Of a stretch of 64,000 nucleotides of DNA, positions 1 through 64,000 are shown in pieces (within the stretch, counting starts at the first letter, position 1; the number at the start of each line of letters is the position of its first letter). Under the pieces are notes generated by a model. The model did no database searches. It saw only the letters and a program-made list of their open reading frames with translations, and was not told the DNA's origin. The stretch is from Mobula hypostoma. Lineage: Eukaryota. A program made the position numbers and the translations under genes. The stretch covers positions 111,788,001-111,852,000 of the forward strand of contig NC_086107.1 in NCBI RefSeq assembly GCF_963921235.1, in the 5' to 3' direction.

Positions 1-635
1 ATTGTATACGGTCTTTCATTGACTCTATTGTGTTACTTAGCATTTACTGTGAATATCCACAAGAAAATGAATCTCAGTTTAGTATATAGTGACATATATT
101 TACTTTGGTAAGAAGTTTAGTATGATCTTTGAGATTGGGAAGGTAAAACAAAAGCTAAGTTGATGGAAATGGCATTCTCTATCAATAGGAAGAACTTGGC
201 TATCAGGTGCAGTGTGCTCTCAGGGCTACACACACGAAGTGCTGGAGGAGCTCAGCAAGTCAGGCAGCATCTATGGAGGGGAATATTTCAGGCTGAGGCC
301 CTTCTTCGAGGCCGTCCTTGTAAAGGATAGCGGAGAGAGTGAGATGACAAGCTTAGAAGTGACGGGACGTAATTGTGTGACGCAGCTCAGAGGCCCTGGG
401 TTCCAGTCAATGCAAAGAATTGAGGGAATGCTTCACTGCTGAAGGAGGTGCCTCAGGAATGTTTAACTACGGCTCCATCTGGCTTCACAATCTCTCAGGG
501 CACTTTTTTAAAGAAGAGGTGGTGTTCAAAGTAAACAATGAGCCACCCACACGAAATGCAGAGAGAGATGGTGTAGAGGAAAGGTCTAACCCCATTACTG
601 CACAGCCTAGTCAGTTGGACATTGTGGCACCTACA

Positions 636-1456
636 AAATGTTTGAAAATGTTTGTCAGTTTAGTGAACACCTTTGAACACAAGCCCACCAGGCAGCGGTC
701 AGAGTGGAACGTACTGCAGACACTCCAGGGCAGGGACGTGATGGATTCTGTGCGTTGCTCCCATAGCAAACCAAGTGGCAGGGTGCCTCATCACCAGATC
801 TGACCAACAAGCAACCAGCCCTCGCTTGGCTGGTGGTTAGAGGCGCTCTCAAAGTCAGAGCCTCCCTGTACAGACGGTAAACCATTCCCAAAGTACGCTG
901 CGCTCGGGATGGCTATGGTTGGGGCAGGGTCGGCCACCCACCTCTTCGCAGATTTGCTATGAAGATGGGGAGATAGATGCAAGATAGTCCCAGTTCCTCC
1001 CTAGCAGCTGTGTAACAGAGGACTCCCTGATCCTCGGACTTTTCCTAAGCACACATAGGAGACAGATGTCAGGTGCCGGTGGAAGGTCATCAGCTCACTG
1101 GAGGACACCCTTTGTCTGAAATCTGTTGGGTGTCCAGCACAGCGAGATGTCCATAAGGGAACACTGCAGACTGGAGTACGTTCTGAGCTCGGTGCAGCCA
1201 ATGCTAAGGCTCCATGGGGAAGAATCTTCCGCTACCACACCTGGAGGGGCAGAGTTGGGTGGAGAAGTCCACGGGGTGGGAGGCGGCTATTATCTCGGGC
1301 GTCCACGTGAGTGGCGATGGTGCTATGTTTGTCTTCTTTTTGTTAAAGTTTAAACTATTGACTCAAACATTCATGAGCGTAGAAGATATTTTGCACAGTT
1401 TCTTCCCTTGCATATGTTTTTTAAATATAAGTGAAGTCTATTTTTGGAATTAAAAA
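636..1456 (+). mobile_element. Tx1-like (L1 clade) LINE 3' fragment, decayed
   Basis: Broken frames read ASSPDLTNKQPALAWLVVRGALKVRASLYRR, ..RCARDG.. and ..WKVISSLEDTL..QHSEMSIREHCRL, resembling the C-terminal zinc-finger region of Tx1 ORF2. Ends in gtctatttttggaattaaaaa. Confidence 0.65.
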
Positions 1457-3269
1457 TGGCAATGCGTAATTTTGCTCAGCTTAAGTGTACATGTACTGTA
1501 AATTGTTGACTAGAAAGTTAATATTTCCTGGACGTTGTCCTTCGAGCCACAGGATGTTAGAACGAGGGGTAGGGGAAGCCTGTGTGAAGGAGGAGGCTGT
1601 GAGACCTGGATTCACTGATAGGTTGAACTGGTAGGGTGTGTTTGTATCTCCTTGGCCACATCGCTTATCTGCGTGAAGACGGTTGAAAATGCCACATACA
1701 AATAGGAAGCATTTGTGGTTGTGAAACACCGGGGATAAGACAGAGTTTTTTTTAGGCATCCATTTAATGTCTACTGTAGCCCTGAGTGTGTTTGGCAGGA
1801 CAGTGTAGAAGGGAAGAAGAAGCTTGCATTCTATAGTTCAAAGTTCAAGGTAAGTTTATTATTAAAGTACGTCTATGTCACCGTATACTACTCTGAGATT
1901 CATTTTTTTGAAGGCATTCACAGTAGATCAAAGAAATACAATAGAATCAATGAAAGACTATACACAGACTGGCAAATAACCAATGTGCGAAAGATAAACT
2001 ACGCAAATACAAAAATGAAACAAATAATAAAACAATAAATAAATAGACCGACAGATGAATAAATAAACAAATAAATAAATGCACATGTTTGGGCACATTT
2101 TGGAGTTGGGGTACATAGCAAATGTTTACTTCACCAGCAACCAATCTTCAGACATGAACATGGATTGTAGATTGAGTTTAAGATGCAGCCCAGAGCTATC
2201 TTTTTCATGGAGCTGTGCACGGGAGTTGATTGCAAACCAGACATTGCTGATAAACATTCATTCTGGGTGTCAGGAGTGTGGGTACAAAGAAGGTGTGTGA
2301 CAACTATATGTAATTCAAAGGAAACATTGTAGATACATTGTAACTTTAGGATTGTTCTGCTGTTACCTTTGATCTTTAGCACATAAAAATTCATTTAATT
2401 TTGGGCCAGGAGGTCCCTTGCTCCAAGATTGTTTTAATATGATACCTGCTGCTCGTTTTTGTTGACTAACACACTTCTATATCCGCAAACACGAGGAATT
2501 CTATATCCACTAGCTTCAGCATCTCTCTGGTGACTTTGTTCATGTTACAACACATACATACAACTGAAAACATGAGTGGTAGCATCCTTGAAATTGAATC
2601 TGTAGGTATTTCCTGGGGGGTAATTATTGATCAGGTCACCATGGAGAGCTCTTTGCTCTCAGGGTCAGCTCAGAAACAGACCCTTCAGCCCATCGAGTCA
2701 ATGCTAGCTACCTAGCATTTACACACACTAGTTTCAACCTGACTTACGTTATTACGTGGGTGGCCAAAAGTATGGATATGTAGAGACCATAAGAGAAACA
2801 TATGTAAAGGATTGAGAGTCACTGAATGGTTTATTGTATATAATTTTATTTTTAAATAAAGTATATTTTGGAATTTAAAAAGATACACCACAATAACAGG
2901 CTGTTCTGGCCCAATGAGCCCACACTGCCCAATTACACCCATGGGGCCAATTAACCCACTACCTGGTTAGTCTTTGGAATATTGGAATTTGACAGATGAA
3001 CGTTTGATTTCAACATTTAAGAGAAATTTGGATAAGTACATGGATGGGAGGAGCATGTCAATGGGACTAGGCAGAACTAGAGTTTAGCATGGACTAGATG
3101 GGCCAAAGGGCCTGTTTCAGCGCTGTGATTCTATGTGGGAGGAAACATACAGTGTTTTCCTTACAAACAGTGGCGGGAATTGAACCGAGTCACTGGGGCT
3201 GTAATAGGGTTAAACTACTGTTGCCACCCCTTTTTTCTTCCCATATTCCCATCCATACCCCCCAAAATC

Positions 3270-3362
3270 CAGACATCCCACCTCTCCCGGAAGTTCCGGA
3301 AGTCTCCTGCAAATTGATGGTGCTACCTCCCTGAAATGAGTTTTTGCAGGGCGGGCTGTCTG
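3270..3362 (-). mobile_element. 93-bp MITE with CAGACATCCCACC-type TIRs and 6-bp TSD
   Basis: Begins cagacatcccacc and ends gggcgggctgtctg; aaaatc at 3264-3269 and 3363-3368. Reverse complement of 7431-7523. Confidence 0.85.
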
Positions 3363-4189
3363 AAAATCCCACCACTCACCTACACACTAGGAGCAATTCA
3401 CCCATCAACCTGCACGCCTTTGGGGTGAGGGAAGAATCTGGAGCACCCGCAGGAACACCATGTGGTCACAGGGAGAACGTGCAGACTCCACACAGACAAT
3501 CCCCGAGGTCAGGATCAAAGACCAGCACTTCCACTGTCCCCTCCTTTACCCTGAGTCCCTAAGACACAGGAGCAGAATTAGGCCATTCAGCCCAATGAGT
3601 CTCCTCCACCATTCGATCGTGGCTGATTTATTTTCTCTCTCTCACCCCCACTATCCTACCAACCCTTTCAGATGTGGCGTGGGTGGAAACAGGCAAATCG
3701 GAGGGATCCCTCACGTGGGAGGACGTTCACACAGGGAGCACGCAAACTCTACAAGGATGATCCTGAGGGCAGGATTGAACCTGGGACTCTGGAGTTGTGA
3801 GGCTGGGCCACTGCGCCAGACTCCCCTCGTGCCGGTTTCTGCACGGTATCGATGTGGGTTAACTAATCCACTTTGGCTTCCAAAACTGGTTTGATTTTCA
3901 TCTGCATCTGTAAAGAGACAGACATAAAGATGAAAAATAGAAAGGTCAGCCTTGTTTGTCATGCGTACCTTGAAAAGTTGAAACATACAGTGAAATGCTT
4001 GTGTCGATGACCGACACAGTCCGAGGATGTGCTGGGGGCAGCCAGCAAGTATTGCCACACTTCTGGAACCACCACAGCATGCTCACAACTCACTAACCCT
4101 AAACCTCATGTGGATGGAAACCGGAGCACCCGGAGGAAACCCAGGCGCTTACAGACGGAACATACAAACTCCTCACACACGGCAGCAGG

Positions 4190-4560
4190 AATATAGCTTT
4201 CCCATCAAATCTGGAGTCAGGAAGAATTGTTGAATCTCCCCTGTCTTGTTCACGCGCTGCATAGAGCCTTTTGCTGAATCTGTCCGGAAGGGCGAGAGTA
4301 TAATGGGGTGATATCACCGGGCAGTGGAGGCATGCATGTCAAACCCTCCCCATACATGGGTAATGTCGCCAGCTTTTGCTCAGTTCCATGGTATCTGTGA
4401 TCTCTGGAGCCATGAGGCAGTGGCCCCGCTATCTCTTCCACCTTCGCACCCTTTACCAAATTAATTCCAGTTACATCCATTGGAAGGAACAGAGGTCAAT
4501 AGCACTTCCAACAGTGCCGATTAGAGCCGGCAGTCCTGATGTAAGATTCCCACCTGCATC
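4190..4560 (+). mobile_element. Tx1-like reverse transcriptase fragment (pseudogenised)
   Basis: SFPIKSGVRKNC*ISPVLFTRCIEPFAESVRK matches the RT motif GVRQGCPLSP.LF..CIEP; a decayed YMDD-like segment follows. Confidence 0.7.
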
Positions 4561-5513
4561 CTCGACAATTCCTTCACATCCCCTGCCCTCCCCACTGCTC
4601 ACAGATGCCACTCTGCATCCTCGATCAGATTGTTTATAGCTCCAGATTCCAGCATCTGCAGTATCTTGTGTCTCTCAGCGTAAATCTTTCCGACTGAATC
4701 TCTCAGGACGGACTTGACCATGCACTCTGACCCTTCGGGCAATTCATTTGTATTTTCCTATGTGACTAAGCACATGCAGCTTTTATTTTAATGAGCGGTT
4801 TCAGATCTGTATTAGGTCACTTCCTGTGCAGCCAGGAAGGAGTAAGCAGGAAAGCACGTTGACTGGCAGGAGGCCAGAGGTTGATGTTAGGAGTGAAGGA
4901 AGTTTCTGTTTAAAGCCATCATGTTGTTTCCCCAGCAGAAGCATTGCTTCTTCATTCCTTATTCACTACGCCATGCTACTCAGTCTGCAATAAACCCAAG
5001 GAGCTAGGAGCCTATACCCTGACTCTCATGTCATTTTTGAGTGGAGTTAGACTGACTCTCTAGATGATGTTACAACACTTCAGCGAGGGCAGCCGCTGAG
5101 GCAAAGATGAAACTTTCTATTATTCTCGCTGGCCCAGAAATAATTGACAGGATGATGCAAAAAGAGCTTTACTCTGTAACTGTCCCATATGTATCGATGC
5201 AATTATGATGAAAGCATCTCAGCGGCTATACTTCATGAGGAGTTTGAGGAGGTTAGGAATGCAGTCCAATGCAAGTTTAACTGTCATTAAACCGTACATG
5301 AACACAGTAAAGGAGACTGCGTTACTGACGGGTCAAGGTGCAAAGACACATTACCAGCAGTCACACACAAGATCACAATCGTGCAATAAGAGTCCTGACG
5401 CCCAGTCCTCAACAAACCCACACAGAATATCAGTAAAGTACAACAGCACAGAATATGCATGTGTATAGTCCAGACCCCCCCTCCACCCCCAGCCCACCAA
5501 TATCATCTGTCGA

Positions 5514-5804
5514 AACGACATTAATGATTGTATTCGATGTAATATAATAGCCCAACTTTGTTTAGTTTTGTTTAATTCAGTTTAGTTTAGGTTTTTTTTT
5601 ATTTTGGGTTTTTTTTCTTGATATTTTTTCATTTTTCTTTTTATTATGTTTAATTATATTAAGAGTTTGGGAGGTCTAATATACTTGTATTATCTGTAGT
5701 TTTTACTTGCATATGTCAATTACCAATAATGTAATCCCGATCTCTTTGTATTAGTACTGTTGCTACGTTTATGAATTTGACAATTAATAAAAAGATTAAA
5801 AAAG
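5514..5804 (+). mobile_element. T-rich LINE (L1-like) 3' UTR insertion with 14-bp TSD
   Basis: atatcatctgtcga at 5500-5513 and 5805-5818; aataaa and an A-rich tail at the 3' end. Confidence 0.75.
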
Positions 5805-5932
5805 ATATCATCTGTCGAGCAGTCCTATCACCTACTAGGTAACACCACGGCTTTGAAGCACACATATAGAATATTAGTAAAAACACAACCACACAGATAT
5901 ATACTGTACGTATATATATAAATGCTCAATAT

Positions 5933-6175
5933 GGCAGTGTACTGGTTAGCGTAACGTGGTTACAGTGCCAACGACGCGGGTTCAATTCCACTGCTGTCTG
6001 CAGGAAGTTTGTACATTCTCCCCATGACTGCACAGGTTTCCTCCAGGTGCTCTGGTTTCCGCCAGGCGCACATTCCTAATTCGTACGGGTTAGTGGGTCA
6101 ACACGTGTGTAACTGGGCAGCATGAGCTGTTTGGGCCAGAGGAGCCAGTGACCATGCTGTATCTCTAAAGAAAAA
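5933..6175 (+). mobile_element. tRNA-derived V-SINE-like element (representative copy)
   Basis: B-box gggttcaattcc followed by V-domain-like gtttgtacattctcccc..ggtttcctccaggtgctctggtttcc. Related copies near 3370-3520(-), 4100-4180(-), 17590-17720(+), 38150-38430(-), 38910-39095(-), 42470-42750(-), 61140-61380(-), 62500-62950(-). Confidence 0.7.
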
Positions 6176-7430
6176 GAATAGTTATGACTCCTAATGCAAT
6201 CTCTCACACTCCATATATACGTGTAAGATGGGCTCCAGAAATGGCAGGCGCCCCTGGGAGTGTGTGAAGCAACCTTGAACCTTGCTGCACGGCCCGACTC
6301 TGTGTGACGCTGTCCAAGTCTGAGTTGATCCTGGAGACACAAGCAACTGCTCAATCTGCTGAGTTTCCCAGCAGGTTCTTCTGCTGCCGCCTTGAGAGTA
6401 TTTGGTAGGACAGAGTAGAGGGAGCTTTACTCTGCATCATATCGGCCTTCATCGGATCTGGGTGTTACTGACAGGATAGTACTATTTCAGAGAGGTTGGG
6501 TATGGGGGGAAACTTGGTGGGGGGGTCCGGGCCCAGAGCGTATCTAGGCAACGGGGCCCAGATCTTTCAGTGGGTATCGACCTGATATTCAGATGATTTA
6601 AACGCAGGGCCAGATGGATTGAAAAGGCTGAGGGTCGGGACGTTTACTCTGCTCTCTGCTGCACTGAGACCAAGGGCTGTGGGCCCACCTCAGCTGCTTC
6701 ATGCTTCATGTCTGTGAGCTTCACGGCGATTTGCCCCACTCTGTGAGGCTATGGGCCTACTCCGGCTGCTCCCGGTACATAGACTCAGTTTGGTTTGGAA
6801 TGCTGTTTGCTGCTTGCTTTTATAGCTTGCATGATTTGTGTGATTTTTTTCCTTCTTTTTCTGTGCAGTGGATGTTGGTCTTTTTTTAATTGGGTTCTTT
6901 CACATTTCTTGATTTATGTGACTGCCTGTAAGCAGATGCATATCAAGGTTGTATAATTTCTATGTACTTTGATAGTAAATGTACTTTGAAACTTTGAACC
7001 AGTCCTGAATGTGGATTATAAATTGCAAGCAAGCAGTGAATTGAAGATAAAAGCCTTGTCTTTGCACTTCCTTAAGAACAGGCTCCCCCACAGGCTCGGT
7101 GACTGCATATGCATCAGTGAAACGTTAACACAATGGGGTTTGCGTTCACTGCCCTGCAGTGATCCGGGCAAATATAGACTGAAGTAATTTGCAGCCTCAG
7201 GAAGCTTGCAATTACAGTATTTTGTTTCAGCAGCCGGAGTCTCACAGTCTCCGCGTTTTGCAGAGAGGGGTAAATGCCGCGAGGAGGAAGAGCGAGCGGA
7301 ATTGTCTGACCCTTGCCTTCTGTCCGAACCCCTGCCTTTTCAGTCCCTCTGGGACAGCGTTTAGATAATCCAAACACCGGGTCACTCCCCCACACACTAG
7401 GACCCGGGCACTGCCGCAGTGATACACTCT

Positions 7431-7930
7431 CAAACATCCCACCCTGTAAAAACTCATTTCAGGGAGGTAGCACCATCAATTTGCAGGAGACTCCCGGAAC
7501 TTCCGGGAGAGGTGGGATGTTTGCAATAGAGTAGCTCCTGAGCAGCTAGCCAGCTAGTTTAAATAACGTTAGCTATGCTAATGAACGAATGACTGTTAAA
7601 CTCACCTCAACATGTCTTTTACAGTCTTAACCCACCACGGGCAATAGAAAAGTCACTGTTGCAAACAGTGCAGCGAGCAACACTGTCATTATTTTTGACC
7701 CTCTATTAGGGAGGGGTACACTTTAGTGTAGTCTGGGGTGACGTACGTTTTATATTTTCTTTTTTTGGAACATTCTGCCATGGTGCTCTCGCGCTCTCTC
7801 TCGCTCGCTCTCTCTTGCTTGATCTCAAAAAAATCGATTTCCGGGATATCGTATATAATTTGCGGGCATCAGGAAGCCGCTATCAATATGCGGGCGACTC
7901 CTGGAACTTCCGGGAGAGGTGGGATGTCTG
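7431..7930 (+). mobile_element. 500-bp non-autonomous TIR element with 6-bp TSD and an internal duplicate right end
   Basis: caaacatcccacc...ggtgggatgtctg; cactct at 7425-7430 and 7931-7936; a second right end terminates at 7523. Confidence 0.85.
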
Positions 7931-8607
7931 CACTCTGGGCCTGCACTCCGTTGCCCAGCCTGAGGCCATTCCTGACCTTTCCAAATTGGACTGATCCAAC
8001 CTCACTCTGAAACTTCTCCGCACCGACTCCTCTCCGATTCACTCATTCTAACTCCACCTCCGATCCTAACACCATCCCGACCATGCCTCGACCTTGCTTT
8101 GACCACTTCTCCTCAAGCATGCCTCGCTCCGACTTTCCGTCGCGTCCGCGTGGCCCGGCCCTCGAGTCGGCCTTGCTTTCGCTCACCTCTTCATCGGTTG
8201 GGGTGATAGTTCACCACAAATTACCACAGAAAATGTGTTACTAATAGAGTATTCAGTCGTATTTCTTGCTTTATTAATTACCAGTGAGCTGTTGCCCAAC
8301 TTCAGTAGCACCATCTTATACAGGAAATTTAAATTAATATCTGCTATTTTCACACAACTCCCTTAACAGATGCAATGCCACTAAACTCGTTATCTTCCTC
8401 CTGTACTCCGATGCATCATTATTTGAGATATGACCTACGACAGTAATGTCATCTGAAACTTCTAGCATTTTCAGTCACTGCCTGCAATAAACCAGTACTA
8501 CCACAAGAGGTCTCCATGCGCCATAAACTCTCAGGGTAATATCAAGCATCCCTCATCTCAGACGTGTTTGACATCAACGCAGTGTAAAATGTGCTGGCCT
8601 CCAAGAG

Positions 8608-8830
8608 GACCACAAGCTTGTTGTAGGGTTTGGAGGCTTGTGTGCCTCAATGACCCGGAGAGCGATGTTGGCTGGAGTCAGGGCTTTGTGCTTTGGCTCT
8701 TGGTAGGGTCACCCATGCCAAACAGGTCAAAGGGTAGAGACCAGACTAACAGCGGCCGATTGGACCTCCAGGTTCGGAGGTTCAGCTCAGGGCTAACAAA
8801 CCTGACTGGTAAAACAAAATTGTTATGGAA
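8608..8830 (+). mobile_element. RTE-like 5' region fragment (second copy at about 38445-38770)
   Basis: Both copies share ttggaggyttgygtgcctcartgacc..ggtagggtcaccca..caggt.aaagggtagag, resembling RTE/Expander 5' ends. Confidence 0.5.
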
Positions 8831-9119
8831 TTTTTGAATAATTTCACAAAACATCCATGGTATTTCTGTGCCTGACCAACATGTTATTGCATTTGTTTCA
8901 TTGCTAGCTAGGAGGGCCATTTTGTTGAAGTGGAAGGATACATAGTCATAGTCATACTTTATTGATCCCGGGGGAAATTGGTTTTCGTTACAGTTGCACC
9001 ATAAATAATAAATAGTCATAGAACCATAAATAGTTAAATAGTAATATGTAAATTATGCCAGTAAATTATGAAATAAGTCCAGGACCAGCCTATCTGCACA
9101 GGGTGTCTGACCCTCCAAC

Positions 9120-9660
9120 TCCCTTGAAATTGCACCATCTCGGATCGCAAGACCCTGCAGTGGATAGTGAGGTCAGCTGAGAAGATTATCGGGGTCTCTC
9201 TTCCCACCATTACAGACATTTACACCACACGCTGCATCCGTAAAGCAAACAGCATTATGAAGGACCCCACGTACCCCTCATACAAACTCTTCTCCCTCCT
9301 GCCATCTGGCAAAAGGCACTGAAGCATTCGGGCTCTCACGACCAGACTATGTAACAGTTTCTTCCCCCAAATCATCAGACTCCTCAATACCCAGATCCTG
9401 GCTTGACACCAACCTACTGCCCTCTACTGTGCCTATTGTCTTGTTTATTATTTATTGTAATGCCTGCACTGTTTTGTGCACTTTATGCAGTCCTGGGTAG
9501 GTCTGTAGTCTAGTGTAGTTTTTGTGTTGTTTTATGTCATTCGGTGTAGTGTTTTGTATTGTTTCATGTAGCACCATGGTCCTGAAAAACGTTGTCTCGT
9601 TTTTACTGTGTACTGTACCAGCAGTTATGGTCGAAATGACAATAAAAAGTGACTTGACTT
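9120..9660 (+). mobile_element. Rex/Babar-like LINE 3' end with (gactt)n tail; sister copy 33070-33500 (-)
   Basis: Frame reads ..DPTYPSYKLFSLLPSGKRH..TTRLCNSFFPQIIRLLN; tail gtgacttgactt. Confidence 0.75.
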
Positions 9661-9925
9661 ATGAAGTGGAGTAGCAATAATACAGTTGTATATTTAACTA
9701 TATGTTGTGTATGCTTTTTATGTCAATTTGTACATCTACAGAGTATATTTTTAATCTGTTAATATTATTATTTACCTTATGTGTGGTATGTGATATATGT
9801 ACTGTGTTTTGCACCTTGGTCCCTGAGCAACGATGTTTCGTTTAGCTGTGTATGATTGAATGACAGTAAACTTGAACTGGAACTTGGAGACTTCTCAGTT
9901 CAATGACAATTAATCCGGATTAACA

Positions 9926-10201
9926 GGGCCGGCTGGTGACGCAACGACATCGGCGCCGGACCCGGGAGCGGAGGTTCCCGGGTTCGAAACTAGTCGGGTC
10001 CGTCCCCAAGCACGCTTTCCATCCGTGCTGGGTTGAGTGTCGAGAACGCAACTCGACCTCATAAAACAAAGAAAAAATACTGCAAAAATGTCTGTGTGAG
10101 GAATGGCGAGCCACAGTCGCTCTCTCGCTCGCTCCGCGCCTTGTAAAAAAGCCATGAAAAATCCATCATCACGGACGCACGCAGGCACACGCCAAAAAAA
10201 A
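9926..10201 (+). mobile_element. tRNA-derived SINE with poly(A) tail and ~14-bp TSD
   Basis: B-box gggttcgaaac; A-tail; aatccggattaaca (9912-9925) versus aatcctgattaaca (10202-10215). Related head at about 41085-41170. Confidence 0.75.
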
Positions 10202-10281
10202 AATCCTGATTAACAAATGCATGTTTATCCAGTGGGGCCCACAGAATAAAGAAAAATGCCAAATTGGACCCATAAATAGGA

Positions 10282-10808
10282 TAACATAGAAACATAGAAA
10301 ACCTACAGCACAATACAGGCCTTTCGGCCCACAAAGCTGTGCCGAACATGTCCTTACCTTAGAAATTACCTATCGTTACCCATAGCCCTCTGTTTCTGAG
10401 CTCTAAGTACCCATCCAGGAGACTGTTAAAAGACCGTATCGTACCTGCCTTCACCTCCATCACCGGCAGCCCATTCCACACACTCAGCACTCTCTGCATA
10501 AAAAACTTACCCCTGCCATTTCCTCTGTGCCTGTTTCCAATCACCTTAAAACTGAGCCCTCTCTTGCTAGCCATTTCAGCCCAGGGAAAAAGCCTCTGAC
10601 TATCCACACGATCAATGCCTCTCATCATCTTATACACCTCTATCAGGTCACCTCTCATCCTCCGTCGCTCCAAGGGAAAAAAGGCTAAGTTCACTCAATC
10701 TATTCTCATAAGGCATGCTCCCCAATCCTGGCAACATCCTTGAAAATCTTCTCTGCACCCTTTCTATAGTTCCTACATCCTTCCTGTAGTGAGGTGACCA
10801 GAACTGAA
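10282..10808 (-). mobile_element. CR1 LINE 3' fragment
   Basis: QFWSPHYRKDV..IERVQRRF and LERRRMRGDLIEVYKMMRG in the ORF track; (aacataga)n tail on the + strand. Confidence 0.9.
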
Positions 10809-11349
10809 TAAAGGATAAAGGAGGGGAAGCTGTGCTTGATGATGTGGGCAAGGTCCTTTGAGTCAGTATACACAACAAGTTGGGTGCTACATCACTCTTG
10901 CATATTAATTTTCAAAGATTCAATATTTCTCATCTCTGTCCTCAGTGAGTGAACCATTATTTCAACCCTGTATCGGATCCATCAAACTGCTAATTTACCA
11001 TACACTTCGTTGAGATCAAAGTAAAGTTCAAAATCCAAAGTAAATTTTATTATTAAAGTACATATACAACTCTGAGATTCGTTTTCCTGTGGGCAAACTC
11101 AGCAATTCTATAGAATAGTAACCACAACGGGAATCCATGAAAGATCAACCAGAGTGCAGAAGACAACAAACTGTGCAAAGGAAAATATACATAAATAGCA
11201 ATAACTAACGAGAACATGAGATAATGAGATAAAGAGTTCTTAAAGTAAGATCATTGATTGTGGGAACATCTCAATGATTGAGCAAGTGAGTGTAGTTACC
11301 CCTTTTGTTCCAGAGCCTGATGGTTGAGGGGTGGTGTGAGTCCTGAGCC

Positions 11350-12410
11350 TGACCTCAGTGGTTGGGAAGATGTTGGAGTCAATTGTTAAGGATGAGGTTA
11401 CGGAGTAGTTGGTGACACAGGACAAGATAGGACAAAGTCAGCATGGTTTCCTTAAGGGAAATCTTGCCTGATGAACCTGTTGGAATTCTTTGAGGAGATT
11501 ACAGATAGGATAGATAAAGGGGATGTAGTGGATATTGTATATTTGGACTTTCAGAAAGCCTTTGACAAGATTCCACGCGAGGCTGCTGACTAAATTAAGA
11601 GCCCATGGTATTATAGGAAAGTTACCGGGATGGTTAGAGCATGGGCTGATTGGTAGGAGGCAGTGAGTGGGAATAAGATGATCCTTTTCTGGTTGGCTGC
11701 CAATGACTGAGATGCAAAGGGACCTGGGAGTTCTTGTGCAGACCCCCCTAAAGTTTAACTTGCAGGTAGAGTCGGTGATGAAGAAGGCAAGTGCAATGTT
11801 AGCATTCATTTCAAGAGGTTTAGAATACAAGATCAGGGTGTGATGCTGAGACTTTAAAAAACACTGGTGAGGTCTCACCTTGAGTATTCTGAGCAGTTTT
11901 GGGCTCCTTACCCAAAAAAGATGCGTTGGCATTAGAAAAGGTTCAGAGGAGATTCACAAGGGTGATTCTGGGAGTGAGAGTTATCATATGAGAAACATTT
12001 GATAGCTCTGCGTTTGTACTTGCTGGAATTTAGGAGGATGGGGAGGGATCACATTGAAACCTTTCAAAAGTTGAAAGGCCGAGACAGAGTAGATGTGGAA
12101 TGGATGTTTCCCGTGGTGGGCAGTGTAGGACAAGAGGGCACAGCCTCAGGATAGAGGCTGGGAGATGAGGAGAAATTTCTTTATCAGAGGGTGTTGAATT
12201 TGTGGAACTTGTTACCACAGGCAGCTGTGGAGGCCAGGTATTAAGGCAGAGCTTAATAGGTTCTTGATTGGACATGGCATCAATGGTTATGGGAGAAGGC
12301 CGGGAAGTGGGCCAAAGGAGGGAAAAAAGGGATCAGCCATGATTGTTAGCCAGAGCAGACTTGATGAACCAAATGGCCTAATTCTGCTCCTATGTCTTAT
12401 GGTCTTATTG
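11350..12410 (+). mobile_element. CR1 LINE RT/3' fragment, decayed
   Basis: Encodes LTSVVGKMLES..QHGFLKGKSCL..VDIVYLDFQKAFDK; CR1 3' terminal motif with cttatggt repeats. Confidence 0.9.
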
Positions 12411-12820
12411 TCACCTTCCTCTCAGCTTGAACCAGTCTGGCCATTCTCCTCAGACCTCTCTCATTAACAAAGTATTTTCGCCCACAGAACTGCCACTCAC
12501 TGGATGTTTTTTGTTTTTCACACCATTCTCTGTAAACTCTAGAGATTGTGGATATCTGCTATGTATGAAAACCCCAGGAGATCAGCAGATTCTGAGATAC
12601 TCAAACCACCCCATCTGGCACCAACAATCACTCCACAGTCAAAGTCACTTAGATCAGATTTCTTCCCCATTCTGATATTTGGTCTGAACAACAACTGAAT
12701 CTATTGACCATGTCTATATGCTGTTATGCAGTGAGAAGCCGCCACATGATTGACTAATTAGACATTTGCATTAACGAGCAGGTGAATAGGAGGTAACTGA
12801 TAAAGTGGCCATTGAATATA
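12410..12820 (-). mobile_element. Tc1-like non-autonomous transposon fragment
   Basis: Reverse complement of the 51949-52690 family; TIR ataaagtggccattgaatata near 12800-12820. Confidence 0.75.
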
Positions 12821-13173
12821 AATATCACCCTGCAGCCTCGGACTGCCCTCCACTTCTATCAGCAACTCCGCCGTGTCATCTGTGATCATGCCTCTGACAT
12901 CCACATCCAAATTATTCAGATATCTGACAATCAGGAAATATACCAGCATCAAACTTTTTGGGACACAGGTGTCCAAACACAAAAACAACTCTCTGTCATC
13001 GTAAACACGAGGAATTCTGCAGATGCTGGAAATTCAAGCAACACACATCTGTCATCGCTCTCTATTGCACTGCTTCTCCCACCACATTTTCTGCGACTTA
13101 AAATGCTTTTATCACCTCTCTTTCCCAGTTCTGACAAAAGGTCTTTGACCTAAAGCTTTAACTGTTTCTATTT

Positions 13174-13702
13174 ACACACATAAAAGTTGCTGGTGAATGC
13201 AGCAGGCCAGGCAGCATCCCTAGGAAGAGGTACAGTCGACGTTTCAGGCTGAGACCCTTCGTCAGGACTAACTGAAGGAAGAGTGAGTAAGAGATTTGAA
13301 AGTGGGAGGGGGAGGGGAGATGCAAAATGATAGGAGAAGACAGGAGGGGGAGGGATGGAGCCAAGAGCTGGACAGGTGATTGGCAAAAGGGATATGAGAG
13401 GATCATGGGACAGGAGGCCCAGGGAGAAGGAAAAGGGGGGGGGGAAAGCCCAGAGGATGGGCAAGGGGTGTAGTGAGAGGAACAGAGGGAGAAAAAGGAG
13501 AGAGAGAAAAAGAATGTGTGTATATAAATAAATAAATAACGGATGAGGTGGGCATTAGTGGAAGTTTGAGAAGTCCTGACAAAGGGTCTCAGCCCGAAAC
13601 ATTGACTGTACCTCTTCCTAGAGATGCTGCCTGACCTGCTGCGTTCACCAGCAACTTTGGTGTGTGTTGCTTGAATTTCCAGCATGTGCAGAATTCCTCG
13701 TG
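13174..13702. mobile_element. Penelope-like element: two 3' ends in tail-out inverted arrangement, 15-bp TSD
   Basis: taactgtttctattt at 13159-13173 and 13703-13717; both arms match the 3' end of the element at 57552-59749. Confidence 0.9.
13233..13269 (-). ncRNA. Minimal type I hammerhead ribozyme motif (Penelope-associated)
   Basis: Minus strand reads agtc-CTGACGA-agggtctcagcct-GAAAC-GTC-gact: intact core, stem I agtc/gact, loopless palindromic stem III. Confidence 0.8.
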
Positions 13703-13982
13703 TAACTGTTTCTATTTGCTTCTCACCCCCTCTCCTCACCTGCCCACATCTCTTCCCCCTCCCTTTCCCTCTCTCCCATGGTCCACTGTCCTCTCCTATC
13801 AGTTCCCTTCTTCTTAACTTTTTACCTCTTCACCCTATCACCTCCCAGCTTCCCCTCACCTAGTCTGTCTGATGGCACTCTTGCAAAGCACCTTGGGGGA
13901 ATCTTACCACAATTTATCCAAATTTTTGTTGGGGTCCGGGGATTATTCTTTCTTGCCCCATTTCAGCCTATCCTCCCCCATA

Positions 13983-15800
13983 TTCTTCTTCTTTTATTTC
14001 TGGCTGTTTTTCGCATCTAGGCATATTACAGCCCTCCACAGGATGTATAATTATTTATAGAACTTCAAGGAACTCAAATTCTCGAATACAACCTAGTCTC
14101 ACGTATAAACTGAACAATAGACTCTTCAATGAAATGTTGATTGTCTTGATGGCCAGACAAAGATTGAATAGAAAACCAAAATAAATTTAAGCCAGATAGC
14201 CTCTTGAACAACATGCTTCTTTCAATTTTGTATCGATTACAGCTCAGCAAAACATGCTGGACTGTCTCTGGACTACCACGGTCACATAATCCAGTAGGAT
14301 GTTTTCCTATTATCTTTGAATAATAGTTTAGCCCACAATGCCCCAACCTAAGTCTTGTTAATTTCACCATATCTCTACGACTTAAAAGGTAACAGTCTGA
14401 GACCTTTTTAACTAGTGGGTGACCAGAAAAATAATGCCTGCCCCTTAATTCATTTTTCCAATCCTCCTGCCACTTATTCTCTATACCTTTCTTTAATCCT
14501 ACTTCTCAATTCTGCTCTGCCTAGGGGAACTCTAATTTCTACTTGCCTGCTCTGTAAGGAAGACTTTGCAATGCCATCCACAATTTCATTTCCCTCCACC
14601 CCAGCGTGCCCAAGTATCCATGAAAATCTAACTGCACAACCCACCTTCCCTACTCTAAACAACACTAAGAGAATCTCAATAACTATGTCAGGACGAGCTT
14701 TTGATTTACTCCCTTTTATAGCCTCTAAGGCAGCAGCAGAATCCGAACAGATGATAACCCTATGTGGTCGAGAGTCTTCTATCCACCATAAGGCCCAGAG
14801 GATTGCTAATAATTCTGTTGCAAAGACAGAAACACCTCCTGAAACCCGGTGACCAATCTTAACTCCAAGTTGAGACACATACATCCCAAATCCTGTCCTA
14901 CTGCTCTCTGGGCACACTGAGCCATCAGTAAAAATCTTCAGATAAGATCCCCATTTATTATTTAAATATTCATTTGTGATCAACGCTGATGAAAATGCAC
15001 TGCTTCCTTGAAGCTGAAAAAGGAGGAATAGGTCTACTTCTGGTTCTGGAAAGAGCCAAAAAGGGACGGGTGGCAAGCAAATTTGGTCAACTATGTCTTC
15101 CTCAGTCAGTTTCAATTTCACAGCCCAGTTATTAACCAAATCTAAAAATGGACATCTTTTATTTTTACTTTTGCGCTCCGACTTCCCCTGCAAAAGACAC
15201 TTTGGCAGACAGCTGTGATTGAATCCATTTAGTTTTACCCAATACTGCAGGCCCAACTGAATTCGTCTTAAATGTAGAGGCACTTTCCCATCTCCATACA
15301 TAATACCAGGACTGATGTTGTTCTAAAAGCTCCACAACAGAGTCTAAGTGCTTTGGACTGCACAGTGTCTAGTTTTCCAAGCACTGCCGTAGCAGCGGAA
15401 CCATAAGCAATACAACCATAATCTATAACTGATCTAATCATAGCTAGACATATTAAGTACATAGTTTCCCGCCCTGCTCCCCAGTCACATCCAGCAATAC
15501 TTCTCATAACATTTAAAACTTTCTCACACTTTCCAATTGTTTTATCTATATGAACCCTCCAAGTAAGTCTTTCATCAAACCAGACATCTAAAAACTTGAA
15601 TACCTTGACTCTTTCTAGTGGAGAATCATACAGACACAATTCACAATCAGGAATCTTTCTTCTAAAGCCAAAAATCATATATTTGGACTTAGAAGCAGAA
15701 ATCCTGAAACCCCATTTATTACTCGGCCAGCCACTCTTTGACCACTTTAAACCAACAAATTGTGAACAAGGCCCACTTACTTTCATTTTGACTCCAAGTT
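13983..15800 (-). mobile_element. I-clade (Nimb-like) LINE 3' portion: RT end, RNase H, CCHC
   Basis: KFLDVWFDERLTW (RT thumb); IFTDGS..ELLAI..ICSDS..WILGHAGVEGNEIVD (RNase H); RLRLGH..ETVQHVLLSC; aataaa plus (aag)n tail on the minus strand; frameshifted. Confidence 0.85.
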
Positions 15801-16701
15801 GACGGAATCTGGAGCAACATGGAGGAGCTCAGCGGGTCAGATATCTACTTGAAGGGTCTCAAGCCAAACCTTTGATTGTTCCTTCCCCTCTATAGATGCC
15901 GCCTCGCGTATTTGAGTTCCTCCAGCGTCTTGTTTGATGTGAGTTATTTCCTGCCTTACACGCTCTTGCCTCTAGATGGCGATGTGTGTCTGCCATTCCA
16001 TTGGTTCTAGAACTAGGCTCAGGTGATTCTGCAGATGCTGGAAATTCACACACAGAATGCTGGAGGAACCCAGCAGGCCAGGAAGTACCTATGGAAAGGA
16101 ATAAACAGTCGACGTTTCAGGTCGAGACCCCTCACCAAGAGTGGTGAGGGGTCTCGGCCTGAAACGTCGGGTGTTTAGGCACTTCCACAGATGCTGCCTG
16201 CCTGCTGGGTTCCTCCAGCATTTTGTGCATGATTCTGCAGATGCTGGTAATCTTAAGCAATGCACCCACAACGCTGAAGGAACTCATCAAGGATAAGAAT
16301 CGGGCTTAATATCAACAGAATATGTTGTGAAATTTGTTAACTTTATGGCAGCAGTACAATGCAATACATAATAATAGGAAAAAAGTAAATTACATTAAGC
16401 CCCTTGGTATGAACATTGAATTCTCCAACTTCTGGTAATTCCTTCCCCCTCCCTTCCCCTAACCCAGTTTCACCCTGCCCCCTCCCCCAGCTGCCTAGCC
16501 CCTCCCTCATGGTTCCGCCTCCTTCTACTACCCATTGTGCTTTCCCCTATTCCTTCTTCACCTTTCCTGCCTATCCCCTCCCTGCTTCCCCTCCCCCACC
16601 CCTTTATCTTTCCCCTTACTGGTTTTTCACCTGGAACCTACCAGCCTTCTCCTTCCCATCCTCCCTCCACCTTCTTTATAGGGACTCTGCCCCCTCCCTC
16701 T

Positions 16702-16740
16702 TCAGTCCTGAGGAAGGGTTCTGGCCCGAAACGTCGACTG
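16702..16740 (+). ncRNA. Minimal hammerhead motif in an older Penelope 3' end (about 16400-16790)
   Basis: cagtc-CTGAGGA-agggttctggccc-GAAAC-GTC-gactg with a 5-bp stem I. Confidence 0.75.
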
Positions 16741-17040
16741 ATTGTTTCCACGGATGCTGCCCGACCTGCTGAGTTCCTCCAGCGTGTTGTGAGTGTAAAT
16801 TACATTAAGTGTGTGTGTATATATATATATATATACATAGAAACATAGAAACCCTACAGCACAATACAGGCTCTTCAGTCCATAATGCTGCGCTGAACAT
16901 GTATTTACTTTATAAATTACCTAGGGTTACCTCGAGGCCCTCTATTTTTCTAAGCTCCGTATATATATTTTTTTACCATGACCATGGTCTGTTCTTCATC
17001 AAATTATGGTATTGCTTGCAATGTTGTAACTATATGTTAT

Positions 17041-17278
17041 TATTAAAGTTGCTGGTGAACGCAGCAGGCCAGGCAGCATCTCTAGGAAGCGGTACAGTCG
17101 ACGTTTCAGGCCGAGACCCTTCGTCAGGACTAACTGAAGGAAGAGCTAGTAAGAGATTTGAAAGTGGCCTGAAACGTCGACTGTACCTCTTCCTAGAGAT
17201 GCTGCCTGGCCTGCTGCGTTCACCAGCAACTTTGAAGTGCATTGCTTGAATTTCCAGCATCTGCAGAATTCCTGTTGT
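17041..17278. mobile_element. Short inverted Penelope 3'-end pair with 10-bp TSD
   Basis: tatatgttat at 17031-17040 and 17279-17288; arms are inverted copies of the PLE terminus, with a hammerhead core in the left arm. Confidence 0.85.
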
Positions 17279-17904
17279 TATATGTTATAATGATGTGGTT
17301 TTTGTCAGTCTTTCAGTCTTGGTCTGTCTTGTGTTTCTGTGATATCACACCGGAGGAACATTGTATCATTTCTTAATGCATGCATTAGTAAGTGACAATA
17401 AAAGAGGACTGCGTGTCCTCATAATCTAATCTAATATAGATATGTGTATTAAATAGTTAAATTAAATAAGTAATGCAAAAATAGAAATAAAAAAGTAGTG
17501 CGGTAGTGTTCATAGACTTAATGTCCATTCAGAAATCGGATGGCAGAGGGGAAGTTGCTCCTGAATCATTGAGTGGGTGTCTTTGGGCTTCTCACTCGAA
17601 GTCACTCTGCGAGGACTTTGCATGTTTTTTTCCTGTGACCCCTTGCATTTCCTGCAGGTGCTCGAGTGTCCTCCCACATCTCAAAGACGTACCGGTTGGT
17701 GGATTATCTGGTTACTATACACTGCCCACGGTATGTATATAAATAGGTGGTCAATAGAATCCGGGGGACAGCGAGAACAAACACGTTCCAAGCTGCAGGT
17801 GTACGCGCTGAGAGACTTGGTGGGGAAGGACCACAGTATGGGCTTCTCTGCTACTGGAGAGAGGAGGGCCAGGTTGGGCGAGGAAGATGCTCAATTACAG
17901 TAAG

Positions 17905-19060
17905 CAAACAAGCAAGTTTATTTGTGTAGCACTTTACCAAACATAAGGCAGTTCAAATTGCCTCACATGGAACAAGATATAAAAATCAAACATCAAATTT
18001 CAGGCAATATATAAGAGATTAAAATCACACAAAAACAGATATGATAAATAGAAGTTACAGTGTAGGAGATTCTAATTAAAAGCTACAGCAAGAAGAAAAG
18101 TTTTAAGTTTCGATTTAAAAGAGCTTAAAGTTGGGGCAGACTTCAGATCCTCTAGGAAGTTATTCCAGCTATGTGGGGCATAGTAACTAAACGCTGCTTT
18201 ACCATGTTTAGTTTTGACCCTGGGGACGGTAAGCAGACCCACCCCCGACGGCCTGAGAGCTCATGATGCAGCCGGAGATCAGAAAAGTACATGTCCCGAG
18301 ACCATTCAGTGCTCTATGAACCAGTAGTAATATTTAAAAGTCAATCCGCTGGACAGGAAGCCAGTGAAGAGAAGTGGACTGATATGGTCTACTTTCTTGG
18401 TCTTAGTGAGGACTCCAGCAGCAGTGTTCTGAATGAGCTGCAGTCATCTGAGGGATTTGTTACTGAGTCCTGTGAAACGCCTACTGAAAATGAACGCATG
18501 GACGAGTTTTTCTAGATCTTGCTGCGACATAAGCCCCTAACTCTTGCTATATTTTTAAGATGGTTGTAGGCTGACTTTGAAATTGTCTTAATGTGGCAGT
18601 TAAAACTTAAGTCAGAGTCCATCATAACGCCAAGATTTCTAGCTTAGTTTGTGATCTGTAATGACGGGGATTCTAAGTGACCACTGACTTATAGCCGTTC
18701 TTTTTTTTTAACACCAAAAAAACAATTATTTCAGTTTTCTCTTTTGGAAGAGATTTTGACTCATTCAATCAGTGATTTGTTCAATACAGTTTTTTAGTCA
18801 TTGTATGGAAGCACAGTCACTTGATGACACAGTTACATAAATTTGAGTGTCATCCACATAATTAAGGAAAGTTATTTTATTGCTTACCATGATTTGAGCT
18901 AGAGGGCACGTGCATATGATCCTTGAGACACTCAGCATGTCATTTTCGTTTGGTCGGATGCCAATCGATACAAAATAGGCCCTGCCCTGTAAATACGGTT
19001 TACACAACTTTAGAACTGCACCGGAAAGTTCCACCCAGTTTTCCAGTCTGTCCAGTTGAA
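17905..19060 (-). mobile_element. L2-clade LINE RT/3' fragment
   Basis: NYVDDTQIYV (YADDTQ-like RT motif) in ORF 18798-19157; L2-like 3' end near 17905-17960. Confidence 0.7.
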
Positions 19061-19737
19061 ATAAGGATCTCACATGAGCAGGAACTGTGCTATTGATATA
19101 TAGGAATGCAACAGAACAGGACTGAAAGTATGTGTAAAGAATGGAAAAGCATTGCAAGGTTCATTCTTTGTCACGAATGAAGTCTATTTTGATAATAAAA
19201 ATAATACATTGAGAACATCTCCTCATGGGAGAGTTTGACAGGAAAGTGTAGAGGGAACTTTAATGTCTGTCTCATGTTTTATTTTTGAATTCAGACCTAG
19301 TTCCTCATTTTGTATTAAAAATAACTTTATTTAGAACATTTAAATTAAAATGCTACCTTCGCTGAGTGGATACACTCTAGTCTGCACTGGATACATTCCA
19401 GCGATCTGATGGACTATGTGTCCTCCCTCCCTCTCCAGGAATATTAACGTTTTCCCAGGAGAGTGGCAGGCACTCGGCTTGTATAGACGGTCCAGTGGCC
19501 TGTCGACTGGAGTAGGACCGGCACCTTGGCCAGGGCCAGGAACAGACCCTCTGATAAGACAGTGTGAGGGGCATTTCACAATCACAATCAGGCTCAACAT
19601 CAGCGGCTCATGTCGTGAAACTTGTTAACTGTGTGGCAGCAGTACAATGCAATACATGATACATATAGAAAAAAACTGAATTGCAGTCATTATATATATA
19701 TGTGTAACTTAAATAGTTAAGTTAAAATAAACAGTGC

Positions 19738-19923
19738 TGTACCTTATAATAAGGGACTACTTTATGTTTTAGTAACACGTCATTGCATGCGCTATTAGGC
19801 GCGTATTGATCTGTGCGTGTGTGCCGAGTTCGGTTTCTGCCGGTAAAGAACCATGAACCTTAGCTCCCGTCTCCAGCGTTTTTATTAATAGCATTGTTGT
19901 GTAACCAGGCCACATACAAAACA
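19738..19923 (+). repeat. 5' LTR
   Basis: Aligns to 23671-23868 with roughly 15 substitutions and one 12-bp indel (counted by eye); followed by the PBS. Confidence 0.95.
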
Positions 19924-20274
19924 AATTGGCGACAAGGTTAATGAACCTACATCGTATCGGAACACCGTGTTTTAATTGATAATGACACTCGGAGGAAGAG
20001 CGCCAGGAACGAGCCAAGGAGCGGGAGAAGGAGGCACAGCGAGGCCGTGAGTCTGAAAAGAAGCGGGAGCACAGCCGGGGTCCGGAATGTCAGGAGACCA
20101 AGAGATGCAGTCAGAGCCGCGGCACATCCAGCCGAGACCACAGCCGACGCTGAGCCCCAGGGGCTGAGGGTCTGCCTGCCCCAGAAGGAAGATAAAAAGG
20201 AGCGATACACACAAAGGACACGTGAGTCAAAAAGGGAAATAAGGGGAGAACAGGGCTTAATTAACATAATAAAG

Positions 20275-21475
20275 ATGGCAATGATTGAAACCATTACAGC
20301 ATTTGATAGTGGCATTGAAGACTGGGCAGCTTACACTGAAAGAGTGGAGTTATATTGTGTGGGTAATGGTGATAAGGATGAAAAGAAAGCCAGCGTCTTA
20401 CTCAGTATTATGGGAGCAAAAACATACGGCCTGCTACAGAGATTGTTAACCCCTGAAAAGCCAGCTGACAAAGCGTTCAAGCAGACAGTAGACACTCTCC
20501 AACAGCATTTAAACCCCAAACCATTGGTCATTGCAGAAACATTTAAATTTCACAATCCGAATCAGAGCAAAAATGAAAGCATTTCCGAATATTGAGCTGA
20601 ATTGCGTAATTTATCAGAACATTGTCAATTTGGAGCTGGTCTATCGGATGCATTGAGGGTCAGGTTCTGTGTGGCATGCACTGTGAAACCACACAGAAGA
20701 AGCTTCTGTGTGAAAAAGACCTTACGTTTGAGAAAGTGCTAAACATTGCAATATCAACAGAAACAGTGGCACAGGGTGCTTCCGAAATATAACAAAAATC
20801 TCTGGAATATGCCACAAATAAAATGTCACCGAACAGGATTGAAGGAAAGAAATGTTATCGTGATGGGAACAGGTCACATGACCCAGATGACTGTTGGTTT
20901 AAAGACAAAGAATGCAGAAACTGTGGCAAACAGGGCCACATTGGCAGAGTATGCAAAGCTAGTCAACAGCAGAAAAAAGGCAAAATAGAGAGAAACAAGA
21001 AACCCCAGAAAGGAAAATACAACAAGGTACACAAAATGAAAGAAGGAAGTTCTGATGAAAGCAGTTCTGATGAAAACGACTCCGATGAAAGCGAATTGTC
21101 TTGTCGGCAACTTCACAGCATGAAAGAAACAGATGATCAAAGAGTAATATCGATCACTCCACAAGTGGCGGGCGTGAGACTGAAAATGGAGTTTGACACA
21201 GGCTCAGCTTTAACAGTGATCGTTGTACACGACTACAAACAACTGTTTTCGCACATACCCCTGAAATGAACTAAACTTCTACTAAAGACTTACACAAGAC
21301 AGAAAGTGCATCCCAAAAGTAAAATTAAAGTGACGGTGACCTACAGAGACAAAACACAGCAGCTGAACCTCTATGTACTAAAAAATGGAGGACCACCATT
21401 GCTGGGACGGGAACGGCTCAGGAAAATCCAGTTGGATTGGCACACCATCAAGGCACTGGATGTGTCAACAAAGGA
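20275..21475 (+). pseudogene. Gypsy gag and aspartic protease, disrupted
   Basis: FDSGIEDWAAYTERVELY (gag), CRNCGKQGHIGRVC zinc knuckle, LKMEFDTGSALTVI (protease DTG), PPLLGR; contains stops and frameshifts. Confidence 0.92.
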
Positions 21476-21494
21476 GGGCAGCTCGGCGGGGAAG

Positions 21495-22428
21495 ATGTCC
21501 GCAGCTCTCCTCTCACCCATTGTCAACTATTACAATGACAAGGAGGAGCTAGACAGCGTCGACGATGAGGACGAACGCAGTATCCGTGGCCGCGACACGG
21601 ATGAAGATACAGACAATGCAAGGGAGACAGATATTGCCAATAAGCAGGATGATGAAGACTACCTGGAAGTAAAAGAGCAGATGTAACAGTAGAAATTGGT
21701 ATCTCTCAAAAGACAGCTACAGCAGTTACAGGAAGGCACTTTGCAGGAGTATCAGAAATGGATGAAGAAACCAGATCAACAATACAAGGAAAGAATATGA
21801 AATGCAGAGCTTTTTCTGCAACTGGAGACGGGACAAGTGGAAAGGAATTATATTAAAGAGAAGAAAGCAGCAGTGAAGGAATTTGAAGATAAAAAGATTG
21901 AGTTAGAAGAAAAGAAAAAGATGATTGAGAATGAGAGGCCAACAATGGAAATCACAGGAGATTCTATGGAGGTAAAGCCAATAATGACTAGGAAACTAAG
22001 GAGGAGACCTAATGACTCTGTTCCAATTACAGACAAAAGACAAAAACCTGCACCTGCGCAGTTAAATTACTTGTTAACAGATGAACAGATAATGTAAGAT
22101 CTGCGAACTCTCAATAAGCTTAAGTCTCTGAAAAGACCAGCATCTGTCTTCTCCTGAGCATCTTCCCAGCACTCCTGCTGAATCACCAGCACAAAGATAT
22201 GAAGCACGAATAGATGATGAAAAGTTATATTATGATAAGAGATGGTATCATAAAGGTCAGGCTCTCTATTTGGAATCTAAGGAGAATACGAAGATTGGCT
22301 GTGTAATTAGCTCAGTTGGAACAAATGAGATATAGGTAAGGAAGACAAGTGATAGTACAAAGATGCGTATATACCTAGAACAGCTGCACAGAGGAGTCTT
22401 CATTATACGGAGGCGATCAGCTGCCTAG
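21495..22428 (+). pseudogene. SUDS3: Processed (intronless) SUDS3/SDS3 Sin3-HDAC subunit retrocopy
   Basis: [109 protein letters not shown] matches vertebrate SUDS3 from start to stop; several premature stops, a frameshift near 22145, and a short in-frame deletion. Confidence 0.95.
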
Positions 22429-22520
22429 AAATCTTAGCCAGTTGGAGGCGCACATCTTCTTAACTCCCTATGCTCACAGGTCAACTTTTCATGACTTTTA
22501 TATGGAAATCTGTATTAAAA

Positions 22521-23406
22521 CAATCAGCAAAAATGATGAAACTATGTACAGGGAGGAGGTCAAACACCTAGAGAGCTGGTGCAGGGATAACAACTTGATG
22601 CTTAATGTCACCAAAACCAAGGAGATGATCGTCGATTTCAGAGGGTCTCAGCCAGAGCACACACCCCTCAGCATCAGCGACTCCACAGTGGAGAGAGTGG
22701 AAAACATCAAGTTCCTTGGGGTGCAGATCTCGGACAATCTCACCTGGTCCAGGAACACCACTGGGATTGTGAAACGAGACCAGCAGAGATTGCACTTTCT
22801 GAGGAAATTTAAACAAGCATCACTCCCCACTAACATCTTAACTACATTCTACAGAGGCGTGGTTGAGAGTGTGCTGACCTTTTGCATCACAACCTGGTAC
22901 TCCAGCTGCAGTGCTGTCGACAAAAAAGCCTTGCAGAGGGTGGTTAGGGGAGCAGAGAAGGTTATTGGGGTCTCCCTACCTTCTGTCCAAGACCTCTTTC
23001 AGAGTCGATGCCTCCAGAAGACACAGTACATCATTAAAGACCCCTCACACCCTCTCCATGAACTGTTTGTTCTTCTGACATCAGGCAGACGTTACAGGGG
23101 CATCAAAACTAAAACCACAAGGCTACTAAACAGCTTCCTCCCACAGGCAGTCAGACTGCTAAATAGCTGCTCTACCTGACTCTGCTTTGGACACTTTTAA
23201 CTTGCACTGGACACTTATAACTGATTTTAACTGACATGTGGCTGTTGTGTTTTACTATTTATTGTTATGTTTATTATTTAGTGTTGCGTTTGTTATGTTA
23301 TGATTGCACTGCCCCTGAAAAACGCTGTCTCATTCTGCCCTGCAGAGCTGATGTATGGTTAGAATGACAATAAAGTTTTCTGAATCTTTGGATCTTGAAT
23401 CTTGAA
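22521..23406 (+). mobile_element. Rex/Babar-like LINE 3' fragment nested in the Gypsy element
   Basis: Open frame YREEVKHLESWCRDNNLMLNVTKTKEMIVDFR..KFLGVQISDNLTW..NSFLPQAVRLLN; (cttgaat)n tail. Confidence 0.9.
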
Positions 23407-23670
23407 GTTTATTGACAGACATTACCCGGAGAGGCAGAGAAGATCCCCCCCGCCCCCCAGAGACTTGAGTTATAAATGGGTCTTAGACCAAAAGTAAAAA
23501 AAAGACTCGTTATAATTTGATGTTGTTATGTTACTTTGTTATAATTTGATATTATTAAGTTACTAAGTAAACAAATGGTAGGCATTTGTATGTTAAGGGT
23601 AAACATATTTGTTTAGTGTAGTGCCCCAGTTAAAACAAAATTATACACTATTAAAATACAAGGGGAGGAG

Positions 23671-23868
23671 TGTACCGTATAGCATACAGTATAATAAGGG
23701 ACTACTTTATGTTTTATTAACACGTCATTGCATGCGCTATTAAGCGCGTATTGATCTGTACACGTGTGCCGAGTTCAGTTTCTGCCAGTAAAGAACCATG
23801 AACCTTGGCTCCCATCTCTAGCGTTTTTATTAAGAGCGTTGTTGTGTAATCAAGCCACATACACAACA
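23671..23868 (+). repeat. 3' LTR
   Basis: Preceded by the PPT and followed by TSD agtgc. Confidence 0.95.
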
Positions 23869-23911
23869 AGTGCAAAAACAGAAATAAACAAAATACTGAG
23901 GTAGTGTTCAT

Positions 23912-24655
23912 TAAACCACAAAACTTAATTGATATAGTTGTTGAAGAAAGTGTGAAAATGGGTCAATCGATCAATTGCAAAAAGGCAGAATGTATGGTGA
24001 TATCCAAAAAGAAGGAGAATCCTATCTGCAGGCTGAGAATAAATGGGGAAGACATAAAACAAGTACAGAACTTTTGCTACTTAGGAAGCTGGGTGACATC
24101 AGATGGTAGGTGCAACATGGACATCAAAAGAAGAATAGAGATGGCAAAAAACACCTTCACGAGAATGAAGAGCATACTGACCAACACTAAACTAAGTATG
24201 ACAAACCGCCTCAGAGCACTGAAATGTTACGTTTATCCATTTATGTTATATGGCTCAGAATGTTGGACAATATCTAGCAACATGAAGAAACAAATTGAAG
24301 CAGCGGAGATGTGGTTTTTGCGGACGATGCAAAGAATATCATGGACGAAACAAATATCTAACGAGGATGTCATGAACAGAGCAAGCACAAAAAGAGAAAT
24401 AATGTATGAGATCATGAAAAGGCAATGTGTCTTCATTGGACATGTGATTAGGAAAGAGGAGTTAGAATGCACGGTAATTATGGGAAAGATTGAAGGAAAG
24501 AAAGCAAGAGGAAGGCAAAGACAAATGATGATGGAGACAGCAGCCAGAGAACTGGAAATGAATACCAATGAATTGATCCACTTGACCTGAAACAGGAGTG
24601 TGTGGGCCATGGCAGTCAAAGCTCAAACTGGGCATGGCACCTGATGATGATAATG
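23912..24655 (+). mobile_element. RTE-clade LINE 3' fragment
   Basis: QVQNFCYLGSWVTSDGRC..DIKRRIEMAK..MLYGSECWT..GKIEGKKARGR; (tga)n tail; TSD agtgttcat (23903-23911) versus agtgtttat (24656-24664). Confidence 0.9.
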
Positions 24656-26059
24656 AGTGTTTATGGGTTCAATGCCCATTCAGAAATCGGATGGCAGAGG
24701 GGGAAAATCTGTTCCCGAATCACTGAATGTGTATCTTCAGGCTACTGTACCTCCCTCTCAATGGTGACAATGAGAAGAGAACACATCCTGTGTGGTGGGA
24801 GTCCTTAATGATGGACGCCGCTCCTTGAAAGAAGTCTTGGATACTACAGAGGTTGGATGGAGCTGACTAATTTTACAACTCTCTGCAGCTTACTTTGATC
24901 CTGTGGAGAAGCACTGTTCCCCATTCCAGACGGTGATGCAGCCAGTCAGAATGCTCCCCATAGTACATTTGTAGAAGTTTCCGAGTGTTTTAGGTGACAA
25001 ATTAAATCTCCTCAAACTCCTAATGAAATATAGTCACTGTTTTGCCTTCTTTATAGCCACATCGACATGTTGGGACCAGGCTAGGTCCTCGGAGATACTG
25101 ACACCCAGGAACTTGAAGTTGCTCATTCTCCCCTCTTCTGAGCCCTCCAGGAGTACGAATGGTACTAATGCATGGATTCCCTGTCCTGGAGGTGATTTGA
25201 TGTGTTGGTGCACAAAGAGCTTTATTGTGAGTCTCACCCGTTATAAGGCTTACCTGAGAAAATTTGAATGGGCCCTACAGAAGCTGCTTCATAATGAATT
25301 TAAGATGCAGTTTTCCTACTCTAGGGTTTGCAAGTGAGTGAGCTTTCCGGTAAACCTAATCAATGGTGGTCACGTCTGTCCCGGGACACTTAATCCTCTT
25401 CACTCTCCCCTGGTTCCTCCCTTTCTTATCAAACAGCTCACTGGCAATTCATAAAGCAAGAAATACCAACAAAATACTTTATGAATAACACTTTTTCTGT
25501 AAAAATATATGGTAAGCTTTAGACCTATCTCCTTTAAATTTCCACAACCACCAGCCTTACTAAATAAATAAATAGTGCAAGAAAGATGGGTAATGAGGCT
25601 GTGTTCATGAGTTCACGGACGATACAGAAATCTGATGCTGTTTCTGAATCATTGAGTGCGAGTCTTCAGGCTCTTGGACCTTCTCCCTGATGGTAGTGAT
25701 GAGACGATGGCATGTCCTGGATGGTGATGGATGCCATCTTCTGAAGATGTCCTCAGTGGTGGAGAGGGTTGTGCCTGCTGATAGAACCGCCCGAGCCTCT
25801 GACTCTCCACTGACTCCTGCAGTCCCGTGCATTGGCGACTCCATACCAGGCTGTGATACAACCAATCAGAGTGCTCTCTGTCATACATCTATAGAAATCT
25901 GCAAGAGTTTTTGGTGACATACAAATCTCCTCAAGTTCCTGATGAAGTAGAGCTTCAGCTGGCACAGTAGCACAGCAGTTGGCACAATGTTATCACAGTA
26001 CCAGCCGAAAGGTCAGGGTTCAATACCAGCCACTTCTGACAGATGTTTTTATGACAGCC

Positions 26060-29000
26060 CAATCGAATCGGGAGCGGGAGAGGAAGCACCAGGTTTGTGA
26101 TTGGGATTTAAAAAAGAAGAATTTGCGGTCTTTTGGCATTTTCCAGCGTTCCAATCAAATAGTGATTTGCAAAGGCAAATAAGAATAAGGTTGGGACAAG
26201 CAGACCAGCCATTGTTGGAGTGGACCAGTATTAGAGTAGGGATGCTTTGGCTCAACAGACTTGGGCAAGAAAAGGCTATGTGGGGTACATATCTGGTAAG
26301 TTTCCTCTTCTTCATTCTTCATTGTCTTCTGTTCATACATAGTTAGAGCAGTGAGGATGGCTCCAGAGTCTGCGTTGCGTTCTTCACGTGAGATGTGGAA
26401 ATCCTGGCCGACCTCCAGCCTCCTAGATAGCCACATCTGAACCAGGCGCACCGAACTGCAGCTTCTCAGAGAACGTGTCAAGGAAGTGGAGCTGCAGCTG
26501 GATGACCTTCGACTCATATGGGAAACTGAGGAGATGATAGATAGGAGCTACAGGGAGGTAGTCACCCCTACGTTGCAGGAGGCAGGTACCTGAGTGAGTG
26601 TCAGGAGAGGGAAGAGAAATGGGCAGCCAGTTCAGAGTACCCCTGTGGCAGTTCCCCTCAATAATAAGTAAAACACTTTGGCAACTGTTGGGAGGTGGAG
26701 GGGGGCAACCTACTTCTTGGCAAAGACTGGGTCAAAAGTCTGAGTCTAGCGCTGTGGCTCAGAAGGAAAGTGGGGAGAAGAGGACTACAGTAGTGATAGG
26801 GGATTCCATAGTTAGAGGAGTACATATGAGATTCTTGGATGCAGTAGAGACACCCGGATGGTGTGTTGCCTCCCAGGTACCAGGGTCAGGGACATCTCAG
26901 ATCAGGTTCACACAACATTCTAAAGGAGAAGGTGAGCAGCCAAAAGTCCTGGTACATATTGGCACCAATGACATAGGTAGAAAAAGAGAGGAGATCCTGA
27001 AGGGAGAATTTAGGGAGCTAGATAGAAAGCAGAAAAGCAGGACTTCCAGTCTGGTAATCTCTGGATTGCTGCCTGTGCCATATGCCAGTGAGGGTATGAA
27101 TAAGATGACTTGGCTGATGATTGTATGGCTGAGCAACTGGTGGAGGGGTCAGAGTTTTGGATTTCTGGAACGTTGGGATCTCAGGTAGGACCTGAACAAA
27201 AGGGACAGGTTATACCTGAACCTGAGGAGAACCAATATCCTTGCAGGCAGGTTTGCTAGATGTGTTGAGTGTTTAAACTAAATTGGTAGGGGAATGGGAA
27301 CCAGTATGACAGGACTGGACATGGAGCAGTTGGTATGCAAGCAGAGGCAGTGTGTAGTGAGACTGTCGGAAAGGGCAAAATTGCAGTCAGTGGGATGAGT
27401 TGAAGTGTAACAGGGGGACAAAGTTGAAAGGGGTGATGAATACAGTGCTGAAGGTGTTATATTTGAATGCACACAGTAAACAGAATAAGGTAGATGATCT
27501 TGTGGCACAGTTAGAGATTGGCAGATATGATATTGTGGGCATCACTGAGTCACGGCTGAAAGAAGATTATGTTTGAGAGATTCACATCCAAAGGTACACA
27601 CTGTATCAAAAGGACAGTCAATTAGGCAGAGGAGGTGGTGTGGATCCGTTGGTAAAAAATGAAATAAAATCCTTGAAAATAGGTGACATCGGAACAGACG
27701 ATGTAGAATCCTTGTGGGAAGAGTTAAGGAACTGTAAGGGTAAAAAGATCCTGATGGGAGTTATATGCAAGCTTCTCAACAGTAGCCAGAATGTGGGCTA
27801 CAAGTTACAACAGGAGATAAAAAATACATGCCAAACAGGCAATGTTATGATAGTGATTGAGGATTTCAATATGCAGATAGATTGGGAAAATCAGGTTGGT
27901 GCTGATTTTGGATCCCAAGAGAGAGAATTTGTGGAATCCTTATGGGATGGCTTTTTAGAGCAGCTTGTGGTTGAGCCTATATAGGGGATCAGCTGTTCTG
28001 GATTGGGTGTTGTGTAATGAATCAGATTTAATTAGTGAGCTTAAGGTAAAGGAACCCTTAAGAGATAGGGCCTATAATATGACAGACTTCACCCTGAAAT
28101 ATGAGAGGGAGAAGCTAAAGTCAAATGTATCAGTATTACAATGGAGGAAAGGCAATGACAGAGGCATGACAGGGGAGCTGACCAAAGTTGATTGCAATGG
28201 GACACTAGCAGAACAGCAATGGTTGGACTTTTTGGGAACAATTCTGAAGGTACAGGATAGATACATACCTGTGTACATACATTATTGATGCTTCTGGACA
28301 CGTCTTCAGTGATGTTCCTGGAATCACCGGGTGTTTCGGATCTTTCAATGTCATACAATCTCCTCCAGGTGACCCAGCCGGGGCTGATCAGGCTCCAGCT
28401 TGTGTCCAGATGGCTAGCTACTTATGACTCCATGGCTCCCCTCCTTTGAGCCATAGCCACCTTGAGGCCCTCTCTGCTGCATCGGTGGTACTGCGGATGG
28501 CTCTCCCCTTCCTCTCTCCCTCGATGCCCAAAATGCTGAAGGCTCTAACTAAGGAACGGGCTACAAATCCCCTACAACCAACCTCCACTGAGAGACACCT
28601 TGCTCTCCATCTAGCCTGCTGACAGTTGCTGACCAGTCCTGCGTACTTGGAGAGCTTCCTTTCGAAGGCCTCCTCCAAGCTATCTTCCCATGGGACTGTC
28701 AGCTCCAGCAGCACCACTTGCTTAGTAGACTCAGACACTAGGACAATGTCTAGTCGCAGGGTGGTGGCTGTGATATGGTTGGGGAACTTCAGCTGCCCTT
28801 CGAGGTCCACCAACAGCTGCCAGTCCCTTGCAGGGGTCAGAATGCCTGCAGATGTCCTTTTGGCAGGTATTGGCTGCTCCCCAGCTCTGACAAAGGCAAT
28901 GGTCTGCTTGGAGGGGCGGGACCACTTCACCCACTCAACTCCTGCGCTGCCGGCTTCAGTGATGGTCTTCAGGATCTGATCATGCCTCCACCTGTACTGT

Positions 29001-29570
29001 CCCTCACCAAGTGCCCTTGTGCAGCCGCTGAGGATGTGCTCCAGGGTTCCTCGCTTGGAGCACAGTGGGCACGCAGATGACTCTGCCTTGCCCCATGTGT
29101 GCAGGTTTGATGGGCTTGGAAGCACATCGTACACTGCCTGGATGAGAAATTGGATGCGGTGTGGTTCGGCTTTCCAAAGATCAGTACCAAAAAACATGAA
29201 GTATTCTAAAGATTGGTTGATACAACCATGGCAGACAATGGAAGTCAACGCCAATGTAAAAGCAAAAGAGGGGGCATATTACAGAGCAATAATTAGTGGG
29301 AAGCTTTTAAAAACTAATTGAAGGCAACTAAAAAAGTCATAAGGAGGAAAAAGATGAAATATGAAGGTAAGCTAGCCAATAATATCAAAGAGGATACTAG
29401 ATGCTTTTCAGATATCTAAAAAGTAAAATAGAGGCGAGAGTATCTATTGAACCACTGAAAAATGATGCTGGAGGGTTAGTAATGGGGGACAAGGAAATAG
29501 TGGATGAAATGGATAAATATTTTGCATCACTCGTCAGCGAAGAAGACACTAACATTATGTCGGGAGTTCA
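26060..29570 (+). mobile_element. CR1 LINE 5' half (ORF1 SGNH esterase, ORF2 APE endonuclease), decayed and split by a HERO-like insertion
   Basis: VVIGDSIVRG and HIGTNDIG (ORF1 esterase); IEDFNMQIDW and AVLDWVLCNE (APE); sequence resumes after about 29185. Confidence 0.88.
28270..29182 (-). mobile_element. HERO-like RLE non-LTR retrotransposon 3' fragment (copy A)
   Basis: CPLC..HILSGC zinc knuckle, YRWRHD, LRLDIVL..LLELTVPWE..ERKLSKY, VEVGCRGF: restriction-like endonuclease domain. The first ~23 residues of the listed ORF come from flanking CR1. Confidence 0.88.
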
Positions 29571-29609
29571 AGTTTGTATGTTCTCCCTGTGATCACATGG
29601 GTTTCCATA

Positions 29610-30110
29610 AGACCATAAGATATAGGAGCAGAATTAGGCCATTTGGCCCATCGAGTCTGCTCCACCATTTTATCATGGCTGATCTATTATTTTTCTCAGC
29701 AGCAATCTCTTGCTTTCTTCCCGTATCCCTTCATACCCTAACCAATCAAGGATCTATCAACCTCTGCCTTAAATATACATAAAAACTTGACGTCCACAGC
29801 TGCCTGTACCAAAGAATTCCACCGATTCACCACTCTCTGGCTAAAGAAATTCCTCCTCATCTCCGTTCTAAAAGGATGGCCCTCTATTCTGAGGCTGTAT
29901 CCTCTGGTCTTAGACTCTCCCATCATAGGATACATCCTCTCCACGTTCACTCTATCTAGGCCTTTCACCATTCAATAAGTTTCAATGAGGTCACCCCTCA
30001 TTCTTCTGAACTCTAGTGAAAACAGGCCCAGAGCCATCAGATGGTCTTCATATGACAAGGCTGTTCAATCCTGGAATCATTTTCGTGAACCTCCTTTGAA
30101 CCCTTTCCAG
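29610..30110 (-). mobile_element. CR1 3' fragment
   Basis: KGLDRVNVERM..TRGYSLR..RRNFFSQRVVNRWNSL; (ccataaga)n tail on the + strand. Confidence 0.85.
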
Positions 30111-30374
30111 TTTCCTCCCATATTCCAAAGACATACAGGTTAGTGTTGATGAGTTGTGGGTGTGCTATATTGGCACTGGGAGTGTGGCAACATTTGTGTG
30201 CTGCCAAGCACAGTCCTCGATGATTTAACTTGATGTAACTGATGCATTTCACGGTATGCTTCGATATACCGATGTCAAAACTAATCTCTTGCCTTATTGC
30301 ACGTGCGTCTAGAGAGGTCTGCTTCTTAACTGGGCACCTAAATCCTCATATTAACTATATAAAAATTTTTTTGC

Positions 30375-31740
30375 CCTGCCTACGTTATGACGAAATCAGG
30401 CAGGAAGTGGTCAGCCCGTGTAGCAGTTGATGAATCAGAGTCTAGATTGAAGCACAAGGAGACGGTTGGGGCTATCCAGCTAGGCCGCCAGGGACTTGGA
30501 TGGACAACCCACAAGTGGTGGTCATCTTCTACAGGTAAGGAGCGCCGTGAGCTTGTAACACAAGAAATACGAGAGGTAGAAGAGGAGAAGAGGTTAACTA
30601 AAACAGCTGGCCTGGCCAAACAAGGGGCTTGGACCCGGTGGGAAAGTGTTGAACAACAACATCTATCTTGGAATGTTCTGTGGCAGATGGAACTGCTCCG
30701 CATTTCTTTTCTATGCAGAGCAGCGCACAATCTGCTCCCAACACCTGCCAACCTCAGCACCTGGTATGAAGGTAAGACAGACAGGTGTGCTGCTTGTGGC
30801 GAGAAGGGAACACTTCAACATATTTTGAGTGCATGCAGAGTCAATCTTTCCAGCGGCCTGTACACTTGGAGACATAACAACGTTCTCAAAGTTGTAACAG
30901 AAGCGGCTGAGCAGAGAGTACTGCAGCACAACTTATTTCATGCCCCATGCTGCACAGAACATCGTATTTCATTTGTGAAAGAAGGCTCCAAGTCAAGGGT
31001 GTACAGTGCAGGCTCACGATCAAGCATACTTTCTTCAGCCAATGATTGGTGTGTCAAGACTGACCTGGACGGGAAAGGCAGTTTCCCGGAGCAAATAGCT
31101 TTCACCACATTGCGTCCGGATATAATGGTATGGTCTGACACCAGCAGAGAAGCGGTTAATGGTGAACTCACAGTCCCCTGGGAAGACAACATCGATGAAG
31201 CCCATGAGCGCAAGTTAACCAAGTATGCAGAATTAAGATCAGAGTGCAGAGACAGAGGGTGGAAGGTCTCATGCTACCCATTTGAGTAGGCTGCCGTGGG
31301 TTTATTGCGTTAACTTTCCAGAAGTGGCTGCATGACCTTGGCTTCACTAGAAGAGAGATCAAGTCAACCAGCAGGGCTGTAGCTGAGGCAGCAGAGACAG
31401 GATCAGCATGGGTATGGACCAAGTATGTCCAGAGGGGCAGATAGTCAGACAGTGTATACATGTCTTGCAAACCCTTCAGTAGTTGCATAGACACCTGAAG
31501 AGCAGACTATCTGTTGGATGGAAGTGACCAACAACTCTGATAGAGGCAGATGCCAAGTTTTTAAGCTCACCAGTGGAAGGTGGTGCTTTAGCACTGCTGG
31601 CCCACCACCTCGAGGGAGCCTTGATCATAAGTGGGCCGAAACTCCTGAAGACAGGTGGCAGATCAACTGATGATCCTACTGGTGATAGCACAGGACAGTT
31701 AACACCTTAGTCCACGTGTATTTTCAGTTCATTCTGGTAC
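30375..31740 (+). mobile_element. HERO-like RLE non-LTR retrotransposon 3' fragment, second family (copy B)
   Basis: GRQGLG, QGAWTRWE, CAAC..HILSAC, YTWRHN, LRPDIMVW..ELTVPWE..ERKLTKY; a 1-bp frameshift precedes VGCRGF; stop near 31444. Confidence 0.9.
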
Positions 31741-34083
31741 CTACATGTACCATGACCACTGCATCTTCTTGCCCCTAGCCCAGAGTAAATGTCAGAAGCT
31801 CTGGCATTGCTTGCCAGTCTCCTGTTCTTTAAGGCTCCTCTGTAGAGAGAGAGTTAAGTGTGCCAGGATTCTGTGAGTTCACAGATGACATCACCTGGTC
31901 CCTTAACCTGAACAAGAAGGCACAGCAGTGCTTCCACTTCCGAAGGAGATTGAGTCGAGCAAGGCTCCCTCCCAATCTTAACTGAATTCAATAGGACCAC
32001 CTTTGTATGTAATGTTGGCTGGAGTCTACCATTACTGCAGGACTTGCATGCATCAGGAAAAGTAACTGGGCAGGATAAAATCGTTGTGGACACTACCCAC
32101 CCTGCAAACTGTCTTTTCCAAAAGCTCCCTTCTGGAAAGTGCTACAGGGCTATTAAAACAAAAACTTTACACCATCTTAAAACTTTCTTCCCCCAGTCAG
32201 TTAATCTGATCAACCATTCTTTAGTTAGCCCCCCACACCCCCCTTTATCTATTACCCCATCACTGCACAGCACTGTGAACACTTTAAATGACTTTTTTAT
32301 AAAGCTGTTTACATTTTAAATACATGCTAGTATTTACGTATTTATGCACAATTCATTCCATGTCATATTCTAAATTTATTTTTACATAATTCTCTATTCT
32401 TTCATCGTTGCTTTTCGTTACAGGTCGTTCCAACACACCACAGCAAATTCCCAATCCGCTTATCCTGCCATTCGTGCTCTGGGTATTATTTATTTACTTT
32501 TTAAAAATTATTTGCACATTTGTTCTTTGTCGCACGTTGGATGTTTATTTGTCTTTGTTGTATGTGGTTTTTCATGGATTCCAATGTGTTTTGTGGCTGT
32601 CTGTAAGAAGATGAATCTCAGGGCTGTATACGGTATACATACTTTGAAAATAAATTACTTTGAGCTTTGAAATGTACGGTATATAGCAAATGAAGTTGAT
32701 CCTTGAAATTGGTACACAAGTGATATATCATGGCTGCAACACGTGGGAGCCACTCGACACTGGCGTGATGCTAACTGCTGTGTTTGTAGCTTAAGGAGCT
32801 TTGGCTCTGGGTAGCCGAGCTGGAGGCCAAGCGGTAGATGCATCAGGGAGCAGAGAAGGTACATGGGTGACAAGAAACGTAGAACATAGGACATAGAAGA
32901 GTACAGCACAGGACAGGCTATTCGGCCCACAATGTTGTGCCGAACCAGCTAAAAAGCAAATCAAATATACCCAAACACTAATCCCTCTTACCTACACAAA
33001 GTCCATATCCTTACATTCATGTGCCTATCCAAACGTCTCTCAAAAGCCTCTAATGCAGCACATTCAAATCAAGTCAAGTCAAGGCAAGTCAAGTCACTTT
33101 TTATTGTCATTTCAACCATAACTACTGGTACAGTACACAGTAAAAACGAGATAACATTTTTCAGGACCATAGTGCTACATGAACAATACAAAAACTACAC
33201 TGAACTACGTAAAGAACAACACAAAACTACACTAGACTACAGACCTACCCAGGACTGCATAAAGTGCACAAAACAGTGCAGGCATTACAATAAATAATAA
33301 ACAAGACAATAGGCACAGTAGAGGGCAGTAGGTTGGTGTCAGTCCAGGCTCTGGGTATTGAGCAGTCTGATGGCTTGGGGGAAGAAACTGTTACATAGTC
33401 TGGTCGTGAGAGCCCGAATACTTCGGTACCTTTTGCCAGATGGCAGGAGGGAGAAGAGTTCTTATGAGTGGTACGTAGGGTCCTTCAAAATGCTGTTTGC
33501 TTCTAGGTATCCATGACTCAGGCAGTGCATTTCAGGCATCCATGATTCTCTGAGAGAAAAACTTACCCCTCTCGTCCCCCTTGAACCTACCCCCTCTCAC
33601 CTCCAATGCATGTCCCCTGGTACTAGACATTTCAATTCTGGGAAACTGATACTGGATTCGGCCCAGTACATCACGGGTAAAACCCTTCCAACCATTGAGC
33701 ACATCAACATGAAACATCATCGCAGGAAAGCAGCATCCACCATCAGAGATCGTCACCACCCAGGCCATGCTCTTTCTCGCTGCTGCCACCAGGTAGAAGG
33801 TACAAGGGGCTCAGGACTCACACCACCAGGTTCAGGAACAGTTACTACCCCACAACCATCAGGCTCTAGAATAAAGAGGGATAACTGCACTCATTCTATT
33901 TCTAGTGCTCCACAACCAAATGTGATAGGGAGAAACAAAAGTCTGACGTAGCAATATTTCAGTGGAGTAAGGGAAATTACGGTGGTATGAGGGAGGAGTT
34001 GGCCAAAGTAAATTGGAAGAAACTGCTGGCAGGAATGACAGCACAGCAGCAATGGCAGCATTTCTGGGGAAAATGAGGAAGAT

Positions 34084-35583
34084 TTTTCAAAACTCGTTAG
34101 ATTCTGGACTAGTTCCTGAGGATTGGAGGGTGGCTAATGTAACCCCACTTTTTAAAAAAGGAGGGAGAGAGAAACCGGGGAATTATAGGCCAGTTAGCCT
34201 AACGTCGGTGGTGGGGAAACTGCTGGAGTCAGTTATCAAGGATGTGATAACAGCACATTTGGAAAGCGGTGAAATGATCAGACAAAGTCAGCATGGATTT
34301 GTGAAAGGAAAATCATGTCTGACGAATCTCATAGAATTTTTTGAGGATGTAACTAGTAGAGTGGATAGGGGAGAACCAGTGGATGTGGTATATTTGGATT
34401 TTCAAAAGGCTTTTGACAAGGTCCCACACAGGAGATTAGTGTGCAAACTTAAAGCACACGGTATTGGGTGTAAGATATTGGTGTGGGTGGAGAATTGGTT
34501 AGCAGACAGGAAGCAAAGAGTGGGAATAAACGGGACCTTTTCAGAATGGCAGGCGGTGACTAGTGGGGTACCGCAAGGCTCAGTGCTGGGACCCCAGTTG
34601 TTTACAATATATATTAATGACTTGGATGAGGGAATTAAATGCAGCATCTCCAAGTTTGCGGATGACACGAAGCTGGGTGGCAGTGTTAGCAGTGAGGAGG
34701 ATGCTAAGAGGATGCAGGGTGACTTGGATAGGTTGGGTGAGTGGGCAAACTCATGGCAGATGCAATTTAATGTGGATAAATGTGAAGTTATCCACTTTGG
34801 TGGAAAAATAGGAAAACAGATTATTATCTGAATGGTGGCCGATTAGGAAAAGGGGAGGTGCAACGAGACCTGGGTGTCATTATACACCAGTCATTGAAAG
34901 TGGGCATGCAGATACAGCAGGCGGTGAAAAAGGCGAACGGTATACTGGCATTTATAGCGAGAGGATTCGAGTACAGGAGCAGGGAGGTACTACTGCAGTT
35001 GTACAAGGCCTTGGTGAGACCACACCTGGAGTATTGTGTGCAGTTTTGGTCCCCTAATCTGAGGAAAGACATCCTTGCCATAGAGGGAGTACAAAGAAGG
35101 TTCACCAGATTGATTCCTGGGATGGCAGGTCTTTCATATGAAGAAAGACTGGATGAACTGGGCTTGTACTCATTGGAATTTAGAAGATTGAGGGGGGATC
35201 TGATTGAAACGTATAAGATCCTAAAGGGATTGGACAGGCTAGATGCAGGAAGATTGTTCCCGATGTTGGGGAGTTCCAGAACGAGGGGTCACAGTTTGAG
35301 GATAGAGGGGAAGCCTTTTAGGACCGAGATTAGGAAAAACTTCTTCACACAGAGAGTGGTGAATCTGTGGAATTCTCTGCCACAGCAAACTGTTGAGGCC
35401 AGTTCATTGGCTATGTTTAAGAGGGAGTTAGATATGGCCCTTGTGGCTACAGGGGTCAGGGGGTATGGAGGGAAGGCTGGGTTCTGAGTTGGATGATCAG
35501 CCATGATCATAATAAATGGCGGTGCAGGCTCAAAGGGCCGAATGGCCTACTCCTGCACCTATTTTCTATGTTTCTATGTTTCT
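34084..35583 (+). mobile_element. Young 5'-truncated CR1 (RT to 3' end)
   Basis: NYRPVSLTS, QHGF, YLDFQKAFD, GVPQGSVLGP, FADDTK, continuing to the stop at 35487 with one frameshift in an A-run near 34805; (tttctatg)n tail; aagat on both sides. Confidence 0.95.
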
Positions 35584-36879
35584 AAGATGCAGGACATGTG
35601 TATTCTAAAAATGAAGAAATACTCAAATGGCAAAATAGTTCAACCATGGCTGACAAGGGAAGTCTGAGCTAATGTAAAAACAAAAGAGAGGGCATACAAC
35701 AAACCAAATATTAGTGGGAAGATAGAGGATTGGGAAGTTTTTAAAAACCTACAAAAAGCAGCTAAAAGAATCATGAGAAGGGAAAAGATGAACTATGACA
35801 GCAAGCTAGCAAATAATATCAAAGTGGATAGTAAAAGCTTTTTCAAGTATGTAAAAAATAAAAGAGAGATGAGAATGGATATCAGACTGCTAGAAAATAA
35901 GAAATAATAACAGGGGACAAGGAAATGGCAGATGAAATAAATGAGTATTTTGCATCAGTCTTCACTGTGCAACACACTAGCAGTGTGCCAGATGTTGTAG
36001 TGTGTGAAGGAAGAGAAGTGGGTGCAGTTACTGTTACAAGGGAGAAGGTGCTCAAAAAGCTGAAAGACTTAAAAGTACAGAAGTCACCCAGACCAGATGA
36101 TCTGCACCCTAGGGTTCTGAAAGAGGTAGCGTTAGAGATTGTGGCAGCATTGGAAATGATCTTTCAAAAATCATTGGGCTCTGGCATGGTGCCAGAGGAC
36201 TGGAAAATTGCAAATGTCACTCCACTCTTTAAGAAGGAGGAAGGCAGCAGAAATGAAATTATAGACCTGTTAGCTTGACCTCAGTGGTTGGGAAGATGTT
36301 AGAGTCAATTGTTAAGGATGAGGTGATGGAGTACTTGGTGACACAGGACAAGATAGGACAAAGTTAGCATGGTTTCCTTAAGGGAAAATCCTGCCTGACG
36401 AGCCTGTTGGAATTCTTTGAGGAGATTACAAGTAGGATAGATAAAGGGGATACTGTGGATGTTGTATATTTGGACTTTCAGAAGGCCTTTGACAAGGTGC
36501 CACACATAAGGCTGCTTACCAAGTTAAGAGCCCGTGGTATTGCAGGAAAGTTACTAAGATGGTTGGCTGATTGGAAGAAGGCAAGTGAGTGGGATTAAAA
36601 GGATCCTTGTCTGGTTGGCTGCCAGTGACTAGTGGTGTTCCGCAGGGGTCGGTGTTGGGGCCGCTTCTTTTTATGCTGGATATAAATGATTTAGATGATG
36701 AAATAGATGGCAAATTTGCAGATGATACAAAGATTGGTGACGGGGCAGGTACTGTTGAGGAAACAGGTAGGATGCAGAAGGATTTAGACAGATTAGGAGA
36801 ATGGGCAAGAAAATGGCAAATGAAATACAATGTTGGAGAATGCAGGATCACGTACTTTGATAGTAGAAGTAAATGTGCG

Positions 36880-37083
36880 GACTCCGGGCCGTGGACCGAT
36901 ATCGGGCCGCAAAGAATGCGGCGGTAGCCAGAACACACCCAGCACATCTTTAAGAAAAAATCAGAAATAAACAAGCTAATTAATTAGGTGCCGCCTGGCT
37001 CATAACTGTTGGCCCAGATCTGGCTACCGCTGCATTCTTCGCGGCCTGGTATCGGTCCGTGGCCCAGAGGTTGGGGACCACTG
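36880..37083. mobile_element. hAT-Charlie-like foldback MITE, left end lost
   Basis: Long imperfect inverted arms; right end aggttggggaccactg followed by gtctagag (NTCTAGAN target). Confidence 0.7.
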
Positions 37084-40000
37084 GTCTAGAGGATGTTCAC
37101 AAGGATGATTCCAGGAATGAAAAGATTATCATACCAAGAATGTCAGAAGGCTCTTGGTCTGTACTCGCTGGAATTTAGAAGGATGAAGGGGGATCTCATT
37201 GAAACCTTCTGAATGTTGAAAGGCCTAGACAAAGTAGATGTGGAAAGGATGTTTCCCATGGTGGGAGAATCTAGGACAAGAGGGCATAACCTCAGGATAG
37301 TGGGGCGTCTATTCAAAACAGAGATGCAGAGAAATTTCTTTAGAGGGTGGTGAATTTGTGGAATTTGTTGCCACGTGCAGTTGTGGAGGCCAGGTCATTG
37401 GGTGTATTTAAGACAGAGATGGATACGGTCTTGATTGGATATGGCTATGGGGAGAAGGCCAGGAAATGGGGTTGAGGAGGAGAAAAAAAGGGATCAGCCA
37501 TGATGGAATGTCAGAGCAAACTCGATGGGCCAAATAGCCTAATTCTGCTCCTATGTCTTATAGTCTAACCAATGGTCTCACATTAAGGGCTCTTTATCTT
37601 GTTGTTTCATGCTTGTAATTTATATTTTCCCTTGCACAGTTTACTGTTCATTGATATTGTTTAACAGTGACTGTTCTATAGATTTGCTGAGTATTCCCGC
37701 AGGAAAAAGAATCTCAGAGTTGTATGTGGTGACATGTATGTACTCTGATAATAAATTTTACTTTGAACTTAGAGATACTCTCTATCCACTCCATCTATGC
37801 CTCTCATAACCTTGTAAACCGCCATCAGATCTGGCCTGAGAAAACAAGTTTATCCAGCCTCTCGTGACAGCACCAATCAAGTACCTTCCCTGCACAAACA
37901 CCGCACTTCTAAACTAACGTCAGGATTAAGTTCCACCTACTACCCTTTCTCACAAAATTCCACATCCTGGTGACCGCTGCATCACTTGACTTCAAATGAC
38001 TGATAACTGATAGTTATCAGTCATTTCCCAACCGCACGGGGGAGGATCTTCCTAGGTCAGTGAGATCTGTGGAATGCTGACTTGCATTCCACAGCCCTTA
38101 CACTTCTCTTTGCTTTCAAAGGTCAAAGTACTTTATTATCAAATCAACTTAGAGACACAGCAGGGACAACCCCTTTTGGATCTTCGATCCCACACCGCCC
38201 AGCAATCCCCAACAAGCCCCGATTTAACCCTTTCCTGATCACGGGACAATTTGCAATCACTAATTAACTTACTAACTGGTATATCTTTGGATTGGGGAAG
38301 GAGACTAGAGCATTAGGGGAAGACCCACCCATTCCACGGGGCAGGTTTTCTCCTTACAGCGGATGGCAGGATTAAACTCTAAACACCGACGCCCTGAGCT
38401 GTAATAGCACCACGTTAAACGCTACGTCCCTCTAAGAGAATCACAACCTTGTCGTTGGGCTTGGAGGTTTGCGTGCCTCAGTGACCTGGAGAGCTACGTT
38501 GGCTGGAGTCAGGGCTTTAAACTTTGGTTCTAGGTAGGGTCACCCACGCCAAGCAGGTGAAAGGGTAGAGGCCCAACTAAGAGTGGTTCACTGGTCCTCC
38601 TGGTTCAGGCGGTTCAGCTCAGGGCTAACGACCTTGACTGGCCAAACAAAGCTGTTACGGAAGCAGCAACGAAGAATCCTTCTACATCTGTGTACAATTG
38701 TATCTGGCTAATGCCTGACTGAGATGGAAGACCTTCATTGCTGCCCTAAACGTCAGCGGTGTAACAGGCATTACCTAACTAACCGCTACGCTACCGTGGT
38801 TCCCAACGTCGAAATATTTCACTATATGTCCTGTATGTGTCACTATATACTACCCTGAGATTCATTTTCTTGTGGGCACTCACAGTAGATACAAAGAAAC
38901 ACAGTAGAATTGTTTTATTTATTTATTTATTGAGATACGGTGCAGAATAGGCCCTCTGGGCCCTTAGAACCGCGGCGCCCAGCAACCCACAATTTAACCC
39001 TAGCCTAATCACAGAACATTTTACAATGACCAATTAACCACCAAGCGGTAGGTTTGTGGACTGTGGGAGGAAACCGGAGCATCCTGGAGAAATCCATGTT
39101 GTGTGTTCAGAGATGCTCTTCTGCACACCACTGTTGTGAAGAGTGGTTATTTGAGTTACTGTCACCTTCCTGGCAACTTGAACCAGTCTGGCCATTCTCC
39201 TCTGACTCTTTTTTCTGAAGATTTCAGTGGACACAGGGTCTTGTCTATATATATATATAGTGAGGTTGTATTTTACTGCTATTTTATATATGTTTGCTAT
39301 CTTTCCCATGCAAGGACCAAGGACTAGGCCTCAAGCCGTGGTGTCACCTGGTTACAGCCACCAGGAAAGAGGCATCGGAGCCGGTGTGCTCCACCGGGGA
39401 CAGTATGGTGCGACATTCAGGCTGGAGTCAGTGCTGCCCCTCCTAATGTTCACTGGGCAGAAGACGAGCCCTATTGAGGTTGTCTGCAGATTTCTGCGGC
39501 ATCAGGTGACTCCCTCTTTTAGAACCTGACTGTATCTTTCCATCTTATACATGCTATCTGTGTTTTGTACTATGTGCGAATGGCTGAATTAACTGGAATT
39601 GAATTGAATACATTAATAAGGCATTTTCACCCACAGAACTTCTGCTCAATGGATGCTTACAGTATTCTATGTACGTCTCAAGAGTTGATGTCTTTTGGGA
39701 ATAGGATGTTCCATAAATCTAGATGGGGGTGAGATGAAGGAGTTAATACTTGCAGAGACTAGGCTGTTTAGTGTCTGCATTTGGAAAGAGATGAATGAAT
39801 GGGTTAATCTGAGAGGGGTAACAATCAGCACTTACGGCAGAACACGAGTAAGTGATTTAATCTACTGGAAACTGGCAGCTGTCTGTAGCTGGGAAAAGCT
39901 GACAGAAGGGTTTGTCTGTTGCAAAACTCTGTGTAGGGGAAGATCTGAGTGAAGGCGTTGAATTGCCAGAAAACTTACAGTTCAGCATCTGTATATGGGA

Positions 40001-40144
40001 AGACATTTAAGGGTTAAATGTGGTGTAGAGTGGCGCAGTCTTCACATGAGGGAAAACATGAGTGAAATAGTTACATTGCTGGAAAACGGACCACGCATTG
40101 CCTGATTAAGGACATGGATGCGTGGGTCTGTTGTAAATTGAATA

Positions 40145-40964
40145 CAGTGGATACTGGTTAGTTGGGACACATCAGCGTTGGTACGTTATGGCCCAATTAA
40201 AAGGCTGCCCCAACTAGATGAAGTTTCATGGAAGTAGTTAAAAAGACAAACTACCATTTAACTGAGTAACCAATTATGTATTTAAATGAAATACAGAACA
40301 AATTAGAATATTTTCAACTGTATAAAACTGTGTATTAGTTCCTGATAGTTATCGATGGAAGAATTGATCGAGTGTATGCTGTTGCATGCTTTTGATTGAT
40401 TGCAAATGAACAAAATCAATGCGGACAACTAGTGTAGATAATTGACTGCCTTCATACAATGTCTGCAACAATTGCATCCTCCATATCTTCATTTTCATTG
40501 TAACATTCAAGATGATTGTCAATACCGCCAAAGTCCTCATAGTTTCTAACTTGTTGAAGTAGTGAAATAGTTTCATTTTTGGTCCCAGACACTTCTGGCA
40601 TTTTCAAGCCTGAATGCTTGAAACCGCATTGAGCAAAACAGTTCTGAGTTGTCTTACTGCTTATTTCTTGCCTAGTATCATTAACAAAGATCATTGTTTT
40701 TGAACACAAGCACATATAACTGATGCTATTTAAAAAGTGTTCGCTCTAAGCACGGTTTAGTGTCTAACAGCCACACAAGTGAGCACGACTGACGTTAGTT
40801 AGAAACTGTTCGACAACAATTTCCTGTCCCAATTAAGCAGAATAGTGTCCCGAATAAATTAAGGGAATCCCAGCTATTTTCTCGATTTGTTTGTGTTCTT
40901 CAAGAGTTGTCCCAAATAAGCGGCTGCCCCGATTAACCAATGGCCAATGAACTGGAATCCACCG
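40145..40964 (-). mobile_element. pogo/Tigger-like deleted DNA transposon
   Basis: TA-cagtggatactggttagttgg ... ccaatgaactggaatccaccg TIRs; remnant QEISSKTTQNCFAQCGFK resembles the pogo transposase C-terminus. Confidence 0.75.
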
Positions 40965-42152
40965 CACTCACAACCTGGATGAGGAAGGAACCTGGATTAG
41001 CCCAGTCTCAGGGTTAACCAGCCGAGGGAACAGGCTGTTGATTGAGCATGGGAATAATGAGTGAATGTCTTAAACTTTACCAACCAGTGGTGTAGTGGTA
41101 CCCACACCGGACTTCAAGGCGACGGGTCCTGGGTTCGAATCCGGCCGGCTCCATATGCGCTTTCCAAAGGAGTGGCAAGATGGCCGCCCGATGCGCGACA
41201 AGGCGCAGAGAGGAATAACATAACAACATTTAAACTGTAGGGAATAGACTATTCAGAATCTGTCCAGCTGAGTCACAGGGAAAGAGTTAATGAAAATTAA
41301 ACAAATGGTGTAGACGATGAAAATCAAAAGTAAAAGCACACGATGCCAGGACGGGCCCGATCTGTATGAAGAGAAACAGGACGAATGATTTGATTCGATG
41401 GCTCTTCCTCAGAACCAGGAGAGAGAATAAAGGAACTGATCAAACCGCAGGGAGAGCGGTCTCCAGGGTGACCAGAGTACAATAGTTAATTTATTGTGAA
41501 GGCAGTCATGGCTTGTTTCTGGGCAAAGTGTAGGAGGCTGAGTTGATAATGTAGGCTGCCCAGAGCCACCCTCCCAGCGGGAAGAGTTGTTTTTTTTATT
41601 TCATTCCCCTGATTGAAAGCAAGAGAGTATGCGCAGAGGAGACAATGCACTCTGGAAGTATACACCTGCACAGATTGAAACTAAATCCCCTGCGGCAGGC
41701 AATAGAATACCTGAAACTTCTTCAGATAAAGGGTTGCTTTTCCCTTGCCCGGAGCTGACATGGAAACAAAGCCCTGCCGGCAATCCACAGCTAGAAATGC
41801 ACTGTGGGATTCAGCAGACAGTACCTGGGTCAATACCCCTGCCACCTCTTGCGCAGCACGGTGGGGAGAAACACACACCTGGGACTGAACTGTGTTTCTG
41901 TACAGAGAGCGGCTGCTAATGGGCTGGTGATATACACACGTAGCAAAATCAAGCAGGTTCATAAACTGACTGCTACTTTCACTTCCTCATTGGGTTGGGC
42001 TGAATACACAGAGCAAAAGTCAAGATCACGCCATTGCAGCTCAGTCATTAATGGAGATTGTTTCACAATGACAAACAGCCTAACACCAACACAGGCAAGG
42101 AAATGATGGCATCTGCTGGCGGACGTAAATGAAAGGGAAGATTCTGAATAGG

Positions 42153-42233
42153 ATGAGGTGGTCTTGGATGGAAAGAGGAATGAGACCCTTTAACTGCTGG
42201 CTGCTACTGCTGCTATCACTGCTCTCAACTTGG
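42153..42233 (+). CDS. Candidate first coding exon encoding a signal peptide (gene unidentified)
   Basis: Non-repetitive-looking sequence; (MRWSWMERG)MRPFNCWLLLLLSLLSTW followed by a consensus donor G|GTGAGT at 42234. Confidence 0.4.
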
Positions 42234-44784
42234 GTGAGTCAAACATTCTCTGCCACACTATTTAATAGACTATTTAGTTTCACTTGGGTATGACGGCACT
42301 TAGTTCCAGTCTTGGGAGTTAATTATTTTAGGGAAAGAAAAATTCCACGTTTTTCATGTAAAGTAAGTGGGGAGATATAAAAAAAGATCATATGTGCAGT
42401 GTAACAGAAAGACAAGTTACATGAAAGGTCCGTTAAAGAACTGTGAGGGTAACAGAGAAAATTATTTAATTAATTAATTTAAAGGTACAGTACGGAATAG
42501 GCCCTTCCGACCCTTCAACTCAAGTTGTCCCAGCAACGCCTGACAACCCCGATTCACCACTAACTCAGTCACGGGACAGTTTACAATGACCAATCAACTG
42601 GTACGTCTTTGTAATGTGGGAGGAAACCAGAGCACCCGGGGGGAAGCCACGCGTCCCATGGGGAGGACGTACAGAGAATGCCGGAATGAACTCTGAACTC
42701 CAACACCCTGAGCTGTAATAGTGTCGCGCAAAACGCTACGCTACCGTGTAGCCCCTCCTCACTCCAGGCAGAAGATCCAGATCCCCACTACCCTGTAAGT
42801 GAAGGGAATCATTGGGGAGGACGTACAGAGACCCCTTGCCGGAATTGAACTCCGAACTTTGAAGCCCTGAGCCGTAATAGTGTCGTACTGGGAAGGTGTT
42901 ACAGTGGTTGAGTTATTACAAGGAGTCGGGGTTAGGGTGAAGGCTGGTTTGCAAAATGATTAGAGCTGTCTAAGAGACCCCTTCAGGAGGAGGTAATGGT
43001 GGCCTACAGTATGACGACAAGAGGGTGAGGACAAGAAACTTCTTCCCAGGCCAGAAATGGTGAATAAAAGGGGTCATAATTTTCAGACGGTTGGAGGAAA
43101 GAATAATCTTTTTTATATATATTACATTGTACTGCTGATTCAAAGCAACACCTTTCATGGCACCCATCAGTGATATTAAACCTGATTCTGATTCTAATTC
43201 CAAATTTGATTCTGATTTAGATTCTATAAGAATTCTGATTCATGAAGGGAGGTGTGAGAGTTAAGCTCTTTACACAGTGAGTGGTGGGCACGTGCAACTC
43301 CCTGTCAGGGGTAGTGGTAGAGGCAGATACATTAGGGGCGTTTAAAAAACTCTTAGATAGGTACATGGATGATTGGAAAATGGAGGGCTATGTAGGTTTG
43401 TTTAGTCTTAGAGTAGGTGAGAAGTTTGACACAACATTGTGGGCTGGAGAGCCTGTACTGTGCTGTAATGTTGTATACTCAATGTGCTACAGGAAGGGAA
43501 ACGTTAAAACTGGGGTGGGCATGATGGCACAGTGAGGACCTGTTATAGTGGGGGGCTCTTATTCTAAGAGGAGCAATGGAAGTTGCAGTAAGGCGAGAGT
43601 AAAAGACAACATCCAGGCAAGGATGACTGTGGCAGTGAGTAGTCAAACCCAGACAAGGGAGAGCTTTGAACTGAGACTGCTAGAGACAACTTGCCCATTG
43701 CGGGCAGACAGTTGGGGGGTGATTGCGGCAGTGTGCACTGACAGCAGATGAGTGAGATCTCTCCATTGAAACTTTTCTGGAAAGGTCTTTCAAAAACATT
43801 GCTTCTCTTCACACAATAGAAAGTGCTGGAGACAGATAAGACAGGATTAATGGAAGGATGTGAAACACACCCAACAACTAAGGGACAATTGCTTTACTAA
43901 CTTCAAAGTTTTAGCTTGTAGTTTCAATTGACTTTTAACACCTTTTGTGACTTGTGTATGATCTTGCAAAGGAATTGAAAGGTATATAATTTGGCAAGTG
44001 GCCAATTCTGTCTGAAAATAACACATAAAAATGCTGGAGGAGCTCAGCAGGTCAGGCGGGTTCCATGGAAATGAATAACCAGTCGATCTTTCGGGATGAG
44101 ACCCTTCATCAGGACAGGAAAGGAAGGGGGAAAGATATCAGCACAGAAAGGGTGGGTGAAGGGGAGGAAGGACAAGCTGGAGGTGATAGGTGAAGCCAGG
44201 AGGATGGGAAAGGTGAATGAGTGGAGAAGAAGAAATCTGATAGGAGAGGAGAGAGGACCAGAGGGAAAAGGGAAAGAGGAAGGGTCTCAAGGGGTAGGGA
44301 TAAGCAGGGCAGAAGCTGTAAAAGGCCAGAGTGGGGAATAGAAGAAGATGGGAGGGGGAGGGAAAAAAACTTCTTTTACCAGAAAGAGAAATCAATATTC
44401 AGGTTTGTGGCTAATTAGACAGAATATAAAAATAGCGAGTTTTCTATCCTGGATCCAGAACAGTGTGAGTGACAGGGGCCATGCTGTGTTCCTTGTGAAC
44501 AAGTAAAATAAAAGTATGTTTGACTCATAAGAGTGCGTGTGTTCTGGGCCCGGTTCTTCTAGTTATTTTATTACTGGTGACGACAGAGTGATGCAATCAG
44601 GGAATGACAAGGTAAAAGGAATGTAACATCAAGAGAATGCTGCAGAGAGAAATAATGCAAAGTTGAGGGTGATATGATGAGGTAACAGCTTCTTACAGGA
44701 AGAGGAATGTTACAGGAAGGCCAAACTTTTCATGAGTTCAGGAGAATGAAGGTTATTCCACTTCATTGCAATACTTCTCAGTTC

Positions 44785-45190
44785 CTAGGGAAGACTGGAT
44801 TGAGGAAGTGTTTGAACATAAGAAAGCCAAATACCAGGAGATGGTAGAGCAGTACCAGAGACAGGGGTAGAGGGCACGATGCGTGCCTACAGAGCTGGGG
44901 TGTAGAGGTTTTCCTGGCTGCTCGCTCTGTAGAACCTACTCTCTCCTTGGATGGTCAACCAAACTGTGGGGGTTGCAAAGAAAAGAGTCACCAGGATGGT
45001 CACAGAGGCAGCTGAGTGAGCCTCCACATGGACGTGGACCGACGCTGATGGGACACAAGCCGGGGACTGATCAACCCGTCTGGGTCGCCTGGGTGAGGGT
45101 GTCTGATGTTGAAAGCACTGAAACACTCGGTGACCCCAGGTTACATCACTGATGATGTGCCCCAGCGCAACCTAGAACGTATCTCAGCAT
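44785..45190 (+). mobile_element. HERO-like element extreme 3' fragment (copy C)
   Basis: IEEVFEHKKAKYQEMVEQ..RARCVPTELGCRGFPG; 3' UTR alignable to copy A. Confidence 0.8.
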
Positions 45191-45244
45191 CTTTACTGAA
45201 CCACTCCCTTACTGCTTAGCATAATTGTCCTTCTCTATAGAAAT

Positions 45245-45525
45245 CACCTCACGGTAATCTTGTCAGTAACACTCTGTCTGTCTCGGTAAAACTCATCTCA
45301 CTGTGATACTCTGTGTAACTCTCTGTCCCTCTCTGTAAATCTCACCTCACTGTGATACTTTCTGTAACACCCTGTACCCTCTGTAAAACTCACCTCACTG
45401 TGATACTCTGTGTAACTCTCTGTCCCTCTCTGTAAATCTCACCTCACTGTGATACTTTCTGTAACACCCTGTCCCCTCTGTAAAACTCTCCTCGCTGTGA
45501 TACTCTCTGTGACGCTCTGTCCCTT
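45245..45525 (+). repeat. Minisatellite, ~48-49-bp unit, about 6 copies
   Basis: ctcactgtgatact recurs at ~48-49-bp spacing with alternating variants. Confidence 0.9.
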
Positions 45526-45769
45526 ACTCTGACATACACTTAGAGAACCGCCCCCCCCCCCCCCCATCACTCTATCACTCTGTGCTGGTGATTTAACCCC
45601 GGCTGCACTTCCCTTGCACAATATTCTTTAACTTTAAGTAAAACTTTGTTATCTTCTGTTTCCATGCATGTCGACAGAGTTTGACTTGAGCCTCTTTCAT
45701 CTCTTTCACCATTCAGTTTTTCACAAACCAATAATCACCCCTGCCCTCTTCCTGATTTAGACCGTAAGA

Positions 45770-46530
45770 CCACAAACATGAAAAAGTCTGCAAATGTTGG
45801 AAATCCAAAGCAACACACACAAAATGCTGGAGAAACTCAGCAGGTCTGTCAGCATCTATGGGAAGGAGTAAACAGTCGATATTTTGGACTGAGACCCTTC
45901 TTTTGGATTTGAAAGGAGTCAGACCAAGAAGGTGGGGGGGGGGGAGGGGAGGAAGAAGTGCAAGGTGATAGGTGAAAGGTGAAACCTGGAGAGGGGGAGG
46001 GGTAAAGCAAAGAGCTGGGAAGTTGCTTGGTGAAAGAGATAAGGGGCTGGAGAAGAAGCAATCTAATATGAGAGGGCAGAAGACCATTGGAGAAAGGTGG
46101 GGGGAAGAGCGCCAGAGGGAGGTGATGGCCAGGTAAGGAGATAGGGAAACAAGAGTGGGGAATGGTGAAGAAGAGGAGGTGGGCAATTACCGGAAATTCG
46201 AAGAATCCGTGTTCATGCAATCAGGTTGAAGGCTACCCAGACGGAATTTAGACTGTTCCTCCTCCAAACTGAGCTTGGCCTCATCATGGCAGTAGAGGAG
46301 GCCGTGGACTGACGTGTCGAAATGGGAATGGGAAGTAGAATTGAAATGGGTGGCTGCCGGAAATCCCATTTTTTGTGGTGGATGGAGCAAAGGTGCTTGA
46401 CGAAGCAGTCTCCCAATCTACTGCGCGTCATGTCTGACAGGAGGCCACACCGGGAGCACTGGTTACAGTAGATATGACACCGACAGACTGGCAGGTGAAG
46501 TGCTGCCTCACCTGGAAGCACTATTTTGGG
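45770..46530 (-). mobile_element. Older Penelope-like element 3' fragment (GIY-YIG end)
   Basis: ATHFNSTSHSH..HGLLYCHDEAKLSLEEEQSKFRLGSLQPDCMNTDSSNFR parallels the 57552-59321 protein. Similar remnants at 44020-44430, 47000-47400, 48110-48345, 54220-54500. Confidence 0.85.
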
Positions 46531-49500
46531 GACCATAGGATCATGAGACATCGGAGCACAATTAGGCCACCGGCCCGTCAAGTCTGCTCTACCATTCCAT
46601 CATGGCTGATTCAATGCCTCTTCCATCCTCATTCTCCTGCCTTCTTCCCGTAACCTTTGACACGCTGATCACAGTTTCATCCACCCTCATCCTGCTTCGC
46701 ATTTAATCATGAGCACAATCAAAATGTTAAAACAAAATGCTTGAACCTCTCGGCGTTCTAAAATATTTGTTGAATGGGCCTCACTCAAGTGACGTCTCCA
46801 ATGTTTCCTATTTCTCAGTAAGGTTGAGAGCTGGAAAGCAGAAGCAGTCCAATTGGTACGTGCCATAGTGTCAAAATTCTACGTAGAAGCTTGTTTTTCA
46901 GAATTTTCTTTCATCGTACAGGTTGTTTGAAAATTTCAGCACTAGTTTCCCTGGTTACTCACAAGAAATTACAATGAATTTTGACTTAAGGATTTCTTGG
47001 GCAACTCATGCAAAATGCCAGAGGAACTCAGCGGGGCAGGTGGCATCGATGGAAATGAATAAACAGTCGACATCTCGGGTCAAGACCCTTCATCAGAACG
47101 GGAAAGCAAGTGAGAAGAAGCCGGAATAAAAAAGTTGGGGGGGGAGCGGAAGGAGGCTGGCCGGAAGGTGACAGGTGAAGCCAGGTGGGTGGGAAAGGTA
47201 AAGGGCTGGAGAGGAAAGAATCTGATAGGAGAGGAGAGTGCACCATGGTGAAAGGGAAGGAGGAGGGGACCCAAGGTGAAGTGATAGGTAGGTGAGCAGA
47301 GGTGAAAGGTCAGAGTGGGGAACAGAGAAAGGGAGGGGAGGGGGAGGTTTTTTAAACTGGAGGGAGAAATCAATATTCATGTTACTGGAGACTACCCAGG
47401 AGTAAGCATTTTTAACTTAACATGTCTATCTACGTTTCCTTCTTGGTGTGACACTTTCCTCATTGTAATGATTTTACACTTTTACTCCCCCTGCTGTAAC
47501 CTTCCCCTGCATGGGACAGTGCCTTGCTGTAACACCCTCCACACTGGGACAGCATTCACATTATAACCTTCCCCTTGACGGAAATTCCCCTCACCATAAC
47601 ATCTGTACAATGAAACACATTCCTTGCAGAGGTGTTATCTCTGTGGTATCATTTCCATTGCTGGGACACCCTCCTCACTGTAGTACCCTCCATGCAGTGA
47701 CACGCTCCTCCTTGTAACACCCCTCTTGCTGACATGGTGATCCAGCAAGTAAGGTGATATATTACATAGGAACAGAAGAAATAGGATTCAAAGTTAATTT
47801 ATTATCAAACTATGTAGGTGTCACCACGTACAGCCCTGAGATTCATTTTCTTGTGGGCATTCACAGTAAATTCGAATCAATGAAAACCTACACATAAGCA
47901 AAGATGGGCCAGCAACCAAAGAAGACAGTGTCCAAATGCAAAAATGTAATAATAGCAATAAGTAATATTCGGAACACGAGTTGTAGAGTCCTTGACACTT
48001 CAGAGTTCAGAGTTGAGGTGAGTGAAGTTATCCACGCTGGTTCAGGAGCCTGAAGGTTATACGGTAATAACTGTTCCTGAACCTGGTGGTGAAGGAGCTG
48101 AGGCTCCTGTCACAAACAAGAGAAAATCTGCACGTACTGGAAATCCGAAGCAGCACACACAAAATGCTGGAGGAACTCAGCAGGTCAGGCAGCATCTACG
48201 GATAGGAATAAACAGTCGATGTTCCGGGCCGAGTCCCTTCCTTTCCAGTTCTGATGAAGGGTCTCGGCCCAAAACTTTGACTGTTTACTCTTCTCCATAG
48301 ATGTCGCGTGGCCTGCTGAGTTCCTCCAGCATTTTGTGTGTTGCTAAGTCTCCTGTACCTCCTTTCTGATGACAGCAGTGAGCAGAGAGCTTGACCTGGA
48401 TGGTGTGGATCCCTGTTGAAGATGCTGCTTTCTTGTGGCAAGAAATCACATTCCACTTTAAACATACCCAGTGACTTGGCCTCAACAACCACCTGGCAAT
48501 GAATACCACAGATTCACCACTCACTGACTAAATAAGTTCCACCTCATCTCTGTTCTAAGTGGACATCCTTCTGTTCTGAGGCTGTGCCCTCTGGTCCGAG
48601 ACTCTCCCACTATTGGAAATATCCTCTCTTTCTAGGTCTTTCAATATTTGGGTAGACTTCAATGAGGTCCTCCCTCTGCCCATTCTTCAAAGGCCCAGCA
48701 AGCATAGGCCCAGAGCCAAAAAAAAACTGCTCCTCGTATGTTAACCCTTTCATTCCTGGGATTGTTTTCTTATATTTCTGGAGGGAATCAGTCAAGCCTG
48801 TTTAATCTCATAGGGCAAGTACCTAGCCTTTGTTGAACTCTCTTGATTGCAACTATATCCTTCCTTACATAAAAGACCAGACTTATACCTAATATTGCCT
48901 TACAGGACAGCACAGGAGCAGACACCTTGGGGTTTTCTGATTTACTTTTGAGCTGGTTCAGCACAACATTGTGGGCTGAAGGGCCTGTTCTGGTGCTGTA
49001 CTGTTCTCTGTTCTATTACAAACAATGGCAGTCCCTGCACTGATCCCTGCGGAACACCAGTGCTCATGGGCCTCCAGCCATTCCAGCACTACCCTCTGTC
49101 TTCCATGGACAAGCCAGATTTGAATATAAACTACTACGTGATTGTAAATCCTATGCATTTGCATTGCCTGGTTCAACCTACCAGGAAGTATCTTCTCAAA
49201 TGCGGAAGTTCATATAGGCGGCAGTGCCCTACCCTCATCTTGCTTTTGAATGCTTATTTTGCATTCTCTTTCTTACCTCAATGCTTATATTTTGTATTTT
49301 AAAGTATATATTTCTGACTGAGCGACATTGCAACAATAATTTCCTTCAGGATAAATAAAGTTTTATCTTATCTTATCAAGCAGTTTTTTCACCAACTCAA
49401 ATATCTCAATCAAGTTTGCGTGACATAAGAAACCCAACACAAAGCAATGTTGACTAATCAGTCCATGTTTCCCCAAATGCAGGTAAATCCTATCACTAAC

Positions 49501-49804
49501 AATACCCTCCATGACTTCCCTACCACTAACGTGAGGCTCTCTGGTTTATAGTTTCCTGTCTTATCCCTATTTCCCTTCCTGAACAAAAGAACAACATTGG
49601 CTACTCTTCAGTCCTCAGGGACGTCCCCTGACCAATGGGATGGTGCAGGGTCACATCAAAGTTTTATATAATTTCAGTATGATCCCTTTACTCTTACACA
49701 CCGGTCTAAGATGGCGTTGGTGATGCCCAACGACTACTTACCTGCAGCAAAACACAGAACAAAGAAAACTACTAAACACTTTATTAATAACACTTCATTA
49801 ACCA

Positions 49805-50110
49805 CTTGGTGCTTGTGGCCAAGTGGTTAAGGCGTTGGTCTAGTGAGCTGAAGATCGCTAGTTTGAGCCTCAGCTGAGGCAGCGTGTTGTGTCCTTGAGC
49901 AAGGCACTTAACCACACACTGCTCTGCGACGACACAATGACACAAGCTGTATTGTCACCTAGTGCCCTTCCCTTAGATAACATCGGTGTCGTGGAGAGGG
50001 GAGACTTGCAGCATGGGCAACTGCTGGTCTTCCATACAACCTTGCCCAGGCCTGCGCCCTGGAAACCTTCCAAGGTGCAAATCCATGGTCTCACGAGACT
50101 AACTGCCGAT
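49805..50110 (+). mobile_element. tRNA-derived CORE-like SINE
   Basis: A-box tggccaagtgg, degenerate B-box, then gtgtccttgagcaaggcacttaacc. Confidence 0.65.
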
Positions 50111-50178
50111 AATAATGATCACCGTTAGCAATGGAGGGGTGTGCAGAGGCAAGTCTAGCCACGGGGAGGTGAGGGCGG

Positions 50179-50540
50179 TGTCACAGTGGGGGCGCTGGGA
50201 GACCCAAATGCAAGACACAAAAACACTATATGAGGTAAACTAAATTGAGTTTATTGCTCGTTACAAGGAGAAGCAGGAATAGTGTAATGGACGGGACAGG
50301 GACTCAGGCCTTGGACTAGGCTGGGACTAAGGGTCTGGGCTAGGACTTGGAATCACGGACCTCCAGGGCCAGGACCTGACACTTGGAGCCTCCGGAGCCA
50401 GGAGTTGATACTGGAAGCCTCCAATCACCAAGCCCGAGGGACACGGGAAAACAGGGAACCAAAGGGAAACAGGGAGTCAACGGTCTGGATCGTAACACAA
50501 ACAAAGTAAATTTAAAGGGAACCCGGTCCGGACCATGACA
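50179..50540 (-). mobile_element. Solo LTR
   Basis: tgtca...tgaca termini; flanks ggcgg/ggcag (5 bp, one mismatch); aataaa on the minus strand near 50250. Confidence 0.7.
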
Positions 50541-51948
50541 GGCAGAGGCAAAGGCGAGGCATAGTGGAGGCAGCAGTCCCAATGACTGATTGATTTACGC
50601 GCTGGGCCGAATTGGAAAGATCGGGTACTGGCCGAATCCTGGTGTCGGGGTCCAGGCCCCAGTCCAAGAGCGAGGAACAACCCAACGTGAATGCAATGGT
50701 CTGGGTGGCGGGATGGGCTGGTTCTGCCTGATGCTCCATGATGTTTACTCAGCTCTGCGCTGAACTGAAACTGTGGCCTGTTCCGGCCACACTGATGCCT
50801 GGCTTTTGCGTCTTTTGTAAATCTTCAGTTCTGAAACGCCATTGGCTTAATTTTATTGTTTGCACAATTTCTTTCTCTCTGTGCGCATTGACTGTTGTCG
50901 GCATTTTCTTTAACGGATTCTTTTGGGGGTTTCCTTGTTTTGTGGCTGCCTGTAAGGAGATGAATCTCAAGGTTGTATAATGCATACATCATTTGATAGT
51001 TAACGTACTTTGAATTTTGAAATCCTTTCGCAAAAAAGACCAAACTATTGTTTGACTACTCAGTGGCTTGCTGTGCTGCCATTAGCTTTCAGCGATTTGT
51101 GTGGAAGGATACCCAGGTCCCTCTGAACACCAACACCTTTTAGTTGAGCAGGAGATCATCTATTTTGTTGAAGTAAATACAGAACTGGAGGATGAACTCC
51201 ACTTCCACATTATTTCACTCGAATGGATGACCTCAGATATTTCCGCATTTTTATTCTACCTCCTCGCCCATTTGCTTTGCTGTCTATATCCCCCCTGGAG
51301 ACGCCTCTACATCCCGTCTTCACCTCAACCGTGGGAACTCACTTTCCACCATCTTAATACACTTGACCTTCATTCTCCACCTGACCTCCATAACACACTC
51401 GATCTTCTCATTCAAATCACGACTGCAGATTATGAACAGTGAGCTCTCTAGCTATGGCCCCTCCCTCCACTGGCTAATTAGTCAGGGCCTTCCAATGTGA
51501 GAGCAGTATTTTGATTTTTGGTCTCTATTCAGTGTTCAGTAACCGGTCCTTAATCCTAACCACCCCTTTCACTTAATAGCCTCTTGTGTGACATCTCATC
51601 AAAGGTCTATTGAAAGCCCAAACACACCGTAATGGTTTCCTCTTTATCATGATCATAATAAATGGCGGTGCAGGCTCGAAGGGCCGAATGGCCTACTCCT
51701 GCACCTATTTTCTATGTTTCTATGTTTCTATCTATTCTGCTAGTTACCACCTCAAAAACATTTAACAGATTCTGACATCCTTCCCCTTCCATCTCAGTCC
51801 CGAAGTAGGGTCTCGGCCCAAAACTGTTTATTCCTCTCCATAGCTGCCACTCGACCTGCTGAGTTCCTCCAGCTTTTTGCATGTGTCGCTTTGGATTTCC
51901 AGCATCTGTAGAATCTCTCAGGTTTAAATAACATATTCGCCAAATGTA

Positions 51949-52690
51949 CACTTGGTGGCCACTTTATTAGGTACATCTGCACACTTACTCATTAATACAA
52001 ATTGTCATTTAAAGTTAAATTGGATAGCTATATGGACAGGAAAGGAATGGGGGGTTATGGGCTAAGTGCAGGTTGGTGGGACTTGGTGAGAGTAAGCGTT
52101 TGGCACGGACTAGAAGGGCCGAGATGGCCTGTTTCTGTGCTGTGATAGTTATATGGTTATATAATACAAATATGTAATCAGCTAGTCATGTAGCAGCAAC
52201 TCAATGCATAAAAGCATGCAGACATGGTCAAGAGGTTCAGTCGTTGTTCAGACCAAACATCAGAATGAGGAGGAAATGTGATTTAAGTGACTTTGACCAT
52301 GGAATGATTGTTGGTGCGAGACAGGGTGGTTTGAGTATCTCAGAAACTGCTGATCTCCTGGGATTTTCACACACAACAGTCTCTAGAGTTTGCAGAGAAT
52401 GGTGTGAAAAACAAAAAAAAAAATCGAGTGAGCGGCAGTTCTGTGGGCAAGAATTCCTTGCTAATGAGAGAGGTCAGAGGAGAATGGCCAGACCGGTTCA
52501 AACTGACAGGAAGGTGACAGTAACTCAAATGACCATGTGTTACAACAGTGGTGTGCAGAAGAGCATCTCTGAATGCACAGCACGTGCAAAAATGGAAGTG
52601 GACGGGCTACAGCAGCAGAAGACTATGAACACACATTCAGTGGCCACTTTATTAGGCATAGGAGGAAGCTAATGACGTGGCCACCGAGTG
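51949..52690 (+). mobile_element. Tc1/mariner internally deleted element (HTH region only)
   Basis: TA-flanked TIRs cacttggtggccactttattag / ctaatgacgtggccaccgagtg; ORF 52244-52672 DLSDFDHGMIVGAR..SISETADLLGFSHTTVSRV has no DDE domain; nested CR1 tail at 52003-52161 with TSD taatacaaat. Another copy at 63425-64000. Confidence 0.88.
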
Positions 52691-53129
52691 TATTTTCTAT
52701 TTCATAAATACATGTAGGATGTGCTCATTAGTCTGGTGAAGTCCCAGAGGACTGGAGAGTAGCCAATGTTGTTACTTTGCTCAAGAAAGGGTATAAGAAA
52801 AATACTTGTGATATTCAGCAAAATTAGGAAGCATCCATGGAGACAGAAAGAAAATTAACATTTCAGGCCAATGGACTGAAAAATTAAGAAAAGGAATATG
52901 TTTTAAGTTATGAAAGGAAGGAGGGGTGAAGCTAACAATGGGAATTTCTCTGATTTAGATAGACCATAAGACCATAATTTACAGAACCAAACTTGACTGC
53001 ATTTGGTGCTGTGTGAGAGAGAGAACCAGACTCTAGTTAGTGAATGAGATCAGTATAGGATTGGAAAAGAAAAATAAAACTACTAAACACAGCAGTTGCT
53101 GGTCACCTGACATGAAAGTATATGCTGAA

Positions 53130-53990
53130 AATATAAGATACAGGAGCAGAATTAGGCCATTCAGCCCATCGAGTCTGCTCCACCATTCCATCATGGTTGA
53201 TTTATTATCCCTCTCAACTCCATTCTCCTGCCTTCTCCCTGTAACTTTTGATGCTCTGGTTGACCAAGAACCTATCCACAACTGTTTTAAATATTTTCAA
53301 TGAATCGCTGTCCGTGGCAATGAATTCCACAGATTCACCACCCTCTGGCTAAGGGGTGCCCTCATTGAAACCTATCAAATGCTGGAGGACCTTGACAGAG
53401 TGGATGTGGAGAGGATGTTTATTATGGTGGGGGAGCCTAAGACCAGAGGACACAGCCTCAGAATAGAGGGTTGTCCTTTTTAGAACGGAGATGAGGAGGA
53501 ATTTCTTTAGCCAGAGAGTGGCGAATCTGTGGAATTCTTTGTCACAGGCGACAGTGGAAACCAAGTCTTTATGTATATTTAAGGCAGAGGTTGATAGATT
53601 CTTGATTGGTCAGGGCACAAAGGGGTATGGGGGGAAGGCTGAGTGGAAAATTGGAGCAGCCATGATGGAATGGCGGAGCAGACTCAATGGGCCAAATGGC
53701 CTAATTCTGCTCCTATATCTTATGGTCTTGTGGTCTTACGGTCTAAAGAAATTCCTCGTCTCTGTTCTAAATCGACGTCCCTCTATTCTGAGGCTGTGCC
53801 CTCTGCTCCTAGACTCCCCCCGCCTATATAATATGCAGCAGAGAGTGCTGAACCTGGAATTCATTGTTACGGATGGCTGCAGGGGCCAAGTTTTTTGAGT
53901 ATATTTAAAGCAGACTTTGATAGGTTCTTGGTTAGTCGGGACATCAAAGGTTGTGGGGAGGAGGCAGGAGAGTGGGATTGAGAGCGGTAA
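53130..53990. mobile_element. Cluster of nested CR1 3' ends in opposite orientations
   Basis: RRNFFSQRVANLWNSL on + (about 53352-53742) interrupts a minus-strand copy of the same region. Confidence 0.8.
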
Positions 53991-56900
53991 TATGTAGCTG
54001 ATCAGCTAGTCTCTGTAAAGAAACTAAAGTCAACGGGACAAGTGGACGATACTACTTCAGCATAGGCCAGTTCTGATAAAGACAAGCTGAATTACTGAGT
54101 TCAGTTCTGACTTGTGAAGGCTCCACGAGGAACAGCGTGGCAGGTTGAAGATGAAAGGTTAGCATGGGAGAGGGAAGAAGAATTCAAGTGGCGGGTAGCT
54201 CAGAAAGAGCTGTTTCTGCCCCCTGGGTCCCCTCCTCCTTCATTTTCTCCCATGGCCCACTCTCCTCTCCTGTCAGATTCTTTCTTCTCCAGCCCTTGAC
54301 CCTTCCCACCCACCGGCTTCCCCTCCCCCCATCTTCCTGGCCTGTCTCCTCCCCCCCACCCCAGTCCTGAAGAAGAGTCCCAACCCGAAAACATCGACTG
54401 TTTACTCTTTTCCATTGATGCAGCCTGGCCTGCTGAGTTCCCCCAGCATTTTGTGTGGGTCGCTTTGGATTTCCAGCATCTGCAGATTTTCTGGTGTTTG
54501 TCACCATTGTTGTTGTCTGACCTGCTAGGTCTTTTCAAAGTCAAGGTCAATGTAAATTTATTATCAGAGGTTGGGTGATCAGCAGAAGGAATTCTGCAGT
54601 GAGTGGGGGGAGGAGATTTACAGTGAGACCATGCCAAAATTACATTATTACAATGAAGATTACCACTCTATGAAGTTACAAGTGCTTTCAATGCTCAAAG
54701 TAAATTTATTATAAAAGTACATATATGTCGCCTTGTACTACCCTGAGAGTCATTTTCTTGTGGGTATATCCAGGAAATGTTTAAAAAGAACAATAGAATT
54801 TACGAAAAATTGTACATAAAGAAAAACTGACCAACGTACAAAAGCAGATATACTGTGCAAGTAATTTTAAAAATCAATAACCCTGTTCTTGAAACCTGAC
54901 GAAAGGTTTTGGCCCAAAGTGTTGACTGTTTAATCTTTTCCATAGATGCTGCCTGGACTGCTGAGCTCATCCAGCATTTTGTCAGTGTTTCACAGTTCTT
55001 ACTTCATTTTCACAGCATTTAAACATTTTACATTTGATTGGCCCTATCTGACCATTTAGCGTCCTCTTGCCTTACGCCTATTTATAAAATCTGCCTATTC
55101 ATCATGAATTATCCGCACTTCCCTGTTTTCGTTCCTTTCCCTTTCTTGAATGGTGGCATTACAGTCACTGCTTCTCACCCAAAATCCCGGCAACAGTGTA
55201 TTACAGGGGAGGGGTTACAGTGACAGAGCGAGGAGTTCAGTGGAAGGCATGTGACAGGAGGGATTTACAATAAAAACATGTCCTAGCAAGGGGATTGTGA
55301 CAGATTTGTGATTATAACAAAAATTACATTACTACAATAAAGGTCGTCACTGCATGAGGTTACAAATGTGGTCTGCTTTCAAAGTTCAAAGTCATTTTTT
55401 TCATCTTCTTCATCATTATGTGCCGTGTCGCATGACGTGGGTGATCGACTGCGATTGTTCTTATAGTTCTTGGCAGATTTTTCTGAGGAACTGGTTTGCC
55501 ATTCCCTTCTTCTGGGCAGTGCCTTTACAAAGACGGGCAACCCCAGCCATTATCAACACTCTTCAGAGATTGTCTGCCCGGTGTCAGTGGATGCATAACC
55601 AGGACTTGTGGCCCTGGACAGCCGCTCACATAACCATCCACCGCCTGCTCCCATAGCTTCTCGTGACCCTAATCGTTGTGAAATTTGTTAATGTTGCAGC
55701 AGCAGCACAATGCAATACATTATAAATATAGAAAAAGAGAATTAGAGTATATATATATATAAAATAGAGTATATATATATATAAATTAGAGTATATATAT
55801 AAAATAGTTAAATTAAAAATAGTGCAAAAGCAGATATAAAAAAGGTGAAGTAGTGTTCATGGGTTCAATGTTCGTTTAGGAACCAGATAGCAGAGGGGAA
55901 GAAGCTGTTCCTGAATCACTGAACCCATGCCTTCAGGCTTCTGTACCTCCTTCCTGATGGTAACAATGTGTAGAGGACACATCCTGGGTGAATGGTGGAG
56001 CAGACTTGATGGGCCGAATGGCTGACTTCTGCTCCTTTGTCTTATGGTCTTTTCTGAGGCACCGGTCCTTGAATGTGTCTTGGATACCGTGGAGGCTAGT
56101 GGAGCTGATTTCACAACTTTCTGTAGCTTCTTGCGATCTTGCGCAGTAACTCCCCTCCCTATATCAGAATAATAATAATAATTATCAGTTTAACTCAGTC
56201 TGATTACTTACATAGACACCATCAAGTGACAAACGTCATTCACCAAATTCTTGCTTTAAAATACAAAATCATAAAAGACTCCATACCTTACTGTAAATAC
56301 AAGCCTGATTCAGTTTAGAGTCAGAGTCCCACAAATTATATTACGACTGATCCGTTATTACAGATAGGACAATCCATAATAACCATCTGGATATAATAAT
56401 ACAGGATAAACAAGCAAGAACAACTTACTTAATAGATATCAAAGTTGCTGGTGAACGCAGCAGGCCAGGCAGCATCTATAGGAAGAGGCGCAGTCGACGT
56501 TTCAGGCCGAGACCCTTCGTCAGGACTAACTGAAGGAAGAGTGAGTAAGGGATTTGAAAGCTGGAGGGGGAGGGGGAGATGCAAAATGATAGGAGAAGAC
56601 AGGAGGGGGAGGGATGGAGCCGAGAGCTGGACAGGTGATAGGCAGAAGGGGATACGAGAGGATCATGGGACAGGAGGTCCGGGAAGAAAGACGGGGGGGG
56701 GGGGTGACCCAGAGGATGGGCAAGAGGTATATTCAGAGGGACAGAGGGAGAAAAAGGAGAGTGAGAGAAAGAATGTGTGCATTAAAAAGAGTAACAGATG
56801 GGGTACGAGGGGGAGGTGGGGCCTAGCGGAAGTTAGAGAAGTCAATGTTCATGCCATCAGGTTGGAGGCTACCCAGACGGAATATAAGGTGTTGTTCCTC

Positions 56901-57551
56901 CAACCTGAGTGTGGCTTCATCTTTACAGTAGAGGAGGCCGTGGATAGACATGTCAGAATGGGAATGGGATGTGGAATTAAAATGTGTGGCCACTGGGAGA
57001 TCCTGCTTTCTCTGGCGGACAGAGCGTAGATGTTCAGCAAAGCGGTCTCCCAGTCTGCGTCGGGTCTCACCAATATATAAAAGGCCACATCGGGAGCACC
57101 GGACGCAGTATATCACCCCAGTCGACTCACAGGTGAAGTGATGCCTCACCTGGAAGGACTGTTTGGGGCCCTGAATGGTGGTAAGGGAGGAAGTGTAAGG
57201 GCATGTGTAGCACTTGTTCCGCTTACACGGATAAGTGCCAGGAGGGAGATCAGTGGGGAGGGATGGGGGGGACGAATGGACAAGGGAGTTGTGTAGGGAG
57301 CGATCCCTGCGGAATGCAGAGAGAGACGGGGAGGGAAAGATATGCTTAGTGGTGGGATCCCGTTGGAGGTGGCGGAAGTTACGGAGAATAATATGTTGGA
57401 CCCGGAGGCTGGTGGGGTGGTAGGTGAGGACCAGGGGAACCCTATTCCTAGTGGGGTGGTGGGAGGCTGGAGTGAGAGCAGATGTACGTGAAATGGGGGA
57501 GATGCGTTTAAGAGCAGAGTTGATAGTGGAGGAAGGGAAGCCCTTTCTTTA

Positions 57552-59321
57552 GTCTGGCGTACTGACCTCTACCTTGCCGAGGCACAGCGACAACTCACGG
57601 ATACCTCCTCTTATTTACCCCTCGATCGTGACCCCACCAAGGAGCACCAGGCCATTGTCTCCCACACTATCAACGACTTTATCCGCTCAGGGGATCTCCC
57701 ATCCACTGCTACCAACCTTATAGTTCCCACACCCCGCACTTCCCGTTTCTACCTCCTACCCAAGATCCACAAACCTGCCTGTCCTGGCCGACCTATTGTC
57801 TCAGCTTGCTCCTGCCCCACCGAACTCGTTTCTGCATACCTCGACACTGTTTTATCACCCCTCGTTCAATCCCTTCCGACCTATGTTCGTGACACTTCTC
57901 ACGCTCTTAAACTTTTCGATGATTTTAAGTTCCCTGGCCCCCACCGCTTTATTTTCACCTTGGATGTCCAGTCCCTATATACTTCCATCCCCCATCAGGA
58001 AGGTCTCAAAGCTCTACGCTTCTTTTTGGATTCCAGACCTAATCAGTTCCCCTCTACCACCACTCTGCTCCGTCTAGCAGAATTAGTCCTTACTCTTAAT
58101 AATTTCTCCTTTTGCTCCTCCCATTTCCTCCAAACTAAAGGTGTAGCTATGGGCACCCGTATGGGTCCTAGCTATGCCTGCCTTTTTGTTGGGTTTGTGG
58201 AACAATCTATGTTCCGTGCCTATTCTGGTATCTGTCCCCCACTTTTCCTTCGCTACATCGACGACTGCATTGGCGCTGCTTCCTGCACGCATGCAGAACT
58301 CGTTAACTTTATTAACTTTGCCTCCAACTTTCACCCTGCCCTCAAGTTTACCTGGTCCATTTCTGACACCTCCCTCCCCTTTCTAGATCTTTCTGTCTCT
58401 GTCTCTGGAGACAGCTTATCCACTGATGTCTACTATAAGCCTACTGACTCTCACAACTATCTGGACTATTCCTCTTCTCACCCTGTCTCTTGCAAAAACG
58501 CCATCCCCTTCTCGCAATTCCTCCGTCTCCGCCGCATCTGCTCTCAGGATGAGGCTTTTCATTCTAGGACGAGGGAGATGTCTTCATTTTTTAAAGAAAG
58601 GGGCTTCCCTTCCTCCACTATCAACTCTGCTCTTAAACGCATCTCCCCCATTTCACGTACATCTGCTCTCACTCCATCCTCCCTCCACCCCACTAGGAAT
58701 AGGGTTCCCCTGGTCCTCACCTACCACCCCACCAGCCTCCGGGTCCAACATATTATTCTTCGTAACTTCCGCCACCTCCAACGGGATCCCACCACTAAGC
58801 ATATCTTTCCCTCCCCGCCTCTCTCTGCATTCCGCAGGGATCGCTCCCTACACAACTCCCTTGTCCATTCGTCCCCCCCATCCCTCCCCACTGATCTCCC
58901 TCCTGGCACTTATCCGTGTAAGCGGAACAAGTGCTACACATGCCCTTACACTTCCTCCCTTACCACCATTCAGGGCCCCAAACAGTCCTTCCAGGTGAGG
59001 CATCACTTCACCTGTGAGTCGACTGGGGTGATATACTGCGTCCGGTGCTCCCGATGTGGCCTTTTATATATTGGTGAGACCCGACGCAGACTGGGAGACC
59101 GCTTTGCTGAACATCTACGCTCTGTCCGCCAGAGAAAGCAGGATCTCCCAGTGGCCACACATTTTAATTCCACATCCCATTCCCATTCTGACATGTCTAT
59201 CCACGGCCTCCTCTACTGTAAAGATGAAGCCACACTCAGGTTGGAGGAACAACACCTTATATTCCGTCTGGGTAGCCTCCAACCTGATGGCATGAACATT
59301 GACTTCTCTAACTTCCGCTAG
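57552..59321 (+). CDS. Penelope-like RT and GIY-YIG endonuclease, 5'-truncated, uninterrupted frame
   Basis: Frame is open from 57552 (FYLLPKIHK..GRPIVS) through DVQSLYTSIP, GVAMG, RYIDD, FLD, the Cys linker CKRNKCYTC and GVIYCVRC..LYIGET..RFAEH. Confidence 0.92.
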   Translation, partial: VWRTDLYLAEAQRQLTDTSSYLPLDRDPTKEHQAIVSHTINDFIRSGDLPSTATNLIVPTPRTSRFYLLPKIHKPACPGRPIVSACSCPTELVSAYLDTVLSPLVQSLPTYVRDTSHALKLFDDFKFPGPHRFIFTLDVQSLYTSIPHQEGLKALRFFLDSRPNQFPSTTTLLRLAELVLTLNNFSFCSSHFLQTKGVAMGTRMGPSYACLFVGFVEQSMFRAYSGICPPLFLRYIDDCIGAASCTHAELVNFINFASNFHPALKFTWSISDTSLPFLDLSVSVSGDSLSTDVYYKPTDSHNYLDYSSSHPVSCKNAIPFSQFLRLRRICSQDEAFHSRTREMSSFFKERGFPSSTINSALKRISPISRTSALTPSSLHPTRNRVPLVLTYHPTSLRVQHIILRNFRHLQRDPTTKHIFPSPPLSAFRRDRSLHNSLVHSSPPSLPTDLPPGTYPCKRNKCYTCPYTSSLTTIQGPKQSFQVRHHFTCESTGVIYCVRCSRCGLLYIGETRRRLGDRFAEHLRSVRQRKQDLPVATHFNSTSHSHSDMSIHGLLYCKDEATLRLEEQHLIFRLGSLQPDGMNIDFSNFR

Positions 59322-59614
59322 GCCCCACCTCCCCCTCGTACCCCATCTGTTACTCTTTTTAATGCACACATTCTTTCTCTCACTCTCCTTTTTCTCCCTC
59401 TGTCCCTCTGAATATACCTCTTGCCCATCCTCTGGGTCACCCCCCCCCCGTCTTTCTTCCCGGACCTCCTGTCCCATGATCCTCTCGTATCCCCTTCTGC
59501 CTATCACCTGTCCAGTTCTCGGCTCCATCCCTCCCCCTCCTGTCTTCTCCTATCATTTTGCATCTCCCCCTCCCCCTCCAGCTTTCAAATCCCTTACTCA
59601 CTCTTCCTTCAGTT

Positions 59615-59650
59615 AGTCCTGACGAAGGGTCCCGGCCTGAAACGTCGACT
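59615..59650 (+). ncRNA. Minimal type I hammerhead ribozyme motif (mirror copy 56491-56527, minus strand)
   Basis: agtc-CTGACGA-agggtcccggcct-GAAAC-GTC-gact; predicted cleavage after 59646. Confidence 0.82.
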
Positions 59651-62600
59651 GCGCCTCTTCCTATAGATGCTGCCTGGCCTGCTGCGTTCACCAGCAACTT
59701 TGATGTATGTTGCTTGAATTTCCAGCATCTGCAGAATTCCTGTTGTTTGTACTTAATAGATATAGCCATTCCAAACCCACATAACATACAGAAATCATTA
59801 GGTGAAAACCACCAGGAATATGCTGAATTGAAAGATTAAGTTAAAAGACAATGGAACATGAACAGAGTATACATTGTCCCAATAGTTATCTTCCCAAAGT
59901 CACCACACAGTAACATTAAGCAATTAAGACCACACAGTAAAATCTATGTAAATCTCCAGGAAGCCACAATACCAGAATAGTCCCAAAGTTCCCGGCAATT
60001 CAGAATGAATGTGCTTAGCTATGTCCTTACCTCAGGTTTTACCAGCTTGAGGAGAGATATGATAAACAATAATAAAAATATTACTCTGGGTATTACAGCA
60101 GGGGAAATGTTTCTGCAAATTGATGCTGTATAGAGGAAAATATTCCATTATGGGCATGTTGCAGCAAGAATAGTTACTGTAGTTGGTTGTTACAAACAGT
60201 GGAGAGGAAAACATCAATTCAGTGTTATATTAAGGGGCTAGATATAATGGGTGGGGTTTTACCACATGAATATTGTGGATCCATGAGTAAACAAAGACAG
60301 ACTATTACAGGAAAGGCATTGCAGCAAAATGCCCTTTACAGAATGTTTTACAGCAATGGGAATCTAATAAAAATCAGGTTTAATATCACCAGCATATGAG
60401 ATTTGTTAACTTTGCATCAGCAGTCCAATGCAGTACGTGATAAGAGAGAGAAAAAGTAGTGAGGTAGAGTTTACGGGTTCAATGTCCATTCAGAAGTCGG
60501 ATGGCAGAGGGGAAGAAGCTGTTCCTGAATCTCTAAGCGTATGCCCTTAGGCTCCTGGACCTCCTTCCTGATGGTAGCGATGAGAACAGGGCATGACCTG
60601 GGTGATGGGGGTCCTTAATGACGGATGCCAACTTTCTGCAGCGTCGCTCCTTGAAGATGTCCTGGATACTATGGAGGATAGTGGCCATGACAGAGCTAAG
60701 TTTACAGCTCTCTGCAGCTTATTTCCATCCTGTGCAGTAGCTCCCCCCTCCCCACACAAGACAGTGATACAGCCAGTTAGAATGCTCTCACCAGCACATC
60801 TGTAGAAATTTGTGTGTTTTTGGTGACATACCAAATCTCCTCAAACTCCTAATGAAACATAGTAAATAAAGTAAAGTAAAGCCACAGTCTTGCCTTCTTT
60901 GTAGCTGCATCTATACGTTGGGTTTAGGTTGGGTCCTCAGAGATATTGATACCCAGGAATTGAAAATATTACAGCAGAAGGATTGGTGCTGTGCCCCTGG
61001 AGTTATAACCAGGTTTGCTTCAGTAATGGAATGTTAAAACAGACCGTACGTTGTACAAGCAGAATGTTATAGCAAGGGGGGCATGCTACATCAGAAGTGA
61101 CAAGGCTTGAAACAGGTCGATGCAACAAATGACCTAAAGTTTATTTATTTATTGAGATACAACACAGAGTAGGCACTTTCAGCTCAAAGCAGTCCCCGAC
61201 TTAACCCTTCTCTAATCATGGGACAATCTGCATTGACCAAAGTGTTAGGTCTTTGGACTGTGGGAGACAAAACCCACACATTTCACGGGGAGGGCATACA
61301 AGCTCCTTACAGATCAGAAGTGAACTCCGAACTCCAACGCCCTGAGCTGTGATAACGCCGTGATAACCGCTACACCGCCGCGAATTATCACTCCGAAGGC
61401 TGTGGCATAACTAGGCAAAGGATGAGGTTGTGTTAGTCATCACTGCAACAGTGTCGGGGCCCACACTATTCTGTTTCCAGTCTCCATGCAATTTTTGTTT
61501 TTTTCCCAGGCCAGACTAATGGTCCTTTGGGTAAATCCTGGTTAACACATCGCATAGACAAGGATGCATCGTCATCCTCTAAAATAAATGTGAACCATTT
61601 GACCTACCTTCATCCTAAACACAAAAAAATCCCTTTGTCCTATCCACCTCTCCCAGTATCTTCTCTGCAACCTATAAGTTACCTTCCTCTCAGTTCTGAG
61701 GAAGGGTCTCTGACATGAAGATTGTCAACAGCTCGAAACGTCAATTGCTTACTCCTGGTGAGTTCCTCCAGCATCTGCAGAATCTCTTGTTTGTGTGGAA
61801 TATGACTTTTTCTTTTTCCTGACATGCTGCAGAGTATTGCTAGCTCTCTCTTAGATCTGCAGAATGTTTTCATTCAAGTTCAGTCCACCCTTTCTTTTCT
61901 ACTTTCTTCCCATATTCCTTCATCTATTTTTTTTAAGCGAGAGGAACTGTATTCAGCCTGACGCATACCAGATTGTGGCCCCTGGCTCTGAACTTCCTTA
62001 ACATTTCTATTTTATGAGGAAGTGAGAGTTTGACACAAATGGTTTCATTAATATTTAACTTGGAAGGTTGCAGTGCAAGCACTACTCAGAGTGAACCGAG
62101 CAAAAAGCAAATATAATCACAATGCCCCAGAGTCATGCTTTTCCTTTCTCAAACACCTTTCAGAATGTTCTGGAAGCAGTAATGTCTCTGCATCTCTCTC
62201 TGGGACCCTGGAAAAGAGTTAGGGATTCAAACATTTAGGGTACATTAAGTGGAAGGAAAGCCCGCAGGGCTCATTTCCTGCTGTGGTTTTCTTCTGTAGA
62301 TCCAGGCAGACTTACTGGAACTTTCCACTCACTACAACAAATTGCTCTTCACAGCTTTAGGGATCTGGTTTCACTCCTGCCTTCTGGTGTGGAACCATCA
62401 GTGTGCATTTTCCACTAAGTGTCATACCAAAGATCTGCCAATAAGTTAATTGGTTACTATAAATTACCTTTTATTTTATTGATTTATTTGTTTGTTTTAC
62501 TTAGAGATTTATTTATTTATTGAGATACAGCAAGGATTAGGTCCTCCTAGGCCTTGAAGCAACGCCACCCAGCAACCCCCGACTTAACCTCAGCATAATT

Positions 62601-63584
62601 ACAGGAAAGTTTACAATGACCAATTAACCTACCGTCCAGTACATCCTTGGAATGTGGCAGGAAACCAGAAGAAACAGGAAGAACGTACAAACACCTCACT
62701 GTAATGGGTACTGTTCCTTCTTAGCTGCGCAGGCGCGTGGCCACGCGGTAACTGAAATGCTCCCACGCACGTAGCCTTTGTTAACGCGCAGCTGGAGTTT
62801 TCTTTTATATAATGCGAATAAAAAAGTTCCATGCACTTTTCGGGCTGCGTAAATGTTTTCAGCTCAGCGCAATGGAGGTACGAAAAAAATTAGAGTTGGT
62901 GGTAGGAATTGTACCTGGGTCGCTGGCGCTGTGATAGCGTTGTGTGAACTGTTATAATGGCAATGAATAAAATGGCCAAAGGAGATTGGTTGAGTAGACA
63001 TGAGAGAGAAGTTTACATGAGTGTAGAGAAATAGTGGGAGGGAGTTGGAAATCTTGATCTTGCTCCTCTGGGATGTCATGGACCTAATGGGCCAAATGGC
63101 CTTTACTTTTTTTAAATATAAGAGTCACCTCAGTAACAGTTAGCTGCGTGTGATAACATTCCTTAAAGCTGTGCAGTGTTAAGGCAGCAGTGATTGTTAA
63201 CAACCAGTCTTAGAATGGCACCAATGTAGCCTGGCAACTCTGGAAATAACAATGGAATAAGAAACAGATCATGTTTCAGTGGTTAATCAAGGATAACCTG
63301 CCCAAGGGCACAAGGAGATCTCCTCTACTGTTCCGCAACTAGACTGGAATAAAATGCTGCCATCCAGTGTTTTGATGGCGACCATTCCCGATGCAGTGCT
63401 TTTGTCTACCCAGATCCACTTACACCAGAGGCACTTTATTGGGTGCCTCCTACACACCTGCTCGTCAATGCGAATATCTAATCTGCCAGAAACTTCATGT
63501 ATAAAAGTGTGCAGACATGAGGTTCAGCTGTTGTTCAGACCAAACATCAGAATGGGGAAGGAATGCGATCTAAGTGACTTTGAC

Positions 63585-63710
63585 TGACGAAGGGTCTCGG
63601 CCCGAAACGTCGATTGTACCCCTTCCTAGAGATGCTGCCTGGCCTGCTGCGTTCACCAGCAACTTTGATGTGTGTTGCTTGAATTTCCAGCATCTGCAGA
63701 ATTCCTCGTG
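63585..63710 (+). mobile_element. Penelope 3' terminus inserted into a Tc1-like copy
   Basis: Starts at the hammerhead core (c)tgacga..gaaacgtc; ttgac on both sides; host sequence matches 52285-52320. Confidence 0.8.
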
Positions 63711-63806
63711 TTGACGGTGGAATGATTGTTGGTGCCAGACGGGGTGGTTTGAGTATCTCAGAAACTGCTGATCTCCAGGGATTTTCACGCACAGCTGTCT
63801 CTAGAG

Positions 63807-63886
63807 CAGGAGTTCCCAACCTGGGGTCCACACACCCCTCGGTTAGTGATAGGTGTCCATGGCATAAAAAAGTTTGGGAACCCCTA
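63807..63886. mobile_element. 80-bp hAT-Charlie-like MITE
   Basis: caggagttcccaacct...agtttgggaaccccta; TSD ctctagag at 63799-63806 and 63887-63894. Confidence 0.85.
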
Positions 63887-64000
63887 CTCTAGAGTTTACA
63901 GAGAACAGTGCAACAAACAAAGAGCATCCAGTGAGTGGCAGTTCTGTTGGTGAAAATGCCTTGCTAATGAGAGAGGTTAGAGGAGAATGGTTTAAGCAGG

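Follow-up and report, generated by a model that had tools for sequence, protein, structure and literature searches.

Acutely transforming retroviruses have exchanged pol for a spliced host coding sequence, which is fused in frame to Gag, and they depend on helpers; they are somatic and infectious, and they are selected for the activity of their cargo. Maize Bs1, which carries fragments of several genes, is a low-copy element. For retrocopies mediated by LTR elements, template switching within the particle has been proposed as the mechanism (Tan et al., 2016, PMC5131818). Passages of the same article present the capture of FAM8A1 by HERV-K in human as a single untranscribed locus and report no amplification of it (PMC5131818). 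A survey of cartilaginous fishes counts SUDS3 itself, alongside MIPOL1, SDF2L1, SLU7 and ZNF276, among its five leading parents of retrocopies (bioRxiv 10.64898/2026.06.26.734816); in passages of that preprint, retrocopy abundance is linked to non-LTR elements and the word 'Gypsy' is not used. A description of a SUDS3-carrying LTR element was not found in our literature search.

The window analysed here is a stretch of 64,000 nucleotides from the genome of Mobula hypostoma, and all coordinates given without a label are positions within it. Between 19738 and 23868 it contains a 4.1-kb Gypsy-type LTR element in which the RT-RNase H-integrase region has been exchanged for an intronless SUDS3 (Table 1), and 40 other copies were used for comparison. 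According to our analysis, it is very probable that one capture founded a non-autonomous Ty3/Gypsy-type family that was amplified in trans by helpers, and that the window holds a dead copy.

Anatomy of the element in the window

Table 1. Features of the SUDS3-carrying element, in window positions.
Feature	Position	Strand	Remarks
5' TSD agtgc	19733-19737	+	identical 5 bases at 23869-23873; other copies are flanked by 5-bp TSDs of their own
5' LTR (TG...CA)	19738-19923	+	direct repeat of 23671-23868
PBS-like stretch ttggcgacaaggttaatgaa	19926-19945	+	starts with TGG, 3 nt past the 5' LTR
gag-protease region, broken	20275 (ATG)-21482	+	CCHC knuckle ~20910-20957; DTGS 21195-21206; ends in PR-RT linker
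5' fusion point, pol linker / SUDS3 5' UTR	21482-21483	+	X13 contigs diverge into pol-type sequence at the homologous base
Captured SUDS3 5' UTR, 12 nt, continues the gag-protease frame	21483-21494	+	open PR-SUDS3 frames in other copies
Intronless SUDS3 CDS, 311 codons in the family	21495 (ATG)-22428 (stop 22426-22428)	+	without the 24 nt for KENLIAEL
SUDS3 3' UTR, first part	22429-22526	+	attaaa at 22514-22519; contiguous in all copies
L2-type LINE fragment, 5'-truncated, later private insertion	22527-23404	+	Pfam matches to RVT_1 and ALKBH8_N
SUDS3 3' UTR, last 16 nt of A-type copies, aagtttattgacagac	23405-23420	+	comparison of A-type and B-type copies
pol C-terminal remnant (R-H-Y-P-E-R-Q-R-R..P-Q-R-L-E-L-stop)	23417-23475	+	TAA at 23473-23475
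Element 3' untranslated region	23476-23670	+	read directly; kept as 'tail' in other copies
Polypurine run aaggggaggag	23660-23670	+	adjoins the 3' LTR
3' LTR	23671-23868	+	direct repeat of the 5' LTR
3' TSD agtgc	23869-23873	+	same bases as 19733-19737

The LTRs, PBS-like stretch, gag, protease, purine run and agtgc TSD that an earlier, sequence-only reading had recognized were all found in their places. The two LTRs of the window element are 91% identical over 185 nt (p-distance 0.102; K2P 0.111), and at least 1500 first-look candidates were returned when its LTR was used as a genome query. In all 15 copies with complete LTR pairs the PBS-like stretch is kept directly 3' of the 5' LTR. The gag-protease region of the window is damaged by three stops and two indels (1 nt deleted, 15 nt inserted), as judged from its alignment to copy L058, in which Gag-PR is open over 394 aa (90% nucleotide identity). 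Its Gag knuckle reads CX2CX4HX4C and reaches 17.3 bits with Pfam zf-CCHC, which is below the cutoff of 20.8, and the open Gag-PR of L058 reaches 20.9 bits with Pfam RVP (cutoff 20.7). Neither the window element nor any of the 40 copies has an RT, RNase H or integrase domain between protease and tail, and the window element is therefore non-autonomous. By comparison with the Gag-Pol relative P0122, about 900 pol codons (~2.7 kb) are missing between the flanks, in keeping with the several kilobases of pol whose absence had been claimed.

The claim of a whole intronless SUDS3 coding sequence has to be divided. Its position and the loss of introns hold, but its intactness does not, as the window copy carries five premature stops and a 2-nt deletion that shifts the frame, and the coding sequence of the family is short of 24 nt (eight residues, KENLIAEL) that are present in the true gene. 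Similarly, the short GC-rich leader described upstream of it is real as far as the 12 nt of SUDS3 are concerned, but the GC-rich bases that precede them belong to pol. The attaaa motif lies where it had been seen, but the captured RNA does not end there: the parental 3' UTR continues beyond attaaa, for at least 1 kb past the captured 3' end in a contig of one run. Since the broken SUDS3 reading frames of the window gave no Pfam match, an open copy was used for the domain test. This copy, L043, is 88% identical to the ray SDS3 protein P0001 and scores 28.9 bits with Pfam Sds3 (PF08598; cutoff 25.4).

The LINE piece had been read as a later insertion, and it is indeed private to the window copy: it is absent from 40/40 other copies, in which 22526 meets 23405 either directly or by way of more 3' UTR. 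The identification of a pol C-terminal remnant was likewise borne out, as it matches the last 17 residues of the full-length Gag-Pol relatives P0122, P0123 and P0125, of which P0125 reads PRRYPERTRAPPKRLEL. In the window the frame of this remnant is upset by a change in poly-C length, and copy L050 reads RRYPE.

Parental gene, junction forms and pol-bearing relatives

A search with the ray SDS3 protein did not bring the parental gene to light; it yielded 1706 candidates and 125 contiguous matches, among which retrocopies crowded the parent out. The gene was located through the eight residues that the family lacks. A degenerate KENLIAEL pattern has one match in the genome, at C78:8400168-8400190(-), and the 24 nt in question are present in contigs of two runs whose type is presumed to be RNA. 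The 3' UTR extension of B-type copies matches C78:8380299-8380539(-) with 94% identity. Contigs of three runs, likewise only presumed to be RNA, depart from the element at L026:3899, and their continuation past this base has a single match, without mismatches, in the adjacent C78:8380269-8380298(-). The two parental markers are thus separated by 19.6 kb on C78 and by 629 nt in the element. This spacing indicates that the gene on C78 has intron-sized gaps and that the cargo is a spliced copy, in line with the intron loss for which a comparison with the parental gene had been proposed.

The family occurs in two junction forms. The A type, to which the window copy belongs, has 15 nt more pol and 225 nt less 3' UTR than the B type. 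B copies also have the bases of aagtttattgacagac, which are followed there by the extension of parental 3' UTR, and agac at 23417-23420 is common to the end of the SUDS3 3' UTR and the pol remnant. At the B-type 3' junction the microhomology is 0 nt (parent ..AATCT/GGAACA, pol ..GAGGC/AGAGAA, the pol side being reconstructed from A copies), and the A-type 3' junction has a putative 4-nt AGAC overlap. For comparison, passages on LTR retrocopies report some microsimilarity at 25/29 fusion points (Tan et al., 2016, PMC5131818).

On the 5' side, X13 contigs (run type presumed RNA) track the element to L026:2612 and continue beyond it with pol-type sequence (KTTSERLSQI). A 30-mer of this continuation has 185 matches in the genome, at least 10 of which lie within or between Gag-Pol matches to P0122. 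The Gag-PR frame shares 60-65% identity with Gag-Pol proteins of 1311-1318 aa; P0122 is 61% identical over Gag-PR and has the order PR, RVT_1, RT_RNaseH, rve. Gag-Pol-bearing relatives hence exist in the same genome. The scored Gag-Pol matches that cover the whole query all carry stops, so that none of them is evidence of a helper working today, and the window and the 60 loci examined gave no fragment of an autonomous element.

Copy number and spread of the family

A 30-mer across the chimeric protease/SUDS3 junction has at least 309 matches in the 3.5-Gb genome at up to three mismatches (34 exact), and its reversed control has none. With the SUDS3 part as query, 689 first-look candidates were obtained. 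The 40 that were scored comprise the window's own place and 39 others with 91-94% identity, and none of these others extends beyond 22527. In the fetched copies protease and SUDS3 are joined at the same base without exception (40/40); the 40 studied copies are those most like the window copy, and the sample is biased accordingly.

The copies are scattered over many contigs and both strands. Both LTR ends were found in 15/40 copies, where the TSD is a perfect 5-bp repeat in 11, has one mismatch in three and is lacking in one. Each of these copies has a TSD word of its own, apart from two that have ggaag in common. The search for LTR-SUDS3-LTR copies with other TSDs, which the sequence-only reading had recommended, was thus strongly positive. 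The tree of the copies is star-like with a median end branch of 0.042, and A and B types are intermixed in it; tree and column search together found no columns that discriminate the two types among the sampled copies. The mean pairwise distance among copies is 7.6%, and the median K2P between paired LTRs is 0.108.

The shared junction, the copy number and the individual TSDs together indicate that the chimera arose once in an ancestral element, which then multiplied. The window locus is one old, decayed and dead descendant of this high-copy non-autonomous family. In L058, a frame of 485 aa is open from the gag ATG into SUDS3, and in three copies the PR-SUDS3 frame is open through to the SUDS3 stop. 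The founder read as a single Gag-protease-SUDS3 frame.

Proposed origin, alternatives and known systems

We posit that a spliced SUDS3 mRNA was packaged alongside the RNA of an autonomous Gypsy element in which Gag-PR-RT-RH-IN formed one frame of ~1315 aa. Reverse transcription would first have copied the 3' end of the element and the last ~12 pol codons, and would then have jumped into the SUDS3 3' UTR, 337 nt beyond the stop codon, to copy the whole coding sequence. On the way, 24 nt may have been lost between two TGAGTT repeats, and a return jump, from a point 12 nt ahead of the SUDS3 ATG, would have led into the protease-RT linker. The product of these switches, whose direction and order we infer from the junctions, would be an LTR-gag-PR-SUDS3-tail-LTR element of ~3.3-3.5 kb with one Gag-PR-SUDS3 frame of ~713 aa and without RT, RNase H and integrase. 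The A form probably stems from a second switch, between the autonomous RNA and the chimera at the common AGAC. Both forms would then have been copied in trans by helpers in one burst, with several hundred or more integrations flanked by 5-bp TSDs. Since then all copies would have decayed neutrally, and the L2 LINE fragment would later have landed in the 3' UTR of the window copy.

It is also conceivable, if quite unlikely, that the SUDS3 cargo served, or still serves, a function for element or host, for example as a Gag-PR-SDS3 fusion that perturbed Sin3-HDAC silencing. The captured coding sequence is full-length and fused in frame, most copies differ from the otherwise invariant SDS3 of ray, sawfish and chimaera by only two residues and the 8-aa deletion, and a few copies carry database annotation as SDS3-like genes. 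However, an in-frame fusion is expected by chance in one of three cases, and only 3/39 coding sequences contain neither stops nor gapped codons. The variants are spread evenly over the codon positions, both as singletons (187/170/180) and when present in at least four copies (24/20/21), and by this test the cargo of the sampled copies showed no coding constraint. The chimeric junction outnumbers the helper-type continuation in genome matches (309 vs 185), but non-autonomous elements commonly exceed their helpers in number. A bolder version, which we regard as quite unlikely, is that the SDS3 moiety with its eight-residue deletion in the coiled-coil region redirected or hindered Sin3-HDAC, eased the silencing of the family and so aided the spread reflected in these counts. 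If true, a transposon would have taken a chromatin-repression subunit as a counter-defence.

Alternatively, LINE machinery might have put a SUDS3 mRNA into an already deleted Gypsy element, with the family spreading later. LINEs have been active in this genome, and one landed in the window copy itself. Against this route, neither a poly(A) run nor a separate TSD borders SUDS3 in the window, as had been stated, or in the A-type and B-type copies alike. The captured 3' end lies inside a parental 3' UTR that continues well beyond it, the 5' end is close upstream of the ATG and keeps the frame of protease, and the pol flanks are far apart in P0122, all of which makes the LINE route highly improbable. 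An intronless SUDS3 without its own poly(A) and TSD, set into a discontinuous Gypsy element in place of ~2.7 kb of pol, fits a spliced mRNA that was captured in the course of reverse transcription, and the 5-bp TSD around the whole unit fits integration by integrase.

The sequence-only reading had arrived at a chimera formed in reverse transcription and integrated as one unit, and the pattern agrees with this part. It had placed the capture in the element integrated at the window locus, and the window copy, taken alone, does look like the full product of a capture, with a clean TSD around it. This one-off event is extremely improbable given the 309 matches to the same junction, the identical join in 40/40 copies, the copies with TSDs of their own and the state of the window copy, which is among the most decayed and whose five SUDS3 stops are the maximum of the sample. 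Spread by segmental or DNA-level duplication has next to no chance of being correct, as high copy number alone is silent on the mode of spread and nothing specific speaks for it, whereas homology stops exactly at LTR ends with differing 5-bp TSDs and the copies lie on many contigs and both strands in a star-like tree.

A single capture followed by amplification in trans has several implications. A whole host coding sequence captured by an LTR retrotransposon can reach hundreds of germline copies in a vertebrate; the animal capture cases treated in passages of the literature have one to a few insertion sites. The present data trace the abundance of SUDS3 copies in this genome to a single capture that an LTR element then multiplied, and not to repeated retroposition or selection, which offers a concrete reason for the high rank of SUDS3 among retrocopied genes. 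Public 'SDS3-like' gene models are herewith flagged as transposon cargo, as such copies can pass for extra genes. As one genome contains both junction variants together with the parental locus and helper relatives, the family is a good natural system for the study of template switching and trans-mobilization.

The mechanism, LTR-mediated retroposition, is known; what is unusual for a vertebrate is the extent of the amplification. Compared with acutely transforming retroviruses, the SUDS3 family is germline, with copies fixed in the genome, and selection on its cargo was not detected. HERV-K with FAM8A1 (PMC5131818) is similar in that a vertebrate LTR element has captured a processed host gene. 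The LTR-mediated retrocopies covered in passages of PMC5131818 resemble the present case in having an intronless mRNA copy in place of part of the internal ORF of an LTR element, with both LTRs and without a poly(A) or TSD of its own. In contrast to the two or three copies given there (Tan et al., 2016, PMC5131818), at least 309 have arisen here by secondary mobilization, the host is a cartilaginous fish, a complete coding sequence is fused in frame to Gag-protease, and one junction is without microsimilarity. Maize Bs1, which is named in PMC5131818, is likewise a non-autonomous LTR element that has kept gag and transduced host sequence, whereas the element described here carries one whole coding sequence and belongs to a high-copy family.

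The SUDS3-carrying copy and its family

The layout proposed by a sequence-only reading, with LTRs, an agtgc target-site duplication (TSD), gag-protease, an intronless SUDS3, a LINE and a pol end, was recovered as stated (see table). The copy is badly decayed. In gag-protease there are three stops, one deletion of 1 nt and one insertion of 15 nt; SUDS3 contains five premature stops and a 2-nt deletion. The L2-type LINE fragment gave a strong match (57 bits) to ALKBH8_N, a Pfam name that evidently also covers the C-terminal segment of LINE reverse transcriptases, and no AlkB gene is to be read here. Directly past the 3' TSD, a 246-aa open frame (window 23850-24590, plus strand) resembles a LINE reverse transcriptase in its C-terminal part and has no Pfam match above noise. 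The site at which the Gypsy copy inserted seems to lie inside or beside an older retroelement.

Features of the Gypsy-type copy, 5' to 3' (window coordinates)
Feature	Position	Remarks
LTR pair (direct repeats)	19738-19923 and 23671-23868	91% identical, K2P 0.111; TG start, CA end
TSD agtgc	both sides of LTR pair	read in sequence
Conserved TGG-starting stretch, then 350-nt leader	3' of 5' LTR	
Gag-protease frame	from ATG 20275	CCHC knuckle; DTGS at 21195-21206
SUDS3 coding sequence, intronless	21495-22428	
SUDS3 3' UTR, 98 nt	directly after SUDS3 coding sequence	contains attaaa
LINE fragment, 878 nt	22527-23404, 3' of the SUDS3 3' UTR	Pfam RVT_1 and ALKBH8_N
Short stretch ending ..PQRLEL-stop, purine tract, 3' LTR	3' of LINE fragment	

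When the window's own assembly (3.48 Gb) was searched with the SUDS3 part, 689 first-look candidates emerged. Scoring covered 40 of them, the window's own place and 39 others that are 91-94% identical; none of the 39 matches extends beyond the base where the LINE piece starts. The LTR yielded at least 1500 candidates, and the ray SDS3 protein 1706, with 125 contiguous matches. A 30-mer across the chimeric junction was found 309 times at up to three mismatches (34 exact), its reversed control not once in the genome. Protease joins SUDS3 at the identical base in all 40 fetched copies, which are those closest in similarity to the window copy; the LINE fragment occurs in none of them. The claim of a single-event chimera at this locus was therefore not borne out, and the proposed search for further LTR-SUDS3-LTR copies with different TSDs proved positive. 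Among the 15 of 40 copies in which a script located both LTR ends, 5-bp TSDs are perfect in 11, carry one mismatch in three and are absent in one, and their words are distinct apart from one pair sharing ggaag. That pair (L023 and L030) represents unrelated insertions, each with a g before the TSD, and could reflect chance or a weak target preference.

LTRs of the family measure about 198 or about 223 nt, the difference being a 25-nt tandem duplication (gcgctattaggcg..tattga). It may differ between both LTRs of one copy (e.g., L022:647-843 and L022:3876-4098 in another family member), which implies gain or loss after insertion, or exchange between copies.

Captured transcript and junctions

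The open copy L043 shares 88% identity with Mobula birostris SDS3 (P0001) and passes the Pfam Sds3 gathering score (28.9 against 25.4 bits). All family copies lack eight residues, KENLIAEL, that the true SDS3 protein has in ray, sawfish and chimaera; only P179T and S255G otherwise depart from the true protein in at least 70% of copies. The missing 24 nt are present in copy-aligned contigs of two public runs, which are only guessed to be RNA, as are the other runs used here. They sit between two TGAGTT repeats and have no GT..AG intron ends, and their loss would fit slippage during reverse transcription. A degenerate KENLIAEL pattern has one genome match, C78:8400168-8400190 (minus strand), on the contig bearing the parental gene. 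The spacing from these codons to the 3' UTR exit point, 19.6 kb in the gene versus 629 nt in the element, bears out the predicted intron loss by marker coordinates on C78; the parental 5' end and the autonomous copies are likewise known by coordinates alone.

Thirty-seven fetched copies have a readable tail, 22 of A type, like the window copy, and 15 of B type. In A copies, ..TTGACAGAC is followed by (A/G)TTACCCGGAGAGGC, to which AGAGAAGA(C)n..CAGAGACTTGAGTTATAA is joined, whereas B copies carry 225 other nucleotides between TTGACAGAC and AGAGAAGA. The extension matches C78:8380299-8380539 (minus strand) at 94%. Contigs from three runs agree exactly with a B copy as far as L026:3899, beyond which they enter sequence with one genome match, free of mismatches, on the adjacent bases C78:8380269-8380298 (minus strand). 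By these matches the B extension is identified as parental SUDS3 3' UTR, and the point at which the captured RNA was left lies 337 nt beyond the stop codon, midway through a longer 3' UTR. The tail common to both forms, RRYPERQRRPPPQRLEL-stop (RRYPE in L050), reads as the end of pol when set beside the C-termini of full-length Gag-Pol relatives (PRRYPERTRAPPKRLEL, PRRNPERIRAPPKRLDL, PRRNPERLRAPPKRLDL).

The check for microhomology, proposed for both junctions, covered the 3' side, where the B flanks share no bases, and the A form, which retains 15 nt more of pol, has an AGAC overlap with the 3' UTR provided that pol reads as the relatives suggest. The two forms have the 5' junction and the 24-nt deletion in common, so one derives from the other. 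We favour B as the earlier, the tree of SUDS3 segments leaving the order undecided; the A form would have arisen by a switch from autonomous RNA into the chimera.

On the 5' side, two contigs of run X13 track the element through protease as far as L026:2612 (window 21482) and continue into AAGACTACATCTGAGAGACTGTCACAAATA, which translates to KTTSERLSQI and resembles the RLSQLL preceding RT in Gag-Pol relatives. A 30-mer of this pol-type continuation has 185 genome matches (control, none), and at least 10 of the places listed lie within or between matches to P0122, a 1315-aa Gag-Pol with PR, RT, RNase H and integrase in Gypsy order. The search for the intact Gypsy family recovered Gag-Pol relatives; both matches covering the whole P0122 query contain stops (7 and 17). 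The captured 5' UTR comprises only 12 nt (21483-21494), in frame; in L058, an open frame of 485 aa leads from the gag ATG into SUDS3, and three copies are open from protease through the SUDS3 stop. By this leader and these frames, the founder most likely encoded a single Gag-PR-SUDS3 protein of about 713 aa.

Probable burst, decay and a test for selection

The tree of SUDS3 segments from 39 copies is star-shaped, with a median end branch of 0.042 and good support for only 2 of 36 inner branches. Copies differ pairwise by 7.6% on average, and LTR pairs within copies by K2P 0.064-0.153 (median 0.108). This pattern fits a single founder and a single burst, with a long period of neutral decay afterwards. 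One-mismatch variants of the junction 30-mer are mostly CG to TG or CA, at CpGs of the 12-nt leader; this signature of methyl-CpG decay implies that the copies would have been methylated in the germline.

Variants fall evenly on the three codon positions (singletons 187/170/180; shared by at least four copies 24/20/21), and no more than 3 of the 39 coding sequences lack both stops and gapped codons. Neither measure gives evidence of selection on the cargo in the copies sampled. With a star tree, the codon-position test is weak for the short lineage of the founder, and a role of the cargo during the burst is possible. The family is probably common to several related species. Runs under 11 organism codes (A-K) from 13 studies contain 17-36% of sampled protease-SUDS3 words, and contigs span the chimeric junction in two of four runs aligned to a copy (X13, X2).

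Annotation and known cases

Public 'SDS3-like' models of two Mobula species (P0002-P0005, P0073, P0119) carry the family's 8-residue deletion. On visual comparison, P0073 is the same as the open frame of L059 and P0004 largely that of L024, with a different N-terminal exon grafted onto P0004. By their sequences, both models are identified as transposon cargo annotated as genes.

In the literature searched we found no description of a SUDS3-carrying LTR element. The accessible part of a 2026 preprint (bioRxiv 10.64898/2026.06.26.734816) places SUDS3 among the top retrocopy parents in cartilaginous fishes, links the retrocopies to non-LTR elements, and names MIPOL1, SDF2L1, SLU7 and ZNF276 as other top parents. 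Copies of these four genes, too, might have spread as cargo of amplified elements and not by repeated retroposition. In mechanism, the SUDS3 family resembles the LTR-mediated retroposition of Tan et al. (2016; PMC5131818), who also mention two retrocopies in flies that were mobilised again as non-autonomous elements; it differs from those cases in scale, in its complete in-frame coding sequence and in its host.

What the first reader, a model, noticed from the sequence alone, without database searches (positions are those of the whole stretch)
31567..31685. HERO-like 3' UTRs carry a permuted, pseudoknotted hammerhead-like RNA (copy B)
Seen: after the stop, copy B reads tcaccagtgg..ggcccac-cacct-cga-gggag-CC-ttgatc-ataa-gtgggcc-GAAA-ctcct..aggtgg-ca-gatcaa-CTGATGA-tc-ctactggtga. 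Pairings are ttgatc/gatcaa (helix I, just before CUGAUGA), gggag/ctcct (helix III, just after GAAA), ggcccac/gtgggcc, ccacct/aggtgg, and a closing stem. Copies A and C have different sequences in these helices but the same spacing, which indicates covariation. Established: the hammerhead core is NUH, CUGANGA and GAAA. Here the order is NUH-strand, GAAA-strand, CUGAUGA-strand, which is none of types I-III, and a simple helix II is absent. Inference: an unusual self-cleaving or RT-recognition RNA at the 3' end of these elements. I do not recall it being described, but cannot check. Copy B has CC rather than UH at the site, possibly from decay.
Basis: partly seen in the sequence, partly recalled or inferred. 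Interest (0 to 1): 0.85.

Follow-up and report, generated by a model that had tools for sequence, protein, structure and literature searches.

The report
Rewired hammerhead-like RNA in retrotransposon tails
The tail of a family of jumping genes carries a conserved folded RNA that has every catalytic letter of the self-cutting hammerhead ribozyme but strings its strands together in an order not described for that ribozyme, so it may be a new form of it.

Summary
Window 31567-31685 (+) is a decayed copy of a ~115-nt RNA motif in the 3' UTR of HERO-like (RT + CCHC + REL-endonuclease) non-LTR retrotransposons. A covariance model found it in 42 of 80 related metagenome loci and three times in the window, always on the ORF's strand. 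On 41 aligned examples, 93.1% of cells pair against 59.8% in shuffles and 33-44% in slid controls. Helices I and II were left out of the model and still covary.

All hammerhead core letters are kept: CUGANGA with only N7 free, GAAA, U16.1, and H17 never G in 41 rows. The strand order is not type I, II or III. Stem II sits on a perfect four-way junction, and stem III runs through a kink-turn-like loop into a helix that ties stems I and II together.

Rfam has no match, and eight literature searches and three look-ups of earlier scan notes found no description.

Cleavage is untested, and genomic copies show no trace of cut templates. My reading is a clamped hammerhead variant (0.5), with a non-cutting RT-recognition scaffold as the main rival (0.35).

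The parts
30363..31289 (+). C-terminal ORF remnant of copy B (zinc-binding region of the RT protein), cut short by a premature stop private to this copy
   Evidence: PF13966, E 4.9e-06. An intact relative, L032, has RVT_1.
31567..31578 (+). Closing stem Pc, 5' strand. It pairs with 31674-31685, and 12 bp form in most family copies.
   Evidence: Covaries in 8 of 8 pairs (helix 1).
31579..31598 (+). Hairpin H (ggtggtgc-ttta-gcactgct), which fills the gap between Pc and stem II with no spare bases
   Evidence: Covaries in 8 of 8 pairs (helix 2).
31599..31603 (+). Stem II (X), 5' strand ggccc. Its first G is the G10.1 equivalent.
   Evidence: helices 3-4 (not part of the model): 98.7% and 91.9% paired; G-C 37 of 40 at the first pair
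31605..31610 (+). Helix Y, 5' strand ccacct
   Evidence: helix 5: 6 of 7 pairs with changes on both sides
31611..31613 (+). Kink-turn-like loop, non-bulged strand (c-GA)
   Evidence: G 38 of 41, A 38 of 41
31614..31619 (+). Stem III, 5' strand gggag plus position 16.1 (C here, U in the family)
   Evidence: helix 6; U16.1 in 40 of 41 rows; this copy is the exception
31620..31620 (+). H17. The predicted scissile bond lies between 31620 and 31621.
   Evidence: C 19, U 13, A 9, G 0 of 41. Cleavage itself is not tested.
31621..31626 (+). Stem I, 5' strand ttgatc
   Evidence: helix 7 (not part of the model): 6 of 6 pairs with changes on both sides
31627..31632 (+). A-rich linker from stem I to stem II (ataagt)
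   Evidence: linker of 2-6 nt, mostly ending in A
31633..31637 (+). Stem II (X), 3' strand gggcc, ending in C11.1
   Evidence: C 38 of 41
31638..31641 (+). GAAA (G12 A13 A14 A15.1)
   Evidence: 40, 41, 41 and 41 of 41
31642..31646 (+). Stem III, 3' strand ctcct
   Evidence: helix 6
31647..31652 (+). Kink-turn-like loop, bulged strand (gaa-GA-c)
   Evidence: G 37 of 38 and A 38 of 38 where present. The strict signature holds in 28 of 41 rows.
31653..31658 (+). Helix Y, 3' strand aggtgg
   Evidence: helix 5
31661..31666 (+). Stem I, 3' strand gatcaa
   Evidence: helix 7
31667..31673 (+). CUGAUGA (C3-A9)
   Evidence: C3 40, U4 41, G5 41, A6 41, N7 free (U25 C8 A6 G2), G8 40, A9 41 of 41
31674..31685 (+). 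Closing stem Pc, 3' strand, starting directly after A9
31686..31738 (+). About 52-nt 3' tail of the element. There is no poly(A), and the flanks differ between copies.
28295..28408 (-). Copy A of the motif (CUGAAGA, site GUA), directly after the stop of the ORF at 28418-29278 (-)
   Evidence: 81.9 bits
45050..45163 (+). Copy C of the motif (CUGAUGA, site GUC), from an older family whose copies are 84-88% alike
   Evidence: 77.9 bits

Best explanation
The motif is a hammerhead ribozyme core built into a new, clamped architecture.

Shown: six helices and the full hammerhead core are under selection in 24-31 separate lineages of HERO-like retrotransposons. The chain runs Pc5'-H-II5'-Y5'-(NGA)-III5'-U-H17-I5'-linker-II3'-GAAA-III3'-(NNNGAN)-Y3'-I3'-CUGANGA-Pc3'.

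Inferred: stems I, II and III and the core fold as in a hammerhead. The only local change is that the backbone between A9 and G10.1 is swapped into a perfect four-way junction (core, stem II, hairpin H, closing stem Pc). The far end of stem III bends back through a kink-turn, or in some families a bulge, into helix Y. Helix Y meets the far ends of stems I and II in a second three-way junction.

Inferred mechanism: the RNA cuts itself after H17 by the usual hammerhead chemistry, leaving a 2',3'-cyclic phosphate and a 5'-OH. Both products stay held by about 28 bp (Pc, II, Y, III), so the cut is a reversible nick rather than a release. Most RNA therefore stays or returns to the joined state.

Most speculative step: what the nick is for. 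It may trim the leader when the motif lies upstream of a full-length copy in the common head-to-tail arrangement, or it may sort RNAs between use as message and use as template.
For: (1) The core is conserved exactly as hammerhead catalysis requires. Of 41 rows: C3 40, U4 41, G5 41, A6 41, G8 40, A9 41, G12 40, A13 41, A14 41, A15.1 41, U16.1 40. N7 is free (U25 C8 A6 G2) and H17 is never G (C19 U13 A9). The G10.1-C11.1 pair is G-C in 37 of 40 rows, and A15.1-U16.1 is kept in 40 of 41.

(2) All helices covary. Paired cells are 93.1% against 59.8% in shuffles (0 of 500 reach it), and the covariation score is 0.806 against 0.214. Slid controls give 33.5-43.5%. Stems I and II were not in the model that made the alignment, yet show double changes in 6 of 6 and 4 of 5 pairs.

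(3) There are 112 G.U pairs, and every hit lies on the ORF's strand. This places the structure in the sense RNA.

(4) Breadth: 42 of 80 related metagenome loci carry it, in 31 clusters at 80% identity.

(5) The junction is perfect. No unpaired column lies between Pc, H, II and the core.

(6) Context resembles Penelope-like elements, whose hammerheads sit in terminal repeats. Here 60 of 88 full-length 5' ends of family B directly follow another copy's 3' end, and the upstream piece holds the whole motif in 16 of 29 junctions examined.
Against: (1) No cleavage was observed, and none could be tested.

(2) Genomic copies give no sign of cut templates. The 20-mer ending at H17 has 1,478 hits and the 20-mer starting after it has 1,514, so there is no pile-up of copies starting at the site.

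(3) Of 29 upstream 3'-end fragments, none starts at the site. All 15 to 16 that reach it run through it.

(4) A cut 104 nt inside the element would separate the ORF from the 3' end needed for target-primed reverse transcription.

(5) My rough helix-length geometry (inference only) suggests that stems II and III cannot stay coaxial, as they are in solved hammerheads, if helix Y and all other helices form together.

(6) Rfam's hammerhead models do not match, even at E<=10.

(7) At least 2 related loci with 218-492 nt after the ORF lack the motif (L079, L110).
Confidence: 0.5

Rival explanations
1. The motif is a non-cutting recognition scaffold. It descends from, or converged on, a hammerhead fold, but it now serves as the 3' UTR handle that the element's reverse transcriptase binds to pick its own RNA and start target-primed reverse transcription. 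Inside the RNP the clamp (helix Y, kink-turn, four-way junction) or the bound protein holds the core in a shape that does not cut.
For: The position is as expected for such a handle: 17-183 nt after the ORF in 24 of 28 loci where both ends are seen, and about 52 nt before the element's 3' end. This parallels the RT-binding 3' UTR of R2 (PMC12222951, abstract start seen in the listing). Every genomic copy was copied from RNA intact at the site. The geometric strain argued above would favour an inactive core. In the Penelope-like element studied in PMC11167929 (passages), hammerhead mutants did not affect insertion in vitro and no reads ended at the site, so conserved hammerheads without visible in vivo cutting have a precedent.
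Against: A protein handle gives no reason for the conserved letters to coincide one for one with the hammerhead catalytic set, with N7 free and H17 anything but G. A correctly folded hammerhead core is itself the active site. The motif is missing in some relatives. RT binding was not tested.
Confidence: 0.35
2. The motif is mainly a dimerisation or cyclisation signal. The apical loop of hairpin H forms a kissing complex, either with the same loop of a second RNA or with the second motif copy in a head-to-tail transcript. The rest of the fold only presents this loop. A hammerhead that works only as a dimer is one variant of this reading.
For: Self-complementary 6-mers sit in the H loop in 26 of 39 rows, in six different versions (UGAUCA, UGGCCA, UGUACA, AGUACU, GACGUC, CCCGGG). 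Shuffled loops give a mean of 5.6 and a maximum of 13 in 2,000 trials. Penelope-like hammerheads cut as dimers (Lunse et al., seen only as a title in the reference list read).
Against: 13 of 39 rows lack the palindrome, including the very successful family B of this finding (about 1,500 copies). The palindrome does not explain the invariant core or the other five helices. This reading is not exclusive of the other two.
Confidence: 0.1
3. The resemblance is chance: an ordinary structured UTR in which hammerhead-like words occur by accident.
For: CTGANGA and GAAA are short. The window alone holds 27 places with GAAA 10-60 nt before CTGANGA.
Against: Only 3 of those 27 have the helices. The same 13 core positions stay fixed in 24-31 lineages while every helix changes its letters.
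Confidence: 0.02

Closest known systems
Hammerhead ribozymes, types I, II and III (Rfam Hammerhead_1, _3, _II, HH9, HH10)
   Same: The same 13 conserved core positions, with the same free position (N7) and the same forbidden letter (G17). The three helices flank the core strands in the same way for two of the three strands. G10.1-C11.1 and A15.1-U16.1 are kept.
   Different: The strand order is not a circular permutation of the known one. The chain enters and leaves at the A9/G10.1 step through a four-way junction instead of through an open stem. No stem ends in a hairpin loop: the far ends of I, II and III are joined to each other through helix Y. There is no Rfam match. Types I-III are the only forms shown in the 2019 review PMC6765202 (figure legend).
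Hammerheads in the terminal repeats (pLTRs) of Penelope-like elements
   Same: A hammerhead core carried by an RT-encoding retroelement in a stretch that ends up both before and after the ORF because copies lie head to tail. The role is unknown, and no in vivo ends were seen at the site in the one element studied (PMC11167929, passages; PMC6765202, passages).
   Different: The host element is different (REL-endonuclease non-LTR, not GIY-YIG PLE). PLE hammerheads are minimal type I forms. This one is about 115 nt with six helices and a kink-turn-like loop.
HDV-like ribozymes of R2, RTE and L1Tc non-LTR elements
   Same: A self-cleaving-ribozyme fold with nested pseudoknots, carried by non-LTR retrotransposons of the same superfamily (R2 group), as described in PMC6765202.
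   Different: The fold and core are unrelated. Those ribozymes lie at the 5' end and cut at their own 5' edge. This motif lies in the 3' UTR and would cut in its middle.
R2 3' UTR RT-binding RNA (Rfam R2_retro_el)
   Same: A pseudoknotted RNA near the 3' end of an R2-superfamily element, where the RT must bind.
   Different: There is no sequence or model match. R2 3' UTRs are not reported to hold a hammerhead core (my recall, plus the listing).
Kink-turn (Kt-7, box C/D; consensus recalled, not from a call)
   Same: A helix, a 3-nt bulge, then tandem G.A/A.G, then a second helix. Here this reads III3'-NNN-GA-N-Y3' opposite Y5'-N-GA-III5'. Copy B reads GAA-GA, as I recall Kt-7 does.
   Different: Known only from sequence here. 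At least 6 of 41 rows replace it with a 4-9-nt bulge on the other strand. I found no paper placing a kink-turn inside a hammerhead.

Membership tests
Hammerhead ribozyme | Conserved core C3 U4 G5 A6 N7 G8 A9 / G12 A13 A14 / A15.1-U16.1 / H17 not G | tested here: met
   each fixed position is kept in 40-41 of 41 rows, N7 takes all four letters, and H17 is G in 0 of 41. The window's copy B itself fails at U16.1 (C at 31619).
Hammerhead ribozyme | Stems I and III flank the cleavage-site strand, stem III follows GAAA and stem I precedes CUGANGA, each supported by covariation | tested here: met
   helices 6 and 7: 94.7% and 89.4% paired, with double changes in 5 of 6 and 6 of 6 pairs
Hammerhead ribozyme | Stem II formed between the strand right after CUGANGA and the strand right before GAAA (a plain three-way junction) | tested here: not met
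   The strand before GAAA pairs with a segment upstream (helix X), and the strand after CUGANGA pairs with the 5' end (Pc). The result is a four-way junction.
Hammerhead ribozyme | Topology is one of the circular permutations, type I, II or III | tested here: not met
   The order is II5' - III5'/H17/I5' - II3'/GAAA/III3' - I3'/CUGANGA in all 41 rows
Hammerhead ribozyme | Match to Rfam hammerhead covariance models | tested here: not met
   (gathering threshold, whole window): 0 hits. (E<=10, 31400-31800): no hammerhead family among 3 weak hits.
Hammerhead ribozyme | Mg2+-dependent self-cleavage 3' of H17 | not testable with these tools
   No RNA run with raw reads was available. Indirect genomic tests found no trace of cutting.
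Kink-turn | 3-nt bulge followed by tandem sheared G.A pairs between two helices (sequence signature) | tested here: met
   Strict column test: 28 of 41 rows. GA on the non-bulged strand in 38 of 41 rows, and on the bulged strand in 37-38 of 38.
Kink-turn | Sharp kink and A-minor contacts in three dimensions, or binding by L7Ae-type proteins | not testable with these tools
   No RNA structure tool was available.
HERO clade of non-LTR retrotransposons | Single ORF with RT, a C-terminal CCHC finger and a PD..(D/E)xK restriction-like endonuclease, grouping with Repbase HERO entries | tested here: inconclusive
   RVT_1 and zf-RVT domains. CCHC and RPD..E..K columns are invariant in alignment A1. 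Named relatives come from amphioxus, sea urchin, bivalves, lamprey and fish, which are among the hosts of the Repbase HERO entries named in PMC7650587. No Repbase sequences were at hand for a tree.
Penelope-like pLTR arrangement | The ORF is flanked on both sides by the same terminal stretch because copies lie head to tail | tested here: met
   Family B: 60 junction hits against 88 5'-UTR starts. L032 has a 351-nt direct repeat, 96% alike. The upstream piece varies in length (under 14 nt to over 481 nt), so this is not a fixed repeat.

The most novel reading that the evidence does not exclude
This is a fourth, non-circularly-permuted natural form of the hammerhead ribozyme. It would be catalytically active, with its strands entering through a four-way junction at the A9/G10.1 step and its three stems tied to each other through a built-in kink-turn. 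The two products would stay clamped, so cutting and rejoining are in balance. It would also be the first hammerhead found in autonomous non-LTR (R2-superfamily) retrotransposons. In many lineages it would work together with a kissing-loop palindrome that pairs two RNAs, or the two ends of a head-to-tail transcript.
Probability: 0.45. Interest if true: 0.9.

Novelty: new variant of a known kind. Interest (0 to 1): 0.8.

Why it matters
Hammerheads are the best-studied small ribozymes, and their three circular permutations are treated as the complete set. A natural version with a different strand order, a junction inserted at the metal-binding step and a kink-turn clamp would change three things:

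- How such ribozymes are searched for. Current models miss this one completely.
- What is known about how much rewiring the core tolerates. It would offer a natural design for a ribozyme whose products cannot leave.
- Which retroelements carry ribozymes. It would add a widespread animal retrotransposon clade to the list and sharpen the unsolved question of why hammerheads are kept in elements whose mobilised RNA is uncut.

If it does not cut, it is still a rare case of a catalytic fold reused as a structural handle.

Either way it is directly testable with one in vitro transcription experiment.

Tried and rejected
1. RNA evidence for cutting. The look-up of sequencing runs listed no RNA holder. 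The four runs I laid are contigs, probably DNA, and show no starts or ends. This says nothing about expression or cleavage.

2. A possible SINE-like partner. The step in contig depth after GAAA and the 2,232 junction hits looked like a family that uses only the last 85 nt of the tail. That would have argued against RT recognition of the whole fold. It turned out to be an 85-nt tail fragment carried inside the LTR of a Gypsy-like element (SCAN, zf-CCHC and Integrase_H2C2 ORF on the other strand), so it says nothing about recognition.

3. A plain stem II between the strand after CUGANGA and the strand before GAAA. The window's copy C shows a 4-bp option (GUGC/GCAC), but it is not in the family majority or in other families.

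4. An alternative pairing gtcgcc/ggtgac in copies A and C. It overlaps helix Y and is absent from family B.

5. A second kink-turn at CUGAUGA/Pc. The opposite strand lacks GA.

7. Nested folding finds either Pc+H+II or Pc+H+Y+III, depending on the family. It cannot show the pseudoknot.

8. Earlier notes of this scan hold nothing on this motif.

9. Stick-model geometry for or against a canonical hammerhead shape. I judged it too crude to decide and keep it only as a caveat.
Full report
THE WINDOW. The window lies in a 3.48-Gb eukaryotic genome and is dense in retroelement remains. The finding sits behind a 308-codon ORF remnant at 30363-31289 (+) that matches the zinc-binding region of reverse transcriptases. 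An intact relative elsewhere in the genome (L032) has an RVT_1 domain. Its closest database proteins are about 1,000-residue 'uncharacterized' proteins of amphioxus (66-73% identity), sea urchin, bivalves, lamprey and fish. An alignment of 38 of them keeps a CCHC finger and an RPD..E..K nuclease motif. This is the make-up of an R2-superfamily, restriction-like-endonuclease non-LTR element. The hosts fit the HERO clade as listed in PMC7650587 (passages), but I could not test the clade name against Repbase.

THE OBSERVATION. The copy belongs to a young, abundant family: the first look gave 1,460 candidates, and the best 40 are 98-100% identical. Comparison with 29 other copies shows that the odd 'CC' at the site is private to this copy. 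Window base 31619 is T in 14 of the 16 copies readable and in the majority, so the family reads GUC. In most copies the closing stem is 12 bp and starts directly after CUGAUGA. The motif ends about 52 nt before the element's 3' end. That end has no poly(A) and has different flanks in every copy. The two other copies in the window are at 28295-28408 (-) and 45050-45163 (+). Their families are 94-96% and 84-88% alike.

RELATIVES ELSEWHERE. A scan of metagenome contigs with the protein alignment returned 80 loci that encode relatives. I built a covariance model from 19 examples. It contained only the nested helices (closing stem Pc, hairpin H, helix Y, stem III) and left out stems I and II. Over 83 sources (366 kb) it found 53 matches at E<=0.01: 3 in the window, 2 in own-genome loci and 48 in 42 of the 80 metagenome loci. 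All lie on the ORF's strand. One hit (L092:3288-3384, E 0.009) lies inside an ORF, and I count it as false. Where both the ORF end and the motif are seen, the motif starts 17-183 nt after the ORF in 24 of 28 loci and 411-1,583 nt after it in four. At least two loci with 218-492 nt after the ORF have no motif (L079, L110). Many other loci end before the 3' UTR.

COVARIATION. I realigned 41 matches at E<=1e-5 from 37 sources. Dropped before this count were exact duplicates (L077, L096, L101, L103, L143, L145), sources without hits, and the weaker or cut hits L129, L083:1-51, L152, L108 and the false L092 hit. On the full pseudoknotted structure of 40 pairs, 93.1% of cells pair against 59.8% in shuffles. 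The covariation score is 0.806 against 0.214, no shuffle of 500 reaches any of the five measures, and sliding the partners by 1-3 columns gives 33.5-43.5%. Stem I (6 of 6 pairs with changes on both sides) and stem II (4 of 5) were not in the model, so their support is independent of the alignment method. The rows fall into 31 clusters at 80% identity and 24 at 70%. They hold 112 G.U pairs, which would be mismatches on the other strand.

THE CORE. Of 41 rows, C3 is kept in 40, U4 G5 A6 in 41, G8 in 40, A9 in 41, G12 in 40, A13 A14 A15.1 in 41 and U16.1 in 40. The U16.1 exception is the window's own copy B. N7 takes all four letters (U25 C8 A6 G2). H17 is C19 U13 A9 and never G. The pair next to GAAA is G-C in 37 of 40 rows. 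This is the textbook hammerhead pattern, including which position is free and which letter is forbidden; the numbering and the roles of these positions are recalled, not taken from a call. One caveat applies. The examples were found with a motif-aware regex and model, so detection is conditioned on part of this pattern. Even so, the helices around the core change completely between lineages while the core does not.

ARCHITECTURE. The chain order in all rows is Pc5' - H - II5' - Y5' - NGA - III5' - U16.1 - H17 - I5' - A-rich linker - II3' - GAAA - III3' - NNNGAN - Y3' - (0-3 nt) - I3' - CUGANGA - Pc3'. Three points follow.

First, stem II exists. It is the helix next to GAAA, but its 5' strand does not follow A9. 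A9 runs into Pc, Pc into hairpin H, and H into stem II, with no unpaired base. The core, stem II, H and Pc therefore form a perfect four-way junction. If the core stacks on stem II, the local hammerhead geometry is kept apart from the swapped backbone at A9/G10.1 (inference).

Second, the loop between stem III and helix Y has the kink-turn consensus: a 3-nt bulge, then G.A and A.G. This holds in 28 of 41 rows by a strict column test, and in a few more if the end of stem III is shifted by one. At least six rows instead have a 4-9-nt bulge on the other strand. The consensus itself is recalled.

Third, stem II, helix Y and stem I meet in a second three-way junction, so the far ends of all three hammerhead stems are tied together.

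This order is not a circular permutation of the hammerhead. The 2019 review PMC6765202 shows only types I, II and III (figure legend). Rfam 15 gives no hit in the window at gathering scores and no hammerhead family at E<=10 around the motif.

FURTHER FEATURES. The apical loop of hairpin H holds a self-complementary 6-mer in 26 of 39 rows, in six versions. Shuffled loops give a mean of 5.6 and at most 13 in 2,000 trials. This suggests loop-loop pairing between two RNAs or two motif copies. Family B lacks it.

Full-length copies usually lie head to tail behind another copy's 3' end. In L032 a 351-nt direct repeat (96% alike) that includes the motif precedes the 5' UTR. Genome-wide, a 24-mer across the tail/5'-UTR junction has 60 hits against 88 hits for the 5'-UTR start. 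Several metagenome contigs also show a motif 0.5-1.5 kb before the ORF. The upstream pieces vary from under 14 nt to over 481 nt. That is what end-to-end template jumping by the RT would give; the R2 RT's ability to do this is recalled, and I saw the paper only as a title in the reference list read.

TESTS FOR CLEAVAGE IN THE GENOMIC RECORD. If cut RNAs were copied, copies or upstream pieces should start at the base after H17. They do not. The 20-mer ending at H17 has 1,478 hits and the 20-mer starting after it has 1,514, both at up to 2 mismatches. Of 29 head-to-tail junctions, no upstream piece starts at the site. Twelve run beyond the range I fetched, L032's piece starts 351 nt from the tail end, three start 50-70 nt before the site, four or five start at GAAA, the rest are shorter, and two show no recognisable piece. 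Templates were therefore intact at the site. RNA data could not be used: no RNA run is on record, and only contigs could be laid.

INTERPRETATION. The one-for-one match of the conserved letters with the hammerhead catalytic set, across lineages whose proteins are only 33-50% alike, means that a hammerhead core fold is under selection. A folded hammerhead core is itself the active site. I therefore favour a catalytically competent, clamped hammerhead whose products cannot part (about 28 bp hold them), so that cutting is a reversible nick. This reading is consistent with the intact genomic copies but is not proven by them.

The main rival is a fold reused as the RT's 3' handle and kept from cutting. 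It fits the position and the intact templates, but it explains the exact core less well. The closest precedent is the Penelope-like elements. Their hammerheads sit in terminal repeats of head-to-tail copies, needed protein to cut in the one element tested, were dispensable for insertion in vitro, and left no read ends in vivo (PMC11167929, abstract and passages).

LITERATURE. Eight searches ran and found no paper that describes a hammerhead in HERO or other R2-group 3' UTRs, a kink-turn within a hammerhead, or a non-circular hammerhead permutation. PMC8370743 (abstract only) concerns hammerhead/hairpin intersection sequences and is unrelated. PMC13580325 (passages) mentions Hero only in a list. 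The library lacks most subscription journals, and I read no supplements, so 'not in print' is limited to these searches. Earlier notes of this scan hold nothing on this motif.

VERDICT. The feature is real, widespread and strongly supported as an RNA structure with a complete hammerhead core in an undescribed topology. Function is open. I file it as a new variant of a known kind, not as a member of the hammerhead family as currently defined, because the plain three-way junction, the type I-III topology and the Rfam models were tested and not met.

Noticed in passing
L032:3431-3781 versus 7293-7643; genome-wide counts: Full-length family-B elements usually sit directly behind another copy's 3' end (60 junction hits against 88 5'-UTR starts). 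This resembles a Penelope-style pseudo-LTR, but the upstream piece varies in length from under 14 nt to over 481 nt.
   Followed up: yes
Hairpin H of the motif in related loci (e.g. L117, L122, L111, L120); window copies A (28295-28408, -) and C (45050-45163, +): The apical loops carry self-complementary 6-mers (UGAUCA, UGGCCA, UGUACA, AGUACU, GACGUC, CCCGGG) in 26 of 39 rows. This suggests kissing-loop pairing. Copy B's family has UUUA instead.
   Followed up: partly
L155-L160 (own genome, contig C40 and others): An 85-nt family-B tail fragment that starts right after GAAA, mostly with CUGUUGA, is carried in the LTR of a Gypsy-like element (SCAN, zf-CCHC and Integrase_H2C2 ORF on the other strand). 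It was amplified with that element: 2,232 junction hits at up to 1 mismatch.
   Followed up: yes
L161, L174, L179, L180 (own genome), and the LTR-borne fragment above: Four or five of 29 upstream 3'-end fragments, plus the LTR-borne one, begin at or just after GAAA, 18-28 nt past the predicted site. This may be a stop for the RT at the GC-rich stem II, but it is unexplained.
   Followed up: no
window 57492-59321 (+): A 609-codon open frame with RT and GIY-YIG domains, i.e. a Penelope-like element. Rfam found no hammerhead near it at gathering scores.
   Followed up: no
L102:21-131 and L103:1525-1635: A motif copy with all helices but a degenerate core (CUUGACAA in place of CUGANGA). It is either a decayed copy or a lineage that lost the core.
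   Followed up: no
L118:3442-3555 versus window 28295-28408 (-): A metagenome contig carries a motif almost identical to the window's family A, but with stem III changed on both strands (GGGCG/CGUCC against GGUUG/CACCC). Family A's majority keeps one C.U mismatch in stem III.
   Followed up: partly
L079:3478-3969 and L110:3820-4037: Two related elements have 218-492 nt after the ORF without the motif. L079 has a lone CUGAUGA next to a hairpin instead.
   Followed up: no
window 13158-15828 (-), 19945-24590 (+), 33971-35487 (+): Further retroelement remains: RNase H; zf-CCHC with an RVT_1 and ALKBH8_N-like tail; RVT_1. The window is largely made of nested transposon copies.
   Followed up: no

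Follow-up and report, generated by a model that had tools for sequence, protein, structure and literature searches.

A conserved, predicted hammerhead fold with a split core in HERO-type LINEs, decayed in a copy from the ray Mobula hypostoma

LINE copies of the ray window and the motif of copy C

The window, that is, the whole stretch of 64,000 nucleotides analysed here (Mobula hypostoma, contig NC_086107.1, positions 111,788,001 to 111,852,000, forward strand), consists of repeat-rich vertebrate DNA. One group of LINEs is represented in these 64 kb by three 5'-truncated copies, named A, B, and C. Copy A lies on the minus strand and extends from the motif described below to the end of its ORF (28296-29146). 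Its ORF end (28418..29146) encodes a zinc knuckle and a restriction-like endonuclease, and its motif (28296..28408) is 78% like that of copy C, with the triplet GUA, the core CUGAAGA, and a damaged stem III. Copy B, on the plus strand (30363-31682), has an ORF end (30363..31444) broken near 31286 and a motif (31570..31682) of a distant family, in which all helices are kept with other letters and the triplet is GCC. Copy C, also on the plus strand, runs from an ORF remnant to the element end (44779-45191); the remnant is the broken, 5'-truncated C-terminus (44779..45049), corresponding to the end of the restriction-like endonuclease. The contigs of its family cover copy C from 44779 and continue upstream of that point as further ORF. 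A tandem repeat with a period of 49 bp, apparently host DNA, begins about 40 nt past the end of copy C (45233-45530). The window also contains a Penelope-like element (56431-59711), whose ORF (57492-59321) encodes a reverse transcriptase and a GIY-YIG domain and which is enclosed by long inverted repeats of 852 and 272 nt with 98-99% identity.

The ORF end of copy A was used as the query for homolog searches, and the top protein match came from Mobula hypostoma itself (89%), followed by teleosts, lancelet, and scallop. Full-length relatives have a single ORF of 1,118-1,165 aa with the domains RVT_1 and zf-RVT (reverse transcriptase and zinc knuckle), and R2 proteins are the closest solved structures to it. 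The ORF has the architecture of the R2 group, with an N-terminal zinc finger, the reverse transcriptase, the zinc knuckle, and a C-terminal restriction-like endonuclease, the motif of the latter having been read by eye. Copies A, B, and C and their relatives are R2-group LINEs. We take the clade to be HERO, a name that fits the domain order, the host range, and the absence of target specificity. In the portions of the literature consulted, HERO elements are described as mostly not target-specific and as having fish, lancelet, and sea urchin as hosts; here the 3' flanks were unlike one another and the homologs were distributed as indicated above.

An earlier note, made from the letters of the window, had proposed that copy C ends in a hammerhead-like RNA that retains a GUC triplet and both core boxes, and all the parts it named were found, base by base, at the positions it gave. 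Following the plus strand of copy C, the 5' strand of an outer helix (helix a, 45050..45057) pairs with 45156-45163 in 7 of 8 positions and covaries in the family. It is followed by hairpin h (45058..45081, 6 of 7 pairs), which the note had not named and which closes a four-way junction as its second extra helix. Next come the 5' strand of stem II (45082..45086), whose first base is the equivalent of G10.1 detached from CUGAUGA, and the 5' strand of the joining helix (45088..45093), the long-range pair of the note, complete with 45135-45140 (6 of 6). The 3' strand of stem III and the triplet occupy 45097..45103, stem III being formed by 45097-45102 with 45123-45128 (6 of 6, one G-U). Given the GUC at 45101-45103, scission is predicted after 45103, in analogy to hammerheads. 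The 5' strand of stem I (45104..45109) pairs fully with 45143-45148 (6 of 6). The stretch 45115..45128 contains the 3' strand of stem II, GAAA (45120-45123), and the 5' strand of stem III, and the stretch 45135..45155 contains the 3' strands of the joining helix and of stem I and the core CUGAUGA (CTGATGA in the DNA, 45149-45155). The 3' strand of helix a (45156..45163) comes directly after CUGAUGA, and a spacer (45164..45191) without poly(A) leads to the genomic 3' end of the family, the putative start of reverse transcription.

The helix before GAAA is damaged in copy C, as the note had said: only 3 of the 5 pairs of stem II remain (45082-45086 with 45115-45119), one of them a G-U, with two mismatches. 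The comparison with a family consensus that it had suggested was carried out with the contigs of two DNA runs aligned to copy C and did not refute its reading; the majority letters at 45116 and 45117, with about 80-85% of the depth, restore stem II. In the same contigs there is a C at 45119 in 35%, and helix a is repaired at 45160; changes in the triplet or in the core boxes were absent among the 40 best-supported of 139 differences from copy C. The damage to stem II is particular to copy C, which is probably a poor or dead cutter as judged from its letters. In copy B the pairs hold in spite of the different letters (stem II 5/5, long-range pair 6/6, stem I 6/6), again in agreement with the note; blastn detected no likeness between this copy and copy C, yet all helices are kept, and with the triplet GCC U16.1 is lost. 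Of the 6 places in the window with the bare spacing GAAA..CTGANGA, 3 are copies A, B, and C. Folding of copy C as a single sequence recovered nested helices only, with a z of -1.69, so it is not evidence by itself. Copy C is valuable as a pointer to its family and not as a working ribozyme.

Conservation, core signature, and strand order of the motif

Related loci were retrieved from metagenome contigs with an alignment of 50 ORF ends. The 78 loci obtained came from the best 80 of 516 by protein score and were chosen by protein likeness only. A strict descriptor, written from the window's own copies, found the motif 3' of the ORF in 51 of 72 loci that have 120 nt or more of downstream DNA; the 72 reverse strands, the 72 ORF regions, and 7,200 dinucleotide shuffles gave no match. 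When the other 27 loci were parsed under relaxed rules, 10 more scored above the null maximum of 39, a copy at the start of L031 included. As for the remaining 17, there were 7 contigs that stop too early, 3 deleted or decayed remnants (L026, L042, and L072), and 7 loci with enough downstream DNA in which no motif is detectable (L047, L048, L059, L071, L074, L077, and L078); it was likewise not found in L080 and L083. CTGANGA was present within 400 nt in 56 of 68 loci. The motif spans proteins down to 34% identity, and many different stem I sequences are spread across a quick tree, which was used for spread only. Several of the loci without motif sit on deep branches of this tree: L059, L071, L074, L077, L080, and L083 are deep-branching and have no detectable motif, and their neighbours L052 and L061 do have it. 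Loss, or replacement by another structure, is possible on these branches.

Relatives were also sought outside these contigs. None was found in viral contigs or in a first prokaryote scan. In prokaryote assemblies there were 6 short matches, two of them with downstream DNA that lacks the motif, and all six are probably host contamination. Short HERO-like fragments in bacterial isolate assemblies (L079, L081, and L082; Thalassococcus and Alcanivorax), 45-68% like the ray copy, are probably contamination with animal DNA.

A MAFFT alignment, based on sequence only, was made with 43 sequences, namely 40 non-redundant loci and copies A, B, and C. In this alignment 93.4% of the cells pair, compared with 65.0% after shuffling (0 of 500 shuffles as high) and 29-49% after sliding, among sequences picked by a descriptor that itself favours pairing and fixes the core letters. 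Two-sided changes were found in 18 of 21 pairs and across all four helices, that is, stems I, II, and III plus the joining helix. RNAalifold applied to the same alignment returned the joining helix and stem III only, because crossing helices cannot be drawn by it and helices a and h are misaligned.

Considering how the sequences were picked, the positions that the descriptor left free are the more telling ones; that CUGANGA, GAAA, and U16.1 do not vary in the 51 strict matches follows from the descriptor itself. All 51 have A, C, or U at N17, with G never seen there, and at N7 all four letters occur. The NUH triplet, with the pair U16.1-A15.1, returned in the same form when U16.1 was freed, and the pair closing stem II, G10.1-C11.1, was G-C in 33 of the 40 non-redundant loci. 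The core pair C3-G8 is replaced by U3-A8 in L031, whose ORF of 1,165 aa is open, and by U3-G8 in L017 and L023; the cases are few. The change from C3-G8 to U3-A8 is a known covariation of active hammerheads according to the available part of PMC3088659. The motif has the sequence and helix features of a hammerhead: the core CUGANGA and GAAA, three covarying stems, an NUH triplet with H different from G, and a C3-G8 pair able to covary.

The order of the strands is unusual. From 5' to 3', it comprises helix a, hairpin h, the 5' strand of stem II, the first joining strand, stem III-NUH-stem I, a short linker, stem II-GAAA-stem III, the second joining strand, stem I-CUGANGA, and the closing strand of helix a. 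A9 and G10.1 are bridged by the two extra helices, a and h, which gives a four-way junction, and the joining helix links the far ends of stems I and II. A circular hammerhead of type I, II, or III was rejected, the order being S-G-C instead and the C block being split. The canonical stem II of an S-G-C arrangement, formed by the strand after CUGANGA with the strand before GAAA, was also discarded, for these two strands pair about as often as they do across families: at most 1 contiguous pair in 27 of 39 loci, against 71% in cross-family pairings, and at least 3 contiguous pairs in 8 of 39, against about 13%. It is the upstream strand that covaries with the strand before GAAA, with a mutual information of 0.77-1.56 at four positions. 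Helix a reached a score of at least 18 in 30 of 39 own pairings and in 39 of 1,376 cross-family pairings, and 19 of 40 loci have helices a and h set directly against the core, every base at the junction being paired. We infer that stem II keeps its usual stacking on the core and that helix a stacks on hairpin h. A median of 26 base pairs, in helices a, II, and III and the joining helix, would hold both predicted cut products together. The ORF stops within helix a or hairpin h in about 17 of 40 loci, frequently with its stop codon in a TGATCA loop, and translation there would extend into the ribozyme; in the other loci the stop codon is up to 144 nt upstream.

Rfam had no match in the window; in 8 intact loci it gave 3 weak, unrelated matches and none over the motif. 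A C/D-box snoRNA, which the letters TGATG and CTGA could suggest, was dropped as a matter of judgement, since the flanking helices and GAAA covary as in a hammerhead. Taking into account the constraints on the free positions, intact members of the family are very probably catalytic, a prediction made from their sequences. The proposal of the earlier note, that a HERO element has at its 3' end a hammerhead-like RNA cut after the GUC, is supported as regards the nature of the RNA: about 40 divergent families show the covariation, and which positions are conserved and which are free follows the pattern specific to hammerheads. The RNA is not confined to the 3' end, since the same stretch is found upstream of the 5' UTR in full-length relatives.

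Element ends and the proposed role of the ribozyme

The motif is located between the end of the ORF and, in head-to-tail forms, the 5' UTR. At their starts, L003, L007, L014, and L031 carry the motif and its spacer upstream of the 5' UTR, and in 11 of 39 parsed loci with sufficient sequence the motif leads to a conserved motif of the 5' UTR, 50-98 nt past CUGANGA. A unit of about 3.7 kb is present in circularly permuted form in several contigs. The head-to-tail contigs are collapsed metagenome assemblies, so they establish the junction and not its origin. L024 (95-7330) carries two subfamilies, 68% alike, head to tail and each with its own ribozyme, an arrangement that may reflect a template switch, insertion of one copy at another's end, or an assembly chimera.

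An array of roughly four short hairpins, linked by UGAC and with loops resembling GAAAGA, opens the 5' UTR (L003:127-235, L007:105-215, and 14 more loci in the alignment), and 11 of 15 predicted pairs in it show two-sided changes. The array, absent from the truncated copies of the window, is possibly a protein-binding or translation-start element. In four families the element ends 14, 14, 14, and 15 nt before it. Copies in the ray stop at about 45191, which is 88 nt past the predicted cut, with 120 and 104 loose ends in the two DNA runs and unlike flanks. In genomic copies the sequence on either side of the predicted cut is present. In L022 the inverted copy, which is on the minus strand, has its junction with host DNA some 37 nt downstream from the cut and extends from there into the 5' UTR. 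Among 11 contig ends in the motif region, that of L013 falls exactly at N17 and L007 begins 1 nt inside the 3' product; two further contigs both end at +19. The two contig ends at the cut are suggestive only.

Since units are joined head to tail through the motif and the ends of copies fall 14-15 nt short of the array, the ribozyme likely makes end-clamped or circular monomers. We propose, with moderate confidence and from sequence comparison, that the conserved fold, decayed in copy C, cuts tandem or end-repeated transcripts into units with joined ends, on which an internal start of reverse transcription crosses the cut site. If catalysis is granted, this role for the ribozyme is fairly probable. 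In the most economical single account, the steps would be as follows. Cleavage would take place after NUH in tandem or end-repeated transcripts, leaving a monomer that goes from the cut through the spacer, the 5' UTR, and the ORF back to the cut. Its ends, clamped by the roughly 26 base pairs of helices a, II, and III and the joining helix, would then either be ligated again into a circle or be bridged by a template jump. Bound to the hairpin array, the protein would prime just upstream of it, some 75-145 nt downstream from the cut (88 nt for the family of copy C), and reverse transcription would copy the spacer and the ribozyme's 3' half, pass the junction, and go onward through the ORF. Less than one round would yield 5'-truncated copies such as A, B, and C, and more than one round would yield end repeats and tandems. 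The chances seem about even for the fuller version, in which HERO-type LINEs replicate via an RNA circle of unit length, or one that is nicked and held closed by a clamp of about 26 bp, with a hammerhead of new topology and with internal target-primed reverse transcription at a site set by the hairpin array.

The strongest rival accepts an active ribozyme but takes the uncut tandem transcript as the template of insertion, as in the Penelope-like element PAc: the internal start would read through the uncleaved motif, and cleavage would make the 5' end of a messenger or limit activity. Copies that span the cut site intact agree with it, as do the 5' copies of L003 and L014, which extend 23 and 27 nt upstream of the cut and which a monomer starting at the cut explains only via a circle or a jump; nor is there a hot spot of 5' junctions at 45104 among the 24 loose ends listed of 730. 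In the available part of PMC11167929, core mutants of PAc left insertion unchanged and no RNA-seq ends were seen at the cut. On the other hand, L013 and L007 do end or start at the cut or 1 nt from it, and a topology that clamps the products with about 26 bp is kept over the whole clade, which a template left uncut does not need. We regard this explanation as rather unlikely, although it deserves more weight than the two that follow.

An ordinary linear LINE transcript, going from just before the array to the end of the spacer, would assign to the ribozyme only a nick in the 3' UTR, and head-to-tail units would come from template jumps, insertion at copy ends, or assembly. The reverse transcriptase of R2 jumps between template ends, the head-to-tail contigs are collapsed assemblies, L024 joins subfamilies 68% alike, and the forward copy of L022 seems to begin near the array, all of which suits such a transcript. 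It is nevertheless improbable. The ends listed for copy C and its relatives have no poly(A) or other 3'-end signal, save a TTG run in L065 that is maybe target DNA; the inverted copy of L022 starts inside the ribozyme and not at the array; and with internal priming the fixed 14-15 nt to the array calls for no additional mechanism. Slightly less credit still is given to a fold without catalysis, a protein-binding 3'-UTR pseudoknot like that of R2 which holds, or descends from, the core letters of a hammerhead. It would account for a split between A9 and G10.1 that has no precedent in the parts of the literature examined and for the missing Rfam match in the window and the 8 intact loci. Rfam models, however, cannot represent such a strand order, and N17 never being G, N7 being free, the U3-A8 core, and the retention of G10.1-C11.1 and U16.1-A15.1 are catalytic constraints.

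If the fuller version, with its RNA circle, is true, it would mean a LINE running on a viroid-like template. The proposed scheme of cut and end-joined monomers is a possible answer to how an R2-group LINE that is not site-specific sets its RNA ends with neither poly(A) nor an rRNA co-transcript. Because R2-group proteins are under development as gene-insertion tools, there would be practical interest in one that starts internally on an RNA that is circular or clamped.

Comparison with known systems

In the literature searched, where subscription papers are under-represented and outside which Repbase and the Hero survey of Fell et al. 2025 lie, no paper was found that links HERO or RLE LINEs to a hammerhead. 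Within the parts consulted of PMC6765202, PMC7650587, PMC3636483, PMC13708176, PMC13580325, PMC9004415, PMC4640811, and bioRxiv 10.64898/2026.07.22.740005 there was neither a hammerhead in these LINEs nor one with a split core. The motif has the parts of a hammerhead in an arrangement not found in that literature and is widely conserved in a group of animal LINEs. If true, it would be the first hammerhead that is not circularly permuted to be tied to a known biological element in animal chromosomes.

The nearest relatives in design are the type-SGC hammerheads (HRIMA-1 and variants) of Eckert et al. 2023 (PMC10085705), which, in the sections available, come from metatranscriptomes only, none from the genome of a known organism, and average 61-65 nt. 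The HERO motif shares with them the order of the cleavage, GAAA, and CUGANGA strands, a short linker between stems I and II, a helix joining the far ends, and the core letters. In type-SGC the 5' strand of stem II comes directly after CUGANGA; in the HERO motif it is at the 5' end and tied to A9 via two extra helices. The block order of type-SGC is found here, and the intact block C, with the strand of stem II right after CUGANGA, is not. The HERO motif measures about 115 nt and belongs to chromosomal LINEs of animals. As predicted from its sequence, it would work like a type-SGC hammerhead without being a member of the type as defined. Eckert et al. take CUGANGA to be inseparable from the strand of stem II, the known alignments having at most 1-2 nucleotides inserted there (same sections of PMC10085705). 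This assumption of continuity, built into the descriptor searches of that paper, is broken by the HERO motif, so more ribozymes have probably been missed.

The proposed replication resembles that of Penelope-like elements such as PAc, which, in the portions consulted of PMC11167929 and PMC6765202, likewise have head-to-tail or end-repeated units, a hammerhead at the unit junction, and genomic ends at an internal start of reverse transcription. These elements carry a GIY-YIG endonuclease, a telomerase-like reverse transcriptase, and small type I hammerheads in pseudo-LTRs, whereas the HERO-type elements have an R2-like protein and a large, knotted ribozyme. In PAc the hammerhead is dispensable for insertion in vitro, and internal priming is called unique to Penelope-like elements (PMC11167929, available part); the HERO case suggests that it occurs in true LINEs too.

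With the LINEs R2, R4, RTE, and L1Tc, which have HDV-like ribozymes, there is in common that a self-cleaving RNA frees the RNA of the element from a longer transcript, and with R2 also the R2-group protein (PMC6765202 and PMC13708176, in the parts available). According to the same parts, the HDV-like ribozymes are wholly 5' and cut at their own edge, and priming occurs at the RNA's 3' end. The HERO-type hammerhead, in contrast, is predicted to cut in its own middle, and the copies examined have it at their 3' end. Finally, the non-LTR retrozymes (bioRxiv 10.64898/2026.07.22.740005, portions consulted) also consist of tandem units each with a hammerhead, whose self-cleavage gives monomers and circles, as predicted here for the HERO-type. 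They are short, non-coding, provided with type I hammerheads, and linked to Penelope-like elements, whereas the HERO-type unit, of about 3.7 kb, is autonomous.
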